Positions 1 through 64,000 are shown, numbered from the stretch's first letter. The stretch is 64,000 nucleotides of DNA from Scenedesmus sp. PABB004 (GCA_014905635.1 JABVCE010000008.1:1054001-1118000), one strand, 5' to 3'. Numbers and translations: made by a program. Notes: generated by a model from the letters alone, not told the origin.

Positions 1-158
1 CTGTGAGGCGCGTGTGTGGTGCGTGCGTCGCGGCCGCTCGGATCGCGCACTCCGCCGCGTTCCGGAAGATTCATGCCGCCGCCCCGCGCCGCCCCGCGCC
101 GCGCCGCGCCGCCCCGCCGTCCGGCGCCACGGCCTCGGTTGAGGGCGCGCTGGGCGCC

Positions 159-504
159 ATGGAGCCGGAGCCGGAGCCGCCGCCGCCGCCGATCGGCGGC
201 GGGCAGCAGGAGGCGCAGCAGCGCGCCGGCGCGCCGGCTCAGGCCGATCCCGCGCACCCCGTGGCGCCCGCCGGCCTTTTCGCGCTGCCGGTGCTGAACT
301 GGGGCGCGCCGCAGCCCGCGCCGCAGCCGGCGGGCGCGGCTGCGCTGGCGCCCAGCGCAGCCGCGCCCGCCGGCGGCTGGCGCCGGCTGGCGCCGCGCGT
401 ATCGCGGGCCGGCAGAGGACGACTGGCTGCAGCCGCCGGAGCAGCAGCAGCAGCAGCAGCAACAGCAACAGCACCAGCACCAGCACCAGCACCAGCAGCA
501 GCAC

Positions 505-535
<31 letters not shown>

Positions 536-852
536 GCGGCGCGGCGCCGCGGCAGCCGCCCGCCGCCGGCGGCTTCGCATACCAGGAGGTGGTGCGCGGG
601 CCGGCGCGCCAGGACCTGCCGGGGCACGACTGTGCTCAGTGCCGCGACTTCTACGGCGCCCTCTCCACCTGGGGCGCGCCGGCGCCGGGCACCATGATGC
701 TGCTCCCGTGCACGCACGCGCTGGCCCCGGCCGCGCTGCAGGCCGCGTCGCGGCACCGCGCCAAGCACGCGCCTCCCGAGACCCCGCCGGGGTTTTGGGA
801 CATCGGGTTCACGCCCGATGAGCAGGCGGCGGTGTTTACGCTTGGCGACCCT

Positions 853-885
<33 letters not shown>

Positions 886-1292
886 GGCGTGCCCGCCCCG
901 TGCGGCGGGCGCAGCCGCAGCCCGCCGCAGCCGCAGCAGCAGCGGCCGCCCATGGACGCGTCGCCGCCGTGGCGCACCGTGGCGCGCGCGCGCCGCCCCC
1001 CCGGCGGCGGCGGCGGCGGCGGCGGCGGCGCGCTGCCCGCCGCGCGCGGGCCGCGCCCTGGCCGCGCAGCCGCGCCCGGCGGTGGCGGCAGGGGCAGCCC
1101 CGGGCCCAGCAGCAGCAGCAGCGGCAGCGGGAGCAGCAGCAGCAGCGGGAGCGGCAGCGGGAGCGGCAGCGGGAGCGGCTGGCGCGGCGGCAGCCCGGCG
1201 CCGCGGCCGGACGACGCGCCGGTGCAGGCGCCGGCGCCGCCGCCGCCCGTGGCGCCGCAGCAGCGGCAGCCGCAGCCGGTCGCGCCGCCGCC

Positions 1293-1337
<45 letters not shown>

Positions 1338-2664
1338 CGTGGCGCCGCAGCAGCGGCAGCCGCCGGCGGCCGCGCCAGCGCCGCCGCCGGCGCCGCCGAA
1401 GCTCATGGCGCCGGCGGGCACGTGCACCGGCGCGCAGCTCGCGCTGCTGAAGCGCGAGCTGGAGGACAAGGGGTTGGCGCTCGTGCACGGCCGCGCCAAC
1501 GGCCTGTGCGGGTTCTCCCTCATCGCGATTGCCGTGCTGCGCATGCTGGACGCGGCGGAGCTGCAGGAGCCGACCCACGACCTGCGCAGCTTCGACCCCG
1601 ACACGCTGGACATGCTGGACGAGCAGGCGGGCGAGCTGCGGTCGCGGACGGTGGAGCTCATCCGCGAGCTGGGCTTGAGCGACCAGCTGCACCCGAGCGG
1701 CGTGCCCTGGCGCGATGCGCTCGGCGTGGCCGGCGCGGACGCCGTGGAGCTGGCGCGAGACCTGGAGGCCGGGGGCTACCCCAGCGAGGCTGAGCTGCGG
1801 GCTCTGTGCATGAGCCTGGCAGACTCGGTCTTCCTGGCCGACGTCTACAGCCTTGACACGGTCCTCATCGCCCTGCAGGAGCAGGGCGACGCGTTCCAGG
1901 CGAGCGAGGGCAACCGGCTCGTGGCGCTCGCGCTGCCGGCCGCCGCGGCGCCGGAGTTTGCGCCCGTGCTCGGGGCGGAGAAACTGCAGCTCGACCACTG
2001 GGCGGCGGTGGTGCCGGCGCGCAGGCCGCCGCCGCGCAGCCCGCCGGCGCTGCTGCGGCAGGCGCGCGAGCCACCGCGCGGCGCGCCGGCGCTGCCGCGG
2101 CTGCAGGAGGCGGCGCCGCGCGCCGCGGAGCTCGCCGCGGACAGCAGCGACGAGGAGGGCGGCCCGGCGGCGGGCCAGCCGCTGCAGCCGCTGCAGCCGC
2201 TGCAGCCGCTGCAGCCGCAGCAGCTCGGGCGCAAGGAGCGCCGCGGCAAGGGCAACGGCGCCGCGGCGCCGCTGGGCACCAGCAACAGCGACAGCAGCAG
2301 CAGCAGCAGCCGCCGCCGCCGCCGTGCCGCGACCGCCGCCGCCATTGACGCGGCGTGGGAGAAGCCGGTGGAGCGCCGCGCGGAGCTCGACGCGTCCAAG
2401 GCGCGCGCAGAGGCGGCCGGGCCGTCCGACGAGGACGTGCGGCGCTCCAAGCAGCGCGCGAGCTACGACGCCAAGCACGCGCGCCGCGGCGGCGGCGCCA
2501 GCGTCAGCGGCGGCGGCACGAGCCGCGCGCGCAGCGACAGCGCCGGCGGCAGCGCCGGCAGCAGCACCGGCGGCGGCACGAGCGGCGCGCGCAGCGGCGG
2601 CAGCCCCCGGGCCCCCCGCCCGCGCGCGGCATCGACCCCGCCGAGCGCGCGGCGCAGCCCGTGA
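159..2664 (+). CDS. CtIP/Sae2/COM1 C-terminal domain fused to an OTU-like cysteine protease domain, with low-complexity linkers; one frame change near 300-380
   Basis: 571-815 reads GFAYQEVVRGPARQDLPGHDCAQCRDFY...ASRHRAKHAPPETPPGFWDIGF, matching the CtIP/Ctp1 CxxC, RHR and TPPGFW signature. 1450-2016 reads KGLALVHGRANGLCGFSLIA...ELRSRTVELI...GYPSEAELRAL...DHWAAVV (OTU pattern; Cys 1507-1509, His 1996-1998). ATG 159 is in a different frame from the domain-bearing ORF 589-2664. Confidence 0.7.
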
Positions 2665-2842
2665 GCGGCGCCGACTGGGAGGCGCTGTGCCGCCACGCGC
2701 AGACCCGCGGCGAGGCCGCCCGCGCGGCGGCGATGGCGGCGGTGCTCTCGGCGCCCGCCGCCAGCGTCGGCTCGTCCGCCAGCAGCGCCGCAGCCAGCAG
2801 CGACGAGGAGGAGGGCGGCCCGGCGGCGAAGCGCGCGCGCGT

Positions 2843-2944
2843 GCTGGACAGGCCGCCGCCAACGCGCCGCCAGTTGCCCTGGCTAAAAAAGTCGACTTTT
2901 TTAGCCAGGGCAACTGGCGGCGCGTTGGCGGCGGCCTGTCCAGC
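2843..2944. repeat. Perfect 102 bp palindrome (51 bp arms, no loop) centred on GTCGAC
   Basis: gctggacaggccgccgccaacgcgccgccagttgccctggctaaaaaagtc|gacttttttagccagggcaactggcggcgcgttggcggcggcctgtccagc, checked base by base. Confidence 0.97.
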
Positions 2945-4780
2945 GACCTGCGCCACACGCTGGAGCAGGCCTGCGGCGTCAACGAGCTGCAGCGCGTGCC
3001 CCTGCCGGCCTGGGTCACAGGCCGCCTGCACCACCACCTGCTCAACCCTCTCGCGGAGCTGTACAACACCAACCTGCAGCTCCACCTCGCCGACGGCGAG
3101 CGCCTGGAGAAGGCGCTCGACGCCGCCGCCCTGCAGGCGTGGTTTGCCGCGGGCTGCGCCGGCACGCCCAGCCGCGCCGCGCGCGACTGCCTCATCGCCG
3201 GCGGCGCGGCGCTGCTGTACAGCGCGTCGCCGCTGCTCTGGGAGCGCCAGGGCGTGCTGCAGCCGGGCGAGGGCGTGGTGCCCGCGGCGGCGGGCGACGG
3301 CCAGGACGCCGGCCGGCTGCGGCTGGCCATGGCGATGATGCGCGACATGCTCGCGCAGATGCGCCTGCACCTGGAGCAGCCCTACCCGGCGGCGGCGGAC
3401 GGCGAGGCGCGCGCGCCCGCGGCCGGCGCGGCGCGCACGCGCCAGGCGGCAGGGGCGCAAGCGACGCCCGGCCTGCAGCGCTGGCAGTCCGACGAGGCGG
3501 CCGGCAAGCACGGCCGCGTGCTCGACTGGGCGCGGAGCGGCATGCAGCACGCGCCGGACGCGGGCGCGCAGGCAGGGGGCGCGCCGCTCGTGCCGCAGCC
3601 GCCGGAGCCGCCGGCGCACGGCGCGGGCGCGGCGGCGCGGCAGCAGCACGACGCGGCCTACGACGCCTGGCGCGCGGCGCTGGCCCGGCAGCTCGAGGGC
3701 CTGGCGTACCGGGAGGGCGACGCCGACGCCATGGCGCGCCGCGTCGCGCGCGACTTTGTCGTCATGCTCGGCCAGCAGCACATGTTTGCTGCCTGCGCGC
3801 CGCGGCTCGCGGACTCGCTGGCAGCCCAGCAGGGCGCGGCGGCGCGGCCGGCGCTGGAGGCGATGCTGCGCCGCGCCGCGTCGCTCGGGGCGGCCCCGGA
3901 GCCAGCGTCGGCCGGCGCGCTCGCGGCGGCCGTCGCGTCGCTGGCAGAGGCGCTGGACGGCAGCAGCGGGGGCAGCGACAGCGGCAGCAGCAGCAGCAGC
4001 AGCCGCAGCCGCGGCCAGCGTCCGCCGGCGCCCCCCAAGCTGCTGGACGCCAGCGCCCAGGAGCCGCGCCTGCGCGAGCTGCAGCGGGCGCGCGAGCTGG
4101 GCAAGCTCGAGGCGGCGGTGCAGCGCCTGCGCGCCGCCGTGGATGCCAGCGAGGCGGCCGTGCGTCTGCGCAAGGAACCCCTCAAGGGCCTGCAGCGGGT
4201 GGTCGCCAGCCGCGCTGCGGTCCAGGGAGGTATGGCGGGCCCGCCCGACCACGCGCGCAACCGGCTGCGCCGCCTGCAGCGCAAGGACGCGCACGCGGCG
4301 GCGCTCCGGCGCCGGCTGGCCGTAGAGGAGGCGCGGCTGCTCCGCGCCCAGGGGCAAGGCGCCGCGCCGGGCACGGCGCCGGGCCAGGGCCCGGGCGCGG
4401 CGCTGCCGGCCGCGGCCGCGGAGCGGCTGCGGCTGGCGCTGGCCGCGCTGACCGCCGCCGGCGACGCGACGGTGGGGGCCGACCTCGCAGCCGTGGAGGC
4501 GGAGTGGCAGGCTGCCATGGCGCAGCACCACGAGCGCGACGCGGCGCTTGTGCAGCACCAGCGGCGCTTCGCGCGACCGCACGGCGCGGCGGCGGCGCCC
4601 GACGCGGACGCGGCCCGCCGCGCGGCGGACGCCGCGCGCGCCGCGCGCGACCAGGGCGCGCGGCTGCTGGGCGACTGCGGCGCCTGACTGGCGGCAGCGC
4701 GCGGCCACCTGGCGGCCGCGCGCGGCCACCTGTCCGCCGCAGCGGCCGCGCAGGGTCGCGCTGCGCCGGCGCCGCCGGCC

Positions 4781-4827
<47 letters not shown>

Positions 4828-6699
4828 GCCCGCGCTGCGCACGCCCGAGGAGGCGGCGGCGGCTGTCGCGGCGCTGCGTCGCGATGTCTCAACCGGCTGG
4901 TGCCGCGCGGTGTGCGCGACGCTCGAGGCGGTGCTGGCTGCGGCGAGCGCCGCCGGCGCGGCGCCGCTGGCGGCGGCGCCGGCGCCGCCCGGCGGCCGCA
5001 GCGGCGGCGCGCAGCCGCCGCAGCGCGCCGGTGGCGCGGGGCAGCACCCCGACGCGCTCGTCGCGGTCGCGGGCGCGTGCAAGGTGCTGCGCGCCCTGCG
5101 CTCGCGGCACGCCGCGCGCGTGGCGCTGCCCAGGCGGCGCGCCTTCACGCTGGCGCCGGTGCCCAAGTACGGCACCCAGCACCTGCACCTGTCCACCACG
5201 GGCATGCAGGCGCTGGACGCGGCGCTGCGCGCGCGCCAGGCCAGGGCGCCCGCGGGGGGCCAGCCGGCAGGCCAGCCGCCGCCGCCGCCGCCGCCGCCAC
5301 CGCCGACCCAAGAGGGCGGGGGCTACGATCCCGTTTGGGATGCATATTTTCATTGTGGCCGGCGCCCCGGGCGCGCGCGGCGTGCTGCACGCCAACACGC
5401 GCTTCGCGGGCTCGGTGACCTTTGATGGCGGCGCTGCACGTGCGCGTGCGCGTTGAGGGCGCCGCCGACCCCGCCCCGCGCCGCGGCCAGCAGTCGCGCG
5501 CCGCCAAGGCGGCGCAGCGCGCGGCAGAGCACCGCGCGGGCGTGGCGGCAGCGCGGCGGCTGCTCTGCGACGCACTGGCGCCGCACGGCGTGGCCGACGA
5601 GGCGGCGCTCGACGCGCTGCCGCTCGACCCGTGCGAGCTGCGCGGCGTGGAGGGCCTGCCGCCGGGGCACGCCCTGCGCGGCGCGGCCGCGGCCGTGCAC
5701 GCGGGCGTGCGCGTCGTCGGAATCGACCCGGGCCGGGCCCGCATGGTTTGTGCCGCGACTTGGCGGCAGGGCCCGGGCTGCACGCGCGTCGCGCACCGCC
5801 GCATCGCGCAGCGGCGCTGCCCCAACGCGCCGCGCCACCGCGGCGACCACGGCCGCCACTACGAGGCGGAGCGCATCATTAGAATAAAGACCGCCGCGCA
5901 CCGCGACGCGCGCGGGATCGAGCGGCACCGGCTTTGGCAGGGGGGGCGGCCGGGGCGGCCGGGGCGGTACGACCGCCGCCCGCCCGGCGGCGGCGACTGC
6001 GTGCATGCCTGCCTGAACCGCGTGCCTGCATACTCGGGCACGAGCGTCGCCGCCGCCGCCGCGTGGCGCAACGGCCGGGTGCATCATGTGCTCAACAATG
6101 CATTCGCATATAGCTTGCTTGCGTGCCGTGCAGAGTGTGCGTGGCGGCTGCGGAAGCACGGGCTGAAGCAGCGCGCGCTGCATGCGGCGATTCAGTTGAC
6201 TGCATACGGCCGGGTCTTTGTGCGCGGGCGCGTCCGGCAGCACGCGCGCCTGCCCGCCGACCTGCCCGCGGTGGTGCTGGGCATCGGGGACGCCAGCCTG
6301 GGCATGGGGGGCTGCATCTCGGGGCCGGGGCCGCCGCGGCAGGCGCTGCTGGCGCTGCTGCGCACGTACTACGCGCGCCGGCGCGTCGCCGCGGTGCTCA
6401 TGGACGAGCACCGGACCAGCATCACCTGCTCTGTGTGCGGGGCGCGCGTGGAGAAGCTGCGGGGCACCTATGGTCTGATGCAGTGCCCCGGGTGCACGGT
6501 TGTCGCGCCGCGCGACGACAACGCGGCGCGCAACATCTGCGCGCTCACGCTGCACGAGTTGCTGCGCGGCGGCCGCGGCACGGCGGGCGGCGCGCGCCTC
6601 GCCGGCGCGTTCCGGCAGGCGGCCGCCGCCGCGGTGGGCCCCCCCGGCGTGAGCGGCGTGCGCGGTGCGCTGCGCTCTCCGTCCTGGGCAGGACGTTAA
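2891..6699 (+). pseudogene. Fanzor1-type (eukaryotic TnpB-like) RNA-guided RuvC endonuclease, disrupted by one in-frame stop and two frameshifts; 5' extent uncertain
   Basis: RuvC-I VRVVGIDPG (D 5725-5727); rearranged RuvC-II VVLGIGD...VLMDEHRTS (E 6406-6408); zinc finger CSVC...CPGC; RuvC-III PRDDNAARNI (D 6514-6516). Upstream Fanzor1-like motifs FTLAPVPKYGTQHLHLSTTGM, WDAYF and FAGSVTFDG (5140-5430), plus LLNPLAELYNTNLQLHL (~3040-3090). TGA at 4685-4687; frameshifts near 5348 and 5430. Confidence 0.85.
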
Positions 6700-6900
6700 A
6701 TGGCCTCTTGCTGTTGTGTTGTGTTGCCAGGTTAGGTCAGGCGTGTGCGCGTGCGTTTCTCGCATGGTCACCCGTTCCGGGTGGGGCGGACCCCCTCGCG
6801 GGGGCACCGACCTGCGGGCCGGTCCCAAACCGTTATGCCTCGCGCCGCTGTGGACTGTTTCAGGCGGCCGGCGATCAGAGGATGCCCATGGTCAGTGTTG
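6700..6900 (+). ncRNA. Candidate Fanzor omegaRNA scaffold / element right end
   Basis: Lies directly 3' of the Fanzor stop and has three consecutive hairpins: CACCCG-ttc-CGGGTG (6769-6783), CCCCC-tcgc-GGGGG (6791-6804), ACCG...CGGT (6806-6823). The position matches where TnpB/Fanzor guide RNAs are encoded; boundaries are inferred. Confidence 0.4.
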
Positions 6901-7695
6901 GCGGCGGCGGCGCGCGCGCGCGGCGGTGGCAGCGCCGCGCACGCGCGCCGCGCGCCCGCGGCGTCGGGGCGCCCCCCGGGGCGCCCCGGCAGCCCCCATC
7001 CCCCCAGCCGCCGGTGTTGAGACCACCGGCCGGCGCTCCCACGGCGGTAGCGAGGCCGGGGAGCACGCGGCACGCGGCAGCCCGCCAAAAGCTGATGGCC
7101 GGGCGCTCTCGGAGTCCCGTGACGACACGCTGCCCGGGTGAGCCCGCACCCCCCGATCGGAGCACACCACCTCCAGGCCTGAGTAGGAGTGCGGGGGGAG
7201 GGTGGACACCCTCCCGGGCGCGCGCGCGCTGGGCTGCCGGCGCCCCCGCCGCCGCTCCCCGCGCACCCGACGCCCCGCCCAGCTCGCCCAGCGTAAAGGG
7301 CCGCCTCAGCATCCCCGCGGGCGGCGCAGCTGTCGGCGGGCGCGCGCGGGCGCGGGCGCGCGGCGACTCGAGCAGCGGCCTCGGTGTGGGCGGAGCGGCG
7401 GCGCACGAAGGAAGGACAGCGCACGCGCGGCGGGCCACCAGCGCCCGCGAAAGTGTCACAGACAAACGAAAACCGGCCGCGCCGGCCGCCCGGGCGCTCC
7501 CCGCAGGCTGCGCAGCCGCCAGCGCCACCCTGAGTCCACTCGTTCCCTCTCCGCCCCGCAGCGGCGCGTCAGCGACGCTGGTGCCAGCGAACGAAGCGCC
7601 CATCACACACCAGCGCTCACACCGCGCGCGTGTGGGCCGCTGAAGCCCCGCATGCGGCGCGGCGGACCCCACAGGCCGCCCCCACACGGCCTACC

Positions 7696-9870
7696 ATGGC
7701 CGCCAGTCCCAAGCAGCAGCGCGCGCCCCGCGGCGGCGGCGGCCGCGCGGCAGCGGCGCCGCCAGGCCGCCCGCTGCTGCTGCTGGCCGCGATGACCGGG
7801 GCCCTCGCGCTGCTGGTGAGCTGGGACCCGGCCCCAGGCGCCGAATCGCGATGCCGCCGCCGGCCGGGCCGGGCGGCAGCCGCCAGCGCCGCCGGGTGCC
7901 CGCGAGCGCCGCCGCCCGCCCGCCCGCCCCCGCCGCCGCCGCCGCGCAGGTGGGCTACGCGCTGCACACCTTCTTCCTCTGGACGCCGCCGCCGCAGCCG
8001 CTGGACGCGCCGGGCGCGCGGTTCTCGGAGGCGCGCGCGCGCGAGCACGTGCGCGTGCTCACGCAGGACATCGGCGTGCGCTCGGTCGGCACGCCCGGCC
8101 TGCAGGCGGCGCACGCCTACATCCGGGAGCGCTGCGCCGCGCTGCAGCGCGCCGCGGCGGGCAGCGGGCTCGTGGTCGAGACAGCGACGGAGCACTACAG
8201 CGGCAGCACGCCGTTTGACTTTGTCGGCGACCGCTTCATCAACGCGTGGCACAACATCACCAACATAATGCTCCACATCTCCCGCGCCGACGCGCCGCGC
8301 GACGCGCCCGCCGTCATGCTCGTCGCGCACCACGACAGCCCGGTCGGCTCGCCCGGTGCGCGCGCGCCGCGCGCCGCGCCGCGCGCCGCGCCGCGTGCTG
8401 CGCGACGTGCGCCCACGCCGCGGGCGCGCGCGCACGCGCAGGCGCGGGCGACGACGCGAGCAACGTCGGCGTCATGCTAGAGCTCGCGGCCAACCTGGTG
8501 GCCGCGCCCGCCGCCTTCCCCGCCTCGCCCGTTCTCCTCCTCTTCAGCGGCGCGGAGGAGCCGCTCTGCCAGGCACGCCCCCCCCCCCCCCCCCCCCGCG
8601 GCGCCGCGCGGCCCGCCGCGGCCTGGGACGCACCCGGCGCGCCTCTCGCCGCCTCTCAGCGCCCCGCCCCGCGCCGCCCCGCCCCGCCCCGTGCCGCGCC
8701 GCGGCGCGCAGTCGGCGGCGGCATTCATGCAGTCGAGCCCCTGGGCGGCGCGCGTGGGCGTGTTTGTCAACCTCGAGAGCATCGGCCCCGGCGGCGCGCC
8801 GATCGTCTTCCAGCACGCGGGTGCGCGTCGCCGCCGTGCAGGCGCCTGTCTCGTGCGCGTGTCTCGCGCGCCTCTCCTCCTGCGCCCGCAGCGCGCCCGC
8901 CCGCTGGCGCCTCTGGCGGCTCGGCGCGCGCGCGAGCCCGCCCGCCCGCCCACCGCCCGCCCGCCGCGCCGCCCGCCCGCCCGCCCGCCCACCGCCCGCC
9001 CGCCCCGCCCGCCCGCCCGCCCGCCCGCCCGCCCGCCCGCCCGCCCGCCCGCCCGCCCGCCCGCCCGCCCGCCCGCCCGCCCGCCCCGCAGGCGCGTGGG
9101 TGATCGAGGCCTACTCCAAGGGCGCGGCGCACCCGCGCGGCGGCAGCTCGGCGCAGGCGCGCGCGCAGCCCGCGCCGCCGCGCCGCCGCGCCGCCGCCGC
9201 GCCGCCGACGCCCACGCGCGCCGGCGCGTGCGCGCGCCGCAGGACGTGTTTGACCTGGGGCTCGTCCTCGGCGACACCGACTTCCGGCAGCTCTCCTACC
9301 TCCACCGCGGCGGCCTGCCCGGCATCGACATCGCCTACCTGCTCGCCGGCGCGGCGTACCACACCGACCGCGACACACTCGACGCCATCCGCCCCGGCGT
9401 GCTGCAGGCGCGGCGGCGGCGGCAGAGGCGGCGGCCGCGGCGGCAGAGGCGGAGGCCCTGCTGCGGCGCCACGGCGCGCGGCCGCCGCCCGGCAGCGCCC
9501 GGCGGGCGCCGACGCCCGCCGCCGCCTCTGCCGCCGCCTCTGCGGCCGCTCAGGAGATGGGCGAGACGCTGACCGGCGCGGTGGCGTCGCTCGGCGACGC
9601 GCTCGCCGCCGCCGGCGAGCACTCGCCGGCCGCGCTGGCGGCGCTGCTGGCGCCGCGGGAGCACAAGCGGTTCTTCCTGAGCGTCGCGGGCAAGGCCATG
9701 CTCACCTACTCGACCGCCACGGCGGAGGTGCTGCACGTGCTGCCGCTCGCGGCCGTGCTCGCCGCGCCCGCAGCGCTCGCGGCGCTCGCGCCCGACACGG
9801 TGCGCGCGCGCGCGGCGCGCACGCGGGCGGGCGCGACGCGCGGGCGCGCGGGCGCGCGCTGACGCGGCGC

Positions 9871-9901
<31 letters not shown>

Positions 9902-11435
9902 GCAGGCGCTGCCGCCGCGGCGCGCGCTGGCGGTCGTGGCCGGCGGCGCGGTCAAGGGCGGCGCGACGCTGCTCGCGTCGCTCGTGCTGCCGGCGGGCTT
10001 TGGCGCCGCGCGCGCCTGCCTCACCGGCCGGCCGCTCGCGTGGTTTGCGGCGCCGGGCGTCGCGTTTGCGACGTACCTGCCCTTCACCGCCGCGCTGCTG
10101 CTGCTGCCCTGGTCGGGCGCCGACTACTTCGCCAGCCCCGGCGGCGCGGGCCTGCTGCCGCTGCACATGCTCGGCGGCGCGCTCACCAACGCGGCCATCG
10201 CGGCGGCCCTCACGCGCGCCGGGATTGGCATGGCCGGCCTCTTTGCGCTCTGGGGCGCCGGCGGCGTCGGCGCGGCGCTCTGCGTGTCGCGCGGCGTCAC
10301 GCCCGCGCGGCTCGCGGGCGCGCTCGCGTGCGTCGCGTGGCCGGTCTACTCGGCCGCGGAGAGCGCGCTCGTGACGGCGGTGGTGATGATGGAGCGCATG
10401 TCCCTGACCGGGCACGCCTTTGCGGGCCTCGGCGACGCGATCGTGGGCGTGATGCTCGGCCTCTCTGTCGTCTCGCTCACCGGGCTCGTGCTCCTGCCGC
10501 TCGTGCAGGCGCTGCTGCGCCCGCGCGCCGCGCGCAGCGCGGCCGTGCTGCTGCTCGCGGCCGCGCTCATCGCCGCCGCGCTGACCAGCCACAGCCGCGC
10601 GTACGCGCCGTACTCGGCCGCCAAGCCCAAGCGCCTGCTGCTCGCGCACCTGCACTTCACCGAGCCGGCGGCGCCGCCGCCCGAGGACGCGGGGCGCGGC
10701 GGCGGCGACCCGGCCGAGCCCGGCGCGCCGCCGCTCGTGATGCGCGTCGCCAACGCGAGCTGGGCGCTCGCGGGCACCGACTCGACGCCCGTGTCGCTGC
10801 TCGCGCGCGCGATGGGGCTCGACCCGGCGTCCGCGCTGCCGGCGCGCGGGGGCGAGTGGGACGTGGTCTATCCGATCAGCAAGCTAGTCGACGTGCTGCT
10901 CTTCCCCGCGCCGCCGGCGCGCGGCGTCGTGGCCGCGCTGCCGCACGTGCGCCTGCTCGGCGCGCGCGCCGCGCGCGGCCCCGCCGGCGAGCTGCTCGTG
11001 GAGGCGACGCTGAGCGTGTTCAGCGCCAAGCCCTGCTGGGCGACGCTGAAGCTCGCGGCGCCGCGGCTGCACAGCTGGGCGCTGCACGACGGCGAGGGCT
11101 GGACGGACGCGGCCGAGTTTGCGGCCGGCGTCGCGAGCGGCAGCGGGCGCGCGGTGCCGCGCGGCGCCGGCCCCGCGGCGGCGGCGGGCGCGCGCTCGGT
11201 GCTGATCAAGTGGACGAGCGAGGTGCAGGAGGGCCCGCTGCGCTGGCCGCTGCGCGTGCGGCTGCACGCGCCCCCCGGCGGCGCGGTCGGCGGCGCGGCG
11301 CTCGGCCTGGACGCCGAGCTGCACGTCGGCTACGTCGAGCGCACGGCCGCGCTCGCGGGCATGCAGGCGCGCATGCCGCCCTGGTCGACGCTCAGCTACG
11401 AGGGCACCACCTACATCTCCAGCTGGTCTTGGTAG
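7696..11435 (+). CDS. ERMP1: Endoplasmic reticulum metallopeptidase 1-like (M28 family), multi-exon
   Basis: FSEARAREHV, VMLVAHHDSPVGSPG|AGDDASNV, LFSGAEE, FVNLESIG, GDTDFR, YHTDRD, followed by a multi-TM region and a lumenal C-terminus. Confidence 0.9.
8938..9085 (+). repeat. (GCCC)n intronic microsatellite
   Basis: Long ccgcccgcccgccc run in an ERMP1 intron. Confidence 0.9.
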
Positions 11436-11610
11436 GTAGCGCCATCATCATTCGAGCGGCCGCGGAGTCAGTCGGTCTGTGAACACAGTCACAGTCGCAG
11501 TCAGTTGTGAACGCAGACACTGTCAACACAGCCACTGTCAACACAGTCACTGTCACCTCCCTTGGCATCGATTGGTTGCGCGCGCGCGAGGTGCAGGCCC
11601 CCGGCCTCCT

Positions 11611-11611
<1 letters not shown>

Positions 11612-11656
<45 letters not shown>
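11612..11656 (+). repeat. (GTC)n microsatellite
   Basis: Uninterrupted gtc repeats in the intergenic region. Confidence 0.95.
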
Positions 11657-11657
<1 letters not shown>

Positions 11658-12345
11658 TCGCTTCAAAAGCACGCTGGCTCCCGCGAGAGATCCAGAGATC
11701 CGTGCGGCATGCGGCGCCGCGCTCGCCGCGCTGCTGTATTGTGAGTGTGTTTGTTCATTGTTTGGCCATCACAGGAGGGCGGGGCCCCGCGCGGCGCGGC
11801 CGCGCGGGGCGGGGATGGCGCGCGGGCCGCCGCCCGCTCGCGCGGCGGCGGTGGCGCTCGTGGCGTGCCTCGGGATTGAGGCGCGCCCGGTGCAGGGCGC
11901 ATTTGGCCGGTCACCGCGGCAGCAATGCATTGCGGGCAGGCCCTCTCTGCGCGTCGCTGTTTTTCGGAGCGCCGCCGCCGCGCCCCGGCACGTGCTGGGG
12001 CGCGCGCGCGGCGCGGGGGCGCGTTGGCGGCGGGGAGGCGATGCTGCGCGGGGTGGGACGGCGACGCGAGAGCCGCCGTCCGCGGCCGGTGCGGCGCAGC
12101 TCGCGGGGTGGCGCGGCCAGCGCGCCGGGGAAGCGCGAGGGGCGGGGGCGCGCAACCGCTGCGGCCTTTACGCGGCGCGCCCGCCGGCGCCGCGGAGACT
12201 CTGCCCGGCCAGCGACGCAGCGAACGCAGCGCCCAGCGACCCGGCAGCGCGCGCACATGGCCGGCACGCAGCAGCTCTAGCCCGCGCGCGCCCGCAGCAC
12301 CGCCCGCCCGCGCGAGCCCGCGCACGCCGGCCCCGCGCCGGCGCG

Positions 12346-15300
12346 ATGCAGCTGGCGGCGCCCGGCGACGGCGCCTCGCCCTTTGCGGCCGCGCAGGCGC
12401 GTGCCGCGCTGTGCGGGGGGCGATCCGCTGCGGGAGCCTTTCAGCGCGTGCGATCCACAGGGGCCCTGGATTCTGCGGTTCCGCGCGCCTGCGCGCGCCG
12501 CGGCGGCCTGAGCGCCCGCATTCGCGCAGGTCGGCAGCGTCGGCATGCAGGCACTTTCCGCGGCCGGCTCGCGCGAGGCCCGCGAGCGGTGAGGCGCCCG
12601 CGCCCGCGGACAGGGGGAAGCAGGGGCAACGCTGGACGCCGGCGCCGGCGCCGCGGCGGCGCGCAGGCGCGCGGGGCCGCGATTTTGCTGTTGGGCGCGA
12701 TTCGAGCCCGAATCCGTCCCCGCGCGCGCAGGCACCGGTCCGACAAGTGGCGGGACGTCGCATCGGTGAGCGAAACGCTGGCACGGGGCCGCCCCGCTGG
12801 CCGCGGCGAGCAGCGGCGGCGCCGCCCTCGGTGTTCGCAGCTCACCACCGTCCGGCGCCGCCCGGCCGCGCGCGCCCCGCCGCAGGCATCGCACAGCAGC
12901 AAGCCGCACGGCTGCGCCAAGCGCGGCGGCCGGCCGGTCACCTGGATCGGCGGCGGCGGCATGGACCCCAAGTGCGGCCGCGCGCGGCCGGCAGCGACCG
13001 CGCCGCGGCGGCGAGCACGCGGGCAGGCCGGCCGCCGCCCCGGCCCGCGCGCCTACGCGGGGCCGACGCCGCCGCGCCGCGCTGCGCCCCCCCCCCCCCC
13101 CCTCTTCTTGCAGGCGCCTGGCGGGCCTCGGCGTGCCCGCGCTGCGCGACCTCTTCGCGCAGGTCTTTGGCGAGGCCACGGCCTCCAACAACGCCGCCTG
13201 GCTGCGCCGGAAGCTCGCGGAGAACCCCGACTCCGTGCACGGCCAGCGGCGCTCGCCCGTCGTGCGCGCGCGCGACATGGGCGCCGCGATCTGGAACGCG
13301 GCCGGCGGCGCCGCGGACGGCAGCGGCGACGACGCCGCGGCCACCGACGGCGACGAGCGCGCGACGCGCAGCGACAGCGCGGTGCGGCGCCGCGCCGGCG
13401 GCAGCGCCGCGCGCGCGCGCGCGCGCGCAGGCGCGAGCACGCCCGCCGCGCCCCACTCGCTGCTGCTCACCGCCGCGCCGCTCCCAACGACGCGCCGCTG
13501 CTGCGCAGGCCGCCGACGGCGACAGCAGCGGCGCCGCCAGCAGCCAGCGGCGCTCGCTGAAGCGCTCCGCGGCGTCGGCGGAGAGCGCCGACACGCTGGG
13601 CTTCTGCCTCGGCGGCAGCAGCGCGCGCTGCCTCTCGCCAGCGAGTGAGTGCCGCGCCGCCGCTGGCAAGGGGCGCCCAGCCCCAGGCGGCCCGCCGCCG
13701 CCCGTCCGCACGCGGGCGCCCGCTCACCGCGGCCGCCCGCCCCGCCCGCCCGCCCCGCCCGCCGCCGCAGGCGGCAGCGGCAGCGCGTCGCCGACGGCCA
13801 CGCACAGCGGCTCCAGCCCGCGCGCGCACAAGGCCAAGCCCCATGGCCACCGGCAGCAGGCGCGGCAGCAGGCGGCGCAGCTGGCGCACGCGCAGGCGCA
13901 GCAGGCGCAGGCGGGGCTGGGCGTGGCCGTGGGCGAGGCCGTGCGGCCGGACGCCGTCCACGACGGCTACCTCGGCCTGCGCGTGATGGTCTGGTGGCCC
14001 GCCGACCACCAGTGGTGGCCCGCGACGATCTGCGCGGTGAGGCGCCGCGCGGCGCGGCGCGCGCCGACGGCGGCGCCCGCCACCGCGGCGCCCCGCCGCG
14101 CCCGCGCGCCGTCGCTCACGCGCCGCCGCGCCCCGGGACGCAGCTCGACGTGTGCGGCGCGCGGCTGCAGCTGCTGTACGGCGACGGGACCGAGGAGCGC
14201 GTGACGGGGGTCGACTTCCACCAGCTCCTGGCCGCGGGGCACCTCGCGCTCGCCGCGGGCGTGACGCCGCCGCTGCCGTGCAGCGCAGGTGCGCGCCGCG
14301 GCGCGCGGCGCGCGGCGCGCGGCGCGGCGCGGCGTGCGGCCCCGCCTTGCCCCCGCTTCGCGCGCCGCGCGCCCGCTCACCGCCCGCCCGCGCGGCGCGC
14401 CGTGTGGCCTCGCGCGCGCCCAGGCGGCTACACGCTGGACTATGGCCCCACGGGCCAGGCCACCGGGCTCGCGCCCACGGCGGTGCAGCTGGAGGCGAGC
14501 CTGGCGGCCGCGGCTGCGGCGGGGCTCACGGCGCTGCTGCCGCACGAGCTCGACGCGCCCGGCGCCCTGCTCGGCCGGCGCGCTGTCAGCTGCCTGCTGC
14601 CCGCGCCGCGCGCGGCCGCGCCGGAGCTCTCCCGCAGCGCGAGCGCCACCTTTGGCGCCGCCGCGGGCCGCGACGCGGAGGCCGCCGCGGCGGGCGACGC
14701 CAAGCGCATGCGCTGCGAGGCCGCCTCCAACAGCGGGCCGTCCGGCTCCGACGCGACCAACCCCAGCTCGGACGCCTTCCTCGGCTTCTTCGCCTCCTCG
14801 GCGCTCGGCGGCTTCTGCCCCGGCCTGCCGGAGCTGCCGCAGGGCGCCGACGCGGCCAAGCTGAGTGGGTGGTTTGAGAGCCAGCAGCAGCGGCAGGCGC
14901 AGGCGCAGCTGCAGATCCAGCCCGATGGGCTCGTGATGCAGCAGGAGGCGCAGGCGGCGATGCACGAGCAGATGGCGGCGCACATGTCGATGCAGCACGC
15001 GGGGGAGCTCATGCACCTGCAGGCGCCCGCGCTCACCGCGCCCAGCGCGGCCGCGGCGGCGGTCGCCGGCCCCTGCGCGCTCGGCGCGTTTGCGCCGTGT
15101 GGCGGCCTCGTGCTGCCCGCCGGCGGCGCCGGCGCGGCGCCGGCGCTGGGCGGCGGCGACCGGCCGCCGCCCGACGCGCGCGGCAGCGGCGCGGAGGCCG
15201 ACCTCGTGAGCTGCTACCTGGAGCAGCTCGTGCCGGAGATGCCCGGCTGCGGCGACGCCGACATGGAGGAGCCCGACGCCGGCGGCGTCGGCCTGTGCGA

Positions 15301-15559
15301 GAGCGTGGCGGACGAGCTCGCGGTCGCGGGGCTGGAGGCCGGCGACGCGGCCGGCTACTACATGCTGGGCTCGCCCGCAGGCTCGCCGCGCGCGGCCGAC
15401 GCGCCCCGCGGCGGCGCCGAGGGCGGCGGCGGCGCGCCCGACGCGGCGCCGCGCGCTGCGCCCGAGGCCGGCGGTGACCACGGCGGCGACGGCGGCGGCC
15501 TCGACGCCGGCCCCGCGCCCGGCAGCGAGGGCTTTGCGCTGATGTTTGACTTTGACTGA
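12346..15559 (+). CDS. Putative chromatin protein with a small helical domain and one Tudor-like domain, multi-exon
   Basis: LGVPALRDLFAQVFGEATASNNAAWLRRKL helical motif; YLGLRVMVWWPADHQWWPATICA|LDVCGARLQLLYGDGTEERV Tudor-like motif; stop at 15557-15559. The start is inferred. Confidence 0.6.
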
Positions 15560-17261
15560 CCACGCCGTTCGCCGGCCGGCGCCCGCGCCGCGGCCGCGCC
15601 GCCGGCAGCCTCGGCGGCCGGCCAGGGCGAGGCGCCAGGTGATGATGCGTCTGAGGCACTGGAACGGCGCGCGCCCGCGATCCACGCGGGCGCCGCCCTG
15701 GGGGTCTCGCCAGCCAGGGGCGGGGCGGCGCCGCGCCGGCTGCCAGGCCGGGCGGCGCTGCACCCCGGCGGCGGGGGGCATCAGTCCAAACCCCTCGGCG
15801 TCCAGCGCGCTCCGGCGGCCGCGGTCCCTCCCGGCCCGCGGCCGCGCGGGCGCCTGTGCGAGCGCTGCACGCAAGAGTTGGCGCCCACCGCCGCGGCGCG
15901 CCGCGTGCGGGCCCCCGGCCCGCGCGGCCGCGGCGGCGGCTGGGCGCGCGGCGGGCGGGAATGGGTGGGCAGCACTGGGTGTACACCAACAACGGCTGCC
16001 CGCGCCCCGCATGGCGGGGCGCCGACATTTTTGGGGGACGCTTCACATGGACGCCCCGCGCGCGCGCCCCCGGCCAGGGCGCGCGCGCGTGGGCGGCGTG
16101 CGCCGCTGGTGTTCCCCGACACACGTGCGCACGCAGCTGCCTGCCCACCGCGGCAGACACGCAGAGACACACACACACAGGCACACGACCAACCAAAACG
16201 TGGCGCCCGCGCCGCGTTTTGCGCAGCCGCCGAGCGGCGCGCGCCTTCCTTCAACAAGGCGGCCGCGTCCGCGCATCTGCTGACCGCAGGACTTGACTCG
16301 AGTTGAGCGCCGTTGGTGCTGCTCGTCTGGTGGCAGGGGCAGGCGGGCGGGAAGGGAAGGGACGGGCTGTACAGGGAAGCTGGCGCTGCACTGCGCGCGC
16401 CGCCTGACGGCAGCGGAGCTGGCAGGTCCCGCCTCGTAGTACAATGCCGACGAGCGGCCGCTGGCGCATTGTTCACACCAGCAGCACGCATTGCGCTCCC
16501 ACCACCCACGAGATCGGCGCCGCGCCCGCGTCATAGCCACGCCCGCGCGCGCCTCTTCGGCCGGCCCAGAGCGCAGCGCCTTGTTCGTTGTCGTCGCGTC
16601 GTCGTTGTCGTGTGAGGGGAGCAGCGGTGGCGGCGGCGCGCCCTGCACATAAAGCCCACGCGGCGGTTTTTTGGGTCGGGCGCGGCGGCGGCCGGCACAT
16701 GCTTGCGCCGCCGCGCCCGCGCGGGTCAGCGGCGACGGCGCTCGCCTGGGGTAATGTGGTGGCGCGGCTCTGGAGAGGGGTGGGCGCTGGGGCGATGGAT
16801 TTCACTGCGCCGGCGGCTGCCTGCAATGACTGCAGCCACTGCCGCGCCTACTATGCACTGGCACTCACCCGTGCGTTGCCTCGCTCGCTGCTTGCTAGAG
16901 CAGCGTGCCGCCCATGCGGCTTCAAGCGGCGGCCCCTCTGACGTCGGCGCGCGCCCTCGGCCGGCCAGCCGACGCGCGCGCCGCCGCGGCACTGCTCTCG
17001 CGCGCGCCGCACATTTGTCCCTCGAAGAAGCGCAGCGGCGGTTTATCGCTGGTAAGCCCAGGACCTGCAGCGCCCGCGGCCATCGCCGCCACCGGCGGCG
17101 GCCACAGCACAGTGGCCTCCAGTCCCGAACACGCCAGCTGCGCAGCGTCCTTGCGCCACCGACAGCAGGCGCGGCAGCAGCTGCAGCAGCCGCAGGCTGC
17201 GCGGCCGGCCCGCGGCCCGCGCCGCCACCCGCGCCCCGCGGCGCCGCAGCGCGCGCGTCTG

Positions 17262-19370
17262 ATGGGGCTGTTCGACGGCCTCTTCCAGCCGGCCGGGCCT
17301 GGCGGCGCGTCGAGCCTGTTCGGCGGGTCGGCCTTCCGCGCCGCGCCCGCGCAGCCCCGCTCGCCCGGCGCGCCGCAGCCCGAGCAGGCCGCCGCAATCG
17401 GCGGCGGAAAGCGGGAGAAGCAGGCGCGGAAGGGCGACAAGGCCGGGCGGCGCAGCGCGGGCGCGGAGGCAGCAGACGGCGGCGGCGGTCGCGCAGCCGC
17501 GCCCCCGGCCGGGCAGCTAGGCCAGGGACCGGCGCCAGGCCGCCACAGGGACGCGCCCGGCAAGTCCAAGCGCAACAAGGGCGGCGCGCCGGCCGACGAC
17601 GGCGGGCCGGAGCAGCAGCAGCAGCAGCCGCCGGCCGCGCCGCCCGGCGCGGGGCAGGCCAAGAAGGGCCGGCCCGCCCCGGAGGCCGCTACGGCGGCAG
17701 CGGGCGCCACCACCGCCACTGGCGCACAGGAGGGGGCGCCGCCGCGGGGGGAGAAGAAGCGCAAGCAGCAGCCGAAGGGCGCAGGCAAGCCGGGCGGGCC
17801 GCAGGCGGCGGCGACGCGCAAAAAGCCGAAGCTGCCCGCGCAGCCGGCGGGCGCGGGCGCGGGCGCGCCGCAACCTGGTGCCACCGCGCCCGGCGCCGCC
17901 GCGGCCGACGACGCGGCGGCGGCCGCGGCCGCCGCCGCCGCGGCGGACGCGGCCAAGCTCGCGCGCACCGTGTTTGTCGGCAACCTGCCTGTCGGCATGA
18001 AGCGCAAGGCAGTGGCGCGCCTCTTCGCGGGCCACGGGGCCGTCGAGAGCGTGCGCCTGCGCAGCGTGCCGGTCGACCTCGAGCGCGCCGCAAAGCTGCC
18101 GCGCCGCGCGGCGGTCATCAAGGGCGCCGTCGGCGCCGACCGCGGCGGCGCCAACGCCTATGTGGTCTTTGCCGACGCGGCCGACGCGGCGCGCGCGCTG
18201 GCGGCAAACATGACCGAGGTGGGCGCGGCACGCGCGGCGCGCGGCGCGCGCCGCCGCCGCGGCCACGGCCGCCGCCGCCGCCGCCGCCGACGCCGACGCC
18301 CGACGCGCGGCCCGCCGCTGCCGCGCAGGTGGAGGGCCACCACCTCCGCGTCGACCGCGCCGCGCCGCCGGCGGCGGCGGGCGCCGACGGCGGCGCCGCC
18401 GGCGGGCGCGGCGCCGTGCAGTACGACGCGGCGCGCAGCGTGTTTGTGGGGAACCTGGACTTTAAGGTTGGTTGGGCCAGCCAGCAGCGGCGGCGGGCGC
18501 CACCCCGGGGGCGGCGGGCCCGGGGCGCGCTCGCTCGCTCGCGCGCCGCGCTCCGCGCGCCCACACGCGCGCACGCGCCGCGCGCCCGCGGCGGCGCAGG
18601 TGAGCGAGGACCAGCTCGTGGCCGCGTTTGCCGCCGCCGGCGGGGGGCACCCCGAGGCGCCGCCCGGCGGCGGCGTCGAGGCTGTGCGGGTCGTGCGCGA
18701 CGCGCGGACTAACCTGGGCAAGGGCATCGCGTACGTGCTGTTCACCACCAAGGCCGCCGCGCGCGCCGCGCTCGCGCTCGACGGCGCGGAGCTCGGGGGG
18801 CGGCCGATGCGCGTCTCGCGCGTCGACCGGCGCGCCGGCGCCGGCGCCGGCGGCGGCGCCGGCGCTGCGCGCGGCTCGGCGCGGGGCGGCGGCCGCGGGG
18901 GGCCCGGCGGCGCCGGGCGCGGCCGCGGCCGCGGCGGCGCGGCCGGCCTTGGCGTGCGCGGCGGCGGCGTGCGCAAGCCGGGCAGGGGCGGCGGCGCCGC
19001 GGCCGCCGCCGCGGACTGGCAGGGCCTGCGCACCAAGGGCAAGGGCGCCGGCCTCCGGGCGGCCGGGCCCAGGCCGGCGCGCGTCGACGCCGGCGGCGGC
19101 GGCGGCAGGGGCGGCGGCGGCAGCAGGGGCGGCGGCAGGGGCGGCAGCAGGGGCGGCGGCCGCGGCCGCGGCGGCGGCAGGGGCGGCAGCAGGGGCGGCG
19201 GGCGCGGCGGCGGCGGCGGCGCTGGCAAGGCAGCCGCCGGCAGCAAGCGCCCCGCTGTGGCCGCGCGCAAGGCGACGGCCAAGGCCAGCGCCGCCAAGCA
19301 GCGGCAGGGGGCTGCTGGCGGCGCGCCGGGGCGGGGCGGCGGCCGCGGCGGCCGCAGCGGCCGTCGTTGA
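17262..19370 (+). CDS. RBM34: Nucleolar two-RRM protein RBM34/Nop12
   Basis: RTVFVGNLP...VESVRLRSVP...ANAYVVF, EGHHLRVDRA, RSVFVGNLDF, VEAVRVVRDARTNLGKGIAYVLF, RGG-rich tail, KRPAVAARK. Confidence 0.9.
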   Translation: MGLFDGLFQPAGPGGASSLFGGSAFRAAPAQPRSPGAPQPEQAAAIGGGKREKQARKGDKAGRRSAGAEAADGGGGRAAAPPAGQLGQGPAPGRHRDAPGKSKRNKGGAPADDGGPEQQQQQPPAAPPGAGQAKKGRPAPEAATAAAGATTATGAQEGAPPRGEKKRKQQPKGAGKPGGPQAAATRKKPKLPAQPAGAGAGAPQPGATAPGAAAADDAAAAAAAAAAADAAKLARTVFVGNLPVGMKRKAVARLFAGHGAVESVRLRSVPVDLERAAKLPRRAAVIKGAVGADRGGANAYVVFADAADAARALAANMTEVGAARAARGARRRRGHGRRRRRRRRRRPTRGPPLPRRWRATTSASTAPRRRRRRAPTAAPPAGAAPCSTTRRAACLWGTWTLRLVGPASSGGGRHPGGGGPGARSLARAPRSARPHARTRRAPAAAQVSEDQLVAAFAAAGGGHPEAPPGGGVEAVRVVRDARTNLGKGIAYVLFTTKAAARAALALDGAELGGRPMRVSRVDRRAGAGAGGGAGAARGSARGGGRGGPGGAGRGRGRGGAAGLGVRGGGVRKPGRGGGAAAAAADWQGLRTKGKGAGLRAAGPRPARVDAGGGGGRGGGGSRGGGRGGSRGGGRGRGGGRGGSRGGGRGGGGGAGKAAAGSKRPAVAARKATAKASAAKQRQGAAGGAPGRGGGRGGRSGRR

Positions 19371-19585
19371 CGTGTGTGGTGCAGAGCCCTGGCTGCAACA
19401 CACTCTGCGCGCCGCCCGCCTCGAGACACCCGCATGTGGACCGCGTGCAGCGGCTCAGCTCCGCCGTTCGGCGCGCGTTGTGGTGGCAGTGCGACGCTCG
19501 CCAAGAATCTCACCACGCGCTCCCGCCGTGCAAGCCGCTCCGGACCTTCTGCTGAGCGTGTGACGACGCCGACATCGTCGTCGCC

Positions 19586-21605
19586 ATGCCGCCCAGCAGC
19601 GAGGCCGCCCAGCCGCCGCCCGACGGGGCGGCGCCGCGCAAGGGCTGCAAGTGGCTGCTGAAGGCGGTGCTGCTTTTCCCTATGTGGTGCTACCGGGCCG
19701 TCGTCCACAACATGCGGTGCGTGAGTCCAGGGCTTCGGGGGCTGAGCCGCCGCAGCTGCCGAGCGGCGTCACCCGAAGCTCGCTCGCCGCTGCTGCTGGT
19801 GGCGGGCGGCCGGGACCACCGTGAGGCCGCCCACCGGCTGCCCGGCGCCGCCCCGCCGCTGCCGCCGCCGCCGCCGCGCCGCCGCAACCCGCGCCGCGCA
19901 CCGCGGCGCAGGCCGGACGTCATCACCCGCAAGACGCGGGAGCCCGAGTGGGCGGCGCTGCAGAGCGAGTGGCGCTGGGCGCACGCGGTGCTGAGCTACC
20001 TCGGCCCGCCCTCGTTCGTGCTCTGGCACATCAAGCTGCCCCTGATCGTCAACATGGTCGTCGCCGTGCTCATGTTGATGGACGCGATCAGCCCAAACAC
20101 CTACCTGGTCACAAACCGGCTCAACAGCTCCATCACGCTCACGTGGCGCCTGTCGAGCTTCATGCTGGCCCTTCTCATGGCGTTCAGGGTCAACAGGTGA
20201 CCGCGCCGCCGCGCGGCGGGCCGGGGCGGCGGCACGCGGCGCCCCCCGTGGGCCGTGCGGTGGCGCGCGCGAGCTCAGCAGCACCCGCCCCGCGCCGCGG
20301 CGCCGCCGCGGCGCCAGGAGCTACGAGCGGTGGTGGCTCGGGCGCCAGTCGTTTGCGGGCGTCGGCAACGCCGCGCTCACGCTGACGCAGCAGGCGGTCG
20401 CGTGGGTCGACGCGCCGGAGCTGCGCGCGGAGCTGCTGCGCTGGGCCAGCGTGTGGCACTTTTCGGTCCTGCAGCTGCTCACGCGGTCCAAGGCCCTGCC
20501 GCCCGCCGCCGCGGCGCTGTTGGACGAGGACGAGCTCGCGTATTACGCCAAGGCGCGCAAGGGCCGCAACCTCGTGGTCCTGCGCCTGCGCGGCCTCGTC
20601 ACGCAGGCGAGCCTCAGCACCGCGCGGGCGACGGCCATGGAGGCGGCGATCGCCAAGGGCGTCGCCGACAGCGGGCAGTGCGCGCGCATCATGTTCCAGT
20701 CAATGGTGCGCGCGCCGGCTGCCCCGCCGGCAGTCGGGGCGGCGCGCGCGCGCCCGGGGCGCGCGCCGGCGGGCCTGTGCAGGCGGGATCAGCCGCCGCC
20801 CCGCGCGCCGCCGCCGCCGCCGCCGCCGCCGCGCAGCCGTACGCTTTGACGTTGATGTGCAGCGGCTTCCTCGAGTGCTGGCTCATCATGCTGCCAGGCG
20901 CGCACGCACGCGCGCGCGCCGCCGGCACGCCCGGCGCTGCGCAGCTCTGCAGCCAGAGCTGGCGCTCAGCGCCACCGTCGCCCGGGGCCCGCGCCCACGC
21001 CCTCCGCCGCGCCGCCGCGCCGCCTCCGCCGCCGCCGCGCGGCAGGCGGGCTGTTTGAGGACCAGGCGCCGCCGCCGGGCACTCGCGGGCGCGTGCCCTA
21101 CTTTAGCATTGTGTTAATCTTTCTGATCAACGTGCTGATGCTGGGAGTCGGTGAGGCCTGAGCTGAGCTGCCGGGAGCTCAGCGCGCCGCTGTCAGCGTC
21201 AGCGGGCCGGCGCGCCGCCTCGCACACGCACATGCGTCGCGGCGGCCCGCCGCCGGCCCGGCCGGGCGCGCTGCGCATGCTGCGCATGACAGTCTCCACT
21301 GCCGCCCCGCCGCCGCAGACGAGGTCGCGTGCCAGCTGGAGCAGCCGTTCCCGTTCATGCCGCTGGCGGACATTGCCGACACGACGCTGCGCGACATCAC
21401 CAGGACGCCGGGCGAGGCGGCGACGATGGAGGAGCTCGGCCGCAAGCGCCTCCTGCCCGGCGGCAGCGGCGCCAGCAGCAGCAGCGCAAACGGCGGCGCG
21501 GGCGGCGGCGGCGCGGACGGCGGCGCGGCGCCGGACCAGGGCGCGGCGCGCCGCGCGGCGGGCGGCGAGGGCCTGGCCGCGGTGGTGGTCTGCCCGGGAG
21601 CGTGA
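19586..21605 (+). CDS. Bestrophin-like (UPF0187/YneE) anion channel, multi-exon
   Basis: SSFMLALLMAFRVNR|SYERWWLGRQ, CARIMFQSM|PYA, LLINVLMLGV|DEVACQLEQPF. Confidence 0.88.
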
Positions 21606-21793
21606 CGGCGGCGCGTGGGAGGGACCATGGATTGCGGCGCCTTCCTTCTTCCTTTCTTGCTTTGTTGCCAGAGCGCGGGCGCCGCCGCCCGCGGCAACAC
21701 CAGCTGTCCGGCCAGCACGTTCTGCGCGCCGTCAGCCCCCTCAACGCCAACGCCACTCGCTCGCGGTCAAAAACGTCCGCTCCCGCTTGCCCC

Positions 21794-24700
21794 TCAGTCT
21801 GTGTCCATCGGCGCCGCGCCGCTGCCAAGCGCAGGCGTGGCAGCCGCCGCCGCCGCCGCCGCCTGCTGCTGCTGCCTCTGCTGCTGCTGCTGCTGCGCCG
21901 CGTGCGCCTGCAGCAGGCGCATCACAACGTCGTCGGCGGTGAGCGACGCCGACGGCGCCGAGGGGCCGGCCACATGCGGCAGCGCCGGCGCTGCAACGGC
22001 GCGCAGGGGCGGCGCCGCGGCGAGCGCCGCGGGCGGCGCCGGCGCCGGCGTGGCCGCGGCCGCCGGCGGCGGCGCGGGCGCGCCGCCCTGCGCTGCTGCC
22101 GCCTGCCGCGGCACGGCGGGGGCTGCGCCCCCGGCCGGCGGGCGCGCGGCGTGCGCGAGCCCGTTGCTGCCGGGCGCGGGCGCCGGCGCGGCGGGTGCTG
22201 CCAGCTCCGCCGGCGGGCCCGGCTCGGCCTTGACCGCACTGGCGACGGGCGCGCCGGGCGTCTGCGCCGCCGGCGGCCGCGCCTTGCCTGGGCCCGCCGC
22301 GGAGGGCGACGCGGGGCCGCGCGGGCTGAGCGGCGCGCCGCCGCCGGGCGCCGCCGCCGCCGCGACCGGCGTGGCGAGGCCCTTGAGCACGCCCCCGCCG
22401 CCCGCCGCCGCGGCGCGCGGCGACATGGGCCCGCGGCCGCCGCGCGGGCTGGTCGGCCCGGCGCCGCCGGCCTTGCCGCCCGCGCCGGCGCGCGCGCGGG
22501 GCGAGAGCGGCCCCAGCGGCGGCTTCTCCGCCGCGCCGCCGCCCGGCAGCGGCAGCGCCGCCGCGAGCTGCGGGTCCAGGGTCCAGCCCAGGTCGCCCGC
22601 CGTGGCCGCCAGCTTGCCGAGGATCATCCTCAGCCGCTCCACCTTGCCCTGCAGCCGCTCCGCGGTGCGCTGCGCGCGCGGCGGCACCTTCTGCGCGCCC
22701 GGCCCCGCGCCGGGCGCCGGCGAGGGGCCGGCGCCGGCGCCACTGCTCGACACGCCGCTCACGGTGCTCGCCTTGGCCGCGCCGCCGCGGCCGCCGGGCA
22801 CGATGCGCACGACGAGGTGCAGCTGCTCCGCCGTCGCGCCGGCCAGGGGCGAGCCCAGCACGTCGCCGGAGCCGCTGTTGCGGCGCAGCTGCAGCGGCGG
22901 CAGGTTGGGGTGCACACCGCTGCTCGCGCGGGCCGGCCCGCCCAGCGAGCCCGCGCGCGCGGCGGCGCCGGGCGCGGGCTTGTTGGGGCCGCCGCGAGCG
23001 GGCGGCCCTTGCCACCGGCGCCGCCGGGGCCGCGCTTGATGCCCGCGTGCGGCGTGGCCAGCGCCGCGTGCTCGCCGCTGCCCGGCCCCCGCGGTGAGAG
23101 GCCGCCGCTGCAGGACGCGCCCGGCGCCGCGCCCGCGGCGCCGCCAGCCGACGGCGGCGCGCCGCCCGCGTCGCCGTTGGCCGGCGTGTCGTCGGCGCCG
23201 CCCGCCGCCGCCGCAAAGCCGCGGCTGGGGCCCCGCGAGCCGGACGAGGCGCTGGCGCTGTCGCTGTCCACGCCGCGGCGCAGCTGCGGCTCCGACACCT
23301 GCGCGGCGCGGCACGGGGCGGACCGCGGCGGCGTCAGCCCCGCGCACAGGTCGGCGCGCGCACGCCCCAAGCCCCCCCACCTCTTGCGGCGCGCCCTGCG
23401 CGGCCCTGCCCAGGGCCCGAGCCGCGCCCCGCGGCGGCCCCGCGTGCGCACGCACCCGCCGCCGCCGCGCGCCAAACTTGCCGCGGCGCCGGCCGCGCTT
23501 GGAGCCGCGCGCGCGGCCGCCGCGCGGCCCGCCGCCGAGCAGCAGCTCCTCGTCGTCCGAGCTCAGCTCCTCCTCGCCCTCCTCCTCGCTGTCGGCCAGC
23601 TCAAACTCGTCGTCGCTGTGCGGCTCGTCCTCCTCCTCGCTGCTCTCGCGCGGCGGCAGCCGCCACACCACGCGCTCGTTGCGCAGCGAGAGCCACTCCT
23701 CCTCGCCGTCGGCGTAGTGCACCTGCGCGCCGGCGGCGCGACGGCGCGGCGTCGGCCGCCGCGCGCGCTGCACCGCGCACCAGGCCCCTCGCGTCGCGCC
23801 GTGCCGCGCGCCCCACCCCGCCCCTGTGCCCCGCCCCTGTGCCCCGCCCGCCCCTGTGCCCCATCCCGTCCCAGCCCCTCGCGTCCCCGCCCCGCCGCGC
23901 CGCGCGCCTTGTGGCGCCCCGTGGCGGGCTCGTAGTCGAGCACCTCCCCCAGGTAGAACGCGCGGTCGGCCTTCCAGTACACAGACACGCGCCACCCCAC
24001 CGCGTCGCGCGCCTTGGGCACGTCGTCGCCTGGGCCGGGCGCGGGCGCAGGGGGCGCGGGCGCGGGCGCGGCGTGGGCGCGGGCGCCGAGGGCGCGCGCG
24101 CCGCGCGCCGGCGTGCAGCGCGGCGCCGCCGCGCGCGCCGCGCGGCGTGCGCGCACCGTGCACCACGCCCGCGCTGACGGCGCCGTGCCGGCTCGCGCGC
24201 AGCCAGGCGACGCGCTCGAGGGTGAGGTCGGCCCACTCCTCCTCGCCGTCGAGGTAGAGCACGTGGTGCCGCCGGCGGTGCTCGTCGTAGCTCAGCACCT
24301 CGGCCTCGTGCCACGCCGCGTCGCCGGGCCAGTAGAGCTGGATGCGCCACCCCGTCGCGTCGGCGCCGCTCACGGGCGGCGCGGCCGTGCCCTGCGCGCG
24401 CGGGCGGGCAGCGGGCGTGGGCGGCGCGGGCGGCGCAGAGCGGAGCGGCGCGGGCGGCGCGCGCGGCGCGGGCGGCGCGCGCGGCGCGCGCGGCGCGGGC
24501 GGCGCGCGCGGCGCGCGCGGCGCGCGCGACGGCCGGCGGCGCGCACACCTCGGGCTGCGCCGGCGCGGCCGGCAGCGGCAGCCCGTCCCCGGCGAGCGTC
24601 GGCAGCGGCTGCAGCCCGTCGGCGCCGAGCGCGGCCATGAGGCCGTGCAGCGCGGGGCGGTAGCCCGCGCTGCTCGCGCGCGGCGCGTGCCACACGAAGC

Positions 24701-26099
24701 GCTCGCGCTCGAGCCGGATCGCCTCGCTCTGCCCGTCGTCGTAGCGGATCACGTACTTGCCGCTGCCCGGCGAGTACGACAGCAGCTTGCCCTGCGCGCG
24801 GGGGCGCGCGGAGGCGCCGGGGGTGCGCGCGTCGGCGCGCACGCGGCGGGGCGCGGGCGCCGTGCCGAGCGCTGCGCGCCGAGCTGGACGAGCGCCGCGG
24901 GACGCGCGCCCGCCGCACGGGCGGCACGCGCGCACCCGGTAGTGCACGCGGTCCAGCCGCCAGTACACGCCGACGCGGCAGCCCACGGCGAGGTGCTTGT
25001 CGTGGATGGGCGCCAGCGCCGCGGGCCGCGCGCCTGCCGCGCCCGGCCGCCCCGCCCCGCGGCGGCGTTTGGCCGCGCTGTCGGCGGCGCCGCCCCCGTC
25101 ACGCGCGTGCTTGCCCAGCGCGCTGCGCGCGCCGGGCTTGCCGCCGGGCAGGCTGCTGCCGCTGCGGCGCGGCGGGGGGCGCGGTCAGCGGCACGGGTCA
25201 GCGGCGGCCGCGCCCGCTGGGCTGGCCGCGCCCGCGCGGCCGAGCCTCCCACCCCCCTGACCGCCCGCCGCGCGCGCTCACTTGGTCAGCGCCGCCTTGC
25301 CAGCGCCCTTGCCAGCGCCCTTGGCGCCCTTGGCGCCGGGGCGGCCCTTGGCGCCCTTTGGCTGCGGGCCGGGCGTGAACGCCGCCGCCAGCGCCGCGGC
25401 GGCCGCCGCCGGCGTCGCCGCGGCGCCGCCGGCGCTGCTGCTGTGCCGCGGCGTCGTCGCCGCGCCGCCGGCGCCGGCGCCGGCGGCGCCGCCGGCCGCC
25501 GGCGCGCCCGGCTCGGGCGGCGGCGCGTCGCCGTCGTCGCACCAGACCACCGGCTCGTGGCGCAGCACGAGCGTCTGCGAGTCGCCGTCCTTGTAGATGA
25601 TGGTGTGCCGGTCGCTGCGCGGGTCGTACGCGCGCACCGTGCCCTGGTACCACTTTTGCATCGCCGGCCAGTAGACGCGCAGGCGGCGCCCGACCGCCGC
25701 CTCGCGCGCGAGCTCGGGGCGGTGCGTCGGGTTGGCCGCCGCGCTCGCCGGCAGCAGCGCCGCCCACTTGAGCCGCACGTCGCCGATGCACAGCCACTCC
25801 TCGGCCTTGGTCGCCTTGAAGCGCAGGCGGTGCTGCCCGCTCTCGGCGCTGAAGTCGACGACCGACGCCGCCTCCCAGCCCTTGGCGCCGCCGCGCGCGG
25901 TGAGCACGCTGCACTTGCGGCCGACGACCTCGGCGCCAAAGAGCGGCCCCGCCAGCGCGGGCGGCCGCTTGCCGCCGCCGGGCGTGCGCGGCGTGTGCGC
26001 CGCGGTCGGCGTGTGCGCCGCCGCCGCCGCCGCCGCCGCGGTCGGCGAGCCGAGGCCGTCGTGCGTGCGCAGCGACGCAAGGCCGCCCGCCGACGCCAT
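21794..26099 (-). CDS. Multi-Tudor (five Tudor-like repeats) chromatin reader, multi-exon
   Basis: Repeats VGRKCSVL..., VGRRLRVYWPAMQKWYQGTVRAYD...HTIIYKDGD, VGCRVGVYW...YVIRYDDG, TGWRIQLYWPGDAAWHEAEV...HVLYLDGEEE, VGWRVSVYWKAD...VHYADGEEEW; acidic tract and Pro/Ala-rich C-terminus. Confidence 0.8.
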
Positions 26100-27095
26100 G
26101 GCGCCCGCTGCCGCTGTTGCCGCTGCTGGAGCTGCTGCTGTCAGCTCAAGGCGCGCCGCCGCTCAGCGCCGCGCCGCCGCCATCGGCGAGCTCCGCTCCG
26201 CGTCGCCTGCGGCGCGCGGCGGCGCGCGGGCGCTCAGGAGGCCGGCGCGCCTGGCGTGGGCGTGACGCGCGCCCCGGTGTGTGCGGTGTGCTCAGGGGCG
26301 CCCCGCCGCGCCAGGTGCGGCCGGGGCGGGGCGCTGGGGCGAGTGATGGAGCCCGCTTGCAAACGCGGGGCCCCACGCCCGCTGCGCTGGCCCAGGCGCC
26401 CGTCGCGATGGCCGAGAGCGAGAGGGGGATGCTGCACACGCGAGATCAACGCCGTCCGCGCCCACAGCGCCGCGGGGCGCAGCGGCGCGGGGGGGCCGCG
26501 CAATCCTCCCGGGCGAGCCCGCCCAGACCGCGCTGGGCGCCGGCCCGCGGGGCATGCGCGCTGCCCACGCCCGCAAACCCGCCGCGCCCGCGATCGAGCC
26601 GCGGCGTGCTCACCGGGCGCGCGCGAGAGGCCTGCACCAGCAGTGTCTGTCGCGAGGCCGCCGCCCGCCGCGCCGGCACGCTGCGCGTCGACCGCGCTAC
26701 CTCCGGCTGGCGCCCCGCGGGAGAAGCCGGCGCTTTGCCGGCGCTTTGCCGGCTGCAGCTGGCGCGGACCTGGACCTGTGCACTCGCGCGCTCGGCTGTG
26801 CGCGCCCTGGCTGTGGCGATCGCAGTGTGCGTGCGCTGGCCGCGCGGTCCCTGGCAACACCAGCGCGGGCGCGCCAAACCCGCTCGCCTCAGGCGTTTCG
26901 TCTGCGCGCCTACCCGCGCGCTCCCCCTCCGACGGGTGCCGGGAGCCTCGCGACTGCGGCGGGCGCTGCCGCGCTCGACGCCCCGCGCCGCGGCGGCACG
27001 CTGTGCGGCGGCACGCTGCGCGGCGGCACGCGCAGCGCGCCCGCTCCGCGCCCAGTTGCCTGCTTGCCGGCCCGGGCCGCCGCGCCGGCGACCTG

Positions 27096-29203
27096 CTACG
27101 CGGCCTTGGCCCTGGCCGCGCCGCCGCTCCGTCCCTCGCGCGCGCGCGCCACGAACCAGGCCGCCATCCACGCCCACGCTGCGCACACCCCGAGCGCGCA
27201 GTACGTCGAGGTGAGCAGCAGCGGCACAAACGGCAGCCGCCCGCGCAGCAGCGCGGCGTGGCCGAGCGACGCGTACGCCTCCACCGCGGCCAGGCCCGCG
27301 ACGTAGAGCCGCGTCCCGCGCGGCAGCCAGCCGAGCACCTCGCCCATGCTCGGCGCCGCGGCCGGCGCCGGCGCTGCCGCGCGTGGCACGCCGGCCCCCG
27401 CCTCCGGCGCCGCCTCCGCCGCGGCGGCGCGCCGCGTGCGCACGCCCGGCGCGGCCTCGCCGGCGCCGCCCGCGGCGCCGCCGCCGGGCGCCATGGCGGC
27501 GCGGTGCCGCCGGCCGTGCCCCGCGTGCGTCGCGTGCAGGCCCCAAGCCGCGCCGGCCGCGTGCGCCGCCGCGAGCGCCCAGCGCAGCGGCAGCTCCTGG
27601 TGCCCGAACAGCAGCGGGAAGAGGCCGACGTGCGCCGCGCTCGAGAGCAGCAGGTACGCGCCGCCCCAGTCGGGGTCGCGCACCGCGGCGAGCGCGAGCG
27701 GCAGCTCCACCGCGAGCGCGGCCTTCTCGTGGACGTGGTAGCCAAACACAAAGCCACACAGGTTGGCGTACGCGAGCGCGGGCGCGAGCATCGCGCGCGC
27801 GTCGCGCGGCGCCGCGCGCCACAGCGCGACGAGCGCCGGCGCGAGCGCCGCGGCGACGAGCGCCGCGCACGCGCGCGGGCCGACGTCGGGGAGCACGGCA
27901 AAGCTCGCCACGCCGACGACGCCGCCCGCCATGTTGGCGGCGGCGGCCGGGCGGCGCAGCAGCCCGGCCGCGGCGCCGGCCGCGGACGCGAGCTTGTCGC
28001 ACGCGGCGTAGAGCGCCCAGGCGTTGGGCGCCCAGTAGGCGTGGCACAGCCCGCGCGCAAAGGGGAACAGCCGCGACAGCACCTGCGCGCGCGGGCGCAC
28101 GCGCGGCGCGGGCGGCGCCGGCCCCGCTCGGCCGCGCGCGCTGCCGCCGCGGCCGCGCCGCCGCGGCCAGCATGGTGCGGCGCGCGCGCCCGGGCCCGCA
28201 CCTGCCGCAGCTGCCCCATCGCGACGAATGGCCCGAGCGAGGCCCCAAACACGGCGGCCACGCCGCCGCCGAGCGCCGCGAGCCGCGCCGCCGCGGCGGC
28301 CGCGCCGCCGCGCGGGCGCGCGGGCCGTGCCGCGCCCGCCGGGCCGGCGGCCGTGTCGTCGAGGACGTGGTGCCGCAGCAGGTACACAAAGTATGGGGGC
28401 GCCATGAAGGCGAAGAGGTGCTTGAGGTTGAGCAGCGCCGCGAAGAGCAGCCCGCCGAGCAGCGGGCGGCCCGCCTCGAGCGCGAGCAGCGACCACATGA
28501 GCACGCCTGGCGGCGGCGGCGGCGCCGGCTGCTGAGCGCGCGCGCACGGCGCGTGCTGCCCGCTCTCAGCCCTCCACGCGCTGCCGCCCCGGCCGGGGGC
28601 CCTGCCGGCCGGCGCACCCAACAAGAAGGCGTTGTACTGGAAGTGGATGCTGTCGACCATGAGAAGCCCGGCGTTGGCGACTGTAAGGAAAACCGCGGTC
28701 AGGCCGGGCGGCGCGTCGCGCGCGCGCCGCGTCGCCGCGAGCGTCGCGCCCGCGAGCACGAGCCCGCTCGCGGCCACGCTGGCGCGCTGGAACGCGACCG
28801 TCGCGGCGCTCGCGTGGCCGAGGTTGGCGAGCTCCAGCATCGCGGGGTCCACCGCCGCCGCAGCGCGCGCGAGCACCCACTCAAACCAAGCAAACAGCGG
28901 CGGATAGTCCAGCGTCCACTCCGACGTGGCCTCATAGTACCTGCGAGAGCGTGCGTGAGTGCCGCGTGCGCGGGGCCGCCGCCGCGCGCGTCTCGGCACG
29001 CCGGCGGCGCGGGGGCGACGCTGGCGCGCGCCCGCCACTGCCGTGCTGTGCTCGACCGCGCACCATTTGCTGATGGGCAGCTGGTAGGTGATGGCGAGCC
29101 AGTTGCGGTGGACCTCAAAGTCGGTCGAGCGGTAGGTGCTCGGCGCCGCGAGCAGCAGCTGCACCGCGAGCACCACGACCAGCAGCCGGTGCCGCCAGTC
29201 CAT
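27096..29203 (-). CDS. ALG8: Dolichyl-P-Glc alpha-1,3-glucosyltransferase ALG8
   Basis: YRSTDFEVHRNWLAIT, TSEWTLDYPPLFAWFE, VDSIHFQYN, LNLKHLF, RLFPFARGLCHAYWAPNAWALY, FGYHVHEKA. Confidence 0.96.
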
Positions 29204-29503
29204 GGCGGCGGCCGTGTGCGCCGCCGTGCGGACGCCGAGTATGCCGGCTCGCTCACGCTACGCGCATGGGCGCGGGGCCTGGCGGCGTGCCTCGCGGCGG
29301 CGGCGGCAGCGCAGCAGCGTCGCGTGATGGCGAGCAGCCGCGAGCTCTGCTGAGGTCGGCGCGATCGGCGCAGTCGCCGTGCGAGCGCAGCGCCCACCCC
29401 GCGAGCTGATTGCGAGCTCGGGGCGGCCCCGGGCGGCGGCAGGGCGGCGCGTCGCAGCGCTGAAGCGCGTTGACGAGCTTCAGCGGCGGTTTCGCAGCAC
29501 CTC

Positions 29504-29675
29504 ATGAACGGCGAGCCTCAGAGCCGTCTGCAGCTGCGCCTGAGCATGCTGAGGACGCCCAGCAGCCGGCCGTGCGCCTGCCGCGGCGGCGGCCACGCGC
29601 CGTCGGTGCTCGAAGCTGCGCGGCGCGGGCGGCGGTGCAGCGGTGGCAGCAGCAGCAGCAGCCGCAGCAGCAGTG

Positions 29676-29713
<38 letters not shown>

Positions 29714-30915
29714 GAGAGCACCAGCAGCACTGAGAGCAGCTGTGGGAGCAGCAGCAGCGCGGGCAGCGCGGGCAGCAGCCGCAGCGCGATCGGCGACGAC
29801 GCCGGCGCCCTGCCGGCGGCGGCCGCGCAGCAGCTGCCGGATGGCTTCTGGGATGCGCGGCGCGTGCTTTACAATCGAATGCGCCACGAGCGCGACCGCG
29901 CCAACCGCCGCGCGCGGCTGAAGCAGCTGCGGTGCGGTGCCCTGTCGGCGCCGCGCCGCGCGCGGCCGCCCGCCGCGCTGGCGCGAGCGCGGCCGCGCCG
30001 CCGGCTGAGCGCCGCCGCTGCCGCTGTCGCAGGCAGGACGAGGAGGCGCGGCTGGCGGGCATGCCGTCGGCGGCGCGCGCAGCGTACGAATCCGAGATGA
30101 CCCGCCTGCGCGTTGCAGCGGCCAGGGAGCAGCGCGCGGCGCTCGCCGACGCGCTGGCCAACGGGCTGCGGGTCGTGATCGACTGCTCCTACTGCCAGCC
30201 GCAGCAGGCGCAGCCGCACGCGCAGCACGCGCGGCGAACGGCGTGGCAGCGCGGCGCCGACGCGAGCCACGAGGTCAGGAGCCTGGCAAAGCAGATTGAG
30301 CTCGCGGTCTCGCTCAACCGGCGGTGCGGCGCCATCCCCGGCGGCCGCGCGGCACGCCCGGCAGCCCCGCGGCGCGCTGCGCCGTGCCGGGGATGCCGCC
30401 AGCGTGCTGCCGTGCCGCGCCGCGCCGCGCCGCGCCGCGCCGCGCCGCGCAGGTCGTCGCGGCCCGTGGCGCTCACGGCGACGTCCTTCACGGGCGACCT
30501 GCGCACGTTTGCGCTGCACATGGGCGCCGCGGCCTGGCCGCTCAACGCGCACGCGGAGCACCTGCTGGACGTGCTGCCGCCGGCGCAGCACCGCCTCGTC
30601 GTCCTGTCCCCGGACGCCGAGGCGCCCCTGGACGCGCCGCTTGATCCCCGCGCCGTGTACGTGGTCGGCGGCATCGTCGACCGCAGCGTCGTCAAGGGCC
30701 TGACCGCGGGCTTTGCCGCCGCGCACGGCCTGGACGTCGTTCGCCTGCCCGTCGCCGAGCACGCGGCCGCGCTCGGGCTGGACCGCCCCGGCGCGAGCAC
30801 GCGGCCGGTGCTCAACGTGAGCGACGTGGTCGTCGCGCTTGCCGAGGTTCACCGCACCGGCGACTGGGCGGCCGCGCTGACAGCGGCCGTCCCCGCGCGC
30901 AAGCGCCGCGGCTGA
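29504..30915 (+). CDS. TRM10: tRNA m1G9/m1A9 methyltransferase TRM10 (SPOUT)
   Basis: LRVVIDCSY, SLAKQIELAVSLNR, VVLSPDAE...AVYVVGGIVDR, RLPV, VLNVSDVV, AVPARKR. Confidence 0.9.
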
Positions 30916-31172
30916 ACTCGCTCGAGAACCGCGCCCAGTCCCAGCTTCCGCGGCGTCGAGTCGCTCAAACGCTCCCTGGCGGTTGCACGCACTTCCACGA
31001 CCGCCCCCCCCCCCCCCCCCCGGCTCGAGCCAGCCGTGCGCACGGGGTGCAACAGCGGGCGCCGCCGCCCGCTCGCCAAGAGCAGCGCGCTGCGCTGCGC
31101 CCGCGCCGCCGCCACACGCGCTCACGCCAACAGCCCTGCCGCGTGGCGACAGCGCCACGCGCGCTAGATCGC

Positions 31173-32891
31173 ATGGCCGACGTGGCGCCCGCCGCGGCGG
31201 CGAGCGAGGCCCAGCCCGCGGCGCCGCAGCAGAAGGCAGCAGACGAGCCCGCGGCGCAGCAGCAGGCGCCCGGGGCCGTCGCTGAGCAGCAGCAGCAGAA
31301 GCAGCAGCAGCAGGAGACGCCGGAAGAGACGCCAGCGCAGCAGGCGGACGTGCCGCAGATTGCGTTCAAGGTGCGTTCAAGGTGCAGCGCTGGCGGCAGC
31401 AGCGCGGGCCCGGCTGAGCCCGTGCCCTTGCCTTGCAGATCACCTACGGCAAGCACACGGCCGACCTGAAGCGGCCCGCCAGCTCCACGGTCGCGGAGCT
31501 CAAAGCGGGTGCGGCGCGAGCGCCGCGGCGCGGCGCGTTTGGCGGCCGCCTCGCCGCGCACCCCGCGCGCCGCCGCCGCCGCCGCCGCCGCCGCCAGAGG
31601 TGGAGCGCACGCTGTCCATCCCGCCGTCCCACCAGCGCCTGATGTTCCGGGGCAAGGCGCTCGCCGGCGACGCCGACACACTGGAAAAGGCGCGGCGCGG
31701 CGCCCGCCGGCGTCCCCGCGCGCCGCAGACCGGCGCCCGCACGCCGGCCGCGCCGCGGCCACGAACGTGTGCTCGCGCGCGCGCGCGCGCAGGTGGGCAT
31801 CAAGGCCGGCGCCAAGCTGCTGCTCATCGGCTCCAGCCAGGCCGCGATCGCCGCGGCGACCGCGGCGGCCGCGCCGGGCGGCGCCGGCGGCGGCGGCGAC
31901 GGCAAGCTCGCGTGGGACGCGCCCAAGGCGGACGAGGACGTGTGCAAGCAGCCGCAGCACGCCAAGGTCATCGCCAAGGGCGTGCCCGAGGAGGCGATGC
32001 CGGGCATCGCCGACAAGCAGGCGCGGCGGGCGCGGCGGGCGCGGCGGGCGCGGCGGGCGCGGCGGGCGCGGCGGGTGTGGGGCCGCGGCCGCCGGCGCGG
32101 CGGCGGGGAGGGGGCCGGCGCTCACATGGTCCCGCACGCCCGCGCCCGCGGCGCCGTGCGCGTCCGCGGCGCCCCGCGCCGCCGCCGCGCAGGTGCCGCT
32201 GCCCGACTCGCTGCTGCACATCAACGGCCTGCTCAACTCGCAGGGCGTCAAGGTGTCTGGCGCCGCGCCCCGCGCCGCGCCGCCGGCCCTCGGCCGCGCC
32301 CGCGCGACGCCGCCGCCCGCTCACGCCCGCCGCCCACACGTGCCCGCCTGCCGCGCCAGGTGCGGCTGACGTTCAAGCCCGAGCTCAGCCAGCTCTGGGT
32401 TGCGTCCGCCACGACCACGCAGAAGCGTGAGCTGCGGGCGCAGCGCACCGGGGGCGAGCGCCGGGGCCGCCGCCGCCTCCCCTCCCCTCTGCGCGCGCGC
32501 CGACCCGCCCCGCCCCGCCGCGCGCCCCGCGCCGCCCCCTTGGCGCCCCGCGCCGCGCGCCGCGCGCCGCAGTGCCGTACAGCTCGGTCGGCAAGATCGA
32601 GGCGTGGCCCATCCCCGACGCGCCGGGGTACAGCCTGCTCGCGCTGCACCTCGGCGCGGGCGGCGCGTCAAAGTACTGGCTCTACTTCATGCCCTCTCAG
32701 TACGTCGCCGGCGTCAAGGTGGGCGCGGCGCACCGCCGCCGGCGCGCGCTCGCCTCTGGGCGGCCGGGCGCGCCGCGGGGCCCGGGGCGGCGGCGGCGGG
32801 GCGCGCGCGGCGCGGTGGGGCGCGCTGACCACGCTGACCGCCGCTGTGCGCCGCGCAGATCCGCATCATCGGCCTGCAGGCGCTCATCTGA
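31173..32891 (+). CDS. UBFD1: Ubiquitin domain-containing protein UBFD1
   Basis: Ubl domain (STVAELK...QRLMFRGK...GIKAGAKLLLIGS), HAKVIAKGVPE, KVRLTFKPE, YSLLALHLG, KYWLYFMPSQYVAGVK. Confidence 0.88.
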
Positions 32892-33354
32892 CGCGACGCT
32901 GTCAGACGCGTGGCGGGCGGCGGATCGAGTCGTTGTAACAACAGCCGTTGCCCCGGGCCGTCCGACGACGACGACGCGCTCCCAACGACAACGCAGACAT
33001 GGCAATTGCCGCCCCCTGGCCGCCGTGCGGCGGCGGCGGCGCGGCCCACGCGCGCAGCTCGCAAGTTAACGGCTTCGTCAGGTGCTGGGTGCGCGCGGAT
33101 GTGAAAAAACCCACCCCCGGGGGGTGCAAGCCCCCCGAACCCCGCCGACGGCAGCACGCGCCCGTGCGGCGCGGCTGAAAGCCCCTGTGCACGAATTGAG
33201 TTCAGTGGCGTTCAGAAACCCGAGGTTGTGTCGCTCTACTCTACACGCTCACCATGCCGCCACACGACGGGCACGCGCGGGCAAAAAAACGCCGCGAAAT
33301 ACGGGCCGACCACCACTCACCGCTGCCCCCGCGCGACGACCCGGCGGCGCGCTG

Positions 33355-33979
33355 CTACTGCGGCTGCGGCGGGCCGCCGGGCGGCGCGCCGGGCGGCGCG
33401 CCGGGCGGCGCGCTGCCCTGCAGCCACTGCTCCACGCGCGCGCTGGCGTGCTGGTCGCGGTCGACAACCGCGGCGTCGCCGCCGTCGTCCGACCCCCGCG
33501 ACGCCGCGGCTGCGGCCGCGGCCGCCGCCGCCGCCTTGGCCCCGCTGGCGCGGCCGCTGCTGTTCAGGCTGCCGCTGACGCTGCGCGGGCGCCTGACCGG
33601 CACGTCGTCCGAGCGCGGCGACTCGATGTCACCGGCGGCGGCGGCCGCCGCCTTGCTCACCATCGACGGCGTCGCGAGCACGGGCGGCCACAGCAGCGCG
33701 GGGTCGCGCTCGCCCGTCGAAGGGTCCAGCCCCGGCACGCGCAGCATCAGCGCCTTGCGCCGCTCGCGCGAGATGCGCCTGCGCGGGCGGGCGCGCCGGC
33801 GGTCGCGCGGCGTCGGCGTCGGCGCGCGGCCGCGGCCGCTGGCAAGTCTGCGCAACTAGGACCGTACAGACTTCCCCCCCCCCCCCCCCCCACCTGTACA
33901 GAAGGATCGCGCTCACGAAGAGCATGATCGGCAGCACGAAGGCGAGCAGGACCCAGCAGACGGTGGCGCGAAAGGCCAT
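33355..33979 (-). CDS. Small single-pass membrane protein of unknown function (2 exons)
   Basis: Hydrophobic N-terminus MAFRATVCWVLLAFVLPIMLFVSAILLY; a short GT-AG intron (~33848-33894) joins it in frame to RLASG...ALMLRVPGLDP...; stop at 33355. Confidence 0.5.
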
Positions 33980-34498
33980 GCTGCCTGCTGCCGCCGCTGC
34001 ACGGCTCTACAGCTCAGCCGCCTGTGGACGCGGCGTGGCGGGGTGTCGGCCAGCGTGATGGAAGGTGCGAGCGGGCGCGGCGCGGCCCCGATTGCGCGCG
34101 CCGGGGGCGAGCAGCCGGGTGCTGCGTGCGCACCGCTCGCCCCGCTCGCCCGGCGTCCCGCGGCCCCCGCAGGCCTGTGCAGGGCCTCCAGCGTCTCTGT
34201 CGGGCGCCGTGCGCGCCTCCCAAGCAAACCGCGCGTCGGAGTTTGCTAGTCGGAGGAACGCGGGCTGCCGCTTCTACGCGGGCGGCCGTCTAGTGGCGCG
34301 GGACGGCACGGAGGACGCGATGGCGCGAGCGTGCGCGGGGCGAGAAGGGCGCAGCCGGCGGCGGCGGCATTTTTCGGCGATGACGACCGGCGCTTCAGCG
34401 GACGATTCCCTGCGCGACGGCTGCACGCGCCGCCGACCGCCGCCGCCCGCCGCCGCCCGCCCTCACTGCGCCGCCGTCCCTCACGCCGCCGCCGCCCC

Positions 34499-36194
34499 TC
34501 ACGCCGCGCCGCCGCCGCTCCCGCGCCCCCCGCCGCCGTCGCCGTCGTCGGGCGGCGGGCCGAGGAGCAGCTCCAGCATGTCCAGCGCGGCTGCGGGGAT
34601 GCGCGTGCCGGGGCCGAAGATCGCGCCGACGCCCTGGGCGTACAGCTCGGCGTGGTCCTGCGGCGGGATGATGCCGCCGACGACGACGAGCGCGTGGCCC
34701 ATGCCCGCGGCGCGCAGCTCCGCGAGCAGTGCCGGCACGAGCGAGCGGTGCCCCGCGGCCTGGCTGGAGATGCCCACGATGTGCACGTCCGCGTCCACCG
34801 CCTGCAGCGTGACCTGTGGCGCCGGCGGGGGCGCGGGCGGGCGGGCGCGGCGGGGCGGGGCGGGGCGTGCGTGTCGCGGCGCGCCCGGGCGCCGGCGCGC
34901 GCGGCGCGTGCCCAGCGCGCCCGCGCCTCGGCGGGCGTCTGGAAGAGCGGGCTGACGTCCACGTCAAAGCCCAGGTCGGCCAGCCCGCTCGCGAGCACGC
35001 GCGCGCCCCTGCTGGCGGCGGCGGCGGCGGCGTCGGCGCGGCGGCGCGGCCCGCGCGGCCCGCCCGCCGCGGCGGCGCCCGGGGCAGGCGCCGCAGCGGC
35101 GCCGCAGCCGCGCCGCGGCGCGCCACCTGTCGTGGCCGTCTTGCCCCATCTTGGCGATGAGGATGCGCGGCCGCCGCCCCGTGGCGGCCTCGAAGCGCGA
35201 CACCGCGGCCTCGACCCGCGCGACCTCCGCGTCGCACTCCAGCCCCGCCGCCGCGGCGCCGGCGCTGCGCTCCGCGGCGTAGAAGCCCGGCGACACCGCC
35301 GTCGACGCGGCGTGCCGGCCCCACGCCCGCTCGAGCGCGCCACTGATCTCGCCGACGGTGCAGCGCACGCGCGCGGCCTGCGGCGCCGCGGCGCGGCGGC
35401 GCGGCGGCGCTCGGCAGCGCCCCGCCGTGCCGTGTGCCCCGCCACGCCGCCCGTCCCACCTGCACCGCCAGCTCCATGAGGTTGGGCGTCCGCTCGCTCC
35501 CCCGCGCCGCCGCCTCGAGCGCGTCGAGCGCCGCGCGCACCGCCGCGTCGTCGCGGGCGGCGCGCACGCGCGCCAGCCGCGCCAGCTGCGCCGCGAGCAC
35601 CGCGCTGTTGTCGATCTGCCGCACCGGCACCGCCTCGGCGTCTGCGCGCGCGGCGCGCGCCGGCCGTCGGCCGCGCCCGCCGTGCGCGCGCGACATGGCC
35701 GCGCGCCGCCGCCGCCGGCGCGGGCAGCCGCCGCCGCGGCGGGCGCGGCGCACCCGGCGAGGGGTTTATGAATTTGTTGACCCCGACGATGACCTGCGAC
35801 CCGCTGTCGATGTGGGCCTGCTGCCGCGCCGCGCACTCCTCGATCTTCCGCTTCGGCAGGCCTGGCCGGCGCGCACGCCGCCGCCGAGCGGCGCTGCGGT
35901 CAGGCGGCGGCCGTGCAGGCGGCGGCCCACGCGCCCGCGCGCGCTAGGCCCCCGCGCCGCGCCCCGCCCACCCGCGAGCAGCGCCTCCGTCATGCCGCCC
36001 AGCGCCTCCACCTCGGCCAGCAGCGCCTCGGCCGCGGCCTCGAGCTCCGCGGTGAGGCACTCCATGAAGTACGAGCCGCCCCAGGGGTCGGCGACGCGCG
36101 TGATGCCAGTCTCCTCCTGCGGCGGCCCGCCGCCGGCCGGCGGCCGCGCGGCGCCGGGGGGCGCATGTTGGCGCGGGGCTCGGGGCGCGCGCGG

Positions 36195-36283
<89 letters not shown>

Positions 36284-36287
36284 GGGC

Positions 36288-36333
<46 letters not shown>

Positions 36334-38646
36334 GCGGGGCGCGCGCAGCAGGCGCGCGCCTGGAGGATGATCTGCGTGTTGCGCGCGAGGCGCGCCGAGG
36401 CGTCTGTCGGCAGCGCGAGCGCCTCATCAAAGGAGTTGGTGTGCAGGCTCTGCGTGCCGCCGAGCGCCGCCGCGAGCGCCTCGACCGTGGTGCGGACCAC
36501 GTTGTTCAGCGGCTCCTGCGCCGTCAGGCTGTACCCGCTCGTCTGGCAGTGCGTGCTGCGGCCGGGGAGGGGGGGGCATGCGGCGTGGGCGCGGGCGGAG
36601 TGAGCAAGCAAGTGCGAGGGTGCGGGCTGGCTTGAGGGGGCGCGAGGGAGGAGATGGGGGCGGGCGCAGGCGGGCCGCCGCCGGCGCCGCCGGCGCCGGC
36701 GCCGCACCGCAGCACGAGGCTGGCCTCCTTGGCCGGGGCAAAGCGCTCGCGCACGCTGCGCGCCCACAGGCGCCGCGCGGCGCGGAGCTTGGCGATCTCC
36801 TCGAAGAAGTTCAGCCCGACGCCGAAGAAGAACGACAGCCGCGGCGCGACCGCGTCCACGCCCAGCCCCGCCGCCTGCGCGCGCGGCGCGGCGCGGCGAC
36901 GGGGACGGGGCGCCGGCCGGCGGCGGCGGCGGCGCGTGGGCGGCGGCGCGGGCAGGCGCAGGCGGCGGGGCAGCGGCGGGCGCGGGCGGGCGCGCGCCTG
37001 GGCGCAGCGGATGTACTCGAGGCCGTCGGCAACGGTGAACGCGAGTTCGATCGCCGGCGTCGCGCCGGCCTCCTGCGCGGCGGCGAGGGATGGGGGAGGG
37101 GCGCGCGGCACGTGCGCGCGGCGGCCGCCGGGGCCCCGCCCGCCCAAGCCTTGCGCCCCCCGCCCCCTCCCGTCCCCGGCCGCCGTTCAGGCCCCTCCGA
37201 GCCCCCGGCGGGGGCGCTGCCGCGCGGCTCTCCCGCCCCCACCTGCATGTGGTAGCCGCTGATGCTGACGGGGTGGAAGCGCGGCATCGCCGCCGCGGTG
37301 TAGGCCATGACGTCGCCCACGACGCGCATGCTGGGCCGGGGCGGGTAGATGTAGGTGTTGCGCACCATAAACTCCTGGCACGCACGCACGCCAAGCCACA
37401 GGCCGGGGGGCAGGGCCGCGGCGCGGCAGGGGTGGGTGCGGCGCCGGGCGCGAGGCGCGCGCGCCAGGGCCATCCCACCACCACGCAATCAGTCACGCAG
37501 TCAGTCACACACGCAGTCACAGTCGGTCACACACGCAGTCACGCAGTCAGTCAGTCAGTCACGCAGTCAACCAGTCACACACACGCAGTCACAGTCAGTC
37601 GGCCGGCCCCCGCACCTTGAGTATGTCGTTCTGGATTGTCCCCGTCAGCGCCGCGGGCGGCACGCCCGCCTCCTCCGCGGCGACGACAAACATCGCGAGC
37701 ACCGGCAGCACCGCGCCGTTCATCGTCATGCTCACGCTCACGCGGTCGAGCGGAATGCCAGCAAACAGCGCGGCCATGTCCTCCACGCTGTCCACCGCGA
37801 CGCCCGCCATGCCGACGTCGCCTGGGGCGGCGCGCGCGCGGGCGGCGGTGGCGCGGGCGCGCGTGGCGTGCGCGGGCAGCGCGTGGGCGCGCGGGCGCGC
37901 GCAGGCGGCGGTGGCGCGGGTGCCAGGCGCGTGGCGGGTGCCGGGCGGGCGCGCACCCATGACGCGCGGGTGGTCGCTGTCGTAGCCGCGGTGCGTGGGC
38001 AGGTCGAACGCGACGCTCAGCCCCATGCCGCCCGCCGCCAGGCTCTTCTGCGCGCGCGCGCACGCGCGCGCGCGGCGGGCGCGGCCCGCGTGGGCGACGC
38101 CGCCGCGCGTCGCCGCCGCGGCCGGGTGCGCAACGGCCGCTGCCGGCGCCGCCGCCGCCGCCGCGCCTTGTAAAAGGCGTTGGACTCCTCCGCCGTCGAG
38201 AAGCCGGCGTATTGGCGGATCGTCCACGGCCGCGCAGCGTACATCGTGGCGTAGGGCCCCCGCGCATAGGGGTACACGCCCGGCACCTCGTCCGCCACGC
38301 CCGGGCCGAGCGCGGCGAGGTCGTGCGCCGTGTACAGCGGCTTGATGGCGATGCCCTGCGGCGCCGTGGCGCGGCACACACGTCGGCGCGGCCGCGCAGG
38401 CCGCCGCCGCGGGCGTCGCCGCCGCAAGGCCCGTGCCCGCCGCCGCCGCCGCACGTCGGGCGTCGTGTGCGTGAGCGCGTCCGGGTCCTTGCCCTTCAGC
38501 TCCTTGGTCGCCTTTGCGCGCCAGGCCGCCAGGTTGGCGTCCGCCAGGCTGGACGCATGCCGCAGCGCGCGCAGGGCGGACGGCAGCGCGGCGAGCGCGG
38601 GAGGGGCGCCGGCGCTGCGCAGGAGCAGCGCCGCCGCAGGCTGCAT
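34499..38646 (-). CDS. MMUT: Methylmalonyl-CoA mutase (adenosylcobalamin-dependent), mitochondrial, multi-exon
   Basis: [98 protein letters not shown] (DxHxxG), SSQAAGH; transit-like N-terminus. Confidence 0.97.
36195..36331 (+). repeat. (GGC)n intronic microsatellite
   Basis: Long ggc run within an MMUT intron. Confidence 0.92.
37486..37600 (+). repeat. Degenerate CAGTCA(C) tandem array in an MMUT intron
   Basis: cagtcacgcagtcagtcacacacgcagtcacagtcggtcac...; a related array lies at 11466-11555. Confidence 0.8.
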
Positions 38647-38938
38647 GCTGCCGCGCGGAGATCAGGGCCGCGACAATGCGCAACGCATCCGAAAGGCCAT
38701 GGAGCTGCTGATCGCGGTGCGCGGCGGCGCTGGGGCTGCGTATGCGCGATGAGCTTTGGTGTCGCGCCGCTGCTGCTGCCGGTTTCCGTCGCTGGTCTCG
38801 CGGCTCCACAAAATCACCCCCGAAAGTCCGCAGAGCAACTCGTCGGCCTCAAAAGACCGAGTCGGGACGGCCGCACGAGCACGACGGCGCGCGGCAGCGG
38901 CGCAGCAGCGGCGGCGCGGCGCGGTCTGAGCTGCGCTG

Positions 38939-39593
38939 GACGAGCGGGCCTTGGCCGCCCCGCTCCTGAGCTCCGAGCCTCCGGGACAGGCGCCCGCCGG
39001 CAGCGGCGGCAGCGGCGGCCCCGCATCGCCTGCTGCGGCCGCGGCGCTGGCCAGCGCGCGGTCATGCCCTGACCGGACGAGAGCGCGCGGCGGCCGGCGT
39101 TGCGCGCCGGACCTGCGCCACGTAGATGCCGCACGTGTTTGACTCGTGCGTCCTGCCACCTCCCCGCTCGCGCGCCCCGTCCCGACCGCGCCCGCCCCGC
39201 CGCCCGTGACCGATCGACCGACCGCCATGGCGCTCCTGGGCTCTCACCGCACGGCCGTGGTCGCGCGCGCGCGCGTGGGGCGCGCCGCGGGTGAGCGCAC
39301 GCTGGCGGGCGTTGGCGGGCGCTGGCGGGCGCGGCGGGCCATTGGGGCTCACGCGCGGCCCACCGCGCCCGCAGGCCTGCACGTGGTGGGCTTCGTGCGC
39401 ACGAGCCCGGCCCCCGTCCGCCAGGCACCATCGCCTGCTCCCCGCGAGGCGGTGCTGGAGGAGAGCGCGCGGCAGTGGCTGGCCGCCATCAACGAGCGCC
39501 GCCTGGCCGACCTGGACGCGCTGACGGCAGAGGACGCGCTGTATCATGTGAGCAGCGGCGGCGGGCGGTTGGTGCCGCCACCACACGCGCGCC
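38939..39593 (+). pseudogene. Truncated inverted duplicate of the 5' end (upstream region, exons 1-2) of the SnoaL gene
   Basis: Near-identical reverse complement of ~42445-43108; ATG 39227 MALLGSHRT..., EAVLEESARQWLAAINERR...ALYH, then similarity stops inside intron 2. Confidence 0.88.
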
Positions 39594-40745
39594 CCCGTTG
39601 CGGAGTGTGATGTTGCTGTTGCAACCTCAGACGCCCATGCGCCCACACGCGCACACCTGACGACGACGAGCAGCTGCCCACCGGCACCGACGAGACGCGC
39701 GCAACCAGGGAGGGCCCGCCACCTCAGGAGTGGCGGCGCCGCGGGCTAGAGTACACGGCCGATACTAGGCAAAATTGGCCGAGACACGCGCGCTCAAGAG
39801 CGAGCGCGACGTGCTCTCTAGGGGGCGCCGCCGCGCGTGCGCGGACGGCCCCAACCACCCAACCCCCTGCCGACCCCGCTGAGACAAGCTGGCGCCGCCG
39901 GCGCCCGGCACAGGTTCGTGCGCGGCGCCCGCTGCGGGCGGGGGCGGGCCGCCCCCCTGCCTACCCCTGCCACGGCGTCCTGGCCCAATTCAAACGCGCG
40001 TTGCGGCGACCACCCACCGGTGCCTGACCACCACCACCACCTTGCCGGAAGAACAAGCGAAGACCTGGGCTGCTAGGGAGCCTTATTGGTTCTGGGGGAT
40101 GCAATGCGCAAGACGATCACGATCAGTCGGGCGCGCGGGGCGTGGGGCTGTCCACGGAGGTGGGTTAGTCAGCCTCCCCGCCGCCGCGCGCCACGTGTGC
40201 AGGTGCGGAGCTGTCCACATGAGGTGGGTTAGTCAGCCTCCCTGTCGCCACGTGTCCAGGCCGAGTGCAGGTGCAGGACTCTTCTTCCGAGCGGCCGTAG
40301 CAGCACACGCTCGCGCCGCCGCCGCCGGGGCGCGCCGCTCTCGCCTCCTCCCCTCGCTCTGCCCCGCAGTGCGCGCGGCTCCCGGCCGCGGCCGCCCTGC
40401 CCAAGTGCGCCGCAAGCTGTGCGCGTGCCCGAGCGAGCCCCGCACGTTGACCGAGCCAGTGCCTGCCGCACCGGCGGCAGCATCAGCAGCGCAGAGCGCA
40501 GCCGCACCGCGCGAGGGCTGCCAGCCCCTCAGGCCGCGGGCTGCGCGAAACACACGCACACACACGCACAGCGCCTGTACACGCGCCACCCGCTGCCTGC
40601 CATCCCGCCTAGTGGTACAGGCTGGGGCGGCCCCTCGGCCGGGGCCCCGACCCTGCCTCCCTGCCTGCCGCCGCGGCGGCGGCCGCCGCCCTCGAGGGGC
40701 CCGGCCGCCGCGCGCGCGCCACAGGCGTGCACCGCGCGGGCGGCC

Positions 40746-42825
40746 TCACATGCCGCCGAGCACCGAGTCCTTCACGCCCAGCTGCTCCGCCTGGCTGCGC
40801 CCGCAGGCGCGGCAGTCCATGTTGAAGTACCTCCCACGCTCCGCGAGCGACATGGGGCCGCGGAACATCAGCGTCCTGCGCGCGCGCGCGGAGCGCGTGA
40901 GCGGCGCGCGCGAGCGGCGCGCGCAAGCGGCGCGGCGCGACCTCGGGCCGCCGCCGCCGGCGCTGCCGCGCGCGCGCCTGTTGATGCGCTGCTCGTCGTC
41001 AAAGTGGTGCACCAGCACGCCGCTCGACAGGCCCACGAGCGTGCGGCTGCGCTTGCTCGACAGCACCTGCAGCGTGGGCGCGGACGCGAGCGGGGTGTGT
41101 GGTCTGGCATCACTCCCTCCGCCGGGCGCACACACGCACGCCGGGCGCGCCGCGGCGCGCGCCCCGCAGCGCCTCACGTTCTGGAAGTGAACAAACAGCA
41201 TGCGGCCGTCGGCGCTGAACGCCTCGCTGTGCCAGAGCGGCGCGCCGCTCAGCTCCGCCGACCGCTCGGCGCAGTAGGCGAGGCAGGCCTCGCGGCTGGC
41301 CAGGTTCATGCCCCGCCACACGCCGGTCGCCTCCTGCGCGGCGCGGCGCGGTCAGCGTGAGCCGCCGTCGCGCGCCAGCCCGCTCGCACGTGCGGCAGTC
41401 GCTGCGGCTGCTGCGGCCGCGCCGCCGCCGCTGCGTGTGCACACACCATGCAGCGGTAGTCGGGCGCCAGCGCGCCGTCCAGTGCCGACGCGTCCGCGCC
41501 CGGCACTGCGCCAAAGACCTCCCTGAACGCCAGCGCCGCCGCCTTGGCGCGGCCGCGCGCCGCGGCGCCGCCGGCGCGCGGCGCCGCCGCGAAGGCCGCG
41601 TCGGCGACCGAGGCGGTCGGGCTGCCGGCGGGGCTGCCGGCGGGGCTGCGCGCGGCGGCGACGACGGCGCGGCAGTCGACGGGCTTGTAGCTCCGCGTCA
41701 GCAGCCACTTTGCCTCATCCGTAGACGCGCCGCGCCAGGTCCACTGGTCGGTGATCTGGCCGGCCTCGTTGAAGTGGAGCCTGCGGGGGACAAGCGGTGC
41801 GTGGAATGTGCGGGAATGTGTGAGAGGGGGTGCGCTGCCCGCCGGGGCAGGCAGCCTCGCGCGGCGACGGCCCAGCTGCGCAGGCCCGCGCCGCGGCTGG
41901 CCCCGCCAGCCCGCGCACCGCGTGACCCCGTAATGCTCAAAGGGCTGGTTGGTCGTGGGGCGCTGGGGGATGAGCGAGAGGCGCGCCACGCCGCTCGCGC
42001 GCCACATCACGTACGCGTCGCGGCTGGCCGGCTCGACCGCGACCTGCCGCGCGGCGCGCGCACGCGCATGGGGCGCCGGCGTCGGTGGGGCAACCGACGC
42101 TGCTGCAGCGCCGGTGATGCAGCGCCGCCCGCCGCCGCAGCGCCGCGCGCACGACGCCGGCAGCGCGTGCGTCGCGCCGCACCTGCACCGCGTCGATGCG
42201 GTAGTCGGGCACGCTGCGCAGCCAGTCCCGCACCACCTTGCGCATCGCCGTCCTGCCCTGCGCGGGCTGCAGGACCCACATGCCGTCCTCCTGCGGCGCA
42301 GCAGCACGCGGCACCGGCGCCGCGCGCAGAGTGAGCAGCTTCCCGCGGTGGCTGACCGCGCGCGCCAGCTGCTGCGGCGGCCTGGACGAGTTTGCCTGAT
42401 CGCAGCGCCCCGCCCGCGCGCCCGGGGGGCCCAGATGCTGCGGCGGCGCGCGTTGTGGTGGCGGCACCAACCGCCCTCTGCCGCTGCTCACATGATACAG
42501 CGCGTCCTCTGCCGTCAGCGCGTCCAGGTCGGCCAGGCGGCGCTCGTTGATGGCGGCCAGCCACTGCCGCGCGCTCTCCTCCAGCACCGCCTCGCGGGGA
42601 GCAGGCGATGGTGCCTGGCGGACGGGGGCCGGGCTCGTGCGCACGAAGCCCACCACGGGCAGGCCTGCGGGCGCGGTGGGCCGCGCGTGAGCCCCAATGC
42701 GTCCCCCTCGCCGCCCGCCGCGCCCGCCAGCGCCCGCCAACGCCCGCCAGCGTGCGCTCACCCGCGGCGCGCCCCACGCGCGCGCGCGCGACCACGGCCG
42801 TGCGGTGCGAGCCCAGGAGCGCCAT
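40746..42825 (-). CDS. Organelle-targeted protein with two SnoaL/NTF2-like domains, multi-exon
   Basis: ARQWLAAINERRLADLDALTAEDALYH, GRTAMRKVVRDWLRSVPDY, AYVMWRASG, LHFNEAGQITDQW; second domain LDGALAPDY...VLVHHFDDEQRIN. Confidence 0.75.
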
Positions 42826-43152
42826 GGCGGTCGGTCGATCGGTCACGGGCGGCGGGGCGGGCGCGGTCGGGACGGGGCGCGCGAGCGGGGAGGTGGCAGG
42901 ACGCACGAGTCAAACACGTGCGGCATCTACGTGGCGCAGGTCCGGCGCGCAACGCCGGCCGCCGCGCGCTCTCGTCCGGTCAGGGCACGACCGCGCGCTG
43001 GCCAGCGCCGCGGCCGCAGCAGGCGATGCGCGGTCGCCGCGGCCGTCGCTGCCGGCGGGCGCCTGGCCCGGAGGCTCGGAGCTCAGGGGCGGCCAAGGCC
43101 CGCTCGTCAAGCACAACACGCGAACACCAACAATTACAACAACAGCTGGCGC

Positions 43153-44571
43153 TCAGCCGCCGTCGCTCACGCCGCCGTCCGGCTCGCCCGCGGCGGCACC
43201 GAGCGGCTTGACCAGCAGGCTCACCGCCCGCCGCTGCACCTGTTTGGCGCCCGCCTCCACGGCGCAGCCGGCGGAGAGGCGCGCCAGCAGGTAGTCCAGG
43301 GCCTCTGACGGGCGGACAGGCGAGCGGCAGGCGGTCGAGTGAGCTGGCGGGCCGTGCTGGCAGGCGGGCGCGGCGGCGCGCGGCTGGCCCGCGCACCCTG
43401 CGCCGCAGCCTCCTCCTCACGGCCGTGCTTCACCACTAGCTGCACGCGCGCGCCCTGCTCCAGCCAGGCCGTGACCTTGCGGAGCTTCACCTCGAGGTCG
43501 TGGTCTGGCGGGCCGGCCGGGCGCGGCGGCGCCCGGTCACGTGCCGCGCGCCGCGCGGGGCAGCACCCTGCCCCTGTCCCTGCCCTGGCCCGCGCCGGCG
43601 CGCCGGCGTGCCCGCAGCGGCGACGCGCACCGGCGATGCGCGCGCTGAACTGCATTTCCTTGGGCGTCGCGAGCTTGGCCGCCGCGCGCCGCGCCTTGCC
43701 CGCCGCGTCGGCCTTGAGCGCGGCCTCGTGCGCGAGCTGGCTGTAGTCCAGGATGCTGCGGCGGCGGCGGCGGCGGCGCGGCGGCGGCGGCGGCGGCGGC
43801 CCGGCGGCGGCAGGCGTGCCGTGGGCGCGCGGGCCCGCGCGCGGCGCGCTGTGGGCGGGCGTGGCGGCGCGCCCCGCCGCGCCTGGCCTCACCGCGCGAC
43901 GGGCGGGCTGGCGCGGGGGTTGACCTCCACCAGGTCTAGCCCGAGCGAGGCCGCCGCCTCGCGCGCGAGCGCCGCGCTCAGCACCTCCTTGCTGCCGTCG
44001 GGGAAGATCACCAGCAGCTGCGGCGCCCGGATCTGGTGGTTGCGCCGCGGCAGCGCGCGCTGCTCGGGCGCGGGCTTGGGCCTCGCCGGCGCCGGCGGCC
44101 GCCGGCCGGGCTTGTCGGGCCTGCGCCCGCGGCGCGCGGCGGCGTGGGCCCGCGCCGCGGCGGGGGCGGCGTGCTCGTGCTCGTGGGCGCGGCGCCCCGC
44201 GCGGTGCCCCCGCCGCGGCGCGCACCTCGCTGCGTGCAGCCCGCGCCACGCCTCGCCGGCGCGCCAGCAGCAGCCGCGCGCCGGCGGCGCCGCGCCCCAG
44301 CGCTGGAGCTGGCGGTCCTGGAGCCAGCACTGCGCGTCGCTCGCCCGCTGCCAGGCCGGGCCGCGGTCGGGCTGCTGCTGCCGCTGCTCGCCCCCGCCGC
44401 GCCGGCCGGGCACGCGCCGCTGCCCGCCACCGCCGCTGCGGTGGCCGCTGCGGTGCCCCAGCTGCGGTCGAGGGCCCCGGCGGCGGCGAGCGGCGCCCCC
44501 GGCGCGGCCGCGAGCGCCGGCAGCGCCGACAGCGCGCCGCGCGGCGGTTGGAGCAGCAGCAGCCGCAGCAT
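43153..44571 (-). CDS. infC: Organellar translation initiation factor IF-3
   Basis: RRNHQIRAPQLLVI...AASLGLDLVEVNPRASPPVAR|ILDY, KEMQFSARIA|DHDLEVKLRKVTAWLEQGARV. The start (ATG 44571) is inferred. Confidence 0.85.
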
Positions 44572-44881
44572 GGCGCGGCGTGTGGTTGAGCGCGGCGCGG
44601 TCGTGGTGCGGTCGCGGTGGCGCCACGCGACCTCGCGCGCGGGCCCAGAAGGAGGTGGCCGGGTGCGAGCCAGCGCTGTGCCCGCGAATGGTGCGCGCGG
44701 CCGAGCGCCTCCGCTCAATCGCTTCCCGCGGCAGCCCGCCCCACCTCAACGACTCGCTGCCGCGCACCGCCGCACACAGCCGCCGCGTGCACTGCCGGCA
44801 GCGGCGGCGCGCTTCGACCACACGCCGCCGCGAGGAGGCCGCCCCGCCGCAGCCCCTGCCCGCGCCGCGAGCGGCCGCCCC

Positions 44882-46006
44882 ATGGCGGCGGCAATGCGCC
44901 TGCGGGCGCCGGCCGCCGGCGCCGCGGCGCGCGCGCGGGCGCTGCCGTGCGCCGCGGCGCAGGCGCCGCTCGCCTGCCACGCGCGGCGGCGGCTCGGCCC
45001 GCGCGCGCGCGCGGCGGGCGGCGATGGCAGCAACGGCGACGGCGACGGCGAGCCCGCGGCCAGCACCGGCATCCCGGCAGGCCTGCTGCTCTTTGTGAGC
45101 TCCGCGGCGTTCAGCGTCGCCGCGCTGCGCAACCAGCTCGGCGACCTGCTGGCCGAGGGCGGCGACGGCCTCGCCGACGCGACGCTGCTCGGCCTGGGCC
45201 TCGGCGACCTCGCCGGCGCGGCGCTGTGGGCCGTCGCGCTGTGGTACGTGTCGCCGCTGCAGCTGCTCCTGGCCTTCATCGGGCGGTTTGATGTGGAGCG
45301 CCCGTCCGACTGGATCATCGCCGCGCTCGGCCGCGCGACGGGGCAGCCCGTCGACGCGATCGACTACGTCGCCCCCGCCAGCCTGCGCGCGGCGGCGGCG
45401 CTCGCGTGCGGCGCCGGCGGCGTCGCGACCGCGGCGGCGCTCGGCCTCGGCCTCGGCGACCCCACGTGGGCGGTCAGCAGCGGCCTGGGCGCCCTCTTCG
45501 CTGGCGCGATCTTCGAGGCCGGCCGCCCCGCGCGCCTGAGCGTCGCCGAGGCGCAGGCGCTCGAGGCGCAGTGGCAGGACTTTGCCGCGTTTGCGGAGGC
45601 CTCGCTGCAGCGCCGCGGGCGCTGCCACGAGAGCGAGGTGTTTGCCGCGTTCCGCCGCCGCCACGGCAAGTACCGCAGCGGCGACGCCATCACCGACGCC
45701 ACGCTGCGCGACATGGTGCGCAACTGGCACCCAGGCGTCGAGCGCACGCGCACGGGCTACCTGAGAAACCTCTCCGTCGCGCCGCCGGGCGGCCCCGGCG
45801 CAGCGCCGGCGGCGGCAGCGGGCGGCGGGCGGCGACTGGCGGCGCAGCAGGCGGGCGGGAGCGGGCGTGAGAGCGGCAGCGAGAGCGGCAGCGAGAGCGA
45901 CGGCGAGCGCTCGCTGCTGGACAACATCGCGGCCGAGGCGGAGCGGGCGGCCGTGGGCGGCGCGAGCGGCGGCGCGAGCGGCGGCGGGAGCGGCGGCGGG
46001 AGCTAG
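44882..46006 (+). CDS. Putative plastid membrane protein of unknown function, intronless
   Basis: Transit-like N-terminus, several hydrophobic helices, coding-like codon usage, ordered C-terminal domain (EAGRPARLS...GRCHESEVFAAFRR). Confidence 0.75.
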   Translation: MAAAMRLRAPAAGAAARARALPCAAAQAPLACHARRRLGPRARAAGGDGSNGDGDGEPAASTGIPAGLLLFVSSAAFSVAALRNQLGDLLAEGGDGLADATLLGLGLGDLAGAALWAVALWYVSPLQLLLAFIGRFDVERPSDWIIAALGRATGQPVDAIDYVAPASLRAAAALACGAGGVATAAALGLGLGDPTWAVSSGLGALFAGAIFEAGRPARLSVAEAQALEAQWQDFAAFAEASLQRRGRCHESEVFAAFRRRHGKYRSGDAITDATLRDMVRNWHPGVERTRTGYLRNLSVAPPGGPGAAPAAAAGGGRRLAAQQAGGSGRESGSESGSESDGERSLLDNIAAEAERAAVGGASGGASGGGSGGGS

Positions 46007-46192
46007 CAGCGCGCATGCGCGCTGCTAGTCGGTGCGCAGTGACCGCGTCGGGCGCGTCGCGCGCGACTGTGAGCCGCGCTGCGGGCCTCAGCCTGAGCGG
46101 CCGTGACCAGCCGTTACGTTCGGCGCGCGCCTGCGCGCGGTGCAACGCCCCCGGCCTTGGATGCGCCCGCGCTGCGTCCCGCGCTCACGCGA

Positions 46193-49177
46193 TCACGCCG
46201 CGGAGAGCAGCGTGTAGGTGCGGCAGATGCGGGCGTGCAGGGCGAGCTTCTCCGCGCCCGTGCCCGTCGCGGCGAGCTCGAGCAGGTCGGCCTGCAGGTG
46301 GGGCCACTCGCTGAAGCGGCTGGTCCGATCCTTAAGCCGATACACGGCCTGGGCCTGCTCGCGGCGGCGGCGCGGCGCTCGCTCGGCGGCGCGGCCGGCG
46401 GCGGCGCGCCACGCGGCCCGCGCAGCGCGCGGCGCCTCGCGCGCGGACCGATGCCGCACGGCTGCCAGCGCGCGGTCACGCAGGACCGTCCGCTCGCGCC
46501 CCGCGCACGCACACGCCAGCGCGCGCGCGCGTACCTCGCGGAAGGCCTTCCAGAGCTTGAAGATGACCATGCCCTCCGCCGCGGCCGCGCCGAGCGCCTG
46601 CTGCGCCTGCTGCGCCTGCTGCGCCTGCTGCGCCTGCTGCGCCTGCTGCGCCTGCTGCGCCTGCGCCTGCCCCTGCGCGGCGGCGAGCCCCGCGAGCGCG
46701 CGCTCCAGCTCCGCCATCGCCAGCCTGCGCGGCGGGCGGGGGTGGGCCCGCGGGCGCGCCGGCGGCGCGAGGCGCGCCCTGCGCGCCCGGCGCCCGCCGC
46801 CGCGGCCCACGCCTGCAGGGCAGCGCTTCGACGCGCGGGTCGGGCCGCCGCGGCGACAGCAGCAGCCAGAGCCCGCGCAGCAGCGCCCAGCCGAGCGCGA
46901 GCGCGGGCACGGCGGCGACGAGGGAGATGCTGAGCTCGTTAGCGCGGAGGATCTGGTCCAGCTCCAGCATAGCCGCCTCGGTGTCCAGCTTGAGGCGCTG
47001 CACCTGCTCGTACGTGGGCGCGCGGCGGTCAGCGGTCACCGCGCGCCCGCCCCGCCGCCGCTGCCAGCGCGCGCGCGGCCCGCGGCTGCGCTGCGCGCGG
47101 CGCGCGCGCGCCTGGATGAGCAGCGTGCGCGCGAGCTCCCCAGAGATGAGGTTGATGATGGGGTGCTTGAGGTCGGCCTCATACCGCGCCATCACGACCT
47201 GGCAGGGGGCGCAAGGGGCGGGCGGGAGGGGCGGGCGAGGGGCGGGAGGGGTGGGAGGGGCTGCGCGCAGTCGCGCCGGCGCGGCGCGCGGGCCCGGCGG
47301 CAGGCGGCAAGGCGGTGTGCGTCGCGCCTGCATGCCCTTGTTGACGGCGTCGATGTCGAGCAGCTCATCCATCGTGACGATGCCGCTGGGGGCGGCCCGC
47401 GGCGCGGCGCTGGCGGCCGCGGCGGCGGCCGGCGCGGGGCTGGCCGCGGGGCTCGCGGCCGCCGCGACCGCGGCCGCGGCGGCGGGGTGGTCGGCCTCGA
47501 ACTGCGCCAACATGCGCAGCAGCGACTCCTTGTCCGCCTCAAACTCGGCGTTCGAGACCATGCTGGGACGCGACCTGAAGGTGTCGAAGAGCTCGTCGCG
47601 GACGGTCAGCAGCGGCACGACGACGTGCTCGCCCCACGCTCCTGCGCGCAGCGCGCGGCCGTCAGCGGTCAGAGGGCGGCGATCAGTGCGGCCGCGCAGA
47701 GGGCGCGGGCGCGCACCCTTGATGCCCGCCGCCGCGGCCGCGGCCCAGTCGTCGAGGTCGCTGGAGCCCGCCAGGCGCGAGTGGCGGACCAGCCACACGC
47801 CGCCCCACAGCCCCAGCCCCGCGGCGAGGCTGTACCTGCGCGGCGCAGCGGCGCCGGGGGTGCTGCGCTCAGCGCAGCGCGGCAGGCGCCGACGGCCCCC
47901 TCCCTCGCCTCGCCTCGCCCCCCGGCTGCCCTGCGCTGCGCACCTGATCCAGTGGCGCTGCAGGCGCGAGGGCATGCGCGCCCACGCCGGCACCTCGCCC
48001 AGCGGGCCCAGCCCCGCCGCCAGGCGCGACGCGGCGGCGAGCGCCGAGCCGGCGTCGCCCATGCGGTGGCTGTCGGTGAGGTCGGCCTCATCTGAAGCGC
48101 CCAGCAGCCCCCGCAGCCGCGCCAGGCCCTGCTGCAGCGGCGGCGGGCCCGCAGAGGCCTGCCCGTCGTCCGCCGCCGCGACCGCCGCGGCCGCCGCGGC
48201 GGCCCTGTCCGGCTGCGGCTGCGCTGGCCGGTCGGGGCGGCGCACGAAGCTGTGCGCGAGGCTCTGATAGACCCCGCTGCTGCGCAGCTGGCGCGCTGCG
48301 GTGCCGTGCCGCTGCAGGAGCACCGCCTGCGCGCCGATCTGCGCCAGCGCGCCCGACATTGCCCCCAGCGCCGACGCCACCGCGGCGCCGACGCGCTGCT
48401 GCAGCGCTGCGGCGCCGCCCGGCGCGGTGCCGCCGCCGGCGATCGCCTCCAGCCTCAGCAGCGCTACGGGGCGGTGCGTGTGGGGCGGAGGCGAGGGCGT
48501 GGGGCGCCGCACCACCGGCGCCGCCGGCGGCGGCGCCAGTGCGCGGCCCCGCCGCGCCCGTGCGCGGCCGCACCTGCCGCCGTGTGCACCGCCGCGAGCG
48601 CCTCTGCGAGCTGCGTCGAGAGCAGCTGCAGCGCCACGATGCGCTCCTCAATGCGGTCGCTCGCCGCGACGCGCGGCGCGCCGTCGCCGTCGCGCAGGCG
48701 CCGCGCCTGCGCGCCGGCGCGGGCGCGGGCGCGGTGGCGGCCTCGGCGTCGGCGACCCCCCGCGGAGCGGCTGCGGCGGGGCTGCGCGGGCCGCGGCCGC
48801 CGCCGCACCCGCAGGTCTGCCAGCAGGTCGGCGACGAAGCCGCCCGGGCCGCGCGCGAGGAGCATGAACGAGCCGTGCCCGCCCGCGCGCAGCGCGCCCC
48901 GCCAAAAGTGCAGGCTGCGCTGCGCCTCCCACAGGCCCTGCAGCAGCCGGTCCGACGCGACCTGCGCCAGCTGCAGCGCCTGCAGCCACGCCAGCGTGAC
49001 CTCGGCGCCGCGCCCGCCCGGCTGCAGGCGGCTACGCAGCGTGTAGAGCACCGACTGCGCCGCGAGCGCGTCGAGGCCCGCCACGGGCAGCGGCTGCAGC
49101 CAGAGCAGCGCCTGCCGCCGCGCCGCGCGGTGCGCGGCGGCGCCCGCGGCCGACGCCGCCTGGCAGAGCGCCTCCAT
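46193..49177 (-). CDS. DGS1: DGS1/NCA2-family mitochondrial membrane protein, multi-exon
   Basis: SLLRMLAQF, MARYEADLKHPIINLISGELARTLLIQ|VQRLKLDTEAAMLELDQILRANELSISLVAAVPAL (NCA2 domain). Confidence 0.9.
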
Positions 49178-49588
49178 GCCTCGCCGCGGCAGCGGCGGTG
49201 GCGGCGGCGGCGGCGACAGCGCTGCTTGCGGCAGCCCGCGGTGGCGACCGGCGACGATCGGCGGCGCTGCTTGCGGCAGCCCGCGGCGGCGGCGGCGACG
49301 ATCGGCAATCGCCGCGATCGCGGAGATGTGGCGGCTGACGTTCTGGGCGCGGCTGGGCGTGCGCGGTGCCGCGGTTTTTGCGCTGCGCCGCGTCACAAAG
49401 CCCGGCCCGCCGCTGCTGGTGCCGCCGCCGCCGCTCGAGCAGCCCGCTCGCGCCGTCATTCACGCCCGACATTTTACCTCGACCGCACTGGCGTCTGGGC
49501 GCGCCAGCCGGCCGGGCCGCTCACACTCACTCGGCGGCCCAGCAGCGGCAGCAGCGGCAGCCTTGGCGCTCGCTCCTGGGGGCGAGGC

Positions 49589-50929
49589 ATGGCTCGCCGC
49601 AGGGCCTTGCAGCTCGCGGTCGCACTTCTAGCGGCGGTGGCGGCGTCGGCCGAGCCTCCCGACGCCGGCGCCGCCGGCGCCGCAGCGCCGGCGCACAAGT
49701 CGCACGGCAAGCGGGCGCCGCCGCCGTCGCCGGCGCCGACGTGCACGGCACCCAACCCGCCGGACGTGGCGACGCGGCCCTACTGCTTCCAGCCGCCCAC
49801 GGTCAGCCCGGAGGCCGCCGCGGCGCTGCGCGAGCGCGCGGTCGTGCCCGCGATGGCCTGCTGGACCGACGCGTGCGCGGAGGCGATGCAACAGGCGTAC
49901 AGCGACCTCTGCGCGCCGTTCAGCGCCGCCGCAGCGGCCAAGTACCTTGCGTCCGTGTCCAACGAGACCGTCGGCGGCGTGCCCTGCACCCTCGCCACGC
50001 CCAAGCCCGGGCTCGCGCGCGCAAAGGCCAAGGCCAAGGCCGGCGCAGGCGCCGGGCGCGCGCGCGCCGCCGCGCGCACGCGCTCGCTCCAGAGCGGCGA
50101 GCGTTTGTTGGTGTACATCCACGGAGGGGCGCACGTGAAGGTACGTGGAGGCTGGCGAGTGCTGGAGGGCAGCAGCGGCGGCGCAGGCATGCTGAAGCCC
50201 CGCCCGCCCGCCCGCCCGCCGGGCGCACCGCAGGGCAACTGCCACACGCTCCACCAGATGACCGCACCGGTCGCGGCGCTCGCGGGCCTACGGGCGCTGT
50301 GCGTCGGCATCCGGCTCGCGCCGCAGCACCCCTTTCCTGCTGCGCTGGACGACGCGGTCGCGGCCTGGCGCGCGCTCGTGGGGCCGCCGCTCGGCCTCAG
50401 CGCGGCGCGCATCGCGGTCATGGGCGACAGCAGCGGCGGCGGGCTGGTGCTGTCGCTCATGCAGCGCCTGCGCCGCGCCGCGCTGCCGCTGCCGGGCGCG
50501 GTCGTGCTGCTCGCGCCGTGGGCCGACGTCGCCAAGACCGGCGATACGATGACGACGCTCACCGGCGTGAGCCCCGTGCTGCAGTGGGAGCTTAACCTCG
50601 CCGCGCCGGCGCGCGCCTACGTCGGCGGCGACGAGTCGCGCTGGGCCGATCCGCTCGTGTCCCCGCTGCGCGCGCCCGACACGGCGTCGCTGTACGGCGC
50701 GGGCTTCCCGCGCACGCTCATCCAGGTTGGCCTGCGCGACGGGCTGCTGAGCCAGGCGGTGCTGCTGTACCGCCAGATGGCGGCCACGGGCGCGGACGTC
50801 ACGTTCTCGCCGTACGAGGGCATGTGGCACGTCTTCCAGGCGCTCGCGCTCACCGTGCCCGAGTCGCTCGCCGCGATGGAGGAGATCGCCGACTTCCTCA
50901 CGGCCACGCTCGCGCCGGCGGCGCCCTAG
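49589..50929 (+). CDS. Secreted alpha/beta hydrolase (HSL/GDXG esterase family), one intron
   Basis: Signal peptide; LVYIHGGA, RLAPQHPFPAALDD, GDSSGG nucleophile, QVGLRD, YEGMWHVF. Confidence 0.93.
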   Translation: MARRRALQLAVALLAAVAASAEPPDAGAAGAAAPAHKSHGKRAPPPSPAPTCTAPNPPDVATRPYCFQPPTVSPEAAAALRERAVVPAMACWTDACAEAMQQAYSDLCAPFSAAAAAKYLASVSNETVGGVPCTLATPKPGLARAKAKAKAGAGAGRARAAARTRSLQSGERLLVYIHGGAHVKVRGGWRVLEGSSGGAGMLKPRPPARPPGAPQGNCHTLHQMTAPVAALAGLRALCVGIRLAPQHPFPAALDDAVAAWRALVGPPLGLSAARIAVMGDSSGGGLVLSLMQRLRRAALPLPGAVVLLAPWADVAKTGDTMTTLTGVSPVLQWELNLAAPARAYVGGDESRWADPLVSPLRAPDTASLYGAGFPRTLIQVGLRDGLLSQAVLLYRQMAATGADVTFSPYEGMWHVFQALALTVPESLAAMEEIADFLTATLAPAAP

Positions 50930-51931
50930 GCGCGAGCGGCGCGCGGCGGCGACGCTCGCGCCGGCGGGTTTAGCGGCGGGTCGGCGCGGGGCGTCGGCAG
51001 GGCTCAGCGCCGGGGCGTAGGCGCGTGGTTCAGTGCCGCGCCGCCGTCTGGGCGGCGGACGTGACTGCTGGGGTGGGCATTCCTTGCTGCAAGGGTCCCC
51101 CACGAGCTGCCACGGGCTGCCGCACGCGGCCACACCAGCGATGCTGCGCCACGCCGCGCCCGGCTCCTGGCTCGCAGCCTCGGCGCGAGCCGGCCGTGAG
51201 GCGCTGCAGCAGCACACCCACTCGCACAGCCAGTGCACAGAACCCGGGCGGCCGCTGGACGTGTTCAGGGGCCGCGGCGGCAGCATGCAGCCTCTCGGCG
51301 GCGGCGGCGGCGCCCTGCAGCGCCACGGCACCAGGTGGGGGCGCGCATGGGCTATGCGCATAGGTGCACGACTTGGGGGTCGGCACAGCGCGCGCGCGGG
51401 CGGCCGCCGGCCGCCGCAGGCGCCGGCGGCAGCAGCGGCCACACGCCGCCCGCCGCCGCCGCCGCTGCAGGCCTCCCCGCGCCGCAGCCTGCCGTGGCGC
51501 TGCTCCCCGCGGTGCTGGTCCCTCCGCGCCTGGCTCGCGGCAGCGCCAGCAGCTGCAGCCGCCGGCGCAGCAGCAGGCGCAGCAGCCGGGCGGCGTGTGG
51601 CAGAGCGCGTCGGCGCCAACGTCGCGGCGCGCAAGAACCCCGAGCTCTACTCCCTCGCCGCCAGCCTGCAGCAGCCGCAGCAGCAGGCCATCCCGTGGCT
51701 GCCGCCCGCTGCCAGCACTGGCGGCGCGGTCGGCAGCACGGGCACGCTCGGCGGCGGCGCCGCCGCCACGGGCCGCGCGGCCGCGGCGCCGCCGCCGCAA
51801 GCCGGGCTGCGGCCGGCGCGCAAGCCCGAGGTGCTCGCGCCCGCGGGCGGCTGGCCGCAGCTGCGCGCCGCGGTGGAGAACGGCGCCGACGCGGTCTACT
51901 TCGGCGTCACCGGCTTCAACGCGCGCGCGCG
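50874..51931 (+). repeat. Direct repeat, copy 1 (esterase 3' end + intergenic + U32 gene 5' part)
   Basis: Aligns with 57595-~58660 starting at cgatggaRgagatcgccgacttcctc. Confidence 0.92.
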
Positions 51932-52066
51932 GTGCGCCCCGCCGCGGCGCGGCGCGGCGCGGCGCGCGACGTCTCCCGCTCGTCTCGCCGTGCTGCACCG
52001 CCGCCGCCGCCGTCCACGCGCGTGCGTCCGCCCCGCCGCCGCGGCGCCGCACGCAGCGCCGCAAAC
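51285..52066 (+). pseudogene. Truncated 5' copy of the U32 gene
   Basis: KPEVLAPAGGWPQLRAAVENGADAVYFGVTGFNARA-[intron 51932-52056]-RAAN, then an abrupt break. Confidence 0.88.
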
Positions 52067-52074
52067 CAACGTCA

Positions 52075-52147
52075 ACGTTGAGCTCCTACTGCAGCACCGG
52101 GTCCACGCCTGTCAGGGTCGTCATGGTATCCCCCGTCTTGGCGACTT
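52075..52147 (-). pseudogene. Inverted fragment of an esterase paralog
   Basis: The minus strand reads EVAKTGDTMTTLTGVDPVLQ*ELN, versus DVAKTGDTMTTLTGVSPVLQWELN in the esterase at ~50525-50596; TAG at 52086-52088. Confidence 0.8.
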
Positions 52148-52189
52148 CAACGCTGTTCAACACTGAGCTCCCTGCCGGCGCCGCTCGGC

Positions 52190-52771
52190 ATGCTCGGCGT
52201 GCCGTCGGCATCGCTCGCGAGCGCCGACACCTCGGTGTCCGACCCCTCCACGCTTGCGCCGCCCGCGGTGCCGCCGTTTGGCGTGCTGCCCGCGCCGCCG
52301 CCGCGTGGCGCCGGCGCCGGCGCCGCGCCCGACGCCGGTGGCGACGGCGGCGGCATCGCGGAGCTGCTCTCCGCCGTCACGGCGGCCGCGAGCGCGGCGG
52401 GCGTCAACCCGGCGCACCTGGAGGGCGTACTCGGCCTGACCGGCCTGCTCGGCGGCGCGCCCGCGCCCGGCGGCGGCGGCGGCGCTGGCGCCGGCGGCGA
52501 CGAAATCACGGCCGACCAGGCGGCCGCCGCGCTGACGAGCGCGTTCCAGGCGGCCGCCGCGGCGGCAGGCGTCGACCCCGCGTTGGTTGCCGAAGCGCTG
52601 GCAAACCTCGGCGCCGCGGCGGCCGCGCAGCGCGAGGCCGGCGGCGCGCCGCTCGCGCTGCCGTCGCCGGGTGGCGCCGGCGCCGGTGACGGCGGCGCGA
52701 GCGGCGGCGGCGTGCAGCCGATGGGGCCACCCGCGGCGCGCCCGCCGGAGGCGCAGCCGCAGCGGGCGTGA
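52190..52771 (+). CDS. Ala/Gly-rich hypothetical protein, possibly the orphaned 3' exon of a broken gene
   Basis: Coding-like codon usage (IAELLSAVT, EITADQAAAALTSAF); no recognised domain. Confidence 0.4.
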   Translation: MLGVPSASLASADTSVSDPSTLAPPAVPPFGVLPAPPPRGAGAGAAPDAGGDGGGIAELLSAVTAAASAAGVNPAHLEGVLGLTGLLGGAPAPGGGGGAGAGGDEITADQAAAALTSAFQAAAAAAGVDPALVAEALANLGAAAAAQREAGGAPLALPSPGGAGAGDGGASGGGVQPMGPPAARPPEAQPQRA

Positions 52772-53228
52772 GGGCGGGCGGTTTGGCGCACGGGGGCGGG
52801 CGCGGGCCGCGGCGGCCCGGCCGTATTGCATTGTGTTGTTGTTGTGTGTGTGTCGCCGCAAGCCATGGGCGAAGTGCTGGCGCGCGCCGCGCGTGCTTCA
52901 GGGAGTCGTCTTGCCTTCGGCGAGTGCCGCACGCGCTGCGCCGCGGCGCACGCCGCCTGGCTGCGCCGCCTGGCTGCGGCCGGGCGCGAGGTCAGGCGCA
53001 CTTACGGCGGGCGTGGCTTAACGCGATCAGCACAACTGCTGAAGCCGCCGCCAGCCGGCGGCAAGGCCGCGCGCATCGATAGTGTTACCAGCCGCCGCTG
53101 CCATCTCCACTGCCCGCCGCGCCCTCCCACTCTGCGCTTGCTGAGCGGGGGACTCGGCCGCAGCTCACGAGTCCCCGTCGACAACGCCGCGGCCGCACCC
53201 GGACTCGCTCCCCCACCTGCCAGCTGCC

Positions 53229-56200
53229 ATGGTCACCATCGTTGGCGAGCCGGAGACCAAGGCGGGAGACCTGAAGGTGGTGGTGGAGGACCAGCATGCG
53301 CGCCGGACGGCCAACTGGTGGGCGCCCGCGGCTGCGGCTGCGCGTTCCGCCCCTGGCGCCGCCGGGGCTGTGCGGGCAGCGTCGGGGTGGAGTGATCGCT
53401 TATTTTTATCGACAGGAGCAACCGCGGCGCCCCCACCGTGTGCAGACGCAACACGCGGCGCCTCGCCGCCGCTTTCGCGCCGCCGCCGCGCTCGCCCTCA
53501 CCGCGCCCGCTGCGGCCGTTCCGCAGGCTCGATGTCGCCTATCACTCCGTCACCGGCATGTGAGCGGGCGCCTCCGCCGGCCCGAGCGCCGCTCGCCGAG
53601 CTGCGAGCGTCCCGTGCTGACTCGTGCGCTGCGCGTGCGCGTGCCGCGCAGGATCGGCGCCGGCGTGCTGAGCCTGCCCGCCGTGTTCTCCCACCTGGGC
53701 TGGACCGGCGGCATCATAGTTCTCCTCTTCAGTTTCTGGGTCAGGTGCGGCGCGCGCAGCGCCGCCGCCTCCATCGCCCGCTGCTCGCGCGCGGGGCCCA
53801 ACGCCGTGCCCCGCACACACACCTCTGTGACCGCCTCTGCAACACCACCCAACCTCCCATGCTGCCTGCCGCAGCTGGTACACCTACAAACAGCTCGTCT
53901 ACATGCACGAAGTGCGGCGCGCGCGCGGCGAGCCGCTCCGCGTCCCTCCCTCTTTCTCCCCTCTCTCTCCCTCTTTCCTCCCTGCCTGCCCGCCGCGCCG
54001 CCCGGCGGCGGCGCGCGAGGGGCCCGCCTTGCTCGTAACGCCACGCCGCGTCGCGCTGCGCGCAGGTCCCCGACCTCGACTGCAAGGAGGGCGGCGGCCT
54101 GCGCCGCTTGGACCGCTACGACCAGCTCAGCACCTACCTCCTCGGTGCGCGCGCGCCCTGGGTCTCTCTAGCGTCAGGGGTTGGGTTGTCAGGGCTCTGC
54201 ATCAGGGCCTGCGCTGGGTTTATTGGGGAGGCTAGGGGGCGAAAGCGCGCGGGGCGCGCGGGCTCGGCGGCCGCACGGCGCGCCCCCGACCTGACCCGAC
54301 ACCGCGCCGTGTGTCGTGCCGCGCAGGCGAGCGGCGCGGCAAGCTCGCGCTGATGCCCTTCCAGCTCGTGGGGCTGGTGGGCACCGGCATCACCTACACC
54401 GTCGTCGGCGGCGACAGGCGCGCCGCCGCGACCGCCGCTGCCGTGCCGCGTGGGCGCCCCGCTCGCCCCTCCCTCCACCCCCTTCCGCGACGCGCTGGCG
54501 CCTCTCGCCGCCGCCTCTCTCGGCACGCCCACGCCCGCGCACGCTCACGCTCACACTCTCGCTCTCTCCCTCTCTCCCTCCCTCTCTCCCACGCGCCCGC
54601 AGCCTGCATGCCTTTTGCGACTTGGTGTCGCACGGCGGCACCGCGCACATGAGCAGGTGGCCCTTTTACATAATCTTTGGCGGCCTGCAGCTCCTGCTCT
54701 CCCTGGTGGGTTTTGTGAAGGAGTTGAGGGGGGGGGGGGCGCTTGGGTTGTGTTGAAACCCAGCGGAGGTCGGCCGGGACGGCTCTGCCCGCGGCGCGAG
54801 CGTGCGCGCACGCTCGCGCACCCGCCCACCAACGAACGCCCGCCGCCCCCCCCCCCCCCCCCCCGCCCGCCCGCCCGCCACTGGCACCCACCACGCCTGC
54901 TAAACCCCGCCTGGCAGCTGCCGAGCTTCAACGAGCTCAGCCTCGTGTCGCTCCTTGGCGCCATCATGAGCGTGGGCTATTGCGCCATCGCCGTCGCGAT
55001 GAGCGCGACGATCAGCCCCGCGCCCGGGACGGTCTCATACGACCCCATGGCGGTGCGTTGACCGCGGGTCAAATAGGGCTTAGGGTTTGACCAGCGCCGG
55101 TCGCGGCCGGCTGACGCCGCCCTCCCCTGGCGCGCGCGCCCACACGCGGCTGCTCGCCCGCCGCCGCCGCTGCCGGCGCCAGGTGCCGCGGTCGCCCGTG
55201 TCGCGGGCGATGGGCGTGTTCAACGCCATCTCCCGCGTGCTCTTTGCGTACGGCGGGCACAACGTTGCGCTGGAGATCCAGGTGGGTTTTGAGGGCGAGG
55301 GTTTAGGGGAGCGGCGGGCTGCGGGGGCGCCGGGCGCGCGTGGGCGCCGGCGGCGGACGCGCGCGCAGGCGCGCGCGGCGGGCCGACGCCGCGGCCGCCG
55401 CCGCCGCCCCCGCCCCGCCCACCCCCAGGCGACCATCCCGATCGGCGGCAAGCACCCGGCGAGCAGCGTGCCCGCAATGATGCGCGGTGCGGCCGCCGCG
55501 CCGACCCCGCGCCGCGCCGAGCCGCGCCGCGCCGCGCCGCGCGCGCGCGCGCCGCCGCCCCGCGCGCCCCCCACGTACGCACCGCCTCACCCTCCCGCCC
55601 TCTAAACCCTAAACCTACACCCCCCCCCTTCCCTCTCCTCAATAAAGGCGTGAACGCCACCTTCATCCTGACCGGCCTCATCTACTTCGGCGTGTCCGTC
55701 GTGGGCTTCTGGGTGAGCGAAGGTTCAGCGCCCCGCCCCGCCGCGCCCGCCGCCGCGCCCGCCGCCGCGCCCGCCGCCGCGCCCGCCGCTGCGCCCGCCG
55801 CCGCGCCCGCTGCCGCGCCCGGCCCGCTGCCGCGCCGCAGGGGCCGCCGCGTCGCCCCCATCCTCGACCCCTTGCCAACCCCTACGCCCCGCCGCTACGC
55901 TGCCAAACCCCTGAACCCCTGAATTGCAGGCGTTTGGCACCGGCGTCGCGGACAACGTGCTGCTCTCCTTCACGCACGGCCCCCACAGCTGGGCCGTCGC
56001 CATGGCCGGTGCGCGCCGCGCCGCCGCCCCGCGCCGCGCCGCCGCCCCGCGCCCGCCCCGCGCCCGCGCCGCGCCGCGCCGCGCCGCCCGCTAAACCCCG
56101 CCCGCGCGGCCCCGCCACACCCCGCCAACAGACATGTTTGTGGTCGTCCACGTGGCGGCCGCGTACCAGGTCTACACCCAGCCGGTCTTCCAGATCATTG

Positions 56201-57309
56201 AGCTCGGCATCCGGCGCCGCACGTGCGTGGTTTAGGGGGCGACGCAAATCCCTGACCCCCTCCCCTCCTCCCTCCCCCCTCGCCCCTCCTCCCCCAGCTC
56301 CCTCCCCACATTGTTTCCCCCTTTGCAGCGAGCACGCTGCCCGGCCGCGCGCGGCCGCGCGCCCCGGCCCGTTCCCATTCCCGCCGCCGCGCCTGGCGCC
56401 CCCCGGTCAAACAACAGCGGCGCGGAGCGCGTCAACCCGTTCCTCGCGACCGGCATCCGCCTCGCCTACGTCGCCGCCGTCACCGTGGTCGGCATCGCGG
56501 TGCGCCCCTGCCCCGCGCCCGCCTTGCCCCCTCCCACACACGCAGCCGCCCCAGCCCCGCCGCGCCGCGCCGCGCCGTGCGCGCCGCGCGCGGCGCGAGC
56601 GTCAGCGCCAGCCCATGCCTGAACCCTAAAACCTCGCCCGCCCCGCCCTGCCCTGCCCCCATCCTTGTATTTCAGATCCCCTTCTTCTCCATCCTCATGG
56701 TGCGCCGCCGCACCACCACCGCCCGCGCCGCTGCGCCGCCGCCGCGCCCTCCTCCCGCCCCCGCCGCCCCCCTCTCCCACCGCCCCCGCCCTGCGCACCC
56801 CCTCTCCCTGCTCGCCCACGCCCTGCTCACCCCCGCTCCCGCCCCCGCACCCCTCGGCCACCCCGCGCAGGGCCTCTTCGGCGCGCTCTCCGCCACTCCC
56901 ACCAGCTTCCTGCTGCCGCCGCTCTTCTGGCTGCTGTACAAGCGCCCCGCGCGCTGGGGCCTCGAGTGGAGCATCAACGTCTTCCTCGTTGGCATCACAG
57001 GTGGGCTGCACAGGGTTAAGGGGTTTGAGTCACAGGATTATGGGGCTCGAGTCGCAGGGTTTTGAGGGTTTCAGGGTCTGCCGTGGGGGGCGCCGGGGCC
57101 TAGGGCGGGGCGTGGGCGTCTGTGTGTTGTGCGCGGCGCGGGCCCGCCGCCGCCGCCTCACGCTGCCCCGTGCCGCGCCACCGGTGGCGCGGGTACCCTG
57201 CCCCGCGCCGCCCACTCTGCGCCGCGCAGGCATCATCGGTGTGCTGGGCACGGTCGGAAGCATCTGCTCCATCGTTGAGGCCTGGGGGACCTTCAAGGCC
57301 TTTGCTTAA
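53229..57309 (+). CDS. Amino acid/auxin permease family transporter, LHT-like, many introns
   Basis: RTANW|..AYHSVTGM|IGAGVLSLP...LGW, LVYMHE, RLDRYDQL, ITYTVVGG, LPSFNELSLVSLLGAIMSVGY, FAYGGHNVALEIQATIP, PTSFLLPP. Confidence 0.92.
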
Positions 57310-57594
57310 GCCGCAACCGAGTTTTTGAACCACCACCACGCGTGTGCACGCATGTCGGCGTGGGCGGGAAGGCGAGGGCGGGAAGGGAAGGCAAGGGAGT
57401 GCCCAAAAAAAGGGTGCTAAATGTGGGTTGGCGGCGCCAGCGTGCGTGCGCGCTCGCACGAGCGCACACGCACATGCCGGTGGTGTTGCTGCCGTGGGCG
57501 GCGCTGCCTCTGCTGCCTCTGCTGCTGCTGGTGCTGCTGCGCACGGGCGGCCGTGGCGCTGCGCCCGTGTGTGTCCGCCGAGCTTGTGTAAAGA

Positions 57595-58660
57595 CGATGG
57601 AAGAGATCGCCGACTTCCTCGTGGCCACGCTCGCGCCGGCGGCGCCCTAGGCGCGAGCGGCGCGCGGCGGCGACGCTCGCGCCGGCGGCGCGCAAGGGCG
57701 TCGGCGGGGCTCAGCGCCGGGGCGTGGGCGCGTGGTTCCGTGCCGCGCTGCCGTCTGGGCGGCGCACGTGACTGTTGGGGTCGGCATTAATTTTTGCAAC
57801 GGGGTCCCCCACAAGCTGCCACGCGCGGCCACGTGGCCACACCAGCAGCGCGCTCTGCTGCGGCCGCCACGCGGCGCCTGGGAGCCAGGCCCTCCTGGCT
57901 CGCAACCTCGGCGCTGCAGCAGCACGTGCACTCGCACAGCCAGTGCTCAGGCCCCAGCGTTGGCCGCTGGGCGCGTTCAGGGGCCGCCGGCAGCATGCCC
58001 CTCAGCGGCGGCTCCGCCCTGCAGCGCCACGGCAGCAGGTGAGGGCGCGCATGGGCTGTGCGCGTAGGTTCACGACTCGAGAGTCGGCACAGCGCGCGCG
58101 GGCGGCCGCCGGCCGCCGCGGGCACCGGCGGCAGCAGCGGCGGCCACGCGCCGCCCGCCGCCGCCGCCGCAGGCCTCGCGGCTCCGCAGCCTGCCGTGGC
58201 GCCGCTCCCCGCGGCGCTGGTCCCCCCGATCCTGGCTCGCGGCAGCGCCGGCAGCGGCAGCAGCAGGGCGGGGCGCAGCAGCAGGGCGAGCGGCCGCCGG
58301 CGCAGCAGCAGACGCGGCCGCCGGGCGGCGTGGCAGAGCGCGTCGGCGCCGACGTCGCGGCGCGCAAGAACCCCGAGCTCTACTCCCTCGCCGCCAGCCC
58401 GCAGCAGCCGCAGCAGCAGGCCATCCCGTGGCTGCCGCCCGCTGCCAGCACCGGCTGCTCCGCGGGCAGCACGGGCACGCTCGGCGGCGGCGCCGCCGCC
58501 GCGGGACGCGCGGCCGCGGCGCCGCCGCCGCAAGCCGGGCTGCGGCCGGCGCGCAAGCCCGAGGTGCTCGCGCCCGCGGGCGGCTGGCCGCAGCTGCGCG
58601 CCGCGGTGGAGAACGGCGCCGACGCGGTCTACTTCGGCGTCACCGGCTTCAACGCGCGAG
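57595..58660 (+). repeat. Direct repeat, copy 2 (orphan esterase 3' end + intergenic + U32 5' part)
   Basis: MEEIADFLVATLAPAAP* at 57597-57650 followed by sequence collinear with 50930-51931. Confidence 0.92.
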
Positions 58661-61600
58661 CAAGAGCCGCGAACTTTGAGCCCGAGGAGCTCCCCGAGGT
58701 GATGTCGTTCCTGCGCAACCGCGGAGTCAAGGGCTACGTCGCGCTCAACATCCTGGTGCGCGCGCCACTGGCTGCTTCCCCCCTAGGCGCGCCTGGGCCA
58801 GCCGGCAGCATGCGCACGCCCCGGGGGCCGCACCCCAGCGCGCCACCGCCGCGCGGGGCGCCCAGGTGTTTGACGAGGAGCTGCCGAGGCTGGAGGCGCT
58901 CGTGCGCCAGCTCGCGGCGGCGGGCGTGGACGCGGCCATCGTGCAGGACGTGGGCGCCGTCGCGCTGATCCGGCGCGTCGCGCCGCACCTGCCCATCCAC
59001 GGCTCCACCCAAATGTCCATCACGAGCGCGGAGGGCGCGCAGTTTGCCGCGAGTGAGCCCGCGGCGCGGCGCGCACAGCACGCGGCGCGTGCAGCGCGTC
59101 CGCGGCCGCGAAAGCCGCCTGGGCGGCGCCCACCCACCGCCGCCTGCTGGCTCCAGGCCTGGGCGTTACGCGCGTGGTGGTGGGCCGCGAGCTGAGCGTG
59201 CGGGAGATCGCGGCCGTGTCGCGCGGCACCAGCACGGGTGCGCGCCGCTGCCCGGGCGCGCCGCGCCTGGCTGCCCCGCCCTGCGCCCGCCGCCGCCCTC
59301 CCCTCACCGCCCGCGCCCCGCGGCCGCCTCCAGAGGTGGAGGCGTTCTGCCACGGCGCCATGTGTGTGAGCTATAGCGGGCAGTGCTTCAGCAGCGAGGC
59401 GTGGGGCGGGCGCAGCGCGAACCGCGGCCAGTGCGCGCAGGCCTGCCGCATGCCCTACGCCCTGATCGTCGACGGCGAGGTCAAGGTGCGCCGCCCCCCC
59501 GCCGCCGCCGCCGTCGCCGCCGCGTGGCCGGCGGGGCCCACTGGCCGCTGCCGGGTGGCGGCGACGCCGCGCCCGCGCCCGCGCACGCTCGCGCACGTGC
59601 CCGCTCACGCACGCCCACGCGCCCGCTCTCGCACGCCCGCCCGCGCATCGCGGTCAGGACCTGTCGGACATGGCCTACCTTCTGAGCCCGCAGGATCAGA
59701 TGGCGCTGGGGCACCTGCCCGCCATGATCGCGGCGGGAGTGGGCTGCTTCAAGATTGAGGGCCGCCTCAAGGGGCCCGAGTACGTCGCCGCGACGACCGC
59801 GGCGTACTGTGCGGGTGAGCTTGGGCACGGCCGCGAAGGCGGCGCGCGCGCGGCGCAGGCGGCGGCGCGGGCCGCGCCGCCGCGGCGCGCGCGGCGTGCG
59901 CGGCATGAGGCTGCGTGCCCCGCCCGCCCGCCCGGCGCCGCAGGCGTGGACGCGGCGTGGGAGGCGCTGCTGGCGGAGGAGGAGGCGGCGGAGGCGGCCG
60001 CGCGCGAGGGCGCGGAGCGGTGCGCGAGCAACGCGGCGTCGAGCACCAGCGCCGCCGCCGTCGACCCCGCGCTCCTCGCAGACCTGGAACAGGTCTTCGC
60101 GCGCGGGCAGGACGAGGAGTTTGGCGGCCTGACGCCCGGCTTCCTCGAGGGCTCGCAGCACCAGCGCCTCGTGCGCGGCCGCGCGCCGCGGCACCGCGGG
60201 CGCTGCCTCGGCCGCGTCGCGGCGGTCACGCCGCGCGGCGTGGTGCTGGCCGGCCTGCGCGCGCCGGTCAAGCGCGGCGACGGCGTCGTGTTTGACCAGG
60301 GCCGGCCGGAGCAGGACGAGCCCGGCGGCGCGGTGTGGGAGCTGCATGCGCCGCCGGCCGGCGGCCGGCGCGGCGCGCGGCTCGAGGGCGAGGCGCCCGC
60401 CGGCGCGGACGTGGAGCTGTCGTTTGGCCCGGGGGCCGTCGACCTGTCCCGCCTCGCGCCGGGGGACCTGGTATGGAAGAGCCGCGACCCGGCGCTCGAG
60501 GCGCGGCTGCGCGAGAGCTACGAGTCTGTCAGCAGCACCACCGCGCGCAAGCTGCCCGTGCAGGCGCGCCTGCGGCGGCTGGCAGCGCCTGCGCGCCGGC
60601 GCCGGCGCCTGCGCCAGCGCGGCGCCTGCGCCGGCGCGGCGCGGTGCTGTGTGCGGGGCTGACGCGCCCGCGCCCGCGCGCGCGCGCCCGCAGGTCGCTG
60701 TGTCGGGAGCGGTTGGCGCGCCGCTGGCGCTGACGCTCACCGACCCCGCGGGCAACACCGTGAGCGCCGACACCGGCGGCGTGGCGCTCGCGCGCGCGGC
60801 CAAGCGCGCGATGACAGCGGACGACGTGGCGGCCGGCGTGGGGCAGCTGGGAGACAACGCGCTCGCGCCCGCCAGCATCGACGTCTCCGGCCTCGCGCTG
60901 GACCAGGGTGAGCCGGCGGCGCGCGCTCTGCGCTGAGCGCCCGGGGGGGGGGGGGACCACACACGCATCAGCGACCTCCATCGCAGCCGCCGCGCGAGCC
61001 CGCGGCCGCCGCACTCCCCTGATGCCACAGCACGCCCCCGCGCGGCTAGCCACCCCTGCACCGCCGAGAACACGTGCAAGCGGTGCCGTGCCGCGCGGAC
61101 AGTCGCGGCGGTCGCGCGCCGCCGCCGCAGCTCACCCACCGCGCGTGCTGCGCCGTGCCGCCCGCGTGCAGGCATCTTCCTGCCGGCGAGTGCGTTCAAG
61201 GCAGTGCGCCGCGCGGCGGCCGAGGCGCTGCTCGCGGCGCGCGCCGCGCACGGCCACGACCGAGACCTGGCGGCCGGCCCCGTGCTGCCGCGCATGCTGG
61301 CGGCGGCGGGCCGTCCAGGCGGCAACGGCGGCGGGAGCAGCCCCAGCGGCGGGCGCAGCAGCGCTGGCGGTGGCGCCGAGGCGGGCGGCGACGGCGGTGG
61401 CGGCGGCGGCGGCCCGCAGCTGCGCGTGCTGTGCCGCTCGCCGGCGCAGGTGGACGCCGCGCTGCGCGTGCCGTGGCTGGGCGAGGTGGTGCTGGACTTC
61501 CTGGAGGTCCACGGCCTGAAAGAGGCGGTCGCGGCGGTGAAGGGCGCGGGCAAGGTCGCTGTGGTCGCGCTGCCGCGCATCATCAAGCCCGAGGAGTCCC

Positions 61601-62704
61601 GCCTCCTCTGGCTCTTCCTGCGCCTGCGCGCCGACGCGCTGCTGCTGCGCGGCGCGGGCTGCCTGCAGCAGCTGCGCGACCTCGGCGGCCCCGGCGCAGC
61701 CGTGGCGGGCGTCGCCGCGCTCGGCGGCGGCGGCGCGAGCGGCAGCAGCGCGGGTGCCGGCGGCGCAGACGGCGGCAGCCCGGGCGACGGCAGCGTGATC
61801 ATCCCGCGGCTGGAGGGCGATTTCTCACTCAACGCCGCCAACGCTCTCGCCGCCGACCTGCTGCTCGGCAGCGGGCTGAGCCGGCTCTGCCCCACGCACG
61901 ACCTCAACGCCGCGCAGCTCGCGGCGCTGGCGCACGGCCTGGGCGGCGGCGCGGCGGGTGCGCGCGCGCGCGGGCGCGCCGCGCGCGTCCCAGGCCGCCC
62001 CAGCGCGGCGCGCGGGACGCACTCGCTGTGGCTCGGGCGCTGCACGGTGGCACGCCTGACACACCCTCCCCCTCCCCCGCTCCGCGCGCCTGCCGCCGCC
62101 GCCAGCCGGGGGCCGGGCGGGGCAGCTGGAGGCGGTGGTGCACCAGCACCTGCCCATCTTTCACACCGAGGCGTGCCTCTTCTGCAGGTGCGGCGGCGCT
62201 CGCCGCGCGCCCCGCGGCGGCCGCTTGGGCCCGCACCCCTGCGCGGCGGGCGCGCCGACCCGCCCCGCCCCCGGCCGCGCCGCGCCCCGCGCGGCGCACA
62301 GGTTCCTGTCTGACGGCAACAGCTACCTCGACTGCGGGCACCCCTGCGAGCGGCACAGCGTCGCGCTGCGCGACGGGGCGGGCGCGGACCACCTGGTGCT
62401 CGCGGACCAGGGCTGCCGCAACACCGTGTTCAACGCCACGCCGCAGTCGGGCCTGTTTGAGATCCCCCGCCTCGCCGCCGCGGGGTTTGGCACGTTCCGG
62501 CTCGAGCTCGTGGGCACGGAGCCGCCACAGCTCGTGGCCGCGCTGCTCGAGGCATACCGCGCGGTGCTGGTCGGCGAGGCGCGCCCCGGCGCCGCGTGGG
62601 CCGAGGTGCGCGCCGCGTGCGGCGGGCGGCTCACGCCGGGCAGCCTCGAGGTGAGCGCGGAGCGCGCGGCGGGCAGCCTGCGCCCGACCGCGCGGCGGCG
62701 GTGA
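57995..62704 (+). CDS. Long-form peptidase U32-family protein (RlhA/YdcP-like Fe-S RNA hydroxylation family), probably organellar, multi-exon
   Basis: KPEVLAPAG, GADAVYFG, IHGSTQMSI, RELS, EAFCHGAMCVSYSGQC...RSANRGQCAQACRMPY, LLSPQD, FKIEGRLKGPEYV; second domain PIFHTEACLFCRFLSDGNSYLDCGHPCE. Confidence 0.92.
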
Positions 62705-62772
62705 GGCGGCCGGCTGGTCGTGCTGCGCGCTGGGTCGGCATCGCTGTTACCGCGACCGCGACCGCGACCGCG

Positions 62773-64000
62773 TCACTTGGCGGGCGGCCAGATGCCGCGC
62801 ACGTGGCCCGTGCCGTGCGTGAGCATGCGCACCGGCGCGACCGACAGCAGCGCGCCCCCGTCGGCGGCCGCGGTGAATGCCTGGCCCAGGCCCTCCAGGT
62901 ACTCGCCCGCCGCCTTCTGCGCCGCCTCGAGGCTCTCCCCGCTGCTCACCTCCAGCAGCATGTCGACGGTGGCAGGGCCGATGCGCGTCGCCTCAGAGTT
63001 GATGACCGGCGACACCGACAGCACGCACCCGCGCGCGTCGCGCAGCACCGCGTACAGCGGCGCCGCCTTGGAGGGCCTGTCCTGGATGTATGAGAGGTAG
63101 CGCAGCATGCTCTTGTCGCCAGCAAAGTAGGCCGGCAGCTGCGCCGCGGTGATCGCCTGCCCCGGCGCAAACGCGGCCGCCGCGGCGGCCGCCGCCGCCG
63201 CGTCGGCCGCGTCGTCCGGCGGCGCCGCGTCCTTGTCGCGCGCGAGCGGCACAAAGCTGATGTCGCCTGGCGGCCGCGGAGCGCGGCAGGCGGGGGGCGT
63301 CGGCGGCCCCGGCGGCGCAAGCGGGCAGCCGGCCAGCGCGCGGTAGAACGAAGAGCACCGCAGCGCGGCGCGCACTGCGCACCCGGCGGCAGCGCCTCGT
63401 ACTGCAGCGGCAGCGCGAGCTTGGCCAGGTCGTGCGTGCCGATCGCGGCGACGGCGCGCTTGCCCGACGCCTCGTGGATGGACGTCTGCAGCGCGATCGC
63501 GGCGTCGAGCAGCCCCGCGTGCGCGGCAAAGTCGACGCCCCGCAGCACCGCGCACACGAGGTGCGGCCGCACGCCTGCGGCGCGCGGCGGCGGCGGCGGC
63601 GGCGTGGGCGGCGCGCGCGGCTGGCGGACTGGGCGCCCGCGCTCCCACCAGCGCGCACCTTTGACCTCTGCGTGCACGTGCACGTCCAGGCCCGCGTCCT
63701 TGTCCACCGGCTCCACCGTGTAGCGCCGCGCCGCCGCGGCGAGCTGCACGCGCGCGAGCGCCGCCGCCGCCGCCGCGGCCTCCTCCGCGGCGCTCGGCGG
63801 CGCGCCGTGCTTCTTGATGTGCGTCAGCGTGTTCTTCAGGCGGCCCTCCTTCAGCACCTGCACGGCGCCAGCGCCAGCGGCGGCGCGGGGCTCCCTGTGA
63901 GCTGCCGCGGCGCGCAGCAGCGCGACTCGCGGCGGCGTGGCCGCGGCGACGACGGCTCGCCTTGGTGAGCTTCTTGTCGTCAAACGGGTTTGGGTCGAGC
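62773..64000 (-). CDS. LRRC47-like protein, C-terminal B3/B4 (PheRS-beta-like) domain; 5' part lies outside the window
   Basis: LDPNPFDDKKLTK, VRPHLVCAVLRGVD, IALQTSIHE...KRAVAAIGTHDL, VLSVSPVINSEATRI, DMLLEVSS. Confidence 0.8.
   Translation of the reverse strand, partial: LDPNPFDDKKLTKASRRRRGHAAASRAAARRGSSQGAPRRRWRWRRAGAEGGPPEEHADAHQEARRAAERRGGGRGGGGGARARAARRGGAALHGGAGGQGRGPGRARARRGQRCALVGARAPSPPAARAAHAAAAAAARRRRAAAPRVRGAAGRRLCRARGAARRRDRAADVHPRGVGQARRRRDRHARPGQARAAAAVRGAAAGCAVRAALRCSSFYRALAGCPLAPPGPPTPPACRAPRPPGDISFVPLARDKDAAPPDDAADAAAAAAAAAAFAPGQAITAAQLPAYFAGDKSMLRYLSYIQDRPSKAAPLYAVLRDARGCVLSVSPVINSEATRIGPATVDMLLEVSSGESLEAAQKAAGEYLEGLGQAFTAAADGGALLSVAPVRMLTHGTGHVRGIWPPAK

Follow-up and report, generated by a model that had tools for sequence, protein, structure and literature searches.

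A CtIP/Sae2-type domain and a Fanzor nuclease of the TnpB family are encoded contiguously on the + strand in Scenedesmus sp. PABB004, in very GC-rich green-algal DNA. The window, meaning the whole stretch of DNA analysed here, is 64,000 nt long (GCA_014905635.1 JABVCE010000008.1:1054001-1118000), and codon periodicity runs on this one strand from about 120, before which it is weak, to 6664. The two coding regions may be one gene. The most likely reading, with slightly less than an even chance of being right, is that a selfish element carrying a Fanzor has 159-6699 as a single composite gene or transcription unit. The chances that the CtIP part and the Fanzor form one mobile unit are roughly balanced. 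Such a composite would lead from a short, non-canonical CtIP/Sae2-domain protein through low-complexity linkers to an orphan Cys/His domain, and from there through a basic NLS-like patch to a Fanzor1-type TnpB nuclease. If the two genes are one unit, the pairing would be new.

The first ORF (159..2664, +) carries the CtIP/Sae2 domain and the orphan Cys/His domain. It has an ATG at 159 in frame +3, continues in frame +1 from 375-394 and ends with the TGA at 2662-2664. Frame +1 is open from 298 to 2664, and the GC fraction at codon position 3 in this frame is 0.90-1.00 from about 300 to 2500. The SAE2/CtIP C-terminal domain is located at 568..822 (+) by Pfam PF08573 and by motifs. The PF08573 match in the 298-2664 ORF (E 8.7e-11, 43.3 bits against a cut-off of 19.8) is best at residues 145-171, corresponding to profile positions 79-105 of 110. 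The stretch 568-810 shows CxxC, RHR and TPPGFW motifs (...HDCAQCRDFY...SRHRAKHAPPETPPGFWDIGF); CxxC, RHR and TP..FW are the conserved motifs of this domain. The resection domain described in the earlier note is therefore real. When proteins were searched with the domain, none of 312 candidates proved to be a relative.

In end resection, CtIP/Sae2/Ctp1/COM1 serves Mre11-Rad50-Nbs1 as a host cofactor. The ORF shares with it the motifs and the Pfam SAE2 C-terminal domain, whose match exceeds the gathering score. The canonical layout, in which the domain is at the extreme C-terminus, was considered and rejected. Unlike in CtIP/Sae2/COM1, the domain is near the ORF start, about 135 codons past the likely initiation codon (ATG 159), is followed by more than 600 further codons over which the frame stays open and periodic, and belongs to an ORF that adjoins a Fanzor. 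The 135 codons before it are P/A/Q-rich and of low complexity, with no N-terminal coiled coil visible in them, although exons upstream of the window start are possible. This non-canonical architecture argues for the single unit. The alternative that the genes are neighbours by chance, the first being the alga's own COM1/CtIP gene with low-complexity inserts and a lineage-specific domain, and the second a decaying Fanzor element inserted just behind its stop, is a substantial possibility, short of an even chance. Low-complexity inserts and lineage-specific domains commonly lengthen genes in GC-rich green algae. The SAE2 domain is intact, with all motifs kept and 0 differences in 263 nt (580-842) from metagenome contigs in both run X1 and run X2, which fits a constrained host gene. 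Chance adjacency is less easily reconciled with a SAE2 domain that is not C-terminal, with the lack of a visible coiled coil, and with a frameshifting 10-nt duplication in the CtIP ORF itself.

The orphan globular region (1420..2019, +) has strong codon periodicity, with NGLCGF (1498) as its Cys motif and LDHWAAV (1990) as its His motif. It had previously been called an OTU protease, but neither this call nor the deubiquitinase role that the earlier note built on it is supported, and the region could be assigned to no family. No OTU family was matched at E<=10 in Pfam, phmmer found 0 relatives among PDB sequences at E<=10 and 0 matches at E<=0.001 among 1,835,955,588 representative proteins, and the single-sequence AlphaFold2 model (mean pLDDT 40.9) is unusable. 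A weak language-model lead to OTU remains, in that one set takes in 18 of the 30 nearest ESM Atlas clusters, and 19% of the members of the cluster listed for this set carry Pfam OTU (score 0.91). The lack of a relative among the 1.84 billion representatives is as expected for a fast-evolving element protein. The region differs from the metagenome contigs at 16 of 572 aligned nt (X1) and 22 of 632 (X2), and this variation, compared with the conservation of the CtIP domain, argues against one unit. For a Cys...His papain-like domain in a transposon-linked ORF there is precedent in PMC9741609, where OTU or VTD protease domains are found inside Helitron/Helentron ORFs; this speaks for the single unit. 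The precedents described there are in animal RepHel proteins rather than beside a Fanzor, whereas the window's domain is placed in neither family by sequence or fold.

The physical linkage of the two coding regions is tighter than the earlier note had it. The gap of about 230 bp given there is right for the distance from the stop at 2664 to recognisable frame +2 Fanzor-side sequence at about 2890-2945, but this gap is filled with coding-like sequence. The next ATG (2733) follows the first ORF's stop (2662-2664) after only 68 nt. A bridge region (2538..2842, +, frame +3) spans the stop and has its sole ATG at 2733, preceded by coding-like sequence that lacks an ATG. Codon position 3 in frame +3 is always G or C for 84 codons (2540-2789), across the stop, compared with a longest such run of 65 in 21.5 kb of non-coding-like control sequence; strictly between the usable part of the frame +1 ORF and the ATG the run is 34 codons, which is matched by 10 control runs of at least that length. 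Non-coding-like segments elsewhere in the window range from 191 nt to several kb. The absence of intergenic space, with the 68-nt gap and the 84-codon run, argues for one unit. It argues against chance adjacency that the gap is too small for a 3' UTR and that ATG-less coding-like sequence lies upstream of 2733, as does the lack of any remnant of a host 3' end behind the Fanzor, where periodicity is absent (6665-7845).

Splicing of a candidate intron at 2661-2764 (104 nt, CCC/GTGAGC...GCCAG/C) would take out the stop and bring frames +1 and +3 together. Its size is comparable to that of an 86-nt intron in the M28 peptidase gene nearby, a further point for the single unit. We infer that the CtIP part belongs to the Fanzor element and that the two ORFs are joined, either through this intron or through a frameshift within 2538-2630. 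We estimate that chance alone would place a GT-AG pair in phase at the stop in roughly one case in ten, which counts against the joined-gene reading.

The SSDEE(E)GGPAA segment that the earlier note saw in both genes is confirmed as a repeat at the DNA level, about 40 nt long. Its first copy (2133..2172, +) encodes SSDEEGGPAA, and its second (2786-2828) is in the end of the bridge region, ...SSDEEEGGPAAKRARV, together with a basic KRAR patch. The copies differ by 2 mismatches and one 3-nt indel, with a score of 77, where 200 codon shuffles reached at most 61. Single-frame segments of at least 1200 nt account for 3 of the 7 segments in the CtIP-Fanzor stretch and 4 of the 71 in the remaining window, where the median is 391 nt. 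That both halves have long single-frame runs and damage, and share the repeat, argues for one unit. A perfect palindrome of 102 bp (2843..2944; 51-nt arms, no spacer, AT-rich centre AAAAAAGTCGACTTTTTT) lies exactly at the change from frame +3 to +2, where a candidate intron (2841-2908) would join the frames. The sole T-run is inside the palindrome, and its Rfam matches are to generic hairpins only, under the gathering score.

The N-terminal two thirds of the Fanzor side (2945..5267, +, frame +2) include the longest single-frame run of the window (2376 nt) and an in-frame TGA at 4685-4687. This part matches no known family in Pfam, and the Atlas is uninformative for it. It is followed by an aperiodic stretch with an AT-richer island (5268..5422, +), at which frame +2 changes to +1 through an intron (candidate 5333-5457) or two frameshifts. 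The Fanzor/TnpB catalytic part (5423..6699, +, frame +1; ORF 5419-6699, stop TAA 6697-6699) contains a RuvC-I motif, GIDPG (5719), the sequence MDEHRTS (6400), a zinc ribbon, CSVCG (6427) and CPGC (6484), and a RuvC-III motif, DDNAARN (6514). Pfam identifies Cas12f1-like_TNB (PF07282) at 6364-6537 with E 1.2e-9. All 10 PDB sequences matched at E<=1 are TnpB/Cas12/Fanzor-type, the best solved relative being 9b0l_P, 'TnpB-like protein L79' (E 0.0018). The earlier recognition of Fanzor-like sequence is borne out by these matches and motifs. Of the RuvC triad, the D of GIDPG and the D of DDNAARN are present; the alignments to solved Fanzor1 do not cover the glutamate, which could be the E of MDEHRTS, at the relocated position of Fanzor1. 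The eukaryotic host, evident from the split eukaryotic genes that neighbour the CtIP-Fanzor stretch and from a nearest named protein that is green-algal, indicates a Fanzor rather than a TnpB.

The Helitron2 Fanzor1 genes of Chlamydomonas reinhardtii (CRe-1/2/3; CrFNuc, Fanzor1c), described in PMC3627910 and PMC10530073, are likewise green-algal and have the same TnpB-type C-terminal core (D...E...C4 zinc finger...RD). Green-algal Fanzor1 genes are carried on Helitron2 elements and have 5-10 exons (PMC3627910), a precedent in favour of the single unit. Multi-exon genes are to be expected here too, and the window's family also has 3'-end copies elsewhere and internal-deletion variants. In contrast to C. 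reinhardtii Helitron2 Fanzor1, no Helitron2 hallmarks (asymmetric terminal inverted repeats, terminal hairpin pair, RepHel) were found in the window, and its Fanzor has about 930 codons upstream of RuvC-I and the CtIP-domain ORF before that. A CtIP-domain ORF by Fanzor1 is unmentioned in the accessible text of PMC3627910 and PMC10530073.

Both genes had been described as lacking introns and carrying lesions. Both points are doubtful, since every stop and frame change has one or more possible GT-AG introns (43-258 nt) across it, and not all of the frame changes may be lesions. Three of the candidates (2661-2764, 2841-2908 and 5333-5457) have about the length of the M28 peptidase intron. Lesions are most plausible for a 10-nt tandem duplication (375..394, +, GGCTGGCGCC twice), the TGA at 4685-4687 and the 102-bp palindrome, which are hardest to read as introns and look like real damage. 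With one GGCTGGCGCC copy removed, the reading frame of ATG 159 would continue into the frame +1 ORF; a candidate intron from 399 with a weak GTATCG donor would be another explanation. The copy in the window is damaged at two or three places at least. A C7 run ending at about 6640 is one C shorter in metagenome contigs of three of the four runs, and the shorter run would shift the Fanzor stop to a TGA at 6649-6651.

The contiguous coding signal, the GT-AG candidate at every frame change and this homopolymer difference from Illumina-based contigs, which indicates that polymorphism or faulty assembly may account for some of the indels, would also suit a domesticated fusion. Here a host gene would have recruited a Fanzor to make a fixed, non-mobile DNA-repair or genome-maintenance protein, combining a CtIP domain with an RNA-guided nuclease, that is now a pseudogene in this strain or seemingly broken by unrecognised introns or assembly indels. 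Such a protein is quite improbable, the TGA at 4685 and the 10-nt duplication being within strongly periodic sequence and the Fanzor 3' end behaving as part of a mobile family. This end is present at a second locus as an annotated Scenedesmus sp. PABB004 protein (P0001) with 98% identity over 6304-6564, and deletion variants of it are found in contigs of two of the four metagenome runs. In this alga the Fanzor family is mobile or was so until recently, and the second locus and the variants favour the single unit. The second locus adjoins an Ssb-like OB-fold gene that is missing from the window. Its position immediately upstream of an ordinary conserved gene of the same orientation is in keeping with chance adjacency, as are the widespread insertion and frequent 5'-truncation of Chlamydomonas Fanzor1 elements (PMC3627910).

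Short-read contigs from four runs in three studies repeat pieces of the CtIP, Cys/His and Fanzor parts. The listed pieces have 90-100% identity to the window, most of them 95% or more; the Cys/His piece is present in all four runs, the CtIP-domain piece is listed in only three, and none of the contigs bridges the CtIP and Fanzor genes. A contig of run X2 (record 12) aligns as far as the palindrome centre (2895) and is then unlike the window. This departure, the perfect palindrome at a frame change and the homopolymer difference at about 6640 would be explained if misassembly of an extremely GC-rich genome had produced the juxtaposition or some of its features, for example the palindrome and the frame changes. 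That is very improbable in view of the independent contigs that reproduce the pieces and of the coherent codon periodicity across the junctions.

No second copy of the CtIP or the Cys/His part was found. Within the window, all seven query pieces gave self matches only, and neither part is present at any of 17 metagenome loci or at 1 viral locus with a TnpB relative. Terminal repeats, a hairpin pair or a target duplication enclosing the CtIP-Fanzor stretch were not found, nor were asymmetric terminal inverted repeats or a terminal hairpin pair between 1-160 or 2600-3000 and 6690-7200; the left edge of the putative element may be outside the window. These results argue against the single unit, as does the repeat content of only 1.31% reported for the nearest named genome (PMC12571836). 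The lack of further CtIP copies suits chance adjacency, as does the nature of the window's other genes, which are ordinary host genes (Pfam matches in 22 of 58 ORF pieces, with no transposase or RepHel among the 58).

Engineered nuclease-CtIP fusions exist, and the window's arrangement would be their natural counterpart if the element encodes, in its nuclease's gene or transcript, a CtIP/Sae2-type Mre11-Rad50 resection activator and a Cys/His protease-like domain that steer empty-site breaks to element-restoring recombination. This is an unlikely proposal. Speculatively, the CtIP domain would stimulate MRN resection at Fanzor-made breaks, and repair would copy the element back. The mechanism proposed in the earlier note depends on recombination, induced by breaks, that restores the element. 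The nuclease of bacterial IS200/IS605 TnpB retention and homing (10.1101/2023.03.14.532601) is of the same family as the window's Fanzor. That system relies on host recombination machinery and is not known to encode a resection factor. A literature search found no report of a transposon linked to a CtIP/Sae2 domain, and the available supplement files of PMC10530073 contain no such term, which also argues against the single unit.

Behind the Fanzor stop is a non-coding tail (6700..6912, +) with a GC fraction of 0.65-0.72 and no periodicity. The guide RNA is behind the stop in C. reinhardtii Fanzor1, and by analogy the guide (omega) RNA and right end would be expected to lie in this tail. The RNA fold of 6640-6912 is no more stable than that of shuffled sequences (z = +0.86), with no match to an Rfam family. 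Metagenome contigs continue through 6641-6912.

The CtIP-domain ORF and the Fanzor coding region lie in a single coding-like stretch on the + strand, from about 120 to 6664, on which G+C at codon position 3 and a seven-state HMM agree. The tight linkage of the two claimed in an earlier note is therefore upheld. G+C is about 80% across the whole window (0.74–0.84 per 2 kb) and ORFs of several hundred codons are present in all six frames. Because stop codons are rare at this composition, open frames by themselves say little, and profile matches and codon periodicity were used instead. The coding frame is +3 to about 400, +1 from about 400 to about 2500, +3 at 2506–2891, +2 at 2892–5267 and, after a segment without codon periodicity at 5268–5422, +1 at 5423–6664. 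Downstream of 6664 there is 1.2 kb of non-periodic sequence and then the M28 peptidase gene.

The first ORF ends with a stop at 2662–2664, ahead of the next ATG at 2733. In frame +3, 84 successive codons have G or C at the third position (2540–2789). This is longer than the longest run (65) in 21.5 kb of non-coding-like sequence, yet 10 runs there reach 34. The unbroken coding signal over 2540–2789 suggests that the CtIP-side and Fanzor-side regions are joined, in one of two ways. A frameshift may lie inside 2538–2630, where both frames are compatible and C5, G3 and C6 runs are present. Alternatively, a candidate intron at 2661–2764 (104 nt, CCC/GTGAGC...GCCAG/C) would remove the stop and join frames +1 and +3. 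An in-phase GT-AG pair of this kind is expected by chance about 1 time in 10, on a rough estimate, so this intron is a lead rather than proof.

That the CtIP-domain ORF and the Fanzor form one unit is close to an even call, on the cautious side of it, and becomes somewhat better than even when a domesticated fusion is counted in as a variant. There is no intergenic gap between them, compared with non-coding-like segments of 191 nt to several kb elsewhere in the window, and the coding-like sequence ahead of the Fanzor side has no start codon. Long single-frame runs are frequent, with 3 of 7 segments reaching at least 1200 nt, against 4 of 71 in the rest of the window. Both halves are damaged, and they have in common a 40-nt repeat, which the earlier note had correctly recognised. 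The CtIP architecture is also non-canonical, having the domain near the ORF start and more than 600 codons downstream. Helitron ORFs are already known to carry protease or DUB domains (PMC9741609), and this precedent was likewise counted for one unit.

The CtIP domain and the Fanzor are present as the earlier note had claimed. The SAE2/CtIP C-terminus is matched in the frame +1 ORF at 298–2664 (Pfam, E 8.7e-11), and its CxxC, RHR and TPPGFW motifs are readable in the domain at 568–822. A protein search with this region gave 0 matches among 312 candidates. A 263-nt piece of it is identical to the window in contigs of metagenome runs X1 and X2, which would fit constraint on the domain, the contigs possibly coming from different strains or copies. 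The intact and conserved state of the CtIP domain favours the reading that a host CtIP gene stands by chance beside a Fanzor insertion, for which the probability is appreciable though well below even. No second copy of any part of the stretch was found within the 64-kb window, and neither CtIP, Cys/His nor Fanzor N-terminal pieces were found at any of 17 metagenome loci with distant TnpB relatives; this lack of repetition of the CtIP part also speaks for chance neighbours. So does the repeat-poor genome, that of Scenedesmus sp. PABB004 being published as 39.8 Mb with 78.5% G+C and 1.31% repeats (PMC12571836). A transposon-borne CtIP domain was not found in print, nor was any paper on a natural Fanzor-CtIP link, and neither appears in two supplement files of the Fanzor survey PMC10530073.

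The Fanzor is matched by Cas12f1-like TNB in the frame +1 ORF at 5419–6699 (Pfam, E 1.2e-9), with the motifs GIDPG, two CxxC pairs and DDNAARN. Among solved structures, the mimivirus TnpB-like protein L79 is the closest to it (9b0l_P, E 0.0018). A search of its C-terminal part against longer proteins gave 0 matches among 8000 scored candidates. Scanning for related loci gave 17 in metagenomes and 1 in viral contigs, each a distant TnpB-like match with 31–49% identity across 43–137 residues, and tblastn recovered the match at 16 of the 17 metagenome loci. In the ESM Atlas the leads for 2945–3700 are all of a generic helical-repeat kind, with low recognition (1406). The fold of the 3' tail RNA is no more stable than those of shuffled sequences. 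The 7 Rfam matches at E≤1 are all to microRNA-hairpin models and fall short of the gathering score, and 4 of these lie on a palindrome at 2843–2944. AT-richer islands are found at 5873–5892, 6092–6120 and 6190–6201 inside the catalytic part, where G+C at codon position 3 drops to 0.75–0.83, an unusual feature in the coding sequence of this genome. In three metagenome runs contigs break at 5903–5943, shortly downstream of the first island.

Codon periodicity is strong at 1420–2019, and this region was surely coding. The earlier note had named it an OTU protease, an assignment that was not confirmed. Pfam has neither OTU nor any other protease family here at E≤10, no PDB chain is related, and 0 matches were found among 1.84 billion representative proteins. 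Pattern searches gave 595 matches in metagenome contigs and 16 in viral contigs, with 0 relatives in either. A fold model made without an alignment has a pLDDT of 40.9 and is unusable. The ESM Atlas points weakly toward OTU (18 of the 30 nearest clusters, score 0.91), with 157–164 shared features, under the 170 typical of true family members. The region is therefore named here an orphan Cys/His domain, with a weak OTU lead from the ESM Atlas only. Metagenome contigs differ from the window in it at 16 of 572 aligned nt (X1) and 22 of 632 (X2), in addition to in-frame 3-nt insertions. Of the 15 codons that the listed contig differences alter in the Cys/His region, 5 are changed synonymously and 10 are not; of the 10 altered in the Fanzor 3' part, 5 belong to each kind. 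These counts are too small to show selection, and the contigs may mix strains or paralogues.

The sequencing-run search covered 12 runs from 6 studies, all metagenomes as contigs with no RNA run among them, and the best word share was 0.27. Four freshwater or sludge runs from three studies (X1, X2, X5 and X6) have short contigs with pieces of the stretch, the listed pieces being 90–100% identical and most at least 95%. Cys/His and Fanzor pieces are found in all four runs and the CtIP-domain piece in all but X6, where 595–891 is uncovered. No contig in these runs bridges two of the parts. Many contig joints have sides of just 20–25 nt and are probably GC-rich chance matches. Contig depth over 5940–6900 is above that elsewhere, about 2-fold in X1 and X2 and about 8-fold in X6, where the Cys/His contig has 13.6, and depth cannot rank the gene parts. 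The loose end of one Logan contig in X6, at 5997, resembles a sequencing-adapter word, and this contig start is therefore probably technical rather than a biological boundary.

Contigs of X1 and X2 are colinear with the Fanzor 3' part of the window. Those of X5 and X6 lack 6210–6265 and have 9 nt in place of 6512–6613, including the RuvC-III motif. The sole named relative found is P0001, a hypothetical protein of 271 residues from Scenedesmus sp. PABB004. It is 98% identical to 6304–6564, and its sequence after that is an Ssb-like OB-fold domain (PF21473, E 1.2e-36), whose nearest structure is 1wjj_A. Since this domain is absent from the window, P0001 marks a second locus with the Fanzor 3' end. 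In it the final ~110 residues of the Fanzor copy are fused to the conserved OB-fold protein, so that the remnant stands immediately upstream of this DNA-binding host gene, with both on one strand. The splice in the P0001 gene model falls on the same GTGAGC word with which the Fanzor stop overlaps. That this second Fanzor likewise lies just upstream of a normal gene is a further point for chance neighbours. The deletion-bearing contigs and the extra 3' end fit a family that has few copies and has given rise to defective derivatives, as is described for Fanzor1 on Helitron2 elements in Chlamydomonas (PMC3627910; PMC10530073). No terminal repeats enclosing the stretch were found between its left edge and right flank.

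The lesions described in the earlier note stand in part. For each stop or change of frame there is at least one GT-AG candidate intron that would bridge it, and introns are expected here because the Fanzor1 genes of Chlamydomonas have 5–10 exons (PMC3627910). Besides 2661–2764, the candidates are 399–441 to 477, with a poor donor; 2841–2908, which takes in the greater part of the palindrome and has TTTTTTAGCCAG at its end; 4550–4753; and 5333–5457. That at 4550–4753 is unlikely because it would delete strongly periodic sequence, and that at 5333–5457 is plausible because it covers a non-periodic, AT-richer stretch. Three features are better read as damage: a 10-nt tandem duplication at 375–394, which alone accounts for the change from frame +3 to +1, the TGA at 4685–4687, and the perfect 102-bp palindrome at 2843–2944. 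Near 6640, contigs of three of the four metagenome runs have one C fewer than the C7 run of the window, as does the copy behind P0001, so that assembly error or polymorphism may account for some of the indels; that the arrangement as a whole is an artefact is highly improbable.

Fanzor and TnpB nucleases are thought to retain transposons by cutting the emptied site, which is then repaired by the recombination of the cell. We know of no Fanzor or TnpB element that carries its own repair-pathway factor. In the mechanism proposed in the earlier note, a self-supplied CtIP-type resection activator would steer the repair of Fanzor breaks. This proposal requires one unit, an active CtIP domain and homing by eukaryotic Fanzors, all putative, and it is unlikely. 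If the CtIP-domain ORF is truly in the Fanzor gene or element, this would be the first case of a resection activator built into a mobile RNA-guided nuclease, and would offer a direct handle on repair bias by eukaryotic Fanzors and a natural template for editing tools favouring homology-directed repair. If it is merely a host gene beside a dead insertion, the finding is ordinary.

The window's other genes are ordinary eukaryotic ones, split into pieces, among them those for an M28 peptidase, an RRM protein, bestrophin, ALG6/8, methylmalonyl-CoA mutase, IF3, NCA2 and a U32 peptidase. Pfam matches were found in 22 of 58 ORF pieces of the window, with no transposase or RepHel among the 58. The poly(A) signal TGTAA has 4 sites in 64 kb, none close to the CtIP-domain and Fanzor genes, and is therefore no marker of transcript ends here. 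An 86-nt GT-AG intron is readable in the M28 gene (G/GTGCGC...CGCAG/G), which also has a (GCCC)n-type microsatellite of about 150 nt at 8950–9100, probably intronic. The methylmalonyl-CoA mutase gene (34500–38660, - strand), with a B12-binding domain and at least 6 coding pieces, is a good local gauge of host intron density. At 52662–58238 there are 5.6 kb without codon periodicity, where G+C is lower (0.74–0.76) and GC skew strongly negative (about -0.13), in contrast to the gene-dense remainder. A long inverted repeat (38960–39585 and 42454–43092) surrounds about 2.9 kb, with complementarity of 380 nt at 98% and 265 nt at 95%, and its right arm overlaps an ORF piece at 42078–42686 with a weak SnoaL-like match. 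It could represent a terminal-inverted-repeat element, or else an inverted duplication.
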